This document shows, piece after piece, positions 1 through 64,000 of a DNA stretch of 64,000 nt (position 1 is the stretch's first letter; every line of letters begins with the position of its first letter). The translations under genes and the position numbers were made by a program. The notes below the pieces were generated by a model. It was not told the origin of the DNA. It searched no databases and was given only the letters and a program-made list of their open reading frames with translations. Source of the DNA: Euglena gracilis (lineage: Eukaryota); the NCBI GenBank assembly GCA_039621445.1, contig CP154954.1:9116634-9180633 (forward strand), written 5' to 3'.

Positions 1-42
1 TTTGAATTTTACCCGATTGGAACAGAGGTTGGGTGAAAGAAC

Positions 43-3000
43 TTGTTCGGAAGGCAACAAAAAAGTTGTATTTTACACCTGGAAAAGCTTTTTGAGGTCG
101 ATGGGAAACCAATGGGGGGTGTGATGTGTGGAGTTTGGGCCTTGTTGATAGAGGGTAATAAGCCCCCCGCCAACACTAGCAACCCGAAGAAACCAAAGGT
201 GGTACATTTGAAATCACGGATGGTTAAAAAGAGATACCCAACCACAGGTATTGAGAAATTTTCCAAGGACCGACAACTTTTGATTCGGACAAGGGTTGTT
301 TTGGGAAACGGGGAAGAACAAAACATGGACGTTTTGGTAGACACCGGTGCGGAGGTTAACCTCATAAGGCAAGGGTTGGTGAGTGAGCACCTAATGTATT
401 CGGCCGAACACCCCTTGAGGTTTGAAACCGCTGACGGTCAAGCCTTGAGTGGTGGGTGGAGGTGCACTAAGGTGATCATGAAATTGCAAGGGGAGGTGAA
501 CGATAATACCCCACCCACAGATTTTGGGTACGATGTGGAATTTTATGAAGCCAATATCAAAGTGGACGCAATTTTGTCATACCCATGGCTTGTGCAAACA
601 AAAATTGGAATTTTTCCACATCATCGTGCTTTGGTAGTGGAGGAACCCAAGTTGACTTTTTTTTTCGGTGTGAGAGATCAAAGGAGAAAACGACAAGGAA
701 AAGTCCCTAACACACTACCCCAAAGGGGGGGGGGTGACAAATTTGGAAAAGTTTGGTTTCCAACTTCCTATGGAGGGTTTTGATCAAAGGGGCCAAGCCT
801 TGGACGAACACTCGCTCTAAATTTTGGGAAACAATTTGGAGATTGCAAAGGAAAACCCCCTACCAATTCACAAAATGATTATTGCAAGGGAGGGGGAGGG
901 GAATAATGAAACGGAATCCAAAGAGGAAGAGAGAATAAGTGAGCTAAGAGAGGATATTTTTGGAAGGTATGGTGGAAGCGTATTTCGGTCTAAGGTACAA
1001 CCCGACCCACCCGTAAGAGGACCATATGGTTATGTATTCATACCTTTGCAAGAAGGAGCGCGGTCCACCCGACAAAAACCATTTTTCATGCACGGGGAAC
1101 GAAAAGAAGCTTTGGAAAACATCACTGAAGATTGGATCGATGTCAAATAATCGAGCAAGCCACAACAAAAAATTCAGAATGGCTCTCACAAACTTTCCCC
1201 GTGCCCAAAAAGTCAGCCGATTTTCCTTGGAGGGGGGTTTTTGACATGACGGGACCCAACAGCCAATCCCGTAGATGCAACTACCCTCTTCTGAAAATCG
1301 AAGACATCCTGGTGAAGCATGGCGCAAACCAAATGTTCTCCATTTTGGATTTAAAACAAGCCTTTCACCAACAGCCGCTTCACCCGGATAGTAGGCCTAT
1401 AACTTGCTCCTTCTCACCAAAGGGTCTTTACCAATGGAGGGTAAATGTAATGGGGTTAACCAATGCCTCACAACAATTTCAACAAATGATGGATGACCGT
1501 ATTAGCACCCGTAAGGGATATTGCTACCCCATACATTGATGACATTTTGGTATGGACCACCTTCGGGGAGGGGGAGGATCTCCTCGAGGCACACAAAAGG
1601 GATTTGTGTAGGGTGTTGGATTTACTCGCGAGGAAATGTTTGTAGTGGACTCAAAAAAAGCGGAATTATTCATCAAAGAAGTGGAATTTTGTGGCCAGAT
1701 TTTGGGGCATGGCATGCGTCGGCCGGCCCCCGGCAAATTACGTGCCATTGAAAAATGGGAGGTTCCAACCACCATAGCGGCCTTAAGGGCTTTCCTCGGC
1801 TTCACAAATTATTACGTGTAATCTCAAGTTGCGGCACCTTTGCAAGATAAGTTGAAGGTGTCTAGGGAGGAAGGCAAGAAAGGGAGCAAAAAATGGGTTG
1901 AATTCGGGGAGGTTGAACGCAAAGCATTTGAGGTGTTAAAGCAACGGTTGTGTTCCGGATTAATTCTTCAAAGGGTAGACCCCGATAAACCCTTTGCTTT
2001 GAGAGTTGAAGCGAGTGGGTATGCCGTAGGAGCAACTTTAGAACAACTCAAAGAAGGAAACGGTACGCCCACACCCCAAGATATTTTGGACAAGAAAACG
2101 GTGCCTGTTGCTTTTATGTCCCGAAAACTCACCGAGGGGCAAAGAAAATGGACCCCCCCCCCCCGGGAATTGGAGACATATGCCATAATTTTGGCACTCC
2201 AAAAATGGGAAAGTTGGATTGGTCTCCAACCCTTTTTGGTGTTGACCGATCACCAAAGTTTGGAGGCATGGGCAAAAGAAGTGCTCGACACCCCAAGTGG
2301 ACCGGTGGGGAGGAGGGCACGATGGCACCAAATTTTCTCAAAATACGATTTGACAGTGGGGTATATTCCGGGGAAGGAAAACACCATTGCCCACATTTTA
2401 AGTCGGTGGGCATACCCTGCTTCGCAAGCTCTAAGGGACATTAGTAAACATGGTTCGGCCGAAGATAAGAGGGAAATGGAGGAGCTCATAAGAGAGGACA
2501 TGGAAGATGAGAAAAATTGCTTGTTGGTCAAAGTCAAAAATCAGCCTAACGCTCGTAACTTGTGGATATGGGGGGGGTAACGTGCAGTGGAAAAGAGGTG
2601 GCACCTAATTTTGTGGATGATGCATCAGGGAGGGGGCCCGAGAGTGTCGAAAGTCCGGGAGGAACAAACACCACCGAAGACACTCACTCACAAGGGCCTA
2701 GGAAGGAAGGGTAAGAGGAGAGTTACCTTTTGGGTGGAGTGGACCCTGCGGGAAATTTGGTGACCAGCCCAAAACGTCCGACTGATGAGTTACCGAAGGG
2801 GGGAACGGGAGAAGGTGCGGCCGCGCCAACTCCAAGTGCAACCCCTAAGCTAACAAAATCAGTTTTGGGGGAGAGATTGGGAGGTTGCGTATACCGAATG
2901 CCCCACTTGGAGGGAAATTTGGCAAGCAACACAAGAAAATGGTGAGTGGCCAAAGGGGGTGAAAGTGCACAAAAACCAAATCTTTTGGGAAGAGAAGTTG

Positions 3001-4329
3001 TGCGTTCCATTGGGTTTTCAAGAAATGATCATCCTTGAAAAAAACAAGTTCCTTGGACATGTAGGTCCGGAAAAGGTGTGGAGACACGTCAATTTGAGGT
3101 ATGCATTGGCCGAGGAAAAGAAGGCAAAAGTTTTCACCGACAGTTGTAGCAAAAATTGCACAACGTGTCAAGCAAGCTCGCGGGGGGAGACATTGAAAGG
3201 ACCCATTGATTCAACACCCATACCACCCGAACCCATGGTAAGTGTGGCAATTGATCTTTTCAAAATGCCAAAGGTGTTGTACGAGGGGGGGGAATACAAC
3301 ACAGTGGCCGTTTGTGTGGACCGACATTCTGGTTGGATTGTAGCCATACCATGTTTTGATAAGGGATTAACGGGTGCAAAGTTGGCCAAGGAAAATGCTT
3401 AAGTCCCAATGGAAACCTTTTGGAGTACCCTCAATAATTTCAAGTGACCAAGGGAGCCATTTTGTCAACACATGGTGGCAAACCATGTGTTCACTCATGG
3501 GGATTAGACAGGCATTTTCCCAAGCTTACCACCACCAAGCGAATGGGCGGGTGGAAAGAGCCGGTCAACAAATTATGGAAGCCCTCCGAAAGTTGTTTGT
3601 GGAGGAAAAAAAGAATTGGGTGGAAGCTCTTCCCAACTTTTGGATTGTATTCATGACACCAAGGGGGAGAGTGGTTTTAGTCCTTACGAAATTCTGTTCG
3701 GAAGGGATAGACCCATTGGGGTGATACCCTATGAACCAACAAAGGAGTGTGAGGACGCTCAAAGTTTTGTTCGCCGAATGGGGGAGATGGATGAGAAAGT
3801 TGCAAAAGCTCTCAACCACAAACATTGGGTTCAAGCGAGTTTGGTCAACCAAGGGAGGAGGGAGTAGGTGCCCTTAAAATTAGGAACCCAAGTGTCGTAT
3901 AGGAGACCCGAAGGATCCGGCGAAAAATTGGATTCCAGATGGATTGGACCTGGTATTATCAAAGCCCGGGAGGGGGAGAGGAGTTACGTCATTGAAATTA
4001 AGCCCAGGATGGAAATTAAGACTCACCGTAGTTTCCTTAAGGAGTACAAAGAGCCTGAAGTTTTTGGTGAGGGAGTTCCTTTGTTCTTTTTCAAAAGAAC
4101 CGAAAAGAACCGTAAAAGAGGAAGAAGCAACGACCTTCTCCGTGGATGGGGGCTGAATTTTCTCCGATTTTTGGGTGAGCTCCCTCCAAACGTGTTTCGG
4201 TTGGGGGGGGGGCGCCCATTCCCATTCCCATGTCGCATTATTTTTCAGTTGATGTATGATACACCACGCGAAGACCTTGTGAATAGTTATTTTTTTGAAT
4301 TTCACCGGATTTCATTTATGAAGGATTGA
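43..4329 (+). pseudogene. pol: Degenerate Ty3/Gypsy pol (protease-RT-RNaseH-integrase), broken by frameshifts and stops
   Basis: Consecutive ORF fragments: LVDTGAEVNL (protease, 43-783), LDLKQAFHQ and PYIDD (RT, 1132-1560), FLGFTNYY and RELETYAI..VLTDH (RNase H, 1636-2580), VAIDLF / SSDQGSHF / ANGRVE (integrase DDE), RWIGPG. Domain order is the Gypsy order. Confidence 0.92.
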
Positions 4330-4757
4330 GAACATTTCAGATGTCCGCGAGGAGTGAGTTGTGCAAGAGAATGCCTTCCAATCCAAGAATCCGGGTTTTT
4401 TTGTATGCCATGAGAAAGGAAGACACAAGCGCCCGGGGGGGGGGGTGCTGTACGAACTCTCCCCAAAGCGGTCAAGCCGAACGTTCGTGGGGGGCGGGGC
4501 AAATTTTCCCACCAAAATTATCCCTCGGGGTGCAAAAAGTCAGAACTCTCCCCACGATCGGTTTTCGATGGGGGGGGGCGCTAGCCAATTTTCGTTTAAT
4601 TTTGAATGATTTTCACAGAGTTCGTAGCATTTTTCTCTCTTGGCATTTTTTTTTAGGCCCCCAACCTGTGGGGAAGGGGGGGGCGCATGGATTTTTTGGA
4701 TTTTTTTGGGGGGGACGTTTACCGAACATTTCTGCGGAGACGCTAAGTGGTGCCGTG

Positions 4758-5395
4758 AGTTTCCCGAACGATTTTGTTTTTGCCCAGCCTTCACTCCCGG
4801 GGGTCCGTGAGGGGGTACCGGCGGGGTGGGGGGTAGGCGCGATGGGCTCTGGGGAGAGGGGTAGGTTCGGGATACTCCCCTTCCCACGTAGGATTTTTTC
4901 CCGGGGACCGAAGGCCCTCCTTTTTGGGGAGTGGTTGGAGGGGGGAGTCCGGCTTGGCGTCCCTTCCGGCAGTGGGGGGGGTTTAGGAAAAGGCCTGGTT
5001 ACCCTCCCCTAGGCTTCAGATACCCCAGCACCAACACCTTTTTGGCTTGTACTGTTCTCCTGCGCCAGCAGATAACCAATCTTTTGTAATCTTTTGCTTG
5101 CTCCGCCCTTGGATTTTTGACTTTCTTGAACTTTTGCACTTCCTTGGCTCCAGTGCCTTTCTTTGAATTGCCTTGAAAATCCTTGAAAATTGATATAATT
5201 TGACCTTGGTCTTGATTCAGCAGGCACAATCTTGAATTGAAACCATGGGTAAAAAGAGGGAGCCTGCAGTGAAAAACAGAACAGTTGGAGGTGCGGTTTG
5301 CGCTATTCTGATGCTGAATTAGCGCAGTGGTTCGCTATATACAACAGCAGGCTGCTATAGTGGCAATGGAAGGTGCAGCGGCCGGTCCGCCAACT
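4758..5395 (-). repeat. 3' LTR of element A
   Basis: Near-identical to 18037-18676. Termini AGTT...AACT. Preceded on the minus strand by the purine tract GAGGAAGGGGAG (5396-5407). Confidence 0.95.
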
Positions 5396-5689
5396 CTCCC
5401 CTTCCTCGGCCTTGCCTCCGGCTGCCGGGCCTGGCCGCTGCCTCTCTCGCCCCCCTGCCACAGGAGCCTGGCCGGGGCTCCCCGGTCCTTCGTTGCGCCG
5501 CTGCCTGGCGTGCCGGCTGCGGGCGGGCTCCTGTGGTCCGGGTGGGGGTGGACGCCAGCCAATCCCTGGCCGTGCTCCGCAGGCGTTCGGTGCGCGTCGC
5601 TGCTGACGTCGTCCGGCCTTGCGGGCTGGCCTCAGGAATTGGCTGGGCTCGGGCCTTGTCTGGGTTCGGTTGCCCCCCCCCCTTTGGGG

Positions 5690-7370
5690 CTGGCGGTCCC
5701 CCTGGCCGCTTTTCTTTTCTTTTCTTTTTTTTTTTTGCCGGCCCCCCTGGGCCGGGCGGGCCCCCCCCCCCCGGGTGGGTCTTGGGCGGCCCACCCCGGG
5801 GCCGCTTTTCGGCCCCCCCCCCTGGGGTCTGGGCGGCCCCCCTGGGCCGCTTTTCGGCGCCCCCCCCCCCTGGGGTCTGGGCGGCCCCCCTGGGCCGCCT
5901 TTCGGCGCCCCCCCCCCTGGGGTCTGGGCGGCCCCCCTGGGCCGTTCTTCGGGGCCCCCCCCCCCCTCGGGGTCGGGGCGGCCCCCCTGGGCCGCTTTTC
6001 GGCGCCCCCCCCCCCTGGGGTCTGGGCGGCCCCCCTGGGCCGCTTTTCGGCGCCCCCCCCCCCCGGGGTCTGGGCGGCCCCCCTGGGCCGGCTTTCGCCC
6101 CCCCCCCTGGGGTCTGGGCGGCCCCCCTGGGCCGTTCTTCGCCCCCCCCCCCCCTCGGGTCGTGGGCGGCCCCCCCTGGGCCGCTCTTGGGTTCCCCCCC
6201 CCCGGGTGTGGGCGCGGCCCCCCGGCCGCCCTTTTTTTTTTTTTTTGCCGGCCCCCCTGGGCCGTGCGTGCCCCCCCCCCCCCCGGTGGGTCTTGGGCGG
6301 CCCCCCTGGGCCGCTTTTCGGCGCCCCCCCCCCCCGGGGGTCTGGGCGGCCCCCCTGGGCCGCTTTTCGGCGCCCCCCCCCCCTTGGGGTCTTGGTGGCC
6401 CCCCTGGGCTGTTCTTCGGCGCCCCCCCCCCCCCCCCTTCGGGTCGTGGGCGGCCCCCCTGGGCCTCTTTTCGGCGCCCCCCCCCCCGGGGGTTCTGGGC
6501 GGCCCCCCTGGGCCCCTTTTCGGCGCCCCCCCCCCCCGGGGTCTGGGCGGCCCCCCTGGGCCGCCTTTCGGCGCCCCCCCCCCCTGGGGTCTGGGCGGCC
6601 CCCTGGGCCGTTGTTCGGCCCCCCCCCCTCGGGTCGTGGGCGGCCCCCCTGGGCCGCTCTTGGGTCCCCCCCCCCGGGTGTGGGCGCGGCCCCCCGGCCG
6701 CCTTTTTTTTTTTTTGCCGGCCCCCCTGGGCCGGGCCCGCCCCCCCCCCCCCGGTGGGTCTTGGGCGGCCCCCCTGGGCCGCTTTTCGGCGCCCGCCCCC
6801 CTGGGGTCTGGGGGGCCCCCCCGGGCGCGCTTTTCGGCCCCCCCCCCCCTGGGGTCTGGGGGGGCCCCCTGGGCTGTTCTTCGGCGCCCCCCCCCCCCCT
6901 GCTGGTCTTGGGCTCCCCCCCTGGGCCTGTTTTTCGGCGCCCCCCCCCCCTGGGGTCGTGGGCGCCCCCCCCTGGGCCGCTCTTGGGTTCCCCCCCCCGG
7001 GTGTGGGCGCGGCCCCCCGGCCGCGCTTTTTTTTTTTTTTTTTGCCGGCCCCCCTGGGCCGTGCGTGCCCCCCCCCCCGGTGGGTCTTGGGCGGCCCCCC
7101 TGGGCCGTTCTTCGGCGCCCCCCCCCCCCTCGGTTTGTGGGCGGCCCCCCTGGGCCGCTTTTTCGGCGCCCCCCCCCCTGGGGTCTGGGCGGCCCCCCCT
7201 GGGCCGCTGTTCGGCGCCCCCCCCCCCCTTGGGCGGCTCTTGGGTTCCCCCCCCCCGGGTGTGGGCGCGGCCCCCCGGCCTTTTTTTTTTTTTCGGCCCC
7301 CCTGGGCCGTGCGTGCCCCCCCCCCGGGTGGTCTTGGGCGGCCCCCCCTGGGCCGCTCTTGGGTTCCCCC
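5690..7370. repeat. GC-rich minisatellite (~40-bp unit with higher-order structure) in the 3' UTR of element A
   Basis: Repeated GGCGGCCCCCCTGGGCCGCTTTTCGGCGC(C)nTGGGGTCTG. T-run-marked super-units start near 5725, 6232, 6703, 7027 and 7281. Confidence 0.95.
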
Positions 7371-7753
7371 GGTCCGGGTCCTTTGGTCTTCCCTGGGTCC
7401 CCTCTGGGCCCCCTTTGCCCCCGGGGTCGGTTGGGTTTCCCCCCTTGGGTCCCCTTTCTTTCTCCTTTCCTCTCCTTCTTTGCTCGCCTCTCCCCGGGGC
7501 TTTCGCCCCCGTGCTTCGTCGCTCTCCTCTCCTCTCCTCTCTCTCTCCTCTCTGGGCTCTCTCCGGTCTCCCTTCTCCTGGCTCGGCCTCGGCCGGGCTC
7601 ACCGTGGCTCAGCCTTGGTTGGGGAAGAGAGGGGAGGGGTGGCACACCAGTAAGAGGTTGGGTTGGTGGGTGAGAGCCTCCACAGTATCCATCAGGTCAG
7701 TAGGGGGTGAGCCAGCTGCCGCCGACGTCACCGCATCTCCTCACGACGACAGC

Positions 7754-10700
7754 TCAGCTCCTGCGCGCGCGCTGCCAGCCGCCTGTCCTGAGCGTCGAAG
7801 GCGAGGGGAAGGAACAGAAAGATGAGCTGGAACACGACCACCATGGAGATAATCCCAGGTTGACGCCAGGCCTTTTCCATTTCCCCATGGGGTGTGGGCA
7901 GGGGGCAGGGGTGGCCTCCTTGTTGGGAAGGAAGGGCCGGGTCGCACCGTGGCCATGCAGGGGCACGCCTCCGGTGGTGGTGCCCCCTCGCCGCAGGGAC
8001 GGGTCATGGGGGTGCACGGGAACGGGGCCCCCTGGTGGGAGGGGGGGATCCCGAGCTGGGGCGTCCCTGCGGGTCGACACGCGGGGGCGGCGACCTCTAC
8101 CCGTGGGGGCAGGGGAGACTCGGGGACCGGGTCTCTGAGGTACGCCTGGACTGCGGGGTGGGTACGCGTGTGACATGGGGAGTGATGGGGTGGTGGACGG
8201 TGGAGCTGGGGCAAGGGAAGCGCGGGAGAGCGCATCCCTCACAGACGCGGATCGCACGGAGACGGGGCGCTTGCCGCTCGCGTGCTGCCGGTGGACCCTG
8301 ACCGGGTACCTGGGGTGGGCCGCTTGTTGGGGACCCGCCGGGCCAGCATCTCCTCCGTCTTCTTGGTCTCGATCTCCTTCGTCTCCTCCATCACCTTCAT
8401 CATCGTCTCCAGCAGAATCATCACCTTCTCGACATACATCTCCGTCCTCGGGGTCCTGCCACATCCACTCCTCTGGTGGCTCCTCCCAGGACAGCCCAAA
8501 CTCCTTCTCCTTCTCCTTCTCGATCTCCACGGCGTGGCAGATGGCGATGTGGGCTTCCTCCGGGAACCTCGAAAGGTACTTCATGATGTCCTCCTTGATG
8601 TCGTGTTCGACGAAGTACGACACGATGGGGGAGGCGTACCGGTGGAAGAAGTGCCGCAGCGGCTCCCACGTCTTCTCCTCGTACCCCAGCCACTTGACGA
8701 GGAACTCGAGGTCGCCGTTGGCATCGCGCCGGTGGGTGACCACCGCCTCCACCTCCCACTCGTCCAGCCGGGAACCCTCCTCCGGCCTGGATTGGCGGAA
8801 GTGGAAGAGACGGAGCGGTGGCCCCATGAGGGCTGGATCGTGGCGGTAGCTCTTGATTTGGGATCGGTGGGCCACCTGCTTCCGGCCATCCTCCATCTGG
8901 AGCACGTACGTGTGCTCACTGGTGCGCTCTGCCACCACGCACGGCCCGATCCAGTACGTCTCCAGCTTCTCGCCGGTGCGGGTGCGCGGGCGGAGATACC
9001 AGACCTTGTCGTTGATCTCCAGCTCCGGCAGCTCCTTCCTCCGCTTGTTGACCGCCTCGGCTGTCTTGGCGTGCTCCTCGTTCAGGATCTTCGCAACACG
9101 ATGATCGATGTCCTGCATGCGCTCGAAGAAGGCCACCGCGTCCTCGGCCCGCGTGGGCGGCTGGTACGGCACCCCGCCATACCACCGCTCGCGGCCGAAG
9201 AGCACCTGGAAGGGGCTCAGGCCGCTGGGCCCAGCACTGTCGTGCAGGGTCCGCAGGGCCCGCGGCAGCGCCTCCGGCCACTCCACGCCCTCCGCCGCCT
9301 TCATCTTCCTCAGCCGCTTCTGGATCTGCGCGCCGAGGACCTCCGCACGGGCGTTACCTTCGTGGTGGTATGCTTGGGAGAAGGCATGGCGCACCCCCAG
9401 TCTTGCGCACATTGCCCTCCACCAGGCCCCCACGAAGTGGGGGCCCCGGTCCGACGTGATGACGCTTGGCACGCCGAACTGCGCCCACTGCGCATACATA
9501 GCCTTAGCCACCGCCTCCGCCGTTAGCCCGCGGGTGTGGTGCACGGTTGCGATCGCCCAGCCGGAGTGCCGATCGATGCATGCTGCGAACACGTTCACCA
9601 GCTTGCCGCCCTCCACCTCCACCTCCGGCATCTGGAACAGATCCACGCTCACCGAACACATCACATGGGGCGGCACTGGCGTGGGCGTGATGCGGAGCCG
9701 GAGGGGTTGGTGTGGGTGCTCCGACGCCTGGCAGAACTCGCACACCGCCAGAATCTTGCCCGCCAGCTCGCGTGCTCGGGAGGGCACCGCAAACTGGAAG
9801 TTCCGGCTGGCCTCATCGAGGAGGCGCTCACCACCGACGTGCCCCGACGCCCGGTGCTGCTCTCGGATTGCCCGCTCGGTCAGGGCATCCGGCACGCACC
9901 AGACGGAATCCTTCACCAGCTTGCCTGCCTCCTTCCGGTAGCCGGTGGGCCATGGCCGGCCGCGCTTGATGGCCTGCCACGGCTCTTTGAACGTTGGGCA
10001 CTTCTCATACGCCTCACTCCAGTCCATCGCCATCAGGTCCTGGTCTTCGTCTTGCGGGGCTGCGGCCGGGGTGGCTGCAGCTGGCGGCACGGCGGCCGCC
10101 ACAGGCGGCACGGCGGCTGCCACTGGCGGCACGGCGGGAGGGCTGGGGTGCCCCCCCACCTTGGGTGGGCCGGCCGACTTCTTCGGGACGGCGGCACCGG
10201 GCGGCTTTGCGGCCGCCTGGCCTCGGGTTGTCACGGCGATCGCTGCGGACGGTGGGATGCGCGTGCGCTGGCCGCGGGCGGGGACGATGCTTGCTCGGCG
10301 GACGGGGATCGCACGGCGGGTGCTGCTGCCGGTGCCGCTGCTGGCCGTACGGAAAACCGCACGGTGCGTGGTGTGGCGGGCTGCTGCTGCTGCTTGGGCT
10401 GCGCGGACAACGCCGGGTGCTGCGGCTGCTCGGGCTGCCCGGGCGATGCCAGCGCTGTCGCACTGGGCACTCGCACGGTCGGTGCTGCAGTCGCCGCCGG
10501 CGCGGTGGGGTGCGGTGGGGGCGGCGGTCGGATTGCCGGACTTCCGGCTGCCGGAATCCCGGCGGGCGCCGCCTCGGAGGCCGGTGTCCCGGCCGATGCC
10601 GCCGTGGTTGCCGGTGTCCCGGCTGGCGGCGATGGGGATGCCGCATTTGCGGTCGGGAGGGGGCACACCTTGTCCACCGGGTGTACTGCCTTCGGGCAGC

Positions 10701-13700
10701 TGCGCTCCGCGGCCTTCTCCTCTCGGATCTGCTGCTCCATCTCCTCGGCGTCCGCTGCCGTCCCGTGCCAGCAGGAGTCTCTGTACTCCTGGCTGGCCGG
10801 GTACGCCCACCGCGACAGCGCGTCCCCCACCTCGTTCTTCTCCCCCGGCACGTACACCACCTCCACCATGTGCTCGTTGAGCTTGGAGTGCCACCTCGCC
10901 CGCCGGCCCTGCGGTCCCGCTCCTCGGGCGACGTGCTCCTTGTACCAGCTCTCCAAGGACCGGTGGTCCGTCAGCACCAGGACCTTCTGCCCGGTGATGT
11001 AGCCGCCCACTTGTCCAGCGCGCTCACCACCGCGTACGTCTCCTTGTCCCGGGTGTCCCACCGCAGCCGCTGCCCCTCCGTCAGCTTCCTGCTCATGAAG
11101 CCCACCGCCACCGACGCCCCGGGCTTCAGGAGCTCCTCCACCGATGGGATGCCCTCCACCTTCGGCAGCTGCTCCAGCACGGCGCCCACCGCGTAATCGG
11201 AGGCGTCCGTGCGGAGCACGAACGGCTTGTTCATGTCCACGTGCCACAGCTCCAGGTCCGCCACCAGCGCTGCCTTCAGCTTCTCGAACGCCTCCAGCTC
11301 GGCCGCGGACCACACGATGGGGTGCTTGCTGCCCGCCCGGGACAAATCCCGCGGTAGCTTCAGCTTCTCCTGCAGGGGGGCGGCCAGCTCCGAGTACATA
11401 CGTACATACCCCGAATAATAATTGCAGAGGCCGAGAAAGGCGCGCAAACTCGTCACATTGGCCGGGGGTTGCCACCGCTGCACCGCCGCCAGCTTGCCGC
11501 TCGCGGGCACGCGCTTGCCCTCCCCCAGCACGTGCCCCACGAACTCCGCCCTCTTGCGGAACAGCTGCGCCTTCTTCTTGTCCGCCACCCACCGATCCGC
11601 CTCCAGCGCCCGCAGGGTCTCCCGCAGATCCCCCGCGTGCCGCCTGATCAGCTCCTCGTCGCTCCACCCCGGCAGCCGCCTCGTGCTCACCAGGATGTCG
11701 TCGAAGTAGGGGTGGGTGTGGGCGGAGACGTTGCGGCAGGTCGCGTCGATGTCCCTCTGGAGCAGCGCCGGACCGACGTTGATGCCCTGGGGCACCACGG
11801 TCTACTGCCAGAGGCCGCCGGGCAGGTGGATGTTGGTGATGGGTCGGCTTTCCTCCGCCATGGCCACCTGGTGGAAGGCGTCCCGCAGGTCCACCGTCGA
11901 GAAGATCTCGCACTTCGCCTGCTCGCTCACGATGTCCTCCGTCAGCGGTAGGGGGTAGGAGTCACTCTGCAGCATCTTGTTGGTCAAGCTGTAGTCGCAC
12001 ACCAGCCTCCACTTGCCCGACTTCTTGCGGATGGGGAAGGCGGCCGCCCTCCACGGCCCCCGCCCCGCCTCCAGCTTGCCGTCCGCCAGGCACTCCCGCT
12101 CCATCTCCCTCAGGGCCTCCAGCCGCTCGCCCTTGAGGTTGATGATCCGGCCCACCACTGGGGTTGCTCCCGGCTTCAGCTCAGCACTGCCTTCCCATGG
12201 GTGCCCCGCGCCGGGGGACACGGCCAGACCCGCTCACGGAACACCCGGCCTTCGAACTCGTTGATGATCTCGTCCCGCAGCTGCCGCGCCAAGGGATGGT
12301 CGACATCATCTTCCGTCTCCACCACCCCTCGCACCGCCTTCGCCGCTTCTTCGGCCTCCTTCAGCATCATCGCCACTTCTCGGACTGCTGCCTCGTCCGT
12401 GGTCAGCTGCCGCATCTTCTTCACCGTGGAGAGGTAGCCGTCCAGCTCGTCTTCGTCTTCATCATCATCTTCCTCCTTCTTCTCTTCGTCTCCACGCCGC
12501 CTCAGGATCCACTTGGGGTCCGCGTGGAGCTGCAAGGTGTCGTGCCATGCCTCGATATCCTGCCGGTCCTCCCGGCGCCATCGATACCCCAGTATCAGAT
12601 CCGTGCTGAGGCAGCCGTCGTACGCCACCACCTTCGTCGTCCACGTCCTCGGTCTCCGCTCCGTCGTCGGTCTGGGCCGCGAAGGACAGCTTCAGCTCTG
12701 CTTCTCGTTGTCCTCCGGGTAGTGCTTCTCCGCTCACCGTGCGCAGCACCAAGGGTCTTGTTGCCGCGTGGAACACCGACTCCGGGAACAGCTCCTTCTT
12801 CACAAGGGAGGTCTGCGCCCCCGTATCGATCAAGGCCTTCGCCTGGATCTTCATCCCGCCTGCCTCCACCTCCACGTCCATCAGCAGCTGGTAGCACCCC
12901 CCACGGTGCTCCATCCGGCCGACCGTGAACGGCCGGTTCGGGAGGTGCTGCCACGGTCGCACCACCACCTTCCGCACCTTCTTCGCCTCCTCCGCCGCCG
13001 CCACTTCTTCCCGTGCCTTCTCCCCCAGGCACAGGTACCGCACCACTCCCTCCGGGATGCGGTAGGCCTCCTCCCTTGTGCACCTGCGCTCGCCACCACT
13101 GCCTCCCAGCTGTAGCCGATGTCGTCGTACGCCGTCTGGTCCTTCCACCATGCTGCCGCACTTCCCACCACAGATGACGTCGTCCAGCTCCTTCGCCATC
13201 GCGTCGCTGACCCAGAAGCGGGTCGGATTGCGATACCCGTACTCCGCGAAGCGGCAGTAGTCGATATCCACGTACCGCACTCCGCGCAGGACTCGTCGCC
13301 ACCGCAGCAAGCCGAACCTCGGGTTTTCAATCCACCAGCGCGTAGGCGCCAAGTACTCCACCAGCTCCCTCGTGGCCTTCACCACCGCGTCCGCCATGCG
13401 GAGCCTCCTCTTGCGGGTGGTGAGGGCTGCGGAGTACTCGGTACAGGGCGGGGACGCCGCGATGACCTCGAAGTAGCCGGGAGCGTACTGTTCCCAGTAC
13501 CTCCACTTCCTCACGTCGGCCACGATGTCCGGCTTCCACTTCTCGTCCCAGTCCACGCTGATCACCTTGAAGCCCATCTTCTCCAGCGCTCTTCTGACAC
13601 TGCCCGTTCCGGAGAACAGGTCCAGCGCCCATCTTTCCTTCTCTTCCTTCGCCGCCTTCTTCACCGGCTCTTTCTTCTCCTTCTTTGCCGGTGCTTTCTT

Positions 13701-14165
13701 CACCTCCTTCGCCGGTGCTTGTCTTTCTTGTGGTGGTGTCTTGTGGAGACTTGGTGATGCCTTCGGTGATGATGTTGTCGGTGTTGTTGATGGCGATGAC
13801 GTGGATCTTGGTAGACTCGATCTCGATGCGGTCTTCGTTGCCGATGCCGTCGGCGTTGATGAGGTCGATGATGTCTTCGTTGCCGATGTCGTCGGCGTTG
13901 ATGAGGACGATGATGTCACCTTCGCCTTCGGCACGCTCGGTGATGTTGATGGGGACGATGGTGTCGGCTTCGCCTTCGACACCTGCCGCAGGCAGGGTCT
14001 CTCCCCTTCCTTTGGAGACTTCCTGCCTCTTCTCTTTCTTTGGACCAGCCGCCATCCTTCTTCTTCATACTCCACTGCTCTTACCAGCCTCGTCCCTGGT
14101 GCGGATGTCGGCTGGGGGGTTGACTGCCGGTCCAGGCCCTTCCCCTCGGGACCTGGACGGCCCCG
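7754..14165 (-). CDS. pol: Pol of element A: C5 DNA methyltransferase - protease - RT - RNase H - integrase - chromodomain (a few frameshifts and one stop)
   Basis: LDLFSGTG / SPPC / IENP (MTase); LIDTGAQ (PR); VDLRDAFHQ and YFDD (RT); RTDASD, DKETYA, LTDH (RH); HHCC plus SVDLF / TSDRG / RAE (IN); WEVEAVV..FLVKWLGY..TWEP (chromo). Breaks near 12650, 12210, 11802 and 11005. Confidence 0.93.
8640..8765 (-). other. Chromodomain at the integrase C-terminus (element A)
   Basis: EWEVEAVVTHRRDANGDLEFLVKWLGYEEKTWEPLRHF fits the chromodomain consensus (Y/W-EVE-I..YLVKW-GY..TWEP). Confidence 0.88.
13030..13631 (-). other. C5 cytosine methyltransferase domain in Pol A (N-terminal to the protease)
   Basis: Motif I WALDLFSGTGS, motif II SVDWD, catalytic motif IV ASPPCTEYS, motif VI WWIENP, motif VIII-like YRNPTRFW, C-terminal YRIP. 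Frame is uninterrupted. Confidence 0.9.
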
Positions 14166-17100
14166 TCATTGCTGCGTCGATGTCGTCCCGGCCGCTTCTC
14201 CTTTGCCGGAACCTTTCTCGCCGCCTTTGCCTTTCCCCTTACCCTTGCCTTTGCCTTTTCCACCATCTTTCCCCTTGCCTTCGCCTTTGCCGGTCCATCC
14301 TTCATTCCACGGCTGCTGATTGCCTTTGCCTCGGCCAGCCCAGCCTTGGGCATCGTTGGAGTCCTTGGTCTCGTCCACCTTCTTCGCTTCACCTTCCTTT
14401 TCTTTCTTCACCGCTTCCTTCTTCACTTCCTTGATGTTGGACTCCTCCTGGACTCCTTGATTGGCCTTGGTGTCGGTCTCGTCATCTTCATCTTCGACAT
14501 CCACTTCCCGCTGCCATCTTGTGGGTGCCGCCGGTTTGCGGTGGGCCGGCTCGGGATCGCCCATGGTGGCGGCCCGCTGGTCCACCCTCAGCCACCGCAC
14601 CATGAGGTCGTTGACTTGGGTGGCGGTGAACTCCACGGTGTCCGGGGCCACCCGGACGATGGCTCCACCAGACAGCTTCTGCCGGTCGTACACCGCCTTG
14701 ATGGCCGCCCGGTGGTCATCGTCCGCCGGGACCACCTTGATTCTTCTGCCTTGGCGATCCACTTTCTTCGGCACGACGCCCGTCTCCTCCACCACCATCT
14801 CCGTCGCCTCCGCCACCGTCACATCCTCCGGTAGGCCTTCCAGGACCAGCGCAGCGTGATCACGGCGCCGATCCTCTTCATGGGCCAGCCGCTTCCTCCA
14901 TGGCTGGCCCAGCTGGTCCACCACCAGGCGGGCTAGCTCCACGTCCGTCATGTCCCCGATCTTCATCGCCAGCGCCTTGGCGTTGGCGAAGTACTCCCGC
15001 CACTCGCGCTCCGTCAGCTTGCCCCGCGTCACCACCTTGAGGTGACGGAGCTTCCTTCGTAGTGCTTCTCGGTCGTCTCCACCCAGCTCGAGGTCCAGCC
15101 TCGCCCACAGCTCCTCGAACGGCATCTCCGGGTAGGTCTCCACCATCAGGTCGATGTGCAACGCCGTCGCCTCGTCCACCGTACTCCGCAGCAGCGCCAC
15201 CCGCTGCGCCTCGCTGAGGAGGGGGACCATCCCCTCCACCTCGCGGAGGTACGGGAGCCACCGCCGCCTCCATTGGGGCCAGTCCTCGGCGTTACCCGAG
15301 AACCGGCCCGGATGCCTCCCCCCGAGCGCATCCAGGAGGTGCGGTGGCAGGATCTGCAGCTGGGGAGCCCCCAGGGTGGTTGCTTGGACTTCTCGGATGG
15401 CGGTTCCCCTCACGGGTGCGGGCACACTCGCCCCGGCACGCATGAGGAGCATCGGTGCTGCATTCGTCGGCACCGGGCGGGATCGCACGAGCCGCAGCTC
15501 CGGTCGGAGCCGCGACGCGGGCGGATTGGCTGGGTCCGCTGGTGTGGCCGCAGTCGCAGCCGGCACCGCAGACTGCATCACCGGCGGGGGCCCGCCGGCA
15601 GGGTGGGCTGATGGCTGCATGGCTGGCTGGGGAGACACCCCGGTGGCGAACGCCACCGCGGGGGTCTGATGCATGGCATGCGATGGGTTGGGATGGACGG
15701 CTTGCTGGTACACCGTGCCTTCGGCACACTGCGGTTCAGTGCCTTCGGCACCCAGGGGCTGGCTTGACACGGGCACAGAGACTTGGGAGACGGGTCGGAC
15801 TTGGACTCGGACAGACTGGGCAGCAGCCACCGGCACCGAAACCGGTGCTGACGGCTTGGACAGGGCGGTGGTTGCGGCTTGCGGGTGTGATGCCGGATGC
15901 TGCGCTGCTCGGTGCGCTGGTGGGGCGGCGGTGCTGGCGGGTCGCGATGCCGGTGCAGACGGATGCGACGACAGCGCGGACTGCTGCACTTGCGCGCGGG
16001 ACGGTTGCGGATGGGATGGTGCACGTTGGGCCGCGGAGGACGACGATTGGCGCTGGGACACGGACAGCGGCTCTGCTCGGATGACTGCGGCGGTGCTCGA
16101 TCGGCGGGGGAATGCATACGCGGATTGCGGCATGGATATCCCTTCCCTTGCCGGGCGCGCGGTTGTTGACGATGAGGACCGCTCAGCCGGGGCTCGGGCC
16201 GCCCCCGCCGATGCAGGCTGGGGGGCGGATTGGTAGGGATCGGCTGCCCCTCGGGTTGGCGGCGTGGTCTGAGCCGCCGAGGACACCGGGGGTCCCCCGG
16301 CTGGGCGGAGACCGGACATCTTGACATTCCACTGCTTGATCTCCTCCTTTGCCATCTGAATGTCCCTGAACAGCGCCGTCACCACTTGGTCCACTTCCCG
16401 GAGGGCCTTCTCCAAGTACACCCTGCACTTGCCCTCCAACTCCACGGATATCCGGTCGGCCAGCTTGTTGAAATATTGCACCTGCAACGCCGGGATCTCG
16501 GTCTTGGAGTTGAGCTCCATCCGCTGCAGTCGCTCCTCCATCTGCCGCACCACCGTGGCGATCTCCTCCCGCGTCACCATGGCTCCCCGGAGACGGGCCA
16601 CCTCCACTGCCGTTTCCGGGTCCACCACCCGGGCCGCACCCTCGCCGGGGCCGGCACGCACCATCGCCGTCAAGCCTTGCACCTCTGCCTCGCGGCATCG
16701 GTGCTCAGCCTGCACGGCGGCGATTGCTTGGGCCGCCTCATCCGCCGCCTTTCGGGCGGCCGCCTTGGCTTGCGCCACTTGGCCCTCGAGCCGTCCGTGC
16801 TGGGCTTGGATGGTCTCCATGAACTGCGCGATGACCTTGCCTTGCCCCTCCGCCACTTGCCGATAGGCCGCCGCGGACGCATCCTTCGTGGCCTTGATCT
16901 CCTTGTCCATCTCCTCCAGCGCCGCGGTGGGCCAGTCATCCCACATCTCCCGGGTGCCGTTGCCCAGGAGGTCGAGCTGGGCCACCACGTGCCCGAGACT
17001 CGCCTCCACGCCGCGGACTTGGGCGCCCACGGCGTCGATGCGGCTCGTCAGCCACACCGCCACCTCCTCCGACACCCCGGGATACTCGTCCTGCATGGGC

Positions 17101-17294
17101 TGGTCTTGTATCGGGACTTCATCCCCGGCACCCATCTCCTCTTGGTACATCTCGGGGGCCATATCTTCCTCGTATCCCTCACCTGCGGGCTCAGCCTCGT
17201 TGTACATCTCGAGGGTCTGCTCGTACGTCTCCTCTGCCTGGTCATACTCCACACCCGTCGCGTCCTCGTCCATCTCGTCCACGATCCTTGCCAT
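14166..17294 (-). CDS. gag: Gag-like ORF1 of element A (~1040 aa, coiled-coil-like N-terminus)
   Basis: Long intact ORF downstream of the PBS and upstream of pol. Capsid-like FSGNAEDWPQWRRRW motif; basic GK-rich C-terminus. Confidence 0.82.
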   Translation of the reverse strand: MARIVDEMDEDATGVEYDQAEETYEQTLEMYNEAEPAGEGYEEDMAPEMYQEEMGAGDEVPIQDQPMQDEYPGVSEEVAVWLTSRIDAVGAQVRGVEASLGHVVAQLDLLGNGTREMWDDWPTAALEEMDKEIKATKDASAAAYRQVAEGQGKVIAQFMETIQAQHGRLEGQVAQAKAAARKAADEAAQAIAAVQAEHRCREAEVQGLTAMVRAGPGEGAARVVDPETAVEVARLRGAMVTREEIATVVRQMEERLQRMELNSKTEIPALQVQYFNKLADRISVELEGKCRVYLEKALREVDQVVTALFRDIQMAKEEIKQWNVKMSGLRPAGGPPVSSAAQTTPPTRGAADPYQSAPQPASAGAARAPAERSSSSTTARPAREGISMPQSAYAFPRRSSTAAVIRAEPLSVSQRQSSSSAAQRAPSHPQPSRAQVQQSALSSHPSAPASRPASTAAPPAHRAAQHPASHPQAATTALSKPSAPVSVPVAAAQSVRVQVRPVSQVSVPVSSQPLGAEGTEPQCAEGTVYQQAVHPNPSHAMHQTPAVAFATGVSPQPAMQPSAHPAGGPPPVMQSAVPAATAATPADPANPPASRLRPELRLVRSRPVPTNAAPMLLMRAGASVPAPVRGTAIREVQATTLGAPQLQILPPHLLDALGGRHPGRFSGNAEDWPQWRRRWLPYLREVEGMVPLLSEAQRVALLRSTVDEATALHIDLMVETYPEMPFEELWARLDLELGGDDREALRRKLRHLKVVTRGKLTEREWREYFANAKALAMKIGDMTDVELARLVVDQLGQPWRKRLAHEEDRRRDHAALVLEGLPEDVTVAEATEMVVEETGVVPKKVDRQGRRIKVVPADDDHRAAIKAVYDRQKLSGGAIVRVAPDTVEFTATQVNDLMVRWLRVDQRAATMGDPEPAHRKPAAPTRWQREVDVEDEDDETDTKANQGVQEESNIKEVKKEAVKKEKEGEAKKVDETKDSNDAQGWAGRGKGNQQPWNEGWTGKGEGKGKDGGKGKGKGKGKGKGGEKGSGKGEAAGTTSTQQ

Positions 17295-18025
17295 CTTGAG
17301 CGGCCGGTGGGACGATGAGGCTTCAGAAAAGGGGGTTCGTTCCCCCCACACCCTTTGATCCCCCTTGCGGCTCCCTCTGGGGGTGGTGGTGGGGGAGAAC
17401 AGCAGTGCCCCCGCCGCGGCCAGCAGCGGGAAGCGGGCCCGCAGCGGGGTGGCGTCCCGCGGGGACTCCAGCTCCGGCAGCTGGAGCGGCACCAGCGCGA
17501 ACGCCGCCGCGGACGCCGCCGCGGATGCCGCCGCGGACCCCGCCGCGGACGCCGCCGCGGACGCCGCCGCGGATGCCTGCTCGCGCCTGGGACGGCCCGC
17601 CTCGGACGCCGGACGCGGACAGCCGCCGGCGACCTCCCCTTGGACGGCGTGGCTGCTGGGGTGGTGCGCAAGGACTGGGACAGGTACGAGGGTGGGGATG
17701 GGGTGGACAGGATGGGGAATGTGAGCTGGAGTGGGAATGGGAGCTGGGGGTTTGGGCTGAATGGGAGCTGGGGGTTTGGGCTTATCGCCTTTTCTTGAGC
17801 GGGGCTAGGCGGGGAAATGGGGGATTCTTTTTCTGCTGTGCACGCTGAGGGGGACTGAGCAGCGGCATGCGTGTGCGGGGGATTGGGATTGGGTATGGGG
17901 CGGTCTTTTTCATGTTGGGGAGTCCCATGGTGGGGGACACCCACCACCGGGGCGGGGTGAGCCTGGGGAGCCGGATCCATCTTGTCGGTGTGGTTTGTTC
18001 CCAGGAAATTTTGTTCTGTGAAAAA

Positions 18026-18037
18026 CCTCTGCTACCA
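18026..18037 (-). promoter_or_regulatory. Primer-binding site (initiator tRNA-Met type) of element A
   Basis: TGGTAGCAGAGG immediately after the 5' LTR and overlapping it by 1 nt. Complementary to the 3' end of eukaryotic tRNAi-Met. Confidence 0.88.
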
Positions 18038-18676
18038 GTTTCCCGAACGATTTTGTTTTTGCCCAGCCTTCACTCCCGGGGGTCCGTGAGGGGGTACCGG
18101 CGGGGTGGGGGGTAGGCGCGATGGGCTCTGGGGAGAGGGGTAGGTTCGGGATACTCCCCTTCCCACGTAGGATTTTTTCCCGGGGACCGAAGGCCCTCCT
18201 TTTTGGGGAGTGGTTGGAGGGGGGAGTCCGGCTTGGCGTCCCTTCCGGCATTGGGGGGGGGGTTTAGGAAAAGGCCTGGTTACCCTCCCCTAGGCTTCAG
18301 ATACCCCAGCACCAACACCTTTTTGGCTTGTACTGTTCTCCTGCGCCAGCAGATAACCAATCTTTTGTAATCTTTTGCTTGCTCCGCCCTTGGATTTTTG
18401 ACTTTCTTGAACTTTTGCACTTCCTTGGCTCCAGTGCCTTTCTTTGAATTGCCTTGAAAATCCTTGAAAATTGATATAATTTGACCTTGGTCTTGATTCA
18501 GCAGGCACAATCTTGAATTGAAACCATGGGTAAAAAGAGGGAGCCTGCAGTGAAAAACAGAACAGTTGGAGGTGCGGTTTGCGCTATTCTGATGCTGAAT
18601 TAGCGCAGTGGTTCGCTATATACAACAGCAGGCTGCTATAGTGGCAATGGAAGGTGCAGCGGCCGGTCCGCCAACT
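18037..18676 (-). repeat. 5' LTR of element A
   Basis: Near-identical to 4758-5395; followed by the PBS on the minus strand. Confidence 0.95.
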
Positions 18677-19489
18677 CGTGTACCTTGTTTTTGTGGCTCA
18701 TTTTCTTTCGGGTTTCATTCTGATTTTTTCTGATTTCTTCAATTTTTTTTGTTCAATTTCCATTTTTTTTGAGGGTCCGACTAATGTCGCAAGGGAGGGG
18801 TTGTCGACTGTCGGGGGCGTCCGACAGTCAAAAATGGTAAGGCGGAAGCTTTGAAAACACGGAATTTTTCATTCCGCGCATTCAATTAGAAAAGACTAAT
18901 TTGGGGTTCAAATTTAACACAATTTGCTTCCGCAGACCTTTGTGCGTTTTTTTTGACATTGGCATCAATCAACAATCGAATTGGAGAATCGAAATCAAGA
19001 GAAGGTACATTGTTTGCAAGAATTGTCAATTTCAGGTCCCTCTTCCCAGTTTCACGGTGTGTGCGTGTTTCTGTTGCCTTTTACCACCATCCATTGCCAC
19101 AAAACACCCACCCTGACCATTTCCAGTGTTTTCGCATACTTAAGAAAAGGTGGGTGAAATGGCTACGTGGGGACTGAAATTTGGGACTACATTTTTGAAG
19201 GAACGGAATTTTGACTTTGTGCAAGATTTCAGGGGGAAAGCAAATTCGATCCTACGCACACCCCTCTGGTCGGGGGGTACACCAGTGGGCGAAACGGGGG
19301 GTGGCCTGAGCCCTCCACCACCCGGAAAAACACTGGCAACGGCAGCCTCAAGGGTGGGTGTAGGGGACGAGGCAGCCGGCCGGGGGGCTGGGGTCTCGGG
19401 TCCGACACTCGCAGGGGGGGCGCCGGGTGTGAACATTGGTCAGTTGTGGCTTCAGGGGGGGTATCCCCATTTTGTCCAAAATACCCCAT

Positions 19490-19935
19490 AATAATCCAAA
19501 GAAAATTTGATAACGCTTTAAACTGGGGTTTCTCCTAAGGAAATTGTGAACCGATTTATTCTGTATTTGTTTCCCCTCCAATATTTTCCTGAGCAAATCA
19601 TGCAAAGGAGGGGCCACCTGGGGTGTGGCATTTTCTCCCCCCTGCAATTGGTGAACGTGCCCTTGTAGGGGCTTATTTTCAGGCAGGGGGTTCCTGGCAC
19701 TTTCATCTTTATTAATTGGGGCCACCATGTGGCTGAATACGAAATGGGGGTGACAAATAAAACTTTAGACTGGGGAAACATTCTCAAGCGTCGGAGAAAT
19801 TTCTGAATGATTGACCAAGGGGGGTTTGCATAAAGTCCCCCCGTGTGGACATGTGGCCATGTGGACATGTGGACATCCCATGTGGACATGTGGACATAAA
19901 GTCCCAGGGGACATTGGAGGGCATCCACTGCCCTG
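19490..19935 (-). pseudogene. Remnant of a second, diverged DIRS family (methyltransferase-like domain)
   Basis: GLYANPPWSIIQ..WWPQL..FTNCRGEKMPHPRWPLLCMICSGKY aligns by eye with the DIRS MT C-terminus at 40140-40390. Confidence 0.8.
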
Positions 19936-20169
19936 GCCTCACAGTGGGACCATCTGGCTACAAAATTGGGCAGTTTTTTGTTGCCTGGGGAGGCAAATAA
20001 AAAATTGGTTCGGCTCAAAACAAGAATGTTGAGGGGGACGAAAACTCGGGGAGGAGCAAAGAAATTCGGGGAGGACAGACAACTTCGTACTCCCTCGAGG
20101 AAAACCGACAAGGGAGGAAGGGACACCGAGGGCGAAGCACAAAGACCTTGTGACCCGAGGTGTCTCTGT

Positions 20170-20600
20170 TGAAAACGCAGATTGGGTTGGCAAATGGGGA
20201 GGAAAAAAACAGCCAGAATTTTGATTGACACAGGAGCTGAGGCAAACCTCATTCGACAAAGGTCGATAGGGGACCACCCAATGTATCATGCCAAGAACCC
20301 GTTAAGGTTTGAAACTGCCAAAGGGCAAACGTTGGCGGGGGGTGAGCAGATGTGTTAAGGTGAAAATGATCCTTCAACAAAACTTGAATGAGGAAAGGGT
20401 CGGTGTGTCGGTGGGGTATGAAGTTGAGTTTTATGAGGCAAATACCAAAGTTGATGCAATTCTTTCTTATCCTTGGTTGGCGGAGGCAAAACTGGGAGTT
20501 TTTCCACACCACAAGGCGTTGGTGAAAGACAGCCCCGACCTGATTTTTTTTCGCGGTGAAGAAAGACGGAGGAATCCGCAAAAATTCCGGATGAGACAAA
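20170..20600 (+). pseudogene. Gypsy aspartic protease remnant related to 43-783
   Basis: ILIDTGAEANLI ... GYEVEFYEANTKVDAILSYPWL..GVFPHHKALV, frameshifted. Confidence 0.85.
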
Positions 20601-20751
20601 TTTTTCGGTGGACAATGCGACTGCGGAGGACGGGCCTTCGTTTGGGTTGAAAAAACGTGGTCGTTGTTTGCCATTGGAGGGGTTTGGCCAGGAACTGCAA
20701 TTTTTGAGTGATGAGGACCAAAGGGAGGTTGCCACAACTTTGGAGGGAAGT

Positions 20752-23700
20752 GAATTGCCACCCTTTCCTTTGCAATAAAATGAAATTTTTTTCTCCCACG
20801 AAACTGATTTTTCGCTGTGTCCTTGCTAAGTCAACCCCCCTGTGAAGGGCCAACAGCCTCCAACAGATGATGAGTCTGTTTCTGAGCTCTTTCACAGATA
20901 GGTCTGAGAGGGGTTTGGATTTCCTTATGATGTTTTCTAAGAAATCAGTGGGGTCCCAAAAATGGGGGTACTTGCAGACATTGGAATTCCATTTCCTTTT
21001 CAATGGTGACAAAAGAGGGGAAAACCTCAATGACCCAAACCCTGGGAGTAATAAAACTGCTGCATATGCATTTCGTGCAGTGTTGAGGCTGTGGGCAGCC
21101 AGATCAAGGATGGCCTCGGCCATCTTGTGGACTGTGCAGTCCTGCAGGGGCACCCCTTTGTGCAGCAATTGGCCCATCAAAGGTCTGAAGTCTGAGTCAT
21201 ATCTTTTGACATTTCCCAGATTTTTTATGTAAGTATCGATACTGGACATCGAAACTTTCTGGGATTGTAATATTTGCCTGACACAATCAAGCAGGCCAAA
21301 TTTCACCTTGGGGGGGGGCATCTACTCCCCCCAGCAGTTGGTGAACAGACCCCACTGGGGGGGTACTGGCAAAACCTTGCTGCCTGGCTGCCTGATTGAC
21401 ATTAATTGGCGCCACCATGATGTCGAAGCCAAGTGGGGTACGATCAACAGACAAATTAGGTCTGGGTTTAACATTAATCCCTGAACCCATTGGGGAATGA
21501 TGCTCCAGGGGGGGTTTGCATAAACTGGGGGGAGGCCCATCAAATCTGCCTTCAAGGCATCCACCAGCAAAGCCCCTTGGTGGGGGTACCGACAAACAAA
21601 CTTGGGGAATTTTTTGTTGCTGGGTGTGCAAAACATGTCCACCTCTGGGGTGATTTCCTTTCTGAAAAACTGAACAATTTGGTGAAAGATGTTTAGGTTT
21701 AGGGTATAATCCCCTGGGTCCTTTTGCTCCCTGGTCAGGGAGTCTGCCAATTGCTCCTTTGTGGGAACCCAAACCACCTGCAAATTGATTTGCTTTTCTT
21801 GGCAATGATACAGCAGGGGTTTTAAGATGGAATTTAGGTATGGCTTTTTGCCTCCCCATTTTGTTAAATAACTTACAGCCACCTGGCTGTCCACGTGGAG
21901 CACAATTGTTTGTTTTGGTTTGGCTAGTGCCTTTACTGTTTCCACTGCCGCTTGTAATTCTTTTTGATTTATGTGAAGGACACGCAGGTCCCTCCAAAAA
22001 TCCTGCACCTTTTGGCCTGAAGCTTTGTCCAGCCCCCCCCACTGCCAGGTGCTGCTGTCCGAAAAGAGCTCCTGAGAGGCCTGGGACTGAAATGCCCTGC
22101 CCACACCTGGCTGTAAAAAGGCTTTTAACTCCACAATTTGATCCTTGACCCCCTGGGGAATGGTCAGGGTGTGGTCCCAACCCCACTTTGTGTGCAAATC
22201 CACCATTTTGCAAAGTTGATCCGTCAGAATTCTGAGAAATGGCATTGAAACTAAATAGCTTCTGACTTGTCCCACAATAGAGCTGAGTTTTCTGCAGCTC
22301 ATTTTCTGTGCTGTGAGCACTTTGCCTAGCTCCTTTCTTAAGGATTTTAGTTTTTCCTGAGGAATTTGCAATTGGCCTTTTTTCAAATTGATCCATTGGC
22401 CCAAATTTTTTATTTCCTGTGTGGGTTCCAGACAGGATTTAGGGAGGTTTAATCTGAAACCTGCCAGTAAAAGGTCTGTTTTTACTTCTGCCAAATGTTG
22501 GGCTGCTGTCTTTTTGCTGGGGGCTAACAGCAAAATGTCGTCCAGGTAGATGAAAACTACCTTGCCTTCCTTTCTCCATTTTCTTTCCCAGACTCTCATA
22601 AGAGTCATAAATTTTTGTGGCAGGCTGCTTATACCAAAGCATGCAGCTTGAAATTGCCACGTTTCCCCCCCCACCTGCATGCACACATGTTTTTTCAGAC
22701 TGCTGTGCAGTTTTAAGTGGAAATATGCATCTTTCAGGTCTATTTTTCCACAGAACCAACCTTTTCTTAGATATGGGAAGATGTTTCCCATGTGTTCCAA
22801 TCTGAATTTCTGGGGGGTGAAATGGAGATTTAACTGTCGACAATCTGAAATCAGTCTTTCCTTGGTCTTTTCCCCTTCCTTTTTGGAAATGATAAAATAA
22901 GGGACAAAATGTTTTGCCTCCTGTGGGGTGATTTGCCTGGTTGCCCCTGCACATTCGTATTCTCTCAGAATTTTCTGGGCAGTCCTTATTTCTTGGGGAG
23001 TTTTGAAGGGAACTTTTAAGGACATCTGAGGGGGGAGGGGAAGATCTGCCCTGACCCCTTCCCTTATCAGGTTTAATACCTCTGTGCTGGCTCCTGCCTC
23101 GACCCAATGGGGAATGCTGGCCTGCAGGGCCCTGTAGGGGGGCACCCCTGGGTGTAATGTGTCTGGGGATTCCAAAGGCCCCATCACTGGGGTCCTTCCC
23201 CCTGGCTGCCCTATCACTGGGGTCAGCTCTGGCTGCCCCATCACTGGGGTCACCTCTGGCCCTGCCATAGGGCTGCTCAAAGACAGGCTTTCCCCCTGTG
23301 TTTGAAAGATGGGGGAAGGTCTGTGTCTGCAGTGGGGGGGTACATATAAGGCTGGGCTGATTATCTTCTGGGGGGGGCTTGTCTGAGCCAATCTTGGCCC
23401 CCCCCCCAAGGGCTGTGGTCTTGAATGCATTGGCCTCCCATGGCCACCTGATTTTGATTGAAATGGCCTCCATTGGCCTTGATATTTTCCCCCTGGCCTC
23501 CATTGGCCTCTTGGATATAATGACCTCCATTGGCCTTCCCCTGAAAGGGGGGCTGCTTGCTTGGATGGGCAGCTCCTGAGGGGTTTATGTTTGAGAGAGC
23601 TGTGGGGTAAGTTGGACATACCTTTCCCCAGTGGGATCTGTCCAGGTTTGGACACAGGCTGCCATAGCCTTGCACTTGGGCCCACTGCCCTCTTGGATGA

Positions 23701-24502
23701 TGGCTGCCATAGCCCTGATTCTGGGCCCCAGGCCCTGTCCAATGATGGCTGCCATAGCCTTGATTTTGATTTGAATCCTTTGGATTTCTGATATTTCTTG
23801 AGAGGCTGCCATAGCCTTTGCTTTTTCCCCTGGAAGGGGGGGGGGACATAGAAAAAGGGGAGGAGTCTGTTGGACCTGTGATGGTCTTCCCCTTCTGTCT
23901 TCTTGTCCTCCTGACCACAGTTGTCCATGTTCCATGGCCATTCTCATGTTGAGAGGGGGATTTTTAAATCGCTGATGGTCTGGGGGGTGGGGGGTTGCGA
24001 TGGCCACGGACCGGTGTGCTGCTGCCGCCCCTCCAGCTTCTGCAGCTGCTGCTGTGTCTCCACCTTCCCCAGCTTCAGCTGACTTCTTGGAAGTTCTTTG
24101 AAGTTCTGCTTGAAATTCAGAGTTTCTTTGAAATTCATTATTCATGGAAGTCCAGTTGTTGATCTCTGTTGTGGCAATTGCAATACTTTTGGGAATAATT
24201 GGAGTTGAACTCGAAGAGTTGAATTCTTCCGTCAGGAAGTTGAAGTTCCGAAAAAATTCGGTCCACCAGTTGGTCAAAGTGATGGTCTTCGGGAAAGTAG
24301 TACTCCTCGTAAAATAATTCCACTTGAACTCGTAAAAGTAAAACTCTTTCTCCTTGAGGTCGAAGGGCAGAAATAAGAATCAGCCAACTCCGGCAACAAA
24401 AAGCAGTAAGAAGCACCCCCCGCGCACGCACAAACACAAAACAGAACAGCCGGCAAGGAAAGCAGGACCTCACCACCTCGCAGTGCGGAGCCCGACTGGT
24501 CC
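20752..24502 (-). mobile_element. DIRS retrotransposon copy 1 (3'-truncated within the tyrosine recombinase)
   Basis: Closely similar to 37135-40910 in reverse orientation. Left ITR at ~24380-24502; RT-RH-MT ORF at 21322-23928; YR cut after LQRKGWQF. Confidence 0.93.
21322..23928 (-). CDS. DIRS RT / RNase H / adenine-MTase-like ORF (copy 1)
   Basis: KIDLKDAYFH and YLDD (RT); FSDSS, HINQKEL, HVDSQVA, LADSLTR (RH); VDMFC..YANPPW (MT). Confidence 0.9.
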   Translation of the reverse strand: MDNCGQEDKKTEGEDHHRSNRLLPFFYVPPPFQGKKQRLWQPLKKYQKSKGFKSKSRLWQPSLDRAWGPESGLWQPSSKRAVGPSARLWQPVSKPGQIPLGKGMSNLPHSSLKHKPLRSCPSKQAAPLSGEGQWRSLYPRGQWRPGGKYQGQWRPFQSKSGGHGRPMHSRPQPLGGGPRLAQTSPPQKIISPALYVPPHCRHRPSPIFQTQGESLSLSSPMAGPEVTPVMGQPELTPVIGQPGGRTPVMGPLESPDTLHPGVPPYRALQASIPHWVEAGASTEVLNLIREGVRADLPLPPQMSLKVPFKTPQEIRTAQKILREYECAGATRQITPQEAKHFVPYFIISKKEGEKTKERLISDCRQLNLHFTPQKFRLEHMGNIFPYLRKGWFCGKIDLKDAYFHLKLHSSLKKHVCMQVGGETWQFQAACFGISSLPQKFMTLMRVWERKWRKEGKVVFIYLDDILLLAPSKKTAAQHLAEVKTDLLLAGFRLNLPKSCLEPTQEIKNLGQWINLKKGQLQIPQEKLKSLRKELGKVLTAQKMSCRKLSSIVGQVRSYLVSMPFLRILTDQLCKMVDLHTKWGWDHTLTIPQGVKDQIVELKAFLQPGVGRAFQSQASQELFSDSSTWQWGGLDKASGQKVQDFWRDLRVLHINQKELQAAVETVKALAKPKQTIVLHVDSQVAVSYLTKWGGKKPYLNSILKPLLYHCQEKQINLQVVWVPTKEQLADSLTREQKDPGDYTLNLNIFHQIVQFFRKEITPEVDMFCTPSNKKFPKFVCRYPHQGALLVDALKADLMGLPPVYANPPWSIIPQWVQGLMLNPDLICLLIVPHLASTSWWRQLMSIRQPGSKVLPVPPQWGLFTNCWGE

Positions 24503-24930
24503 AAAGAATTGTGACCCCAAGTACGTTTAAGGGGGCGGACGCAGGAGTTCATGCCGGCTCTCCTGAAGAAGAGGGAGGAAATAAAGATCCTACACCGCCG
24601 GAGGCCAATCCCAGGGTTCCCGTCGCGGCGGGGTTGGCGTCAGGGAATTTCTTAAGCCGGAGGGTACCCTACCCCCCGGGGGGGGGGTCCAGCCAGCCAG
24701 CAGCTCAAATCCAGCCAGCAGCCCAAATTCGTGCTGGGAGCCCCCACCCCCCCCGGGGGTCGACTGAAATAAAGTCGGGTCCAGCCCGGCCGGAGGCCGG
24801 GCCAGCCGGCCGAAGGCCGGGCCTGCCGGCCGCAGGCTGGCCAGCCAACTGGGCTGCCCAGCTCACCTATCCCTGCATTTTTTCTCCTCACCACAGTTTC
24901 CTCCATCACAGCCCTCCAGCCTTGACCTAG

Positions 24931-26061
24931 TGTTAAGTCCTAAGGCGGAGGGACCTTCGGTACCTCCGTTTCCCCTAGGTTGCGTAGGATCGATTAACCT
25001 ATCCGGCCTCGCATCCCCTCTTGCCTGAACCCAGCCACCCATTTCTAGATCCTCCTCCCCAACCCAGATCCCTTTTTTCTGGCAACCCAGCACACCGCCA
25101 TAAGGAGGTGTCGCTCCTCCCGCCGGCGCTTCTTCCCCATTTCTTTTGCCCTCTTGCGCATTTCCTTTTTTAATTGGAATTCCATTCCCTAAAATTAAAG
25201 AAACAATTGCACAAAAAGTGGAGGACATTGAAGAAAGTACTTGCGGGGTTGTTCGAGGTGCGAGGGTAGGCGCGACGTGCACTTCAGGCTTGTCAACACC
25301 CAAAACTTGAGAATCCCAATAGTATTGTCAAGTAACCACAAAGATAAACCACAACAATCAGATCCACAGATTGAATTGGCAATAATCAATTGATCCAATG
25401 ATGTGGCCCAAAAGAAGACCCACCTGAGATTAGAAAGGGGGGGAGTAGGCACAACCCTTTCCTACCGCGCTGATTGCGCGCTTTTCTGGGTTATCTTCCC
25501 CACACCCATCCCAGGTATGCGCGCCCGGCTCCCTGCCGGGCGCTCACCACCACGCTCCCCAAGGCATGGTGTATTCAAACCCCCAGGTCCATAACCCTTT
25601 GCGCTCACACTTCCCCAACCCAAAATTTGGAGTTGCGTGGGCTTGCGTCCCTTCCCACACCCATTGCCGCTTTTAGCGTATAAAAATTGCCCCTTGCCTC
25701 AAAAAATGGCGCATGGGTCCAAGCGGCGCCTTGGGCGTCTAAGGGAAGTATTGGGTAAAGGACCAAACTGATGTCGGAGAGAAAAAAGGGGGGGGCGTCC
25801 GTCTTGCGCTCCCCCTAAAAAAACCAAAAATACGCTTTGCCGACCAATCAAAATATGACCTCCGCCCTTCACCTTGGGGGGGGGGGGTTGGTCGACTCCG
25901 CACAAGTCAATCCGCGGGCTTAGCCTTCTCCCCCACCAAAAAACCACTCCTTTCCCTCACAAGTGGTCGAGGGGATTCACCACCCGGGTTATTTCCCATT
26001 CAACCGACCGCTCGGCACGGCCGGCGTCCCAAAGGGCAAAAATACACCTCCGGTCCCAACA
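24931..26061 (-). repeat. 3' LTR of element B (~1130 bp)
   Basis: Matches 36282-37134 plus 41776-42054. Preceded on the minus strand by GAGTAGGGGGG. Confidence 0.94.
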
Positions 26062-27374
26062 CCCCCCTACTCAAGAGATTTGCCCGCAAATCTCCGATTG
26101 CCAGTCCCTTTCCTCAAAAAAAGGGAGACCGGAGGGTGTCCAACCGAAAAGGTTTCCTAAACAAAATCTCCCGCGGAAAAAGGAGAAGAGAGGAAAAAAA
26201 AGCGGGGGGGGCGAAGGGCTCAAAGTGGTCGGCGACCCACAAAATTCCCCTCACCTCCCGAGACGTCCCCTTCCACCCACTCAAATCTTGAGGCATTCTC
26301 ACCAACCCAAGCACTCAATGGGCGTCCTCAGGGGAAGTAATAAAAAAACAAAACAAAAAAAAACCATCACGACTTCCGGAGTCGGTAAAAAAAAACCACA
26401 CGGTCGAACTAGGGCGCATGCGAGCGCCCCCGACCCTCGGTCTCCTTCTCCCCATTCGAAGAACATGGGAAGAGGTGAGGGACCCGTGCGCATTCACTCC
26501 ATCGATTCCTTCCCAAGGGAATCCGACCCGGAGTGAAAAAAGAGAAGAGGGGGGTGAACCATGGGTCGTCCATCACGCCCATGCCCTTTCCCCCTCCCGA
26601 TCACCCTTGGATTCTTCAAAGGGCTTCCACAATCGGTTACTCCCCTTCGAAAAAAATTCAAAAAAAATCGGTAAAAAGAGAAAAAAGGGGGGGGGCGGTG
26701 TGAACCATGGGTGCCCCTCCTTCACGCCCCACGTCACCACCCCCTTCCGACCACCTTTGGATCCATCAAGCGGTCGGCCTCCCAAAAATTCAGCGGAAGG
26801 ACCTGGCGGGGGGGTTCATAGGGTCCCCTTGTTCATCACCCCCCTTGCCTCAAAAATTCGCAAAAATCAGGCAAAATGGCAGGGGGGGGGTTCACAGGGT
26901 CCCACTCGCCGTTTCCTCCCCTTGCCATGGAAAATTCTGAAATTGACGAAAAATGCATGGGGGGGGGGCGTGTCGTGGGTTCCATCATCAAAATTACCCA
27001 CGCTTCGATCCCCTTCAAGACCCCACCCTTACCCATTCAAAAAATGGGTATACTTCCGACATTCCAAAAAATTCTTTGGTCCAAAAAATGAAGAAAAAAG
27101 AAAACGGGGGGGAGGGGCATGGAATTCCCTGGGACGTTCGGCCCACCTAACCCCATGCTTCCCTCGCCCACGCCACAACGGGCGGGCGCACCCGTCCCCG
27201 GGCGTCACCCGCTTGGGAACGCCGCGTACCGTTCGAGGACGTCCTCGGCGGCGATGCGACGCCTCGACCTGTGACGCAAAAAAGAAGAAAAGAGGGGGGG
27301 GCACGGAATTCCCTGGGGTGTTCCGCTAACCCCACACCACGCTCCACCCACCCTTCACACGCCACAGCCATGAC

Positions 27375-30300
27375 TTAGGGAGAGTTCAAGAACCCCTCCC
27401 TTTGCCCAGCCAAATCCGAACGGGCGTAGGTGAGTGGAAAGGACTCCCCAAGGCTTAAGTCCCACTTACACACCTTGAGTTGATCCGCATGGACATCTAA
27501 ATGTTGCCCCCCCGAAATTTTGAGTCGGTAGCTCGAGGCTCCAACCCGCCCCACAACTTCAAATGGACCTTGCCACCATCGCTCCATTTTGTTTCCCCCA
27601 ACCGATCTTGGTTTGAGCAACCACACCCATGATCCAAGCTCGTATGGGGGGGAAGCCTTTCGACCCCGATTGATTCGGGCTTGGACCCTCGCATGTTCCT
27701 CATTCAAGAGTTTGGAAATTTTCTCCTCCAAAGTTTTCATGCGAGTCAAAAAATCATGGGCTTCGGGACAATCTTGAATGGGGGTGTAGGGCAATCCCGC
27801 CAAACTTCGATCCCTCCCAAAAACCAATTGGTAGGGGGTGTACCCCGTTGGATCGGCCAAATCGTGTTGAAGCCGCAAGGCCCGGGGTAGGGCTTCGACC
27901 CAATTCACCCTTTCCTCCATGTGTAGTTTCCTTAGGATTCCTTGGAGGATCCTTCCACACAACTCAGCCCGCCCATTTGCTTGGGGGCGGTGTGCTTGGG
28001 AATATGCCCTCCTTATTCCCAATCGACTACACATGGTCACCCAAAATTGAGACACAAATTGGGGACCCCTATCGCTGGTGATCACACTCGGAATGCCCAT
28101 TTCTCCCCAACTCCCATCAATGAAGAGATGAGCCACCCGTTCCCCGGTGAGCCCTTTCTCAACACTTGGCCGAGCCACCATCCAACCGGTCAAACGGTCC
28201 ACACACAAAACATAACAATTGAATGTGTGTCCCAACCACGTGACTTCCGGCATGGAGAAAACATCCATACACACGTGGGACCAAAAATGCTCGGGAATTG
28301 GAGTGAATTCAATGGGTCTTTTCATGGACCAATTCGGGGGTCCACACGCTTGACACACCAAACATTCTGTTTTCACCTTCTCCACCACCTTTTTCCAATT
28401 GGTGGTGGTCGGTAGAAAATATCGGCGCTCCATTTCGGTGACCAACCGATCCACGCCCAAATGCCCCATGGCAATGTGGTGCTCTCGTGTGACAACTTCC
28501 ACCCGATTTTCCGGCACACACAGCCTGTCCCCCTTGTACATTTTTCCATCAAAAATCCGAATGCCATTTGGCCACTCCTCCCCTTTGGACTTGGTTTTTT
28601 CCAATCACTCGCCCAAAATTCGGATTGATCATACAAGCTTGACCAATCTTCATCCATCACATGTGGACGAAATTTCGACCTCCCCCCCCTCGGATCCACG
28701 GTGGTGGTGGGCTTCCGACCCGTGTCGCCGAGGGGTCTCCCCTTCCCCAACGAAGAGGGGGGGGCTCGAAAAGAGAATTTTCTGGGCTCTCCAAGGGGGG
28801 TTCCCATAATTCCGGGTCGAACCCCAACCCTTTCATCCGATGAGAATTCTCCATCACCAAGACACTCCATGGCCGAAGAACTTTCCCCTCCCACATCCTC
28901 TTCCAAGGCATCCCCTTCTCGAGAGGGAGGGGAGGGATTAGGAGAGTGAGGGGAACACACCTTCTCTCCTCCTCCTCCTCGGCACTTTCTCCTTCGTCGT
29001 CCCTCGGTCCCACCTTTGCCTCCTTTCTCGGTTGGGCTCGTGGAGGGGATTCCCGAGGGGGTTCAGATGCCCACCTCTCTTGCATCTCCATCCATCGCCG
29101 TTGGATCGGCGGTAGGGGCCGAGGCTCCTCGGGCTCCATCTTGGATTCCCTCTCCACTCGCCATCGATCCGGTACCCGTGGGTGAGGTTCTCCAAGATTC
29201 CTTCTCAACTCCTTCACTTGCCATTGTCGATGGAGCGGTGGCGGGGTAGTAAACTCCTCCCGACTCCTCCTCAACCCCTGATTGGGGGGATTGCTCATCG
29301 GCCTGAGGTGGCGAGGGGGATGTTGGAGAGGAGGTGGTGACACCCGACCGGGTAACCACCCGTACATCCGTTGCCCCCCCCACCATCAATATCCCCCTTT
29401 TCCCCCCGGATTCCCGCCGAATCAAGCCCACCAAGCCCCTTTCCATGAGTTCCCCCTCCATCATGGATTTCACTTCCTCCCGGGCTTCCAAGCTCCCGTG
29501 GAAGCTTACATCCTCCCATGCGGAGCTCGCCGGGTAGGCATATCGTGACATGGCATCCGCCACGATATTTGTGGGGCCGGGGACATAAACAATCTCTAGG
29601 TCGAACTGAGATAGCGTTTCGTGCCATCTCGCTCGCCTTCCTCGGGGACCCGAGGGGGTGTCGACATGTTCGGTTACCCAATCCTTCAACGCCCTGTGAT
29701 CTGTCGTGATGATCACGGGTTGGAAGCCAATGTAGCTCGCCCATTTCCTTAGAGCAGCCAAAATGGCATAGGTCTCCTTTTCACGGGGAACCCAATTCAA
29801 CTGGCTCTTGGCCAACTTCCGTGAAAAGAAACCCACGGGCACGAGTCGACTCTTGCCGACTTCAATCCCCGAAGATTTTTCCTGCTCCTCGGGGTGAAGT
29901 TGCTCCAAAACGGCACCAATGGCAAAATCACTTGCATCACACCTCAAAACGAATGGACCATCCGGGTTGATTTGGAAGAGCTCAAGCTCCTCCTTCAATT
30001 TTTCTTTCAACCGATGAAAAGCCAAGACTTCCTCCTCGGTCCAATCCAACTTTTTTTGAGATCCCTTTCTCCCGTCATGCCGATTCAATCTCAACTTGGC
30101 CATGAGGGGGGCAGCAAATTCAGTGGTGAACATACTCCGAATAATGGTTTGTCAAACCCAAAAAGGCACGAAGTTCGGTCACCACCTTTGGAAGCCCCCA
30201 CCCTTGGACCGGTAAAAGCTTTCCTGGGGAGGGGCTCCTTCGACCCTCCCGCAAAACATGCCCACAAAACTCAACCTCCCGCATGAAAAAGTGGGATTTT

Positions 30301-32780
30301 TCGGGGCTACACACGAGATTGTTTTCCTTGAGGCGTTGCAAAACCCGCCTCACATCTTCGGCATGATTTTGGAGAAGCTCCTCCTCCGTTTCCCCCGTGG
30401 ATCCAATAATGATGTCGTCCACGTAGGGATCGACACCGGGAAGTTCTCGCAAAACCCATTCCATCATCCGTTGGAATTGGGCATTTCCATTTTTCAACCC
30501 CATCACCAAAACTTTCCATTGCATGGTGCCCCGGGGGGTTGACATGCAAGTGATGGGTCGGTGCTCCTTTTTCAATGGCATTTGGTGATAGCCATCGGTC
30601 AAATCCAGCACCGTCCAAATTTTGAACTTCCCTTGTCTTTGGAGGATGTGAGAAATTTGGGGGAGGGGATGCCCATCTTTCAGGGTTGCAAGATTTTGGG
30701 GCCTCAAATCCTGCACAAGGCGATACTTTCCCGGGGTTTTCTTGGGTACCGGAAAAGATGGGGTGTTCCACGGACCCGAACCGGGCTCGACCTTCCCCAT
30801 TTTCAAGGCCTCATCCACAAGATGTTGATGAGCCTCCCGTCTCTCACCCGTCATGTGATAGGGCTTTTGACTAACGGGTTTGGCACCCTCCCTCAACCAA
30901 ATTTCGGCTTCCCCGTGTGGACCTCTCACGGGGGGATCTCGAGGGCAAACCCCAGAAAGCGATGAATCCCGAAATTCTTCAACAATCTCCTTTTTCAGGA
31001 CTTCACCGAGGGGGTCTTGGGTCTCCCCCCTCACCTCAATCGCACCCTTCACAAAATTCACATGGGCTGACGCCAAAACCATGTGTTTTGCCACTTCACG
31101 GATGACATCCTCCCCCTCATCTTCCATTTCAAAATGGGCACCCGGGCTGGCCGAAAGTCGCATTATTTTCACCATTTCGACTGCTTGGCGCATTTCCGAT
31201 GGGTCAACCGGAGAATCACCCTCCCCGAAAAAACCATCTGGACACCCGGGCATTGGATCCACCAAATTTTCATCTTCGGATTCCTCGTCCGAAGTCAAAG
31301 GTTGGGGTGAGTCCAAAACACGGTCCCCCCCCAAAACTCTTTCCTTGCCATCGGAGGTGAAACCACACACATATTCCACCAATCGGTAAGGAATACGATA
31401 GGTGAGCTCCTTTTTTGCACTCCCATTTGCCCCACCAAGCTTGGCCTTGTGTGCTCGAAGCTTGTTTGGGTGGTTGGGATCCTTCTCAACCAAATTGGGG
31501 CATGTCGAGTGATCGCAAACGACATTGGGTAGTGAAAGCAAATGCGGACTCCCAAAAAATCTGGTGGGTTTTTGATACCCCCACCTTTCAAATTGGCAAT
31601 GGTCTGCATCCAAAACTGGAAATTTCGCCAAAAGAGCATGCCGGGCAAGGATTCCCGTTCGGGGGGTCTCCAACCACCAAACCTTGGGTCTCAAAAACTT
31701 GATAATCTCAAGCGTTTTTCGCACCAATGCCAGAGCCGGTCCCAACCGTCTCGGCCTACGGCTTAAGGCCAAACTGAATTCGGTACAGGGGGGGCATGCG
31801 GTCACAATCTCAAATTCACCCGGGGAAAAACTTTTCTCGTAATCCCAGGTTGAAATATCCACACACAGGGTGGGGTCCCACTTTGAATCCACATCCACGG
31901 ATATCACGTCGTACCCGTGGTCCCGCAAAACCTTCCCGACACTTCCGGTGCCGGAAAAAAGATCCAAAGCTTTGGGACGAAAATTGTGGATCGCCTGAAT
32001 GGACACAGGGGGGATGGCTCGAATGGAATCTACGATGGTCCCCTTTCCGGCGAGGACGCCGCAAATCCAAACCGAACAACCATCAAAAAATCCTTGAACC
32101 CCGTGTTTTCTTGGCACCACATTCAAATTCCTTTCTGCCAACCAGACATAGGAGAGGATCACATCCTCCTCTATGTCGGCCTCGTATAAAAGTGTAGGAA
32201 TTTTCACCACAACCGCATTTTTGGTGTCCTGCACCACCCCTGAAAATTGCAATTCCACCAAGGCCTCATCCGACCCGCCCTTCACCCTTTGGTTGTTGGC
32301 AGCAACCAAGTTGACGGGTTTTGCCGATGGAGCGAAAAATGAACGGGGGAGCAAATTTCTTTTCACCAAGCAAACTTCTGCCCCCGTGTCGACCAAGGCC
32401 CGAACTTCCTGGGAACCACCCAAGACATCAATTTTGGTTGAAAGATGCAAATGGACCCCCTTCACCCACCCCGCTTTCAAAGCCATCAACCGCCACTCAC
32501 GCAAAACCTCCCGGATGGTAGCGCCATCCGAATTTTCAAGTGGCATCAAATTTTTCATTTCCATCAAAAGATGCTCCACTGCCTCCTCTTCCTCAGGCAA
32601 TGGTTCATCTGACGATGGTGCGGGTGGTTCCGATGAAGAGGACTCCGACATTGCCCCGATCACGTGGAGAGCGGCCATCACACGTGTCAAACAAGGGGGG
32701 GTTGAAGGAGACAAAACATCCCCCCCCATGGATGGGAGACTTGCATTTGCAGAACCGGCTCCCGAATGGCTCTGACCCCC
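27375..32780 (-). CDS. pol: Pol of element B: protease - C5 DNA methyltransferase - RT - RNase H - integrase (frameshifted near 30130 and 29060-28600)
   Basis: LVDTGAEV (PR); LDLFSGTG / ACPPC / LETP (MTase); LDLTDGYHQ and YVDD (RT); RCDASD, EKETYA, TTDH (RH); HHCC plus CMDVF / TSDRG / GRAE and WQGPF (IN). No chromodomain seen. Confidence 0.92.
31370..31975 (-). other. C5 cytosine methyltransferase domain in Pol B
   Basis: KALDLFSGTGS (I), SVDVD (II), TACPPCTEFS (IV), WWLETP (VI variant), YQKPTRFF (VIII-like), YRIP. In frame with PR and RT. Confidence 0.88.
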
Positions 32781-35700
32781 CTACTCAGAGGATTGGGCGA
32801 TGGGAGGAGTGTCTTTCACCCCCTTCGGCCCCTTCTCCTCCGACTTTGGAGGCCCACCCCCCCAACGAGCCTTTTGTGCAAACGAGCATTTTCTGAAGTC
32901 ATGGATGAACTCCCTGCCCGCCTTTTTGCATGTGAAGCACTCCCCCTTGGACGAAGGGGATTTTGCACTCGGGCCCTTTCCCTGGGAGGCTGGTTTCCCA
33001 CCCCACTTCTCCGGGTAGGATTGAGCCTTCGGCTTCCAAGATGATTTCCCTTTGGTCGGAGAATCTTTCTTGGTAGTTTCCCCCCCACCGTTCTTGGGAG
33101 GGTCATCAACAAAAACTCGCACTTTTGCTGGGGAGGGGGATTTTGGCTTTTCCTCCAACCCATATGCATTCCGAGTGGCAACATATTCCTGCTCCGTCCG
33201 CAGGAATGAGGTGACAAATTCAAAAATTTCATCACCCGTCATTTGATATTCATGACAGGTTGCAGAAACTTTCAGACCATCCATGAGGAACCCATCCAAA
33301 GCCAAGAATTGATCCCGTTCGGCTTTGTCGTGGCACTCAAACACATAACTCCCCACCCCCTCATGGTGTCTCGGGAGTCGGTGTCCAATCACCCCCCTCA
33401 ACTCCTGGAGAAACGGTTCACCCATGAGATTCCGGGGGAGGGAAATGCGAACCCACGGTTTGTCCCTCCTTTTTTTGGCCTGCTCAATCATCACCTTTTT
33501 TTGCAAAAATGGGGGCATCTTGCAGAAAATGAGTTGCCATTCCTCGGCATCGGTTCGGTCTTCCACTCGGTCCCTTTTGGCCACAAACTGCGCCTCAAAT
33601 TTCACCCAATCCAAAAGGGTGAGTTGTGCGTTGGGGGGACCCGAGCATTTGAGTGACACCCGATGCCAATCAGCCCTACTTTGTCTGAGGGTATCCACCC
33701 CAAACTCTCTCCGAAATTCTTCCCGAAAACTTTTGTAGGTCATGTTTCTGTCCCTACTCATTCGGGTTTTCAGTTTTAGGGATGTTGCCTCATCGAGGCA
33801 GCTGCGAAACTCCATCAACATGGCAAAATCGGAGAGATGGTAGGGGGAGGTTTCTTGGATTATTCTTTCCACCTCCTCCCATTTTCTTTCAAACTCGGGG
33901 GCATCTTGCACCAACCCAGAAAATCGAGGTTTTTCCATTTGTCGCCAAACCTCTTGCATAATGGGGTTCATTGGTGCCATTGCCATAAATCCCGGAACAC
34001 CTTGCCCCAAAACGTTGACATGGGTTTGGGGACCCATGCTTTCAAAATTGTTTGGGCTCGGTGCAAAAGAAAAAGGAGTGTTCATGGGCATGAAACCGGG
34101 AGGTGCTTGTGAGGGTTGAACAATGGGTTTTGGTGGCACCAGCCTTGCTGTGGTGGTTTGAGTTGAAGAACCACCATCCTTCGGGTTGTTCGCAAAAGTT
34201 GCACCCGAACTTTGACCCGAATCGCTGGTCCCCCTCCCCAAATCTTGCAACGGGGGGGGTCGCAATTCCCCCTTGCGTTGAATTCGCAAGGCTGCCATTT
34301 CTTCCCTCAACTTCAGAATTTCGTTTTCCAACTCCATCACCCGGGGGGATTTTCTTGCAGGGTCCTCGGGTTTGGGGTTGGTCGGGGGATTCATGCTATG
34401 GATGGGGGGGGGGCAATTCCACGGGTTGCCTCGGCACACCCGTGACCACTGGTGCTGGTGCAGCTTGCGGCTGTGGCTTTGCTGTAGAAGTCGTAGTACT
34501 TGTTGTACAGCTCGGCCGGGTCGGGAGCCCAGCCTCCTTTGGGGCCTTGGCCTCGACGGGGGCCTTGGCTTCGGTGGGGGCCTTGGTCTCGGTGGGGGCC
34601 TTGGTTTCTTGCCGTTGCTGCTCCTGCACCTTGGTGATGAGGGCCCCTACGAGAGGTTGGAGCCCCCCCAAGGCACCCTCCAATGCCGATGTTTTTTCAT
34701 GCAAGAACTGAACCTTCTGGGTCAAAACCCCCATGGATTCTCGCAAGATGGGTAGGTTTCCCATACCCCCCTCAACTTGCTCGATCCTTGCCCCCAAGGA
34801 TTGAATTGCAGTTTCCATGGCTGTCCCCATTTGAGCCACTTTCTTCTCCCCCAATTCCATTTGTTGAAAAATGTGGAGTTGATCCCGTAAACTCTCCTTT
34901 TGGATGGTGTCCATCAATTTTTTGTCCCATGAAGCATTCATGGTCTGCATTTCACCACCCATTTCCTCGGAAAGTTCTCTCCACATGACTTGGACTTCCC
35001 CCCGCACATCATCGAAAAGCTGATGCACCTCCTTCTCAAATTTTTCCATCCCCAACCGGAAGGAATCCATGGTTTGCCTTTGAGAAATGACCTCGGTCCC
35101 CAAAGATTGGACATTTTGGGCCCCCTCGCTCCCATGAGCTGAAAGGAGCATGGCCTCCCTAGCCCCCCTTTCCACCCGTTCCTCTACAGAGTGGATTTGG
35201 AGCTTTTGGGCCATACATTCAGCATTGGTATTTTGCACCAACGCCGAAAGGGTTGAAATGTCCCTCCCCCCTTTTTCCATCCGTTCTTCTACCGAATGGA
35301 TTAGGAGTTTTTGGGTTTGAAATTCGGCCCCTGCACTTCTCATCCAAGCAACCAACTCCTCGCACGAATTTCGCAAGGATTGGATTTCCTTCATGTGAAT
35401 TTCTTGGTTTTTGAGGAAATTTTCATTTTCCCTCTGAAGAACCAAAAGTGTGCCCTTGATCTCCGGCACAACTTGTTCAAACTTTGCCATGTAGGGGAAA
35501 ACCACCTTTTCCATGGCTTGAACACCTAAAAATGCTTGATTTGCAACCTCCCTTGCCGTCAAATCGGCAAAGTTTTGAACACCGGTTGCAGAACTTTCGG
35601 TGGGTCTTTCACAAATTTCTGGTACCTCCGGATCTTCGCTATGATAATCCGGGGGGTCCAAATCGGAGGGGTTTTCTTCCTCCATTGCCTCCCCCTCACC

Positions 35701-36268
35701 AGCTACCCTAATCATGCACACCCTAGCTACCGTGTTCTCATCCACGGTGATTGGGCATACAACGGGAGGTGGAGGAGGGGCACACCGATAGGGAGGGGGC
35801 TGGTCATAGCTCTGATTCGGCCAATTGCAAGGGCCCTTCGGGCCATCTTGGACTCTGTCTTGAATTGGTTGCCATTTGAAACCATCTTGATTGAGGAGCT
35901 GTGGACACGAGGGGTTTTCAAAGCCACAACCCCCGTCACAGCCGGAACCAAGGTCATGGGGGGCATTTTCAAAATCACCTCCCCCATTATGGCAGAAATA
36001 GTTGCTTTGAGTCCCGATTTGACCTTGCCCAAAAACCTCCCGAACTTCACCAACCAAAATCGGCTTGGTTTCTGTTCTGGAATCCTCTGAAGGATCGGTG
36101 TTGCTATTCACCGATTTGAGCAAAACTTTGGAGGGATTTTCCACTCCCCCCTCGAAATGCCCAAAGACAGTCTCTGTTAGGGATCTTGCAGGAAAGTTGG
36201 TTGAAAAGGAGAATTCACCACCACTCTTTCCATGGCTCAGATCACAGGGGGGATTCTCCGGACAGGCA
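32781..36268 (-). CDS. gag: Gag-like ORF1 of element B (one frameshift in a homopolymer near 34410; start uncertain)
   Basis: Coiled-coil-like N-terminal part, capsid-like RFSGLVQDAPEFERKW, and C-terminal knuckle-like CFTCKKAGREFIHDFRKC. Confidence 0.78.
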
Positions 36269-36281
36269 CCTCTGCATACCA
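36269..36281 (-). promoter_or_regulatory. Primer-binding site of element B (tRNAi-Met-like, 1-nt bulge)
   Basis: TGGTATGCAGAGG directly after the LTR end ..TTAACA. Confidence 0.75.
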
Positions 36282-38675
36282 TGTTAAGTCCTAAGGCGGA
36301 GGGACCTTCGGTACCTCCGTTTCCCCTAGGTTGCGTAGGATCGATTAACCTATCCGGCCTCGCATCCCCTGTTGCCTGAGCCCAACCACCCATTTCTAGA
36401 TCCTCCTCCCCAACCCAGATCCCTTTTTTCTGGCAACCCAGCACACCGCCATAAGGAGGTGTCGCTCCTCCCGCCGGCGCTTCTTCCCCATTTCTTTTGC
36501 ACTGGTGCGCACTAACATTCTCAATTGGAATTCCATTCCCTAAAATAAAAGAAACAATTGCACAAAAAGTGGAGGACATTGAAGAAAGTACTTGCGGGGT
36601 TGTTCGAGGTGCGAGGGTAGGCGCGACGTGCACTTTAGGCTTGTCAACACCCAAAACTTGAGAATCCCAATAGTATTGTCAAGTAACCACAAAGATAAAC
36701 CACAACAATCAGATCCACAGATTGAATTGGCAATAATCAATTGATCCAATGATGTGGCCCAAAAGAAGACCCACCTGAGATTAGAAAGGGGGGGAGTAGG
36801 CACAACCCTTTCCTACCGCGCTGATTGCGCGCTTTTCTGGGTTATCTTCCCCACACCCATCCCAGGTATGCGCGCCCGGCTCCCAGCCGGGCGCTCACCA
36901 CCACGCTCCCCAAGGCATGGTGTATTCAAACCCCCAGGTCCATAACCCTTTGCGCTCACACTTCCCCAACCCAAAATTTGGAGTTGCGTGGGCTTGCGTC
37001 CCTTCCCACACCCATTGCCGCTTTTAGCGTATAAAAATTGCCCCTTGCCTCAAAAAATGGCGCATGGGTCCAAGCGGCGCCTTAGGCGTCTAAGGGAAGT
37101 ATTGGGTAAAGGACCAAACTGATGTCGGAGAGAAAGACCATTCGGGCTCCGCACTGCGAGATGGTGAGGTCCTGCTTTCCTTGCCGGCTGTTCTGTTCTG
37201 GTGTGTTTGTGCGTGCGCGGGGAGTGCTTCTTACTGCTTTTTGTTGCCGGAGTTGGCTGATTCCTATTTCTGCCCTTCGACCTCAAGGAGAAAGAGTTTT
37301 ACTACTACGAGTTCAAGTGGAATTGTTTTTCGAGGAGTTCTACCTTCCCGAGAACCAATACTCTTACCAACTGGTGGACCGAACTTTCTGTGGAACTTCA
37401 ACTTCCTGCAGGAAGAATTCAACTGGAACTGGAAGAAATTCAAGAAAGAAGAACAAGAAACACAACAGATATCGACAACTGGATTTCCATGAAGAATGAA
37501 TTTCAAAGAAACTCTGAATCTCAAGAAGAACTGCAAAGAACTTTCAAGAAGTCAGCTGAAGCTGGGGAAGGTGGAGTCACAGCAGCAGCTGCAGAAGCTG
37601 GAGGGGCGGCAGCAACTAGCCAGTCCGTGGCCATCGCAACCCCCCCACCCCCCAAGGCTTCTGAGATTTTCAAATCCCCCTCTCAACATGAGAATGGCCA
37701 TGGACCATGGACAACTGTGGTCAGGAAGAGAAGACAGAAGGGGAATACCATCACAGGTCCAACAGACTCCCCCCCCTTTTCTATGTCCACCCCCTTCCAG
37801 GGGTCAAGACAAAGGCTATGGCAGCCTTTCAACAAATCCAAAGGATTCAAATTATCATGGCTATGGCAGCCATCAACAAAAAGGACCTGGGGTCCAAATT
37901 CAAGGCTATGGAAGCCATTACTCAAGAGGGCAGTGGGCCCAGGGGACAGGCTATGGCAGCCAGTACCCCAACCTGGAAAGAGCCCATTGGGGAAAGGTGT
38001 GTCCAACTTTCCCCCCAGCAATTTCAGACACAAACCCCCCAGGAGTGGCAAGCCAATGCCAAGAACAGGCCATGGTGGCCTTTATGGGAAATCAAGAGGG
38101 ACAGAGAAGAGACAGTCCCAGAGAAAAGGCCAATGGAGGCCAAGCAAGCCTGAGAGCCAAGGGAGGCCAGAAGGCAAATGGTGGCCAAGCAGGCCTGAGT
38201 GCCAGGGGAGGCCAGAAGGCAAATGGTGGCCAAGGCAATCACCACATCAGCCCTTGGGGGGGAGGCCCAAGATTGGCTCAGACAGGCCCCCCCCAGAAGA
38301 TAATCAGCCCAGCCTTGTATATACCCCCTCATTTCAGGCACAGACCTTCCCCCATCATTCACAAACAGGGGGAAAGCCTGTCTTTGGAAAGCCCTATGGC
38401 AGGGCCAGCTACAGCCCCAGTGATGGGGCAACCAGGGGTGACCCCAGTGATGGGGCAACCAAGGGGAAGGACCCCAGTGATGGGGCCTGTGGAGTCCCCA
38501 GACACATTACACCCAGGGGTACCCCCTTACAAAGCCCTGCAGACCAGCATCCCCCATTGGGTCAAGGCAGGAGCCAGCAGAGAGGTATTAAACCTGATAA
38601 GGGAGGGAGTTATGGCAGATCTTCCCCTCCCCCCTCTAATGTCCTTAAAAGTTCCCTTCAAATCTCTAGGAAGTA

Positions 38676-40436
38676 ATGACTGCTCAAAAAATTCTGAGAG
38701 AATACGAATGTGCAGGGGCAACCAGGCAAATCCCCCCAGAGGAGGCAAAACATTTTGTCCCTTACTTCATAATTTCCAAAAAAGAAGGGGAAAAGACCAA
38801 GGAAAGACTGATTTCAGATTGTCGACAGTTAAATCACTATTTCACCCCCCAGAAGTTCAGGCTGGAACACATGGGAAACATTTTCCCATACCTAAGAAAA
38901 GGATGGTTCTGTGGAAAAATAGATCTGAAAGATGCTTATTTTCACCTAAAACTGCACAGCAGCCTGGAAAAACATGTCTGCATGCAAGTGGGGGGGGAAA
39001 CTTGGCAGTTTCAAGCTGCATGTTTTGGTATAAGCAGCCTGCCACAAAAATTTATGACTCTCATGAGAGTCTGGGAAAGGAAGTGGAGAAAGGAGGGAAA
39101 GGTAGTTTTCATCTACCTAGACGACATTTTGCTGTTAGCCCCCAGCAAAAAGACTGCAGCCCAACATTTGGCAGAAATAAAGCAGGACCTTTTATTGGCA
39201 GGTTTCAGATTAAACCTCCCCAAATCCTGTCTGGAACCCACACAGGAAATAAAACATTTGGGCCAGTGGGTCAATTTGAAAAAGGGCCAGCTGGAAATCC
39301 CACAGGAAAAATTAAAATCCTTAAGAAAGGAGCTGGGAAAAGTGCTCACAGCACAAAAAATGAGCTGCAGAAAACTCAGCTCTATTGTGGGGCAAGTCAG
39401 AAGCTATTTAGTCTCCATGCCATTTCTCAGAATTCTGACAGATCAACTTTGCAAAATGGTGGATTTGCACACAAAGTGGGGTTGGGACCACACCCTAACC
39501 ATTCCCCAAGGGGTCAAAGATCAAATTGTGGAGTTAAAAGCGTTTTTGCAGCCAGGTGTGGGCAGAGCCTTTCAATCCCAGGCCTCTCAGGATCTGTTTT
39601 CAGACAGCAGCACCTGGCAGTGGGGGGGGCTGGACAAAAACTCAGGCCAAAAAGTGCAGGATTTTTGGAGGGACCTGCACATCCTTCACATCAACCAAAA
39701 AGAATTGATGTCAGCAGTGGAGACAGTAAAAAGTCTGGCAAAACCAAAACAAACCATAATGCTTCATGTGGACAGCCAAGTGGCTGTAAGTTATCTAACA
39801 AAATGGGGAGGCAAAAAGCCCTACCTAAATTCCATTTTAAAACCCCTGCTGTATCATTGCCAAGAAAAGCAAATCAATTTGCAGGTGGTTTGGGTTCCCA
39901 CAAAAGAGCAATTGGCAGACTCCCTGACCAGGGAGCAAAAGGACCCAGGGGATTATACCCTAAACCTACATATCTTTCACCAAATCCTGAAATTTTTCAG
40001 ACAGGACATCACCCCAGAGGTGGACATGTTTTGCACACCCAGCAACAAAAAATTCCCCAAGTTTGTTTGTCGATACCCCCACCAAGGGGCTTTGCTGGTG
40101 GATGCCTTGAAGGCAGATTTGAGGGGCCTCCCCCCAGTTTATGCAAACCCCCCCTGGAGCATCATTCCCCAATGGGTTCAGAGATTAATGGTAAACCCAG
40201 ACCTGACTTGTCTGTTGATCGTACCCCACTGGGCTTCAACATCATGGTGGCGCCAATTAATGGCAATCAGAAAGCCAGGCAGCAAAGTTTTGTTGGTACC
40301 CCCCCAATGGGGTCTATTCACCAACTGCTGGGGGGAGGAGATGCCCCCCCCAAGGTGGAAATTGGCCTGCTTGATTGTGTCAGGCAAATATTACAATCCC
40401 AGGAAGTTTCGATGTCCAGTATCGACACTTACATAA
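38676..40436 (+). CDS. DIRS RT / RNase H / adenine-MTase-like ORF (copy 2; true start probably upstream of a 1-bp indel at ~38670)
   Basis: YLDD, FSDSS, HINQKEL, LADSL and YANPPW motifs. Confidence 0.9.
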   Translation: MTAQKILREYECAGATRQIPPEEAKHFVPYFIISKKEGEKTKERLISDCRQLNHYFTPQKFRLEHMGNIFPYLRKGWFCGKIDLKDAYFHLKLHSSLEKHVCMQVGGETWQFQAACFGISSLPQKFMTLMRVWERKWRKEGKVVFIYLDDILLLAPSKKTAAQHLAEIKQDLLLAGFRLNLPKSCLEPTQEIKHLGQWVNLKKGQLEIPQEKLKSLRKELGKVLTAQKMSCRKLSSIVGQVRSYLVSMPFLRILTDQLCKMVDLHTKWGWDHTLTIPQGVKDQIVELKAFLQPGVGRAFQSQASQDLFSDSSTWQWGGLDKNSGQKVQDFWRDLHILHINQKELMSAVETVKSLAKPKQTIMLHVDSQVAVSYLTKWGGKKPYLNSILKPLLYHCQEKQINLQVVWVPTKEQLADSLTREQKDPGDYTLNLHIFHQILKFFRQDITPEVDMFCTPSNKKFPKFVCRYPHQGALLVDALKADLRGLPPVYANPPWSIIPQWVQRLMVNPDLTCLLIVPHWASTSWWRQLMAIRKPGSKVLLVPPQWGLFTNCWGEEMPPPRWKLACLIVSGKYYNPRKFRCPVSTLT

Positions 40437-41647
40437 AAAATCTGGGAAATGTCAAAAGATATGATTCAGCCTTCAGGACATTGGTGGGCCAATTGTTGCA
40501 CAAAGGGGTGCCCCTGCAGGACTGCACAGTCCACAAGATGGCCGAGGCCATCCTTGATTTGGCTGCCCACAGCCTCAACACTGCACGAAATGCATATGCA
40601 GCAGTTTTATTACTCCCAGGGTTTGGGTCATTGAGGTTTTCCCCTCTTTTGTCTCCATTGAAAAGGAAGTGGAATTCCAATGTCTGCAAGTATGCCCATT
40701 TCTGGGACCCCACTGATTTCTTAGAAAACATCATCAGGAAATCCAAACCCCTCTCAGACCTGTCTGTGAAAGAGCTCAGAAACAGACTCATCATCTGTTG
40801 GAGGCTGTTAGCCCTCCACAGGGGGGTTGATTTAGCCAGAACCCAGCGAAAAATCAGTTTCGTGGGAGAAAAAATTTTCATTTTATTGCAAAGGAAAGGG
40901 TGGCAATTCCCAAGATGGGAGGAGATTTTGAATTTGCCACACACCCCCCTCATCAGCCCCTGGCATTTATTGAAAGAATATGTGGAAAGGACAGCCCACA
41001 TGGTTGGACACAAAAATAATTTGTTATGGTCTTTGGATGGTAAAAGACCTTTGACATCAGAAAGGGTGAATTCCCTTACCAAAGAAATTCTGCAAGAGGG
41101 GGGGGTGGACACCACCCATTGGAAACCCCACAGCACCAGAGGGGCTGGGGTCTTATGGTGGAAAAATGCTGGTTTGCAAGTGGAAGAAGTCCAGCAGCTG
41201 GGTCAGTGGAAAAATTTTGGGGCCTTCCAAGCCCATTATTTGCGACTTGGGGTCGTATCAAAAATTCAAAATATTATGGCCCAAAGGGGGGTGCACAGTA
41301 CCTCACCATCTCGCAGTGCGGAGCCCGAATGGTCTCGGACTCCCACGACAGAGGAAGGGGGAGGAAGGGACCAAGAGGGCGAAGCACAAGAAGATGGTGA
41401 GCCCAACCCTCCCACCCAAAAAATCAGCAGAAAACGAAAGACATCCCAACCAGAAAGGGGACCCCCGACCAAGCAGCCCCAACCACCCACCCAGAAACAC
41501 AGAAAGAGACCACCATCCCCATCAGGGGGGGGGCCCCCCACCAAGCGACCATGGGAGAGGGGGGGGGCGGGGCCACGGCGGTTCAGCTTCGCCAAGGTGT
41601 CGGAGGAGGCCTCATCATCGCCAACTCCGGCAACAAAGGCGCAGTAA
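40340..41647 (+). CDS. DIRS tyrosine recombinase
   Basis: Catalytic pattern R (LHRGVDL), HxxR (HSTRG), W (LGQW), Y (AHYL). Confidence 0.9.
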   Translation, partial: DAPPKVEIGLLDCVRQILQSQEVSMSSIDTYIKNLGNVKRYDSAFRTLVGQLLHKGVPLQDCTVHKMAEAILDLAAHSLNTARNAYAAVLLLPGFGSLRFSPLLSPLKRKWNSNVCKYAHFWDPTDFLENIIRKSKPLSDLSVKELRNRLIICWRLLALHRGVDLARTQRKISFVGEKIFILLQRKGWQFPRWEEILNLPHTPLISPWHLLKEYVERTAHMVGHKNNLLWSLDGKRPLTSERVNSLTKEILQEGGVDTTHWKPHSTRGAGVLWWKNAGLQVEEVQQLGQWKNFGAFQAHYLRLGVVSKIQNIMAQRGVHSTSPSRSAEPEWSRTPTTEEGGGRDQEGEAQEDGEPNPPTQKISRKRKTSQPERGPPTKQPQPPTQKHRKRPPSPSGGGPPTKRPWERGGAGPRRFSFAKVSEEASSSPTPATKAQ

Positions 41648-42744
41648 GAAGCACTCCCCGCGCACGCACAAACACACCAGAACAGAACAGCCGGCAAGGA
41701 AAGCAGGACCTCACCATCTTCTTGTGCTTCGCCCTCTTGGTCCCTTCCTCCCCCTTCCTCTGTCGTGGGAGTCCGAAAAGGGGGGGGGCGTCCGTCTTGC
41801 GCTCCCCCTAAAAAAACCAAAAATACGCTTTGCCGACCAATCAAAATATGACCTCCGCCCTTCACCTTGGGGGGGGGGGGTTGGTCGACTCCGCACAAGT
41901 CAAACCGCGGGCTTAGCCTTCTCCCCCACCAAAAAACCACTCCTTTCCCTCACAAGTGGTCGAGGGGATTCACCACCCGGGTTATTTCCCTTTCAACCGA
42001 CCGCTCGGCACGGCCGGCGTCCCAAAGGGCAAAAATACACCTCCGGTCCCAACACTAGCTCCATCCACCAAAATGCCGAAAATGGCAAAAAATGTGTTAG
42101 AAAATTTTGTTTTTCACCGACCCAGCCCAGCCCGGGACCCCCCCCCACCCCCCCCGGGGGGGGGGTCCAGCCAGCAGCTCAAATCCAGCCAGCAGCCTTT
42201 TTGCCAGCCGGAGGCTGGACCCCCCCCCCCCGGGGGGTCCTTAAGAAATTCCCTGGTTGGCGTCCCACATTAAAAACTTCCCAGTCCCGAGGGGTGGAGT
42301 CAAACATGGTAAGCATGTTACATGAGAGTGGAAGTTGAAAACTGCAAAATGTGGAAATTGAAATAGCAAAACACCTTGAACTTTTATAGCGATGGCAAAG
42401 CTTTGCAAAGCTGGAGGGCAAACAGCGGCGGATATTCGGCAACGCTGTTCTCGCTGATTCCATAGCATATGGCACTGCCAACAGCTATGCCAACAACTGC
42501 AATTCTTGGGGTCAGACTCAGGCCTCATTTGCATTCTCCCAACTCAGTCAGGTGATGGAACCAAGGCTGAAATTGACCAATTGACGAGGTGGGGGGATTT
42601 GGAGCTGTGGAGTGCATGTGGCCTCAACGGGGGGGGGGGGGCACCGCCCGGATAGCACGCAAATCCAAAATATCTTCAAAATCCCGTCCACGGGGGAAAA
42701 GAAACAGAAAAGGAGATTCTTGCACAATGGGCTTTTGCTCAAAG

Positions 42745-44090
42745 CAGGGATTTGTGCTTATCCTTTTTTGGGGGGTCAAATTCTTATCCGTAGTTATCCG
42801 TAGTTATCCGTAGTTATCCGTAGTTATCCGTAGTTATCCTTATTTGCTAAAATATCCTTCCTGACAGGGGGTATCCATCTAGAAATAGCTGTAATTGAAA
42901 GGATGAAGAGAGTTGATCATCATAAACCTCAGGAATGCCTAAACTTCGTGAAATATGACAATCTAAACAGAAAACGACAAGCATCCAAGGCAGATGGAAA
43001 CGACAATGTCCGGTGTGGGTTTTTAATCTTTCATCCACCGTTGTTCACAATCACCGTTGCAGAACATGCCAACGGCCGCCCGCCGGAGGCTAGACAACAT
43101 CCTCTGTCGGTTTTTAACATCAATGACACCGGCCAAACTGAAAGCAGCCCATCCCTTTATAGGATGCACGCTGCCAAATGGAAAATTGTTGCGAAAATGG
43201 GTTGATATGCTGCTTTGAGCACAGAAGCTGCATCAGAGACAAATGCAACAACCCTGCCAGCAGAAATTCCCATGCTCCTTAAAACCTCATTGACCTCCTT
43301 AGCAAGTTCTTCGAAAAAAGACGACATTACTTTTCTTCTTAGAAAACAAACCTCGGTGCTCAACGCCATCGTTTGGCCCTTGACAAACCAGAGTGCGAGT
43401 TGCCACAACCCACGAACTTGGGCCAGAACCAACCAAAATATTGATAAATGGCATGCCCTTGTGAATCTGTCTATTCATCAGTTCCAATCCACACTTTTTT
43501 GCCAGAGATTGATTTCCGAATGCTTGCGATGTGGGTTGAAAACACCCGGACAGAGCGATACAACTGACTGCCAACCTTCAGGCTGCCATGAACAGTTGTA
43601 TACTTCCGATCCAAGGCACGGATCGAAGGGTGGCCATCATCTCACCCAATTTTAGTTGCACTCGAGGGGTGGATGGTTGTGCAACAGAAGGGTTCGTGGG
43701 GCCTGGGGGGGGGATTGATACCCAGATGCTTTCTAACACAAAACACCTGCATCTTCAGGAACCTCCATCAAAGCTGCACTTGCTCCGGGCTGTTTAACCA
43801 CCTTTGCCCCTTCCAATTTCAGGAGGGAAATCCATTGACAGGGAGAAAGAATAGAGCCTGTGGTTGAGGATGTGGATGTGCACTCAAGCTTCATGCAGTT
43901 CATGCTCATCCTCATTCGTCAAAATTTTTTGCTTATCCGTAGTTATCCGTAGTTATATAATTATCCTTATTTGGACTTTTTGGCTCATCCGTAGTTATCC
44001 GTAGTTATCCGTTTTTATCCGTATTTGGGGGTTTCGGGTTTATCCGTAGTTATCCGTAGTTATCCATTTCAGGATAAGCACAAATCCCTG
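42745..44090 (-). mobile_element. Internally deleted hAT-like DNA transposon with a transposase remnant
   Basis: 20-bp TIR CAGGGATTTGTGCTTATCCT; subterminal (TTATCCGTAG)n arrays at both ends; TSD CTCAAAG; remnant VVAFVSDAASVLKAA at 43157-43432. Confidence 0.8.
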
Positions 44091-44215
44091 CTCAAAGACA
44101 CCCGGGCGGATGATTGGCTATGACGATCCCGGAGGTCGGGCCGACCTCTGGAGGTCGATAAATACAGCCAATGAACCGCATTACCCCATTTTTTCAAAAG
44201 GCTTTTGACTATAGG

Positions 44216-44623
44216 CAGGGGGGGATAATTGATATCGGAGGCCTTCGGAAAAATTGCGGAAAAATTGCGGAAAAATTGACATCAGGAATATACACATTTC
44301 TGCTTGAGGGGACTTAGAAATTTTTCAATTGTGAGGTTCAGAACACCGCAACACCCACGTCGATGCAGGCGAGCACAAATCAACCGCTTGAAGTTCTATG
44401 CACAGGTAGGACGCACCCAATCCTGTGACCAGTGGTGCACCTGTGAGAAAAATTGGAAATTGGGGGGAAACAAAACACAATAGCACACCTGTTGATCCAT
44501 TTGAAGAATGGCCTGAACTCATCTTCCATCTTCGGTGGTGGGAAAAACATTCTGCGAAAAAAAATGCAAAAAAAATTGCGGAAAAATTGCGGAAAATTTT
44601 CGGATATCAATTCCCCCCTCCTG
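44216..44623. mobile_element. MITE with CAGG termini
   Basis: Imperfect TIR CAGGGGGGG..AATTGATATC / GATATCAATT..CCCCCCTCCTG; AAAAATTGCGG subterminal repeats. Confidence 0.6.
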
Positions 44624-44647
44624 CTGTGGGTCGGGCCGACAATGGCA

Positions 44648-44727
44648 ATTTTGTTATTTTGGGGAAACAAACAGGTCGGGCCGACCATTGTCGGCCCGAC
44701 CTGTTTGTTTCCCCAAAATAACAAAAT
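44648..44727. repeat. Perfect 38-bp-arm palindrome
   Basis: Arms at 44648-44685 and 44690-44727, loop CATT. Confidence 0.95.
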
Positions 44728-45472
44728 CCCCTTGTGTGTGTGCAAGGCAAGGATGGCCAAAACGCACCCCCTGATGAACTTAGTCGGCCTTCGAATTTAG
44801 GTGTCTGGCAGGTGAATAGCCCCTCTGTATGTTCCACAGGGTTGGGCCAAGGGTTTGGATGCTTCTGAAATGGAAAACCATGGAGGTCGTTCCTACCGAC
44901 CATTGGTTGCCTGCCAGAGAGGCTCTTGTCCACTTTGGTCTTCTTTTTTGCTGGGGGTTCTTGGGACGCTTCATGAGAGTGGTTGGCACATGACATAATA
45001 ACCACAATGGTGGGTGGCAACACCAAAACTGGTGCTTTTCTCTTCAAGCCTCTTGGCGTGGATGCTTTTCACAAACAACTTCCCCTCCTCACCTATTCCA
45101 ACTTGATACCCCAAGCAACATTCGGGCAACATTGTTTAATGGTGGCACTGTTAGATCCCATCCACTTGTGTGCAATAAACCTAACGCAGGAATCACACCT
45201 TTAACAGAGAAAAAAGCACTTCACATACTTTGCTTGGTTGCACCTTGTCACCACAATTTTCTGAAATGTCATCAAAACCATCAGCTTTGGCCCAAATAAC
45301 CCATTTGGAGGTGGTTCGCTGAGCAGCGTATGTTCCATGGTCGGGCATAACGGCAGGAGAAGAGAGGCATGACTTCAAAGAAGCCTTGATGTAAAATTCC
45401 ATCCGTCATGTTGAGACGATCATCCGTCTGGGAGTGGCGAAATTGGGAGAAAGTGTGCTCAGCTTGAGGTGT

Positions 45473-45620
45473 GTGCATCTTGTCCAATACCTGAATCTTG
45501 TCAAGATCTTAATCTTGTCCAGCAGCTGCATCTTGTACAGCATCTGCATCTTGTCCAGTGTCGACATTTTGTCCAATGTCTGCATCTTGTTCAGCATCTG
45601 CATCCATTGCATCTTGTCTA
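45473..45620. repeat. 18-bp minisatellite (TGCATCTTGTCCAGCATC-like)
   Basis: About 8 degenerate tandem units. Confidence 0.8.
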
Positions 45621-46217
45621 GAATCTGCAACCACTGCATCCACTGGCTCCCAACCTAGCAAAATGACCACAGAAACCCAAATAATGACCACAAAAAGACT
45701 TAAAATTGACTGCAAAAGGCCCCAAAAAGCAACCAAAATGACCGAAAATGGCTTCAAATAACCTAAACTTGCCCAAAAACGCCAACAATGTTCACAAAAA
45801 ATTGTAAAAAAATTACCCAACATCACCAAAATGGTGCAAAATGGCCAAAAAAATGCCATAAAATGTGCTCGTATTGACCCAATCGGCCCCATATTTGCCA
45901 AATCAGTGCGAAATATCCCCAAAATTAGCAAAAATTGATCCAAAATGGCCTAGATGGGTGTAATACTGGAGATTTGTGAAATTATCCCAAAAATGGGTTC
46001 TTCAAAATATACAAAAAAAAATGCCAGCATCGCCCTTGTCACCAAAATTTTCTGAAATGCCATCAAAACATTCAACTTTGCAGGCATAATAACAAAAGCA
46101 GAGAGGCTGCACAGAGACAAGAATCAGTCGCCAGGAAAAAAGAAACTGTTAGGCAAAAAAATTCGCATCAATTTTTTTCTCATTTTCGGCCATTTTCGGC
46201 CATTTTCGGGACCCCCA

Positions 46218-46640
46218 CAGGGTTCGATATAAGGACAGGTGGGGGGGGGGGTGGTCCGGACCCCCCCCTGCGGGCCAGGAGGGGGGGGGGGGGGGGGGGG
46301 GGACACCCCCCCCCACCTAAACAGGTGCGCGGTCAGGGTGGCCAAATTTTCGGCCCGGCGCAAAGCGCCGGGCCGAAAATTTTTGACCCCCCAAAACGAC
46401 CAAAAGTGCCATTTTGGGCACTTTTTGGGCAAAAATGTGCCAAAAATGCAAAAAATTTTCGGCGCAAAGCGCCGGAGGAAAAAATTGACCCTTTTTGGGG
46501 GGGGTCAATTTTTGCCCCCGAGGGTCGGTCCGGACCCCCCTTGCAGGTGGGGGGGGGGGGCCTGCGGGCCAGGAGGGGGGGGGGGGGGGGGGACACCCCC
46601 CCCACCTAAACCATGTACGCCCTCCTTATATCGAACCCTG
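46218..46640. mobile_element. hAT-type MITE
   Basis: 18-bp TIR CAGGGTTCGATATAAGGA; 8-bp TSD GACCCCCA. Confidence 0.92.
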
Positions 46641-48981
46641 GACCCCCACCTATAGAGCCCAAAATTTCATTTTCGGCCATTTTTACTACAGGTGCTTGGC
46701 CGTAAAGCCCCTAGAGCCCCCCCCCCCCGGGAAAATGAGCCGTCAAAAAGGTCCTAAAAGAAACCGAAACTGTTAGAATGCCCTGAAAACCACCAATTAT
46801 GCAAAAAAAACACATCAGTTTTCGACCCCAAAATGAGTTTTGGCCAGCCCTGATTGCTATTAATCTGGAAATCCCTGATGACGATGACCCCATCTAATGT
46901 GCAACTTTGGTAATGAAATAATGAAGCCTGATGAGTGCATATGGTGGTGTTCTGTCCCCAAAATGGGGTGACAATCCATAATGCCAGGCGGGCATCCATG
47001 GAATATGATGGGGGGAACTGAGATTCCCACTGATCTCATATGAATCAAGGCATGAGATAGGCGGGCCACACCCATCCATCCTTGCATGACACCAAGTCCC
47101 AGCACAAATTGATTGCGGCAAGTCCATCACATTTGCACAAATATTTCACATCCATCCTGCAATCACCTGGGATAGATTCAGATGCGCAACACCTGTATCC
47201 AGAGTTCATTTCCTGAGCATTGGATGAGATCCCATTTAGGCCCGAATCGCTGACTGGACAAATACACAGCGAAATATATACAAGACGAAGCAGGGCGACT
47301 GGGAGCCGAACTTCACACTCGGCAGAGGCAAAAACCCTGAGTGGGAAAAATTCAGGTGTTTGCTTGAATTCTTCAAATCCCATGTCGAAAACCATGAATT
47401 ATCTGAATTCTTCTTGAGCCAGCGCAACTCGGCCATCCTTGCCTTGCACACATTGCAAATTAACCCCCAAATGGAGGTTTTGGAAGGCATTTGGGTGGGT
47501 TTTGAGTCATTTTCCTTCACATTTGATTGAAATTTTTTGGGGGGGGGCTTCAAAATTAACCTTCGAATAAGGACATTGGATTTGCGGGCCAACATTTGGG
47601 GGTCTGGGTGAAAAATTTTTGAGAGTGTTTTGGGCACTTTTTGGGGGGTTCGGCGCAAAGCGCAAGGAAAAATTTCTTGGGGGGGGGGGGTGGATCCAGG
47701 GTTTCGGAGGCAGGTGGGGGGGGGGGGGGGACCCCCCTTGCGGGCCAGGAACACCCCCCACCTTAACATGCGCATGACAATTTTTGGGCACTTTTTGGGC
47801 AAAAATGTGCCAAATGCAAAAAAAAAAATTTCCGCAAAGCGCAAAGGAAGCAAAAAAGGAAAAAAGCTGACGGGGGGGGGGGGGGGTGTCCCACCCCCCC
47901 AGGGGGGGGCCCCCAGGGGGGGGGGGGGGGGGCCGGGGGACCCCCCCATGCGGGGGGGGGGGGCGGGGGACGGACTGGGGGGTCGGCCCGACCACCCACC
48001 CTATGGTGGCTACCAAAAAAATCCCACCAAGGGACCACAATGAGCCATCAATTTTTTTTTCAAACACCAGAAGCATTTTTTAAGACGAGGACCACCCACC
48101 ACCCACCCACCCCCTCCCGACCCACAAAAAAAAATGGCCGAAAAAAAAAAAAATAAAATTTTTGGCGCTGCGGCGCCGAAAAGTACACCACCCCCCCCGG
48201 CCCCCCCCCCCCCACCCACCCACCCACCCCTCCCCCCCCCCCCCCCCCCCGGGGGCCCAAATTTAAAAAAAAAGAAGAAAGACAAGAAGACATGCCAGGG
48301 GAGATCCAGTCGTCCTGGGGGTTCCCTGAACTCCCACTTTTGTCGCGTGCAAAATGAGAGCGAAGGGACGGAAGGGATTGCATTCCGCTTCCGTAATCCT
48401 GTGCGCTATGGATGATGCATGTCGCTGCTTGACGGGGGTGAATGTGCCCACAATGGACCTGATCCCTTGTGCAAAGAAAAGAAAAGGAGGAAAGACTGAG
48501 AAGAACAGGGGGGGGTGAGAGGGGAGGATGCAACCTTACTGAATGCTTGTGGGGATCATCCTTGAAAAACTTCTTGCTGAAATCCTCATTTTTGTTTCAC
48601 TTTCCAGAGTGCCTCTGCTGCTATTTTTGCACAATTTGGGCATTCCGTCGTTCTTCTGTGAGGAACATGCTTCGGGTCTGTCCAAATTCAGGGGAGCAAG
48701 GTTTTCTTCAGACATCATTGGATTGTTCTGGTGATTCTGAGTTCGTCTCTGCCCCCCATTTCATCCCTCTCAAGTTCGGAACAGGTGAAGAAACAAAGCT
48801 GACAACAACACAGAAAGGTAATGGGTCTGATTTGCAGACAACATGGGCCGCCAAAATACAAGTACAGTGTCGGTTGGTTTGGCTTTTATACGCATGATGA
48901 TGAGGAAATGCTCTTGTGGAACAGAGGGAATTGGCAAACTGAACCACTGCAACCAAACAGATTTCTTTTGGACTGGAACCA

Positions 48982-49775
48982 GACAATTGCTTAAGCACTG
49001 GCCAACACCCCCCCTGGGGGGTGAGTGGCTGATTTTTTCGGAGTGATTGACTGTTTTTGACTGGTTTTTGGCCCGGACCCCCCTGGGGGGGGGGGGGTCG
49101 GCAAAAAACCACTAAAGTGACCGGGCGCCGGAAAAATTTTGGCCTTTTTTCCATTTTTTTGGTCAAATTTAGTGGCCGCCCCCCGGGGGGGGGGGGGTAG
49201 TGACTTACTGGTTTCCCGAAAAAAGTGACTGACTGGTTTTTCGAAAAGTGGAGTGACCCCCTCCCCCCCCCGGGGGTCGGTAAAAAAAATTGTATGACTG
49301 GAACCTGCAGACGAGAGAGGACTTTTTAAAATATAAAAACTGTGTGTTCACCTCTGGGCCTGAAAAATACCCAGAATAAAATACACAAAGAAAAAATCAA
49401 ATTTTGGAGACCTCAGGTGGACAATTGCTTACCGACCCCCGGGGGGGGGGAGGGGGGGTCACTCCACTTTTTTAAAAACCAGTCAGTCACTTTTTTTTGG
49501 GAAGCCAGTCAGTCACTACCCCCCCCCGGGGGGGGGGGGGGCGGCCACTCAGAAAAACGGCCACTTTCCAGTCACTTAAGGCCATTTTAGGCCAAAAAAA
49601 TTTTTCCGGCGCCTTCGGCGCCGGGGTCACTCAAGCCACTTTTGCCCACTCCTGGCCGACCCCCCCCCGGGGGGGGGAGGGGGTCCGGGCCCAAAACCAG
49701 TCAGTCACTCTGAAAAAACCAGTCACCCACCCCCCCCGGGGGGGGGGGGGGTGGGACAGTGCTTAAGCAATTGTC
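48982..49775. mobile_element. Two inverted copies of a small TIR element (48982-49283 and 49420-49775)
   Basis: GACAATTGCTTA / TAAGCAATTGTC ends and shared CAGTCAGTCACT motifs. Confidence 0.7.
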
Positions 49776-50777
49776 TGGACCGGACCACAAAATATGTGCT
49801 GAAATATATGAAAATTGTGCTGAAAAGATGCGGAAAAATATCTCATTTTTGGTCGTGTTCAGGTGAAGGGGGGGGGCAGCAGCTTTTGCAGGAGTGCTGG
49901 GCAGCCCAAAGCGCCGAAAAAGTTGTTCATCCCCCCCCCCAATTGGAAGCCCCTCAGGTTTCCTGTCAAAACACCAAACAAGTCCACACCCACTGTCCAG
50001 CAAAAAGGACCAAAATCTGCTGAAAATTTTGACAAAAACAGTCTCATGGGGGGATATGCAGAGCATATTTTGCAGGGTGGGTATGGGTCACTATCAGGGG
50101 GGGGGGGTCAATAAAATTCCTTTAGGACCAGCCGGCCAGGTCCTGAGGCAGGGGGCATGGGACACTATCGGGAGGGGGGGGCTTGGTGCTCACAGGTGAA
50201 AAAAAGATATTCAAAAAAAAACAGGGCAAAGAGCATTTCGCGTCTGCTTTGGCATATGTGAGATGATGTTTTCTTGAAACAATGCTGCGGCAACCGTCAG
50301 CCCCTGGTGAGGAGCCTCTCACGCCACATTCTTGTCTCTGTTTTGCTTTGGACCCAGCTGGGGCCTTGTGGGAGGACCAGCCCCCCCCCCACCAACCAAA
50401 TGGGGGACCCCTTCACCCGGGGAGGGTGGGGTCCGGCAGACCCAAAAGTTTGGTGCTTTGTGGTGTTTTGGTGCTTCCAACCATAGCATTCCTTCGTGAC
50501 CCCCAAGGGGGGTCACTTTCCACTTTCAAAAAACCAGTCAGTTCACTGTTCAAAAACCAATGCCCCGGGGGGGGGGGGTTCGGTCATGGCAACCTTAAAT
50601 GGCAGCACATAAAGGGGGGGGGGGAGTTTATCATTAGCAGGAGGGGGGGGGGCAGCCCCCCACCCAGAGGACCGAAAGACGACTAGGTTAGCACAAAATT
50701 TTCGCTCATGGTCGGCCCGACCTCCAGAATTGTCGCAGCCAATCATCTGTACAGAGCCGGCTGGCTGGTCCCCCCCC

Positions 50778-51182
50778 CAGGGTTCGATATAAGGAGAGGA
50801 GGGGGGGGGGTGGTCCGGACCCCCCCCCCTGCGGGCCAGGAGGGGGGGGGGGGGGGGGGGACACCCCCCCCACCTAAACAGTGGCGCGGTCAGGGTGACC
50901 GAAAAATTTTGACCCCCCAAAACGACCAAAAGTGCCATTTTGGGCACTTTTTGGGCAAAAATTGGCCAAAAATGCAAAAAAAATTTCGGCGCAAAGTGCC
51001 GGAGGAAAAAATTGACCCTTTTTTGGGGGGGGGGTCCCGGGTACCCCCCGAGGGTCGGTCCGGACCCCCCTTGCAGGTGGGGGGGGGTGGTCCGGACCCC
51101 CCCTGCGGGCCAGGAGGGGGGGGGGGGGGGGGGGACACCCCCCCCACCTAAACCATGTACGCCCTCCTTGTATCGAACCCTG
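50778..51182. mobile_element. hAT-type MITE, same family as 46218-46640
   Basis: Same TIR (one mismatch); flanked by C8 on both sides. A partial copy lies at ~62786-62880. Confidence 0.9.
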
Positions 51183-51862
51183 CCCCCCCCCACACTCCCC
51201 CCCCACTGTCACTCCACACTTAACCCCCACACTCCCCTTTTGTGTGAAAAGGAAATTGCCAGATTCCTGCATGTGGCCCAACGTTTGAGTGTCATTTTTT
51301 GACTCACTGGGCCTTTGGCCTCGTCCTGGGGAGGGGGGGGCGGACCCTCCCCCAGATCCAAATTAACAAAATCCATATCTTCCGAACACGAAGATAGCGG
51401 CAAGTGAACAAAACCCTTCAGGGGCAGGTGCGCTCTCATGCGGGAGGAGTTTCGGCCGTGGGTGTGTGATCTGGTGCAGCAGTGACGGCCGGTATAAAAT
51501 ACACTAGGATCGAAAGGGGTGGACAGAATTTAGCCCAGATTGACTCCCCCCCACTGTCACCCCACACTTACCCCCCACACTCCCCCCCACTGTCACCCCA
51601 CACTTACCTCCCACACTTACCCCCCACAGTACCCCACACTCGACTGTGGGGGCTCCACTTTATGCCATATGTGTAAAGTGCAAACAAGTAATTGGCACGC
51701 AAACATTTTTGAGATAAAATGCAAAAAATTGACCGGAAGTGCAATAATATACGGTGTGAAGAGTGAAAATTTCAGGGGTTGGGGTGTAAGCAAAGCGACG
51801 AAACACCAACCATCTTCATTTCTTTATTTTCTCCTTCTGTGCACTTTGGGTTTGTCTTTGTG

Positions 51863-52521
51863 CAGGGGGGGGGGGATGCGCTGGACGGCCCTCGGAAAAA
51901 ATGCGCAAAAATGCGCAAAAAAATGCGCAAAAAATGCATTTTTTTGCGCATTTTTTTGCCCAATTTTGCACATTTTCAATTTGTGCGCCTTTTTTGCGCA
52001 TTTTTTTTGCCCAATTTTGCATATTTTCAATTTGCGCCTTTTTTGCGCCTTTTTTGCCCAATTTTGCACATTTTCAATTTTTGCGCCTTTTTTGCGAATT
52101 TTTTTGCCCAATTTTGCACATTTTCAATTTTGCGCCTTTTTTGCGCCTTTTTTTGCCCAATTTTGCACATTTTGCCATTTTTGCACATTTTCCACCCAAA
52201 TCACATGCTCACCGAATTTTGCCCATGTTCAACTGACCCATTTCTGTAACCAACGAACCCATTTTCGCACTTTTTTGGCCAAAATGCCTTCATTTCAGCT
52301 CTTTTTGGTGATTTTGGTTTAATTTTGGGTTTACTGTTGGAAAAAAATTTTTGTCTAAGTCCTTTTTCCCTTAGGAATGTCACAAACTCAGGACAATGTG
52401 CAAAAATGGGGGGGGGAATTGCAAAAAATGCGCAAAAATGCGCATTTTTGAAAAATTGACAAAAAATGCGCAAAAAATGCGCAAAAATGCGAAAAAATGC
52501 GAAACGCATTTCCCCCACCTG
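51863..52521. mobile_element. MITE with CAGG termini, 7-bp TSD and internal ~40-bp tandem repeats
   Basis: CAGGGGG..ATGCG / CGCAT..CCCCCACCTG; TSD CTTTGTG; AAAATGCGC and TTTGCCCAATTTTGCACATTTTCAAT arrays. Confidence 0.78.
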
Positions 52522-52531
52522 CTTTGTGCTG

Positions 52532-52569
<38 letters not shown>

Positions 52570-52602
52570 TGTGCGCGCGCGCGTGTGCGTGTGTGTGCGC
52601 GC
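52532..52602. repeat. Compound microsatellite (CT)n(GT)n(GC)n
   Basis: Read directly from the sequence. Confidence 0.95.
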
Positions 52603-52717
52603 GGCTGAGCGTGTGTTGTAAGCTCTTGGAACAACACAAAACACGAGAAACTCCTCATTCACAGGATACATCACTGCGGCTTGGTCAAGCACGGGGTAGA
52701 GGAGCAGGCTGGAGAGC

Positions 52718-52902
52718 TCAGTAGAGAACCACGTGGTGCGGAGAGTCAGTGGTCGGAACGGGGGTTGGGGCAGCATGCGGGTTGTACTCCTCGTACACCC
52801 CGTCAAACGGGACCTCCTGCCCATCCACATAGAACTCCTTCTCCTTCACATCGAGATCAAGCAGCTGGTACTTCTTCAGCTTGGCAACAGGGTGCTGGAC
52901 AA
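52718..52902 (-). CDS. Possible terminal exon of a host gene (product unknown)
   Basis: Codons end mostly in G/C (AAG, GAG, TAC, CTG); non-repetitive; CTAAT..CAG acceptor-like site upstream; TGA stop. Confidence 0.35.
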
Positions 52903-53364
52903 CTGGCAATTAGTGAGCTCAATCAAAAAAAAATCTATTTAAGCAACCTTTTTTTAAAAAAGCGGAAATATGAATTCTTGAATTCTTGATTTTTGAATTC
53001 TTCAAAAAAAACACAACAGCAGGAAAAATGCTCTGACATGCACTGATGCATGTCGTGCAAAAAAAGGCCCATGCAGTACCTTAATGCTGTCCAATTCCCT
53101 GATCCCTAATGCCCAAAAAGCCAGTCGCAGTGGCTCCAAGCGAAAAGGCAGAGGAGAAGACAAGCAGGATGAACCCATAAGAGTAGCCATGCACTGGGAA
53201 AATACTATTGGCGTGGCAGGTCATTTCGGCATACGCGATGAAGACAGAATAGGAGCAGATGGAGGAGGCAGGTACCATGATGATGAACACCCGGCCAGGC
53301 CCTTTGTGAGCAACAACCCCTTGACCATTGGGATGAACAAAATTCAGTCTTAAATTATTTTAAT

Positions 53365-53920
53365 CAGAAATTTCAGTTTCGTTGGTCAAGAATTTGGGGA
53401 AATCTAGATGTTGCCAAAAAAGGTTGGTCAATTTCAAAGACATCGGAATCCGTTTAGGTCAGTCAATTTCCATTCAGGCGCCCGCTTACGTCAGTCAATT
53501 TTCCATTCAGGCGGCTGTTAATGGGCCAAAAACCACTTTTTTGGCTATAATTCCGTCCAGGCGGTTCGGTCGAACAAAATTCAAGACAGGCATCGGGCCC
53601 AGACAAAATAGATTTTTATACAAAAAATCGACCAACACTAACAGATTCAGCAAGGGCGCCGGGCGCCCCTGCTATTTTGTCTGGGCCTGATTCTTGAATT
53701 TCATTCGACCGAACCGCCTGGACGGAACTATAGCCAAAAAAAGTGGTTTTTGGCCCATTAACAGCCGCCTGAATGGAAATCAACTGACGTAAACGGGCGC
53801 CTGAATGGAAATCGACCGACGTAAACGGATTCCGATGCCTTGGGAATCGATTTGTGCCTTTTTGGCAATATCCAGATTTCCCCAATTCCTTGACCAATGA
53901 AGATGAAATTCCTGAATTTA
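53365..53920. mobile_element. Fold-back element of the TGAATGGAAATCGACCGAC family (relatives at 53950-54165, 57380-57450, 61341-61750, 62580-62785)
   Basis: ~250-bp imperfect inverted arms. ~30-bp tandem unit TGAATGGAAATCGACCGACATAAACGGGCGCC. Confidence 0.75.
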
Positions 53921-54210
53921 GACGATCGGGATTGTATCCGTCTGTTTCAAAAATCGACCGACACCAACGGTTTCAGCAGGGGCTCCGGCTGCGAGCGAGC
54001 GAAGCAAGCCGCCCGGCGCCCTCTGCTGAAATCGAAGCCAATCAATTGATCAAACGACATAAATGGGCGCCGTCTTGGAAAGCGATCAACATAAACAATT
54101 TCAGCCTGAAATCCGTTGATGTCAGTGGAATTTCAAGACAGGCGTCGGGCCATGGAAATAGGTTTTAACAGTTGCCAAAACACCCCCGATCGAAAGCTTC
54201 TCATCAGGCG

Positions 54211-54436
54211 CAGGCTGTTTTTTTAGCAACCCCGGGGGGGGGGGGAGGGGGGGTCGGAGTGCCTGCCCAGGCAGGCACTACCCCCCCGGGGGGGGGGGGG
54301 GGCGGATTTCGGCCTGTGCCCAGGCACATTCCTTTGAAAACAGGCTATTTTTGGCTCCCCGCGCCGGGGTTGTGCCTGCGCAGGCAGGCACCCCCCACCC
54401 CTGGGTGGGGTCGGCACCCGACTAAAATACAGCCTG
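54211..54436. mobile_element. hAT-type MITE
   Basis: TIR CAGGCTGT(T/A)TTTT; 8-bp TSD ATCAGGCG. Confidence 0.85.
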
Positions 54437-55048
54437 ATCAGGCGTCCAGCGATGACAACGGAATCTGGCCAAATTGTACAGAATGCTTATTCTGAAGTTC
54501 CAGAAAATGGAACGGACATCCTAACTTCGGCCTGTTAGCCAGTTGTGACATCTGGCTCCGTGCGGATTTCCGGTGGTCGCCGTCGTGGTGGTCGGGCCGA
54601 CCATGGTCGGCCCGACCTGTGGTGGTCGGGCCGACCACCATTTTCCCGCAATACCCCCCCCCCTTTTGAACTTTTAAGCCCCCCCCCCCCTGGTCGGTGG
54701 CTAGTCGGTGGGCATAAAAATGGTCTGTGGCCGGCCCAAATCACCCAGAAATGCACTTGTGGCCAGTTCCCCCCCCCAGGACCCTGTCCTGGGGCGGTCC
54801 TGGGGGGGGGGTCCTTTGGAGGGTCCTGGGGGGGTGCTGGGGGGGGGGGGGGTCCTGGGTGGGTCCCACAACTTTTTGGCAGAAATTTTGCAGCACAAAT
54901 TCAGGTTTCTTTGAAATGGGTACCGCCCCCCGGTGGGTCCTGGGGGGGTCCTGGGGGGGGGGGAAACTGGCCATGACTCTTACGAGAGGCAGAAAACTCC
55001 CCCCTCCACCCCCATCCGAAGTTTTTTTTCATGGGGGGGGGGGCTTAA

Positions 55049-55730
55049 AAGTCGGCGGTTGACTCACCAGCACATTAGAGTGGGTATTTCGCCGACTAGT
55101 CGGCCAACTGGCTCCCCCCCCCTGTCTCGCCGACTCGCTGCCGACTAGGCCGACCGACCAATTGGCGTGGTCGGTCGGCCGACCAATTGGCTAGTCAGCC
55201 GACTAGCCAGCCCCCCCTCCAGCCCACCACCAACTAGTTGAAGGGTCGATCGACCAGTTGAGGGGTCGGTGACTGATGCGTGATAAATTGGTGCCTGCAG
55301 GGGACCAGCTACCCCAAAGAGACGCCCAACTAGGGTTAATACACATTGGGGGACCCTCGCTCGGCGCCTTCGGCGCCTCGCTCGGGTCCCCCAATGTTTT
55401 TAACCCTAGTTGGGCGCCTCTTTGGGTTCGCTGGGTCCCCTGCAGACACCAATTGAACGACGTTGAGGGGATGGGATGGGACAGTTAGGAATGGAAACTT
55501 GACCCTAACCCTACGCCTTTAAATAACATCATCAACTGATCAGGTTCTGAAACTGCAGCGGCCTTCGGCCTTCGGCCAGGCGGCCTTCGGGGCGCATGGC
55601 GGTAGACTGGGAGGGGGGGTAGTCGGCCGACTAATGGTCGGTAGCTAGTCGGCGAGACGGGGTGGGGGGGGTATTGGGTAGTCGGCCGACTACCCACTCT
55701 GATGTACTAACGGGTCAGTACCGCCGACAT
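55049..55730. mobile_element. TTAA-flanked TIR element (Kolobok/piggyBac-like MITE) containing a 170-bp palindrome
   Basis: TTAA|AAGTCGGCGGT ... ACCGCCGACAT|TTAA; palindrome at 55286-55454. Confidence 0.65.
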
Positions 55731-56228
55731 TTAAATCTATGAAGAAAATCCTTGGAGAATTTCCCTGATGCAGAATGCTTGCATTTCTAAAGGATTTTCA
55801 TGTAATCCCTGTTTCATCATTGGTTTTTTTACCCCTCCCTGACCTGGAAAAGCTGTATTTTGAGCCAAAAATGAGTGTTTCTTCACCCCCCGGCGCCCTG
55901 TTTCGGGCACAAAACCTTTGCATTTCAGTAAACAGAGCTCCATGGAGTGCGCCGGTTTATATGGCGGTGTCAATGAAGGGGTGGGTGAGCGCTTATTAAG
56001 AGCACTCAGCACTCAGCACTGTTCAAAACCTGGTCCTGGGGGGTAAGGTGGTAGGGGGGGGGTCGCTGAGCTCTTATCCCTTTATGGGTAAGAGCATCAA
56101 GGGCCCACTGACCCCCACCGACCAAAGATTTCCATCTGGGGGTGTTTATGTTGGTGTAAGACATTTATTTGGACCCATCCGGACCATTTCCGGGTGTTGG
56201 GCCCGCCACAGACCATTTTTATGACCAC

Positions 56229-56717
56229 CAGGGAATTTCTTAAAGACCCCCCCGGGGCCGGGGGGGGGGGTCCAGCCTCCGGCTGGCAAAAAGGCTGCTG
56301 GCTGGATTTGAGCTGCTGGCTGGCCCCCCCCGGGGGGGGGGGGGGGGGGGAGGGGGGGTCCGGGGCTGGAGGGGGCTGGGCTGGGCTGGGTCGAGGAAAA
56401 CCAAAATTTTCTAACACATTTTTGCCATTTTCGACATTTTGATGGGTGGAGCTAGATCAAGACTGGGGGGTTGTGATGGAGGAGCTGTGACGAGGGGAAA
56501 AAATGCAAGGATAAGTGAGCTGGGCAGCCCAGTTGGCGGGCCAGCCTGCGGCCGGCTGGCCCGGCCTCCGGCCGGGCTGGACCCAACTTTATTTCACTCG
56601 ACCCCGGGGGGGGGGGGGCTCCCAGCCCGAATTTGGGCTGCTGGCTGGATTTGAGCTGCTGGCTGGCTGGACCCCCCCCCCGGGGGTAGGGTACCCTCCG
56701 GCTTAAGAAATTCCCTG
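56229..56717. mobile_element. Uninterrupted copy of the hAT MITE that hosts Gypsy B
   Basis: Same TIRs, reverse orientation, with a single CTAG at the Gypsy B insertion point (~56452-56455). Confidence 0.9.
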
Positions 56718-58346
56718 CTCTGCATCACGAGAGGCAGGAAACTCCTCCCTCGACCCCCATCCGAACCTCAAATAACAAAATCCCTTCCGAGTTGGCAACA
56801 TACTCGGGGGCCAAGTCGTTTTTGTGGCTCACTTTGGCATAGGCGGGGGGGGGGGGGCGCTCCCCCCCCCCCCCGCACCCCCCCAGATCACAAAATCCCC
56901 TCTATGTTGGCAACATACTTAGAGGGATAAGTCCTTTTTGTGCAGAATTTTGCAATTATATTGAAAATCCGATGGGGAGAGGTGTTCTTTTGCCAAAAGT
57001 GGCCCAAAATGGGCATTTTCCCCCCAACTTTTTGCATATTCGCCCCCGATTGGGGGGTTCTGGAGCCATTTAAGTGGGTTTTGACTGGTGTTGGGGTGAT
57101 TTGGACAAAAGTTTTTTCAGGGGGGGGGGGGGCTTAAATCTCCAGAAGGGGGGGGGGTAGTGCAAAAAAATGGTGGTCGGGCCGACCACCACAGGTCGAC
57201 AAGGTCGGGCCGACCACCACAAGGACGACCACCGGAAATCCGCTTGGGGCCATCTGACTGCAAGATTTAGCCATTGTCTGGTCCAAAACGCTTCCATAAC
57301 CCCGCACAACCAAAAAAATGTCGAAAAAAGGTGGAAATCCAAAATTTCACTAAAATTCCGAATCTTACCAACAACAGATTTCAGTGTCTTGGAAATCGAC
57401 TGACCGAAATGGGCCCCTGAATGGAAATCCACTGACCTAAACGGGTGAATTTCCCCGATTTGACCAAAAAAACATTTTTTGTCAATTTCCAAAAAAAAAA
57501 CACATTTTTGAGGGGTTTTTTTTTTGATTGGTGTTCTTCAATGAAAAAAACAAACAATTTTTGCATTTTCAAATGCATTCAAATGCAAATTTTTCATTTT
57601 TGCATTTTGCTTTTTGGTGTGTTTTCTTTTGGGAAAAAAACTTTTTTTTGCTTTCTTTTAAAAAAAATGCAAACCTTGCGCCCCACCCAGTTAGGATCCG
57701 TGGAAATCCGCACAGAGAAAGTGCTGCCAATGGCGGGTGGGACATCCTGACTTCAGAAAATGCCTGGACCTGGCAAATGATGGCCAGGATCAAAGGGCGT
57801 GACCACAGTCTGAGGATCACAAACACAAGTGGAATCAAGACCAGTGGAAGAATTTCGGCCCGTTTTCAATGCCAGGTAAGAAGACAAAGAAATGGAGGAC
57901 AGGCTGGGGTGTCTCAGAGCACCCTGGGTGGATTTTTGGCCGTGGCGGTTTTGGTGGTTGGGCTGACCTCTCGTGGTCAATGAGGATGCCCAAGTCCACT
58001 GCATCAACCCCCCCCCCCGCGTTGCTTTGCGACTCCCCAAGGGGGTCCAGCTCAGAGGCTGGAAAATATTCTCGTCGATGGGGTGGGGGATGGAGGTCCG
58101 GGGATGGAAAAAGACTGGCTGGGCGGAACCCCCTGGGGGATGGGGTCCCCTTCGGCTTTAGCGACGCCCTGGCCTGGTCTGCCCGCCAGCCAACCTGAGG
58201 TCGGACCGACCTGTTGGAACTTTGGAACAACAGGTCCAGCGGCCCTCGCCCACCCACCCTCAAAAACCAACGTATCACCAGAAAGATACCGAAAATCGAG
58301 AAAAATCCCATTTCGCTCACACAGAAATAATTACTTAAATTACTTA

Positions 58347-59220
58347 TATCCGTGGACTGAGGCCCAAGACACACACTGTGTCTCGTGGACTGAGTCCACG
58401 AGACACAGTGTGTGTCCCCGTGGACTGGGACACACACTGTGTCTCGTGGACTGAAAAATAAAAGGTGTTTGCCAGAAATGCGAGGTGTTCTACATCTAAT
58501 GCAATGCAGCAGGGCAGTGGAAAGATGGTCACCGGACAACCGTGAGCTGTAACAGCTGAGATGGTACAGGTATGTCTCGAAACTGAATGTGGTGCCACAC
58601 TGTGCCCCGGCGTTGTTGCTCAGCTTGATTGATGAGGGTAGCCTCATCAAACAAATATCTGGGGTCAATGACCCAACCAGCCCATGCGGAAAAAAAGCCA
58701 TCCAGGTCCTCATACTGAGCGTTCAGATGTTTACACACCTGCTGGAACTCCAACAGGCGTGTAACAGCTACACGCTCAGCAATTGCGGTCCCTTTTGGCT
58801 TCTCTTCCAACACGTTGGCCAACAACGTACCGTGTATTGGGTCAACAGCAGGGCCCTTCTGCAAATCGACCAAATACTTTTCCAGTGTAGCAACAAATTC
58901 ATCTGGTTTCGGGGGTCGGGGGAGCATGCGGTCCATACTGTTTGCGGTCTTCTTCATTTTCCGAAAGAAAAAACTGCAAGGACAGGTAGCGGAATGTGGT
59001 AAAACTTGTCCCTTGTTGGTCGGACCAGTGGGAATTCTTGATTTTTTTCAGTTCACGAGGACACACACTGTGTCTCGTGGACTGGCAGTCCACGAGACAC
59101 AGTGTGTGTCATCGTGAACTGAAAATTTGACAAAAAATCGCAAAAAAATACGGGGTAGACATTGCGTGGCTAAGTTCCACGAGACACAGTGTGTGTCTTG
59201 GGCCTCTTAGTCAACGGATA
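58347..59220. mobile_element. TA-flanked TIR element (Tc1/mariner-like non-autonomous)
   Basis: TA|TATCCGT..ACGGATA|TA; multiple inverted copies of GACACACACTGTGTCTCGTGGAC. Confidence 0.7.
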
Positions 59221-59579
59221 TAGACAAAAATCGTCCATTGTAACCCGGACACACCGTGTACCCGGGTTATGGGCGCCTTCGGCGCCCATAACCCGGACAC
59301 ACGGTGTGTCCGGGTGACATGGACGATTTTTGTGTAAAAAAATTAATTATTTCTGGGGTAGGCAGGGATGGATGGGAAGCCTTGAGGGGGGGGGGGGTTG
59401 GACCCCCCCCGACACGAAGGGGGGTGTCGGACCCCCCCTCCTACCTCGAAACTGAGGGGGGGGGGGCGAAAATTTTTCGATTTCACGGACGGGCAAAGGG
59501 CCGGAAATTGGGTCGAAATCGGTCAAAAATCCCTGATTTTTGTTTGAAAATCGATCCAAAAATGCTCATTTTTTGAAAT

Positions 59580-60410
59580 TTTTTGAACATTTTTTTTGGG
59601 GTCCGGGAGGCCCAATAACATCGTTTTGGGCAAAAAAAATTTTTTCGACTTTTTTCCACTTTTTTGACCCGGTTTTGACCCAAAGTCAATGGGTCGGCAG
59701 CCCAAAACGGGGCGCTGGCGGGTCGAAAAACGCTCGTTTTCGGCTCAAAAACAGTTTTTCTGGGTCCGGGAGGCCAAAAAAACATCGTTTCGGGCAAAAA
59801 AAAATATTTTTCGATTTTTTTCGACTTTTTTGACCCGGCTTTGACCCAAAGTTGGCGGCCCAAAACGGGGCGCCGGCAGGTCGGAAAACGCTCGTTTTCG
59901 GCTCAAAAACAGTTTTTCTGGGTCCGGGAGGCTAAAAAAAACATCGTTTCGGGCAAAAAAAAATTTCGACTTTTTTGGCCGAAAACGGCCAAGTCGAACA
60001 GCGGGAAAAGTGTACAAAATGGCCTAAATTGGCCAAAAAAAACGCCCGTATCTCGGGCTGGGCGGTGAGCTGCGGGGAAACCAAATCCCAGTAGATAGAG
60101 CGTTCCAAGGGCTTCAATTTAGGTCTCCGGACATTTCCTTTGATTTTGCATCATTTTTGAGAAATGTTGAAAACATCGATTTTTTGACCCCCCACCCCCC
60201 AAAAACAAAACGGCTTAGTCGAACAGTGGGAAAAGTGTACAAAACGGCCATCTGCGCCGAAAACGGCCGTATCTCGGGCTAGGCGGGGAGTTGCGGGGAA
60301 ATCAAAATACCAGTAGATGGGGCGTTCCAAGGGCTTCAAATTAGGTCTCCGGACATTTCTTTTGATTTTGCTTCATTTTGGAGATATTTTGAAAATTGAC
60401 ATTTTTTTTT
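59580..60410. repeat. Tandem duplications (~165-bp unit x3; ~220-bp unit x2)
   Basis: GGGTCCGGGAGG..CATCGTTT repeats at ~59598, 59761 and 59919; GTCGAACAG..GGTCTCCGGACATTTC repeats at ~59993 and 60218. Confidence 0.8.
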
Positions 60411-60989
60411 GGCCGAAATGGCAGAGTCCAAAGGTGGGGGGGTTAAAAAAGGGGGGCGGGTCAATCCTACCCAGTTTGGACCCCTTCGCGCGTGAATAAC
60501 TCGGGCCTGGCGGGGAGTTGGGGGTCAAACCCAGAAACCCAGGTGATTCGGAAACTAGAAATCCAGTCGCTCGCGACTGAAAAAAAAATCCGGGAACGGG
60601 GCCAGGATCATGGTGATAATCCGCCGGTTCCCGAGGTGGCCCCGAGGGGGGGGGGGGGTTCGGGGGGGTTTTCCCCCAGGGGTGAGCTTCGCTCTTACCC
60701 ATAAAGGGATAAGAGCTCAGCGACCCCCCCCCTACCACCTACCTCAATACCGAAGGGCTGCCCATCCAACCCTGGGGGTAGGGTTTGCACATGGCCCTGC
60801 CGTACCTTGGCACAGAGAAGGAAACCCAAAGGCGGCAGATGAACAGGGGTGAAGAAAGATAAAGCCCACCGACCCTTCGGCCCAAAAGGGGATTTGCTAT
60901 CCTGAACATAGAGAAACAGGGCAATTTGTCAAAATTTGGCCCAATTCGAAAAAAGGGCCAAAAGGCCAAAAGGCCAAAAGGCCACTAGG

Positions 60990-61243
60990 CCCCCCCCTAG
61001 TCGTATGACCAGGTTCCTGCAACCTGTGACCGGGGGGGTCATAACACCCCCATAACCTGCAACCTGTGACCGGGGGGTGGTCGTAAATGAGGTGGCGGTC
61101 ATAGGGAAGGTGGTGTTAAGTTTTTCGCAACCTGCAACCTGTGACGGGGGGGGGGGGGGTGGTCATAACCCCCCCATGACCTGCAACCTGTGACCGGGGG
61201 GGTGGTCGTAAATGAGGGGTGGTCGTACGACTAGGGGGGGGGG
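60990..61243. mobile_element. MITE-like element with CCTGCAACCTGTGACC repeats
   Basis: CCCCCCTAGTCGTATGACC / GGTCGTACGACTAGGGGGG ends; four internal repeats. Confidence 0.7.
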
Positions 61244-62990
61244 TAAAACCCCAACCGCACCTCTCACCGTGACCCTCTGGCAGGGCAAAACAGGAGGGCC
61301 TGGTGGGGGGGGGGGGGTCGACCAGGGTTCGATATTATACAAAAATCGACCGACACTAACAGATTCAGCAGGGGCGCCGGGCGCGAGCGAGCGAAGCGAG
61401 CCGCCCGGCGCCCCTGCTGAATCTGTTAGTGTCGGTCGATTTTTCTAAAACCTATTTTGTCTGGCTTGATATTCATTCGACCGAACCGCCTGGACCGAAA
61501 TATGGTCAAAAAAGTGGTTTTTGGCCCATTAACGGGCGCCTGAATGGAAATCGACCGACATAAACGGCGCCTGAATGGAAATCGACCGACATTAACGGGC
61601 GCCTGAATGGAAATCGACCGACATAAACGGGCGCCTGAATGGAAATCGACTGACATAAACGGATTCCGATGTCTTGGAAATCGACCAACCTTTTGTTTCC
61701 TTTTTTGAATGCCTTTTTGTTCCGTTTTGGGATATTGTCAGTTTCAGCCTGAAACCCGTTACCTTCACCCCCCCCCTCAAAGTGTCCCCCCCTCAGAATG
61801 GCCAAAATTTTTTGGCAAGTTTGGTTTTCCCCCCCCCTCAAAGTGGCCACTTTCTTTTGGCGCCGAAGGCGCCGAAGCCCAAAAATTGACCCCCCCCCCA
61901 AAGTGTCCCCTCCCCCAGAGTGGCCGTTTTGGGGTCCCGTGGTGCCTGGAGGATGGCCACTTTGAGGGGGGGGTGAGGGTAATGTCGACCAACCTTTTGT
62001 CTCTTTTTTCGGAATGCTTTTTTCTTCCATTTTGAAAGAAACACTCTCTATATCAAGAACTGCGTCTTAAACGCAGACTCTGACCTGAGTCTGCGTTTCG
62101 AAACGCAGACTCAGGCCGAGTAACAGACTCAGCGTTTCGAAACACAGACTCAGGTCAGAGTCTGCGTTTTTTTTAGAAACACAGATTTTGACCAAAGCCA
62201 TGCTGCTATGAACACAGCCTTCGCCCGAAATCCGATGATATCAATAGAATTGCAATACAGACGTCGAGCCCAGAAAATATGTTTAACCTTTCCAAATCAC
62301 TCCTCACCCGAAAGCTGTGCTTTCAGATGACCAGTGATGACAACTGGTTCAGGACAAACTTGCCAAATGCTTTTTCTGAAGTTCCAGAAAATGATAATCT
62401 TAAGTACCGTCCTTCCGTCTGTTCCATCCAAAGTTCAGCCAGCGGTGATCACCTGACCATAAAATTTGGTTTTTGTCTGATCCATAACGCCTCCACAACC
62501 CCGTAGGACCAAAAATGTTTAAAAAAAGGGAATGTCCAAAAATGTCCAAAAAGTCACTAAAAATTCCCAATCTGACCAGCAACAGATTTCAATGGAATGG
62601 AAATCGACCGACATAAACGGGCGCCTGAATGGAAATCGACTGACATAAACGGACGCCTGAATGGAAATCGACCGACATAAACGGGCGCCTGAATGGAAAT
62701 TGACCGACATAAACAATTTCAGCCTGAAATCCGTTAATGTCAGTAGAATTTCAAGACAGGCGTCGGGCCCAGAAAATAGGTTTTAAGGACAGGTGGGGGG
62801 GGTGGTCCGGACCCCCCCCCCACCTAAACGTGGTCCGGGTGACCGATTTTCAGCCCGGTGCGAAGCGCCGGGCCAAAAATTTGACATCCAGCGAAATCGA
62901 AGAGCAAGCGCCGAAACCGTCAAACCGCCCGCCCACCTCAGTGAATGCCCGGTGGGGCTCCTTGTCCGCCCCGCTCCGTGTACTGTGTAC

Positions 62991-63090
62991 ACTGTCTGAG
63001 TGTCTATTTTTTTCAGTATATACTCGTTCCACCCATGTGGACAAGGAAGCCCCCTTGAGCCCCTAAATGTGGTATTATGACGGAATTTAA
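62991..63090 (+). ncRNA. Euglenid spliced-leader (SL) RNA-like gene or pseudogene; 3' end uncertain
   Basis: ACTGTCTGAGTGTCTATTTTTTTCA|GTATATAC compared with the Euglena SL exon ACTTTCTGAGTGTCTATTTTTTTTCG; a GT donor follows. Confidence 0.72.
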
Positions 63091-63334
63091 AGGAGTAGGG
63101 TTGGGGTTAAGAGTCTCATGCAAACAGTTGAACCATTCCCACTCAGCTTCGTTATATTGGCCTCTAGCGAACCCAAAGAGCCGCCCAACCAAGGTTAAAA
63201 ACATGGGTGGACCCGAGCAAGGCGCCGAAGGCGCAGAGCGAGGGTCCACCCATGTGTATTAACCCTGGTTGGGCGGGTCTTTGGGGTAGCTGGTACCCTG
63301 TAGGGGCCAATTTATCACTTTATTGTGTGATGCA

Positions 63335-63592
63335 CCCTGACCCTAACCCCACCCTGACCCTGACCCAACCCGAACCCTAACCCTACTCCTAACCCCCTGT
63401 TTTTCTTTTTATTCTTTTCCAAGGCCGACTTGTAAAATTCTGGGTGGGGGTCGTTTAGCGAAGGAGTAACAAAAGTGGGTACTCCTTCGCTAAACGACCC
63501 CCACCCAAATGGGTTATCATTGGGTTATTTGAAGGAGGTAGGGTTAGGGCAACATGGCCATGTTGCCCTAACCCTACTCCTCAAATAACCCA
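63335..63592. repeat. Degenerate telomere-like CCCTAA/CCCTGA repeats and two adjacent palindromes (63441-63507, 63521-63592)
   Basis: Read directly from the sequence. Confidence 0.75.
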
Positions 63593-64000
63593 TCCAACTT
63601 GAAAATTTTCGGTGGGGGTCGTTTAACGAAGGGGTACCCAAAGTGCTCCACAAATGCTCCCTAAAATGAAACATGGATGGGAAAAGAAACATGGATTTTG
63701 GACCGGTTCAAACACCGAGCCGCTCTGGAACCGTGAGGAGTTGGGCTCTGGAGGGTTGGTTTCCCGGAAAAGGGTTCAAAAACAAAATTTCCCATCTGTT
63801 CCCGCAGTATCACCCAGAATCTTGTTTCCGAAATATTTTCAGTCTATGATGCCAGGACTTCTGCCAGGATTTATGGAGCTGGCTTTTTTTGGCCATTTTT
63901 GGAAGTTTTTGTTTGAACGCTGTGGTTCCTTTCATTTTGAACCAATCAAAAGAAAAAGTGGAGGACGGGCCGACCTGGTCAGACCGACCTCCATGTCTCA

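What the first reader, a model, noticed from the sequence alone, without database searches (positions are those of the whole stretch)
31370..32420. A second Gypsy family carries a homologous C5-MTase in a different slot (PR-MTase-RT)
Seen: element B differs from A in LTR termini, base composition and lack of a chromodomain. It still has a clearly homologous MTase (LDLFSGTGSV, PPCTEFS, KPTRFF, YRIP), placed between protease and RT rather than before the protease. Motif VI reads ETP instead of ENP. The decayed pol at 43-4329 has no MTase between PR and RT. Inference: the MTase is a mobile module, captured twice or relocated within Pol, and retained in frame, which points to a family-wide system rather than an accident.
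Basis: partly seen in the sequence, partly recalled or inferred. Interest (0 to 1): 0.88.

Follow-up and report, generated by a model that had tools for sequence, protein, structure and literature searches.

The report
Gypsy retrotransposon carrying a cytosine methyltransferase
A jumping gene of the Gypsy type carries its own small DNA cytosine methyltransferase between its protease and its reverse transcriptase, and it belongs to a large, only partly described group of such elements that move methyltransferase modules around inside their main protein.

Summary
Element B (window 24931-37135, minus strand) is a Ty3/Gypsy LTR retrotransposon. One open 886-aa frame reads protease, then a 220-aa C5-cytosine methyltransferase (MTase), then reverse transcriptase.

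- **Homology and fold:** the MTase is 42% identical to element A's (E 1e-52). Its model is confident (pLDDT 93.9) and matches DNMT3, M.HhaI and DNMT1 over the whole domain (Z 14-14.7).
- **ETP variant:** ETP replaces ENP in 22 of 57 retroelement copies. These are exactly the members of one clade, and every other catalytic residue is invariant.
- **Relatives:** they show at least ten orders of the C5 and Dam-like modules. On a 122-row RT tree, "C5 between protease and RT" changes twice in 67 scored rows.
- **Elements A, B and C:** A and B lie in different deep RT clades. The "MTase-less" element C starts with a Dam-domain tail.
- **Origin:** retroelement MTases form one clade apart from stand-alone viral relatives, so two captures from outside are not supported.
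- **This copy:** it is broken downstream of RT, but the family is highly multicopy.

A May 2026 preprint describes related "EpiLTRs" (Dam + DNMT + chromodomain). B lacks Dam and chromodomain, so it is a new variant of a known kind. Enzyme activity is inferred, not shown.

The parts
36282..37135 (-). Element B 5' LTR (854 bp)
   Evidence: blastn of the two copies gives 98.1% identity over 854 bp; 16 differences.
36265..36281 (-). Putative primer binding site, starting TGG directly after the 5' LTR
   Evidence: Read from the sequence. It resembles the stretch after element A's 5' LTR. The tRNA was not identified.
34396..36281 (-). Upstream open frame ('ORF0') with no known family
   Evidence: A 760-aa stop-to-stop frame runs 34396-36678 and reaches into the LTR. 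Pfam gives only a weak DUF1388 repeat hit.
32784..34646 (-). Gag-like open frame with a Cys-His knuckle near its C-terminus
   Evidence: Translation (CFTCKK...H...C). No Pfam family.
32781..32783 (-). Single TAG stop between gag-like frame and pol, both in the same frame
   Evidence: The ORFs are adjacent in one frame. Codon and context were read. No variant at this place appears in the listed rows, but that table was truncated.
32139..32453 (-). Aspartic protease (LVDTGAE)
   Evidence: Pfam RVP E 3.6e-5, 24.4 bits, above the cutoff of 20.7. Own PR HMM covers residues 110-214.
31332..31988 (-). Compact C5-cytosine MTase domain. Motif I is FSGTG. The catalytic Cys of PPC is at 31785-31787. The Glu of ETP is at 31668-31670.
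30123..30806 (-). Reverse transcriptase (YVDD), C-terminal part of the same 886-aa frame
   Evidence: Pfam RVT_1 E 1.8e-26; own RT HMM.
30119..30123 (-). Frame break between RT and RNase H in this copy
   Evidence: tblastn of four intact relatives switches frame here. Contigs of all four runs laid carry a 5-base insertion relative to the window at 30121, at 2762 of 3023, 95 of 107, 13.7 of 13.7 and 7.7 of 7.7 depth.
29603..30124 (-). RNase H domain
   Evidence: Pfam RT_RNaseH E 7.6e-25.
29063..29065 (-). In-frame stop codon private to this copy
   Evidence: The codon reads as a sense codon in contigs of all four runs.
27375..28604 (-). Integrase (H2C2 zinc domain, rve core, SH3-like end) in a third frame, with no chromodomain
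   Evidence: Pfam. Frame shown. A 1-base insertion near 28594 is seen in a minority of contig depth.
24931..25784 (-). Element B 3' LTR
13011..13667 (-). Element A MTase, upstream of its protease (comparison)
   Evidence: Element A's LTRs are 4758-5396 and 18037-18677, 99.5% identical.
6..116 (+). Tail of a Dam-like domain at the cut 5' end of element C
   Evidence: tblastn of P0143 residues 417-450, 59% identity. Dam HMM hit on frame 37-780.

Best explanation
Element B is a slightly decayed copy of a highly multicopy Ty3/Gypsy LTR retrotransposon family. Its Gag-Pol polyprotein carries a compact (about 220 aa) C5-cytosine DNA methyltransferase between protease and reverse transcriptase. The module has a reduced target-recognition region that holds four invariant Cys/His residues. 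It is shared by a large radiation of Gypsy elements in which it, and often a Dam-like adenine MTase, sit at different places in Pol. The module most likely entered this Gypsy lineage once. Its nearest non-retroelement relatives are stand-alone MTases of small low-GC viral contigs. It then diverged together with RT. The A-type order (C5 before PR) and the B-type order (C5 after PR) are old rearrangements fixed in two deep RT clades. ETP is a clade marker, not decay. Inferred and not shown: the domain is made as part of Pol, is freed or held by the particle, and methylates cytosines of the element's own new DNA copy or of DNA near its insertion. This would let the element enter a heavily 5mC-marked genome already marked.
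For: Anatomy:
- LTRs are 98.1% alike.
- The order is PR-C5-RT-RNaseH-IN.

MTase nature:
- The profile of 39 relatives aligns motifs I, IV and VI to DNMT1 (E 7e-5).
- The AF2 model has pLDDT 93.9.
- Foldseek's top hits are DIM2, DNMT3, M.HaeIII and DNMT1 at E about 1e-7.
- VIA-align gives Z 14.7 over model residues 6-220 against the whole DNMT3 and M.HhaI catalytic domains.

Constraint:
- P75, C76, S80, E115, P117, C139, T150, C166, C171, H188 and P208 are the same in 57 of 57 retroelement rows.
- T116 is present in 22 of 57 rows. These are the same 22 rows as the SH-aLRT 96 clade that holds B.
- 4 of the 5 majority differences I checked in the PR-C5-RT frame are synonymous.

Spread:
- 159 near-length and 34 fused hits.
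- 2900, 1231 and 124 representatives at E 1e-3, 1e-10 and 1e-30.

Evolution:
- Retroelement C5 forms one clade against viral stand-alone forms.
- The RT tree splits A and C (clade of 28 rows, 97) from B.
- The slot changes 2 times in 67 scored rows against 16-27 in shuffles.
- AU p is 0.107 for holding RT-clade-II C5 together.

Family copies:
- 2441 contig pieces of run X3 were laid on the element, with all 30 bins covered in three DNA runs.
Against: - No enzyme activity or methylation data for this element or its host were available.
- Pfam PF00145 scores 19.6 bits for B and 17.7 for A, below the gathering cutoff of 22. NCBIfam dcm scores 15.9 bits against a cutoff of 100.65.
- The Asn of motif VI is replaced by Thr, and motif VIII reads KPTR rather than the usual QxRxR (motif recalled, not from a call).
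- This copy cannot make RNase H and integrase in frame.
- CpG observed/expected in B (0.66) equals the window's value (0.65), so there is no special sign of self-methylation.
- In the free C5 tree, the C5 of RT clade II is not one clade (lnL 26.7 better when free). Some exchange between lineages therefore remains possible.
- Most 'no C5 between PR and RT' proteins start at PR, so C5-less relatives cannot be told from truncated ones.
- The host organism is not identified: names are coded and no host gene was recognised.
Confidence: 0.72

Rival explanations
1. The MTase module reached the A lineage and the B lineage separately. This could be by two captures from outside, or by recombination between co-packaged Gypsy RNAs that carried the module from one RT clade to the other.
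For: A and B lie in different deep RT clades. In the free C5 tree, the C5 of RT clade II falls in two groups, each next to some clade-I C5. Dam and C5 occupy at least ten orders among relatives. The 2026 preprint infers repeated Dam transfers between elements (section read).
Against: All retroelement C5 form one clade against viral stand-alone forms, so two captures from outside are unlikely. The AU test does not reject C5 of clade II as one clade (p 0.107). The slot changes only twice on the RT tree.
Confidence: 0.17
2. The domain in the B lineage is no longer a methyltransferase. The ETP change and the reduced recognition region have turned it into a binding or structural module, or it is a decaying relic.
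For: Asn to Thr in motif VI. Pfam and NCBIfam scores are below their cutoffs. This copy's pol is broken downstream.
Against: 22 of 22 ETP rows keep the catalytic Cys, the Glu, the motif I glycines and the Cys/His set. The model is confident and complete. The ETP clade has diversified widely, with and without Dam. Relatives pass the Pfam cutoff at 24-34 bits.
Confidence: 0.08
3. The enzyme is active but acts on RNA (as DNMT2 does) or on the RNA-DNA hybrid of reverse transcription, not on double-stranded DNA.
For: It sits next to RT in the polyprotein. DNMT2 is among the fold matches (rank 19). The recognition region is very small.
Against: The best fold matches are DNA enzymes (DIM2, DNMT3, M.HhaI, M.HaeIII, DNMT1). 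The stand-alone relatives sit in viral DNA contigs, one of which also encodes an N6/N4 DNA MTase nearby.
Confidence: 0.05

Closest known systems
EpiLTRs of Euglena gracilis and Cymbomonas tetramitiformis (Fernandez-Moreno et al., bioRxiv 10.64898/2026.05.21.726589; abstract, sections 7 and 8 and all DNMT/EpiLTR passages read; supplements closed)
   Same: Both are Ty3/Gypsy-type LTR elements with a cytosine MTase inside Pol. Many database relatives of B also carry a Dam-like domain and a chromodomain. Dam-bearing DIRS-like elements lie beside B in the window, as the preprint describes for Euglena.
   Different: B has neither Dam nor a chromodomain. A has a chromodomain but no Dam. The preprint's screen started from Dam. 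The passages I read do not mention DNMT-only elements, the PR-C5-RT slot, the ETP clade or the link to compact viral MTases. I could not compare sequences, so whether these are the same DNMT clade is untested.
KnitGypsy-Dnmt3 of Klebsormidium nitens (de Mendoza et al. 2018, PMC5890265; sections 4, 6, 7, 9 read)
   Same: A Gypsy Pol polyprotein with a C5 MTase whose key residues are kept under purifying selection.
   Different: That module is a Dnmt3 of host origin. Here the sequence relatives are compact stand-alone viral-type MTases. The 2026 preprint calls the EpiLTR DNMT distinct from Gypsy-DNMT3.
SymbioLINE-Dnmt and SymbioDIRS-Dnmt3 of Symbiodinium (PMC5890265)
   Same: Retroelement-encoded C5 MTases in many copies. 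Two SymbioDIRS structures differ in domain order within Pol.
   Different: They belong to other retroelement classes (LINE, DIRS) and carry other MTase lineages.
Stand-alone compact C5 MTases on IMG/VR viral contigs
   Same: They are 33-38% identical over the whole 220 aa and share the motifs ENP, KxT and the Cys set. ESM Atlas nearest clusters are 213-219 aa with viral labels.
   Different: They are free genes starting at the domain's first residue. They lie on low-GC (median 31%) contigs, many of them 23-28 kb. One of the two IMG/VR loci I scanned encodes a primase-polymerase/helicase next to the MTase. There is no retroelement context.

Membership tests
C5-cytosine DNA methyltransferase (Pfam PF00145 fold class) | Motif I (FxGxG) AdoMet site | tested here: met
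   FSGTG in B. F19 is present in 54 of 57 retroelement rows and G21 in 53 of 57; the rest are gaps or one D. The motif aligns to DNMT1 motif I.
C5-cytosine DNA methyltransferase (Pfam PF00145 fold class) | Motif IV Pro-Cys with the catalytic cysteine | tested here: met
   PPC is present in 57 of 57 retroelement and 10-11 of 11 viral rows. It aligns to GPPCQ of DNMT1.
C5-cytosine DNA methyltransferase (Pfam PF00145 fold class) | Motif VI Glu-Asn-Val | tested here: inconclusive
   Glu is present in 57 of 57 rows. The next residue is Asn in 35 and Thr in 22 of 57, and the third is Pro in all. B reads ETP.
C5-cytosine DNA methyltransferase (Pfam PF00145 fold class) | Whole catalytic-domain fold, including the C-terminal motif X helix | tested here: met
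   Z 14.0-14.7 with 189-204 residues aligned. Model residues 6-220 match DNMT3A 628-907 and M.HhaI 10-321. Foldseek E is about 1e-7.
C5-cytosine DNA methyltransferase (Pfam PF00145 fold class) | Score above the curated family cutoff | tested here: not met
   B scores 19.6 bits and A 17.7 bits against a cutoff of 22. Several relatives pass at 24-34 bits. NCBIfam dcm scores 15.9 against 100.65.
C5-cytosine DNA methyltransferase (Pfam PF00145 fold class) | Transfers a methyl group to C5 of cytosine | not testable with these tools
   Needs an enzyme assay.
Ty3/Gypsy LTR retrotransposon | Two LTRs flanking gag and a pol of order PR-RT-RNaseH-IN | tested here: met
Ty3/Gypsy LTR retrotransposon | Target site duplication and TG...CA LTR ends | tested here: not met
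   With the blastn-defined ends, the LTR ends in CA but does not start with TG. The flanks show no matching 4-6 bp duplication. The boundaries may be off by a few bases.
EpiLTR (Dam + DNMT + chromodomain LTR element) | Dam-like adenine MTase domain in the element | tested here: not met
   A Dam HMM built from 9 relatives, run on all six frames, hits only the DIRS-like elements and the edge of element C, and nothing in A or B. Pfam finds no PF05869 in B's ORFs.
EpiLTR (Dam + DNMT + chromodomain LTR element) | Chromodomain at the integrase C-terminus | tested here: not met
   Absent in B. Present in A.
EpiLTR (Dam + DNMT + chromodomain LTR element) | DNMT in the clade described as sister to DNMT4 | not testable with these tools
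   No EpiLTR or DNMT4 sequences were at hand and the preprint's supplements are closed. DIM2 was Foldseek's first hit, which is only a hint.
Dnmt3 family (as in KnitGypsy-Dnmt3) | Groups with Dnmt3 in a DNMT phylogeny | not tested
   DNMT3 gives the top Z scores at only 14-16% identity, tied with M.HhaI within 1 Z unit. No tree with Dnmt3 was made.

The most novel reading that the evidence does not exclude
B stands for an undescribed branch of a large radiation of 'epigenetic' Gypsy elements in microbial eukaryotes. In this reading a compact, probably zinc-bearing C5 MTase was taken from small double-stranded DNA viruses of protists. It has been carried for a long time and moved among at least ten positions in Pol, together with a Dam-like module. 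The B branch has shed Dam and the chromodomain and keeps an ETP active-site variant. It may express itself through a spliced subgenomic RNA and a retrovirus-like stop-codon readthrough.
Probability: 0.4. Interest if true: 0.7.

Novelty: new variant of a known kind. Interest (0 to 1): 0.55.

Why it matters
Retroelements that bring their own DNA methyltransferase invert the usual picture of methylation as a host weapon against transposons. This window shows three related Gypsy elements with different module orders side by side. Public data show that the arrangement is old, diverse and under constraint. The natural ENP and ETP clades, and elements with C5 only, Dam only or both, offer ready-made comparisons. 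They could be used to test what self-encoded methylation does for a retroelement.

Tried and rejected
- **Own genome:** Public proteins and contigs were used instead.
- **Single-sequence search of PDB sequences:** nothing significant, 3 hits at E 0.35-0.98. The profile search worked.
- **Viral scan with one protein:** found nothing. The alignment query found 262.
- **Metagenome DNA scan:** gave mostly stand-alone viral-type genes. Only L100-L103 were at 46-48% identity, so no extra full elements with DNA were gained.
- **Host identity:** Rfam found nothing in the window. 35 of 36 further ORFs had no Pfam family, and the one hit was the DIRS-like RT. Run names are coded. That the host is a euglenid is only a guess from the preprint's description.
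- **RNA:** no RNA holder is listed for the stretch. Run X15 is only guessed to be RNA.
- **Earlier notes of this scan:** none by place, sequence or words.
- **C5-less relatives:** most 'PR-RT' proteins begin at PR, so the absence of an upstream C5 cannot be judged.
- **Target site duplication for B:** none found.
- **CpG depletion as a sign of self-methylation:** B does not differ from the window.
- **Rows left out of trees:** P0161 and P0136 (same elements as P0139 and P0158); P0156 and P0157 (partial, weak C5); proteins with fewer than 200 RT or 180 C5 profile positions.
- **Mislabelled rows:** P0162 and P0163, cluster mates of viral P0106, were labelled as unknown and counted as viral.
Full report
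**What is there**

On the minus strand, two 854-bp direct repeats (24931-25784 and 36282-37135, 98.1% identical) bound a 12.2-kb element. Reading 5' to 3', the element contains:
- a long frame of no known family (34396-36678);
- a gag-like frame with a Cys-His knuckle (32781-34646);
- one TAG, then in the same frame an 886-aa open frame (30120-32780);
- an RNase H frame (29063-30151);
- an integrase frame (27375-28604).

Pfam places an aspartic protease at residues 122-195 of the 886-aa frame, RVT_1 at 678-842 (E 1.8e-26), and a weak DNA_methylase hit at 301-371 (19.6 bits, cutoff 22). My own HMM puts the MTase at residues 265-483, window 31332-31988.

**Is it a cytosine methyltransferase?**

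- B and element A share 92 of 218 residues (E 1e-52).
- A single-sequence search of PDB sequences gave nothing. A profile of 39 relatives aligned motif I, motif IV (PPC to GPPCQ) and motif VI (ENP to ENV) to DNMT1 at E 7e-5.
- The AlphaFold2 model built with that alignment has mean pLDDT 93.9 and pTM 0.89.
- Foldseek's first hits are DIM2, DNMT3A/B/C, M.HaeIII and DNMT1 at E about 1e-7.
- VIA-align gives Z 14.0-14.7 with 189-204 residues aligned. Model residues 6-220 span the whole catalytic domains of DNMT3 and M.HhaI.
- The domain is unusually small. The region where other enzymes have a target-recognition domain holds four residues (C139, C166, C171, H188) that are the same in 57 of 57 retroelement rows. 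A zinc site is my inference.

**ETP**

The residue after the motif VI Glu is Asn in 35 and Thr in 22 of 57 retroelement rows, and Asn in 11 of 11 viral rows. The 22 Thr rows are the same 22 rows as the smallest well-supported clade that holds B in the C5 tree (SH-aLRT 96). All of them keep the catalytic Cys, the Glu and the motif I glycines. ETP is a clade marker kept through much diversification. It is not damage in this copy.

**Relatives and module orders**

- The 5.8-billion-protein collection gave 159 near-length hits among 410 candidates and 34 hits of 487-1551 aa among 1018 candidates.
- A search with B's RT gave 159 hits at E<=1e-20 among 1885 candidates, with 120 listed.
- Nearly all hits are unnamed metagenome proteins. 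Two are filed under Genlisea aurea, which I suspect are from a contaminating protist.
- The 50%-identity library holds 2900, 1231 and 124 representatives at E 1e-3, 1e-10 and 1e-30.
- Pfam and my own HMMs show these orders: PR-C5-RT, DAM-PR-C5-RT, PR-C5-DAM-RT, PR-DAM-C5-RT, PR-C5-RT-DAM, C5-PR-RT, C5-DAM-PR-RT, DAM-C5-PR-RT, C5-PR-DAM-RT, RT-C5, PR-DAM-RT and PR-RT.
- Many of these proteins are truncated gene calls, so a missing N-terminal module is not evidence of absence.

**The window's other elements**

- A Dam HMM run on all six frames hits only the DIRS-like elements at 38670-40433 (+), 21325-23943 (-) and 19521-20285 (-), plus a tail at 37-780 (+). A and B have no Dam domain.
Its RT is 85% identical to P0143, a C5-DAM-PR-RT polyprotein.
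- C is thus cut by the window edge and probably belongs to an MTase-bearing lineage too.
- Only A and B give C5 hits in the window.

**One capture or two?**

- In a careful tree of 42 C5 domains, retroelement C5 form one clade against nine stand-alone viral forms (100/99). The forms with C5 after PR, including B, form a derived group (94/91). The forms with C5 before PR, including A, are a basal grade. A 68-row tree agrees on the retroelement clade (98).
- In a quick 122-row RT tree, A and C fall in a 28-row clade (97) with every element that shows C5 before PR. B falls in a 73-row clade (99) in which C5 lies between PR and RT.
- I scored 67 of the 122 rows for 'C5 between PR and RT'. The other 55 lack coverage of that interval. 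The state changes twice, against 16-27 (mean 22) in 200 label shuffles. Related rows share labels, so this shows inheritance, not a rate.
- In the free C5 tree, the C5 of RT clade II is not one clade. Holding the 31 clade-II rows together against 18 others costs 26.7 log-likelihood units and is not rejected (AU p 0.107). I had already seen the C5 tree when I named that group, although the group itself comes from the RT tree.
- Taken together, the evidence favours one entry into this Gypsy lineage and old rearrangements. Exchange between lineages is not excluded. Two captures from outside are not supported.

**Where the module may come from**

- An alignment of eleven stand-alone 190-230-aa relatives found 262 coding matches among 382 candidate stretches in IMG/VR.
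- The 80 loci kept have a median GC of 31%. Many contigs are 23-28 kb.
- Next to the MTase, one locus encodes a primase-polymerase with a helicase domain and a glycosyltransferase, and another encodes an N6/N4 DNA MTase. 8 of the 13 neighbouring ORFs scanned had no family.
- Of 19 hits in prokaryote assemblies, all nine with E<=2e-22 are metagenome bins.
- ESM Atlas nearest clusters are 213-219 aa with viral labels.
- That these are small viruses of protists is my guess. The direction of transfer is not shown.

**State of this copy and of the family**

- tblastn of four long relatives shows three frames in B's pol. There is a break at about 30121 between RT and RNase H, an in-frame stop at 29063-29065, and a break just upstream of the integrase.
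- Public contigs of four coded runs laid on 27300-34700 cover the element in all 30 bins in the three DNA runs, with 2441 pieces in run X3 alone.
- At 30121, nearly all of their depth carries a 5-base insertion relative to the window.
- At 29063-29065 they read a sense codon.
- Near 28594, a minority carries a 1-base insertion.
- So the first two defects are private to this copy or to few copies.
- Within the MTase only small-depth deletions were listed. Examples are a 1-base loss at 43 of 16069 depth in X3 and a 1592-base skip at depth 133. Two of the listed majority differences lie in the MTase itself, one synonymous and one Gly to Glu at a variable column. In the whole PR-C5-RT frame, 4 of the 5 I checked are synonymous.
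- Contig depth cannot rank parts of a gene and the tables were truncated, so this is support, not proof, that B-family copies keep the domain.

**How it probably works**

- Shown: a complete, conserved C5-MTase fold with the catalytic residues, translated in one frame with PR and RT, in a multicopy family.
- Inferred: it is made by readthrough of the gag TAG as part of Gag-Pol, and it methylates cytosines in the element's new DNA or near its insertion.
- The 2026 preprint states that the Euglena genome is heavily 5mC-methylated and proposes that engaging host methylation is the advantage (discussion passage). De Mendoza et al. 2018 showed de novo CG methylation by other retrotransposon DNMTs (abstract).
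- CpG observed/expected gives no special signal for B: B 0.66, window 0.65, A 0.82, DIRS-like elements 0.25-0.35.

**Comparison with what is known**

- Retrotransposon-borne C5 MTases are known from Symbiodinium LINE and DIRS elements and from a Klebsormidium Gypsy element with Dnmt3 (PMC5890265, sections read).
- A preprint of May 2026 names 'EpiLTRs', LTR elements with Dam, DNMT and a chromodomain, in Cymbomonas (DNMT at the 3' end of pol) and Euglena. It describes a shared DNMT module sister to DNMT4.
- B fails two of the three EpiLTR features (Dam, chromodomain), and A fails one (Dam).
- All 16 DNMT mentions in that text were shown to me. None speaks of DNMT-only elements, the PR-C5-RT slot, ETP or compact viral relatives. 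Its figures and supplements were not available.
- Three literature searches turned up no other description.
- I therefore rate B as a new variant of a known kind. Whether the window comes from a euglenid is not established.

Noticed in passing
window 1-4329 (+): Element C is cut by the window edge inside a Dam-like domain (6-116). It has a protease at about 277-591 and decayed RT pieces in several frames. Its RT is 85% identical to a C5-DAM-PR-RT polyprotein (P0143).
   Followed up: partly
window 23573-24501 and 37136-38045: The DNA on the two sides of element B is an 85% identical inverted pair. It belongs to DIRS-like elements with RT, a Dam-like domain and a tyrosine recombinase (21322-23943 minus; 37493-41647 plus). 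These have very low CpG observed/expected (0.25-0.35).
   Followed up: partly
window 32760-32810 (-): Gag and pol are in one frame, separated by a single TAG followed by a G-rich stretch. From memory this resembles the murine leukaemia virus readthrough context. No pseudoknot was tested.
   Followed up: no
window 29301 and 34439 (-): In run X15 (only guessed to be RNA), a contig at depth 152 joins 34439 to 29301 and skips 5137 bases. The skipped part starts GT and ends AG on the element's sense strand. None of the three DNA runs shows the joint. This may be a spliced subgenomic RNA, or a deleted copy.
   Followed up: no
window 36265-36281 and about 18020-18036 (-): Elements A and B, from different RT clades, have very similar stretches starting TGGTA directly after their 5' LTRs. 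This suggests the same primer tRNA.
   Followed up: no
window 4758-18677 (-): Element A has LTRs 99.5% identical (641 bp) but an in-frame stop and a frame change inside RT. It also has a 1.6-kb very GC-rich internal tandem-repeat block at about 5720-7370.
   Followed up: partly
window 20173-20647 (+): Two short frames match my Gypsy protease HMM (E 8e-14 and 3e-8) on the plus strand, inside the DIRS-like region. This is probably a fragment of a fourth Gypsy element.
   Followed up: no
P0132 and P0155 (filed under Genlisea aurea): Two partial proteins of a carnivorous plant's assembly are DAM-PR-C5 polyproteins, 52-56% identical to B's MTase. They are probably from a protist living with the plant rather than from the plant.
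   Followed up: no
L082, L083, L085, L087 (one metagenome bin labelled 'bacterium'): Four contigs of one bin each carry a stand-alone compact C5 MTase of this family. One locus has a phage-type tail-fibre chaperone domain nearby. The bin may hold viral DNA.
   Followed up: no
window 42400-64000: No ORF of 90 aa or more among the 32 scanned has a Pfam family, and Rfam finds no RNA gene in the whole window. The right third is unannotatable with these tools.
   Followed up: partly
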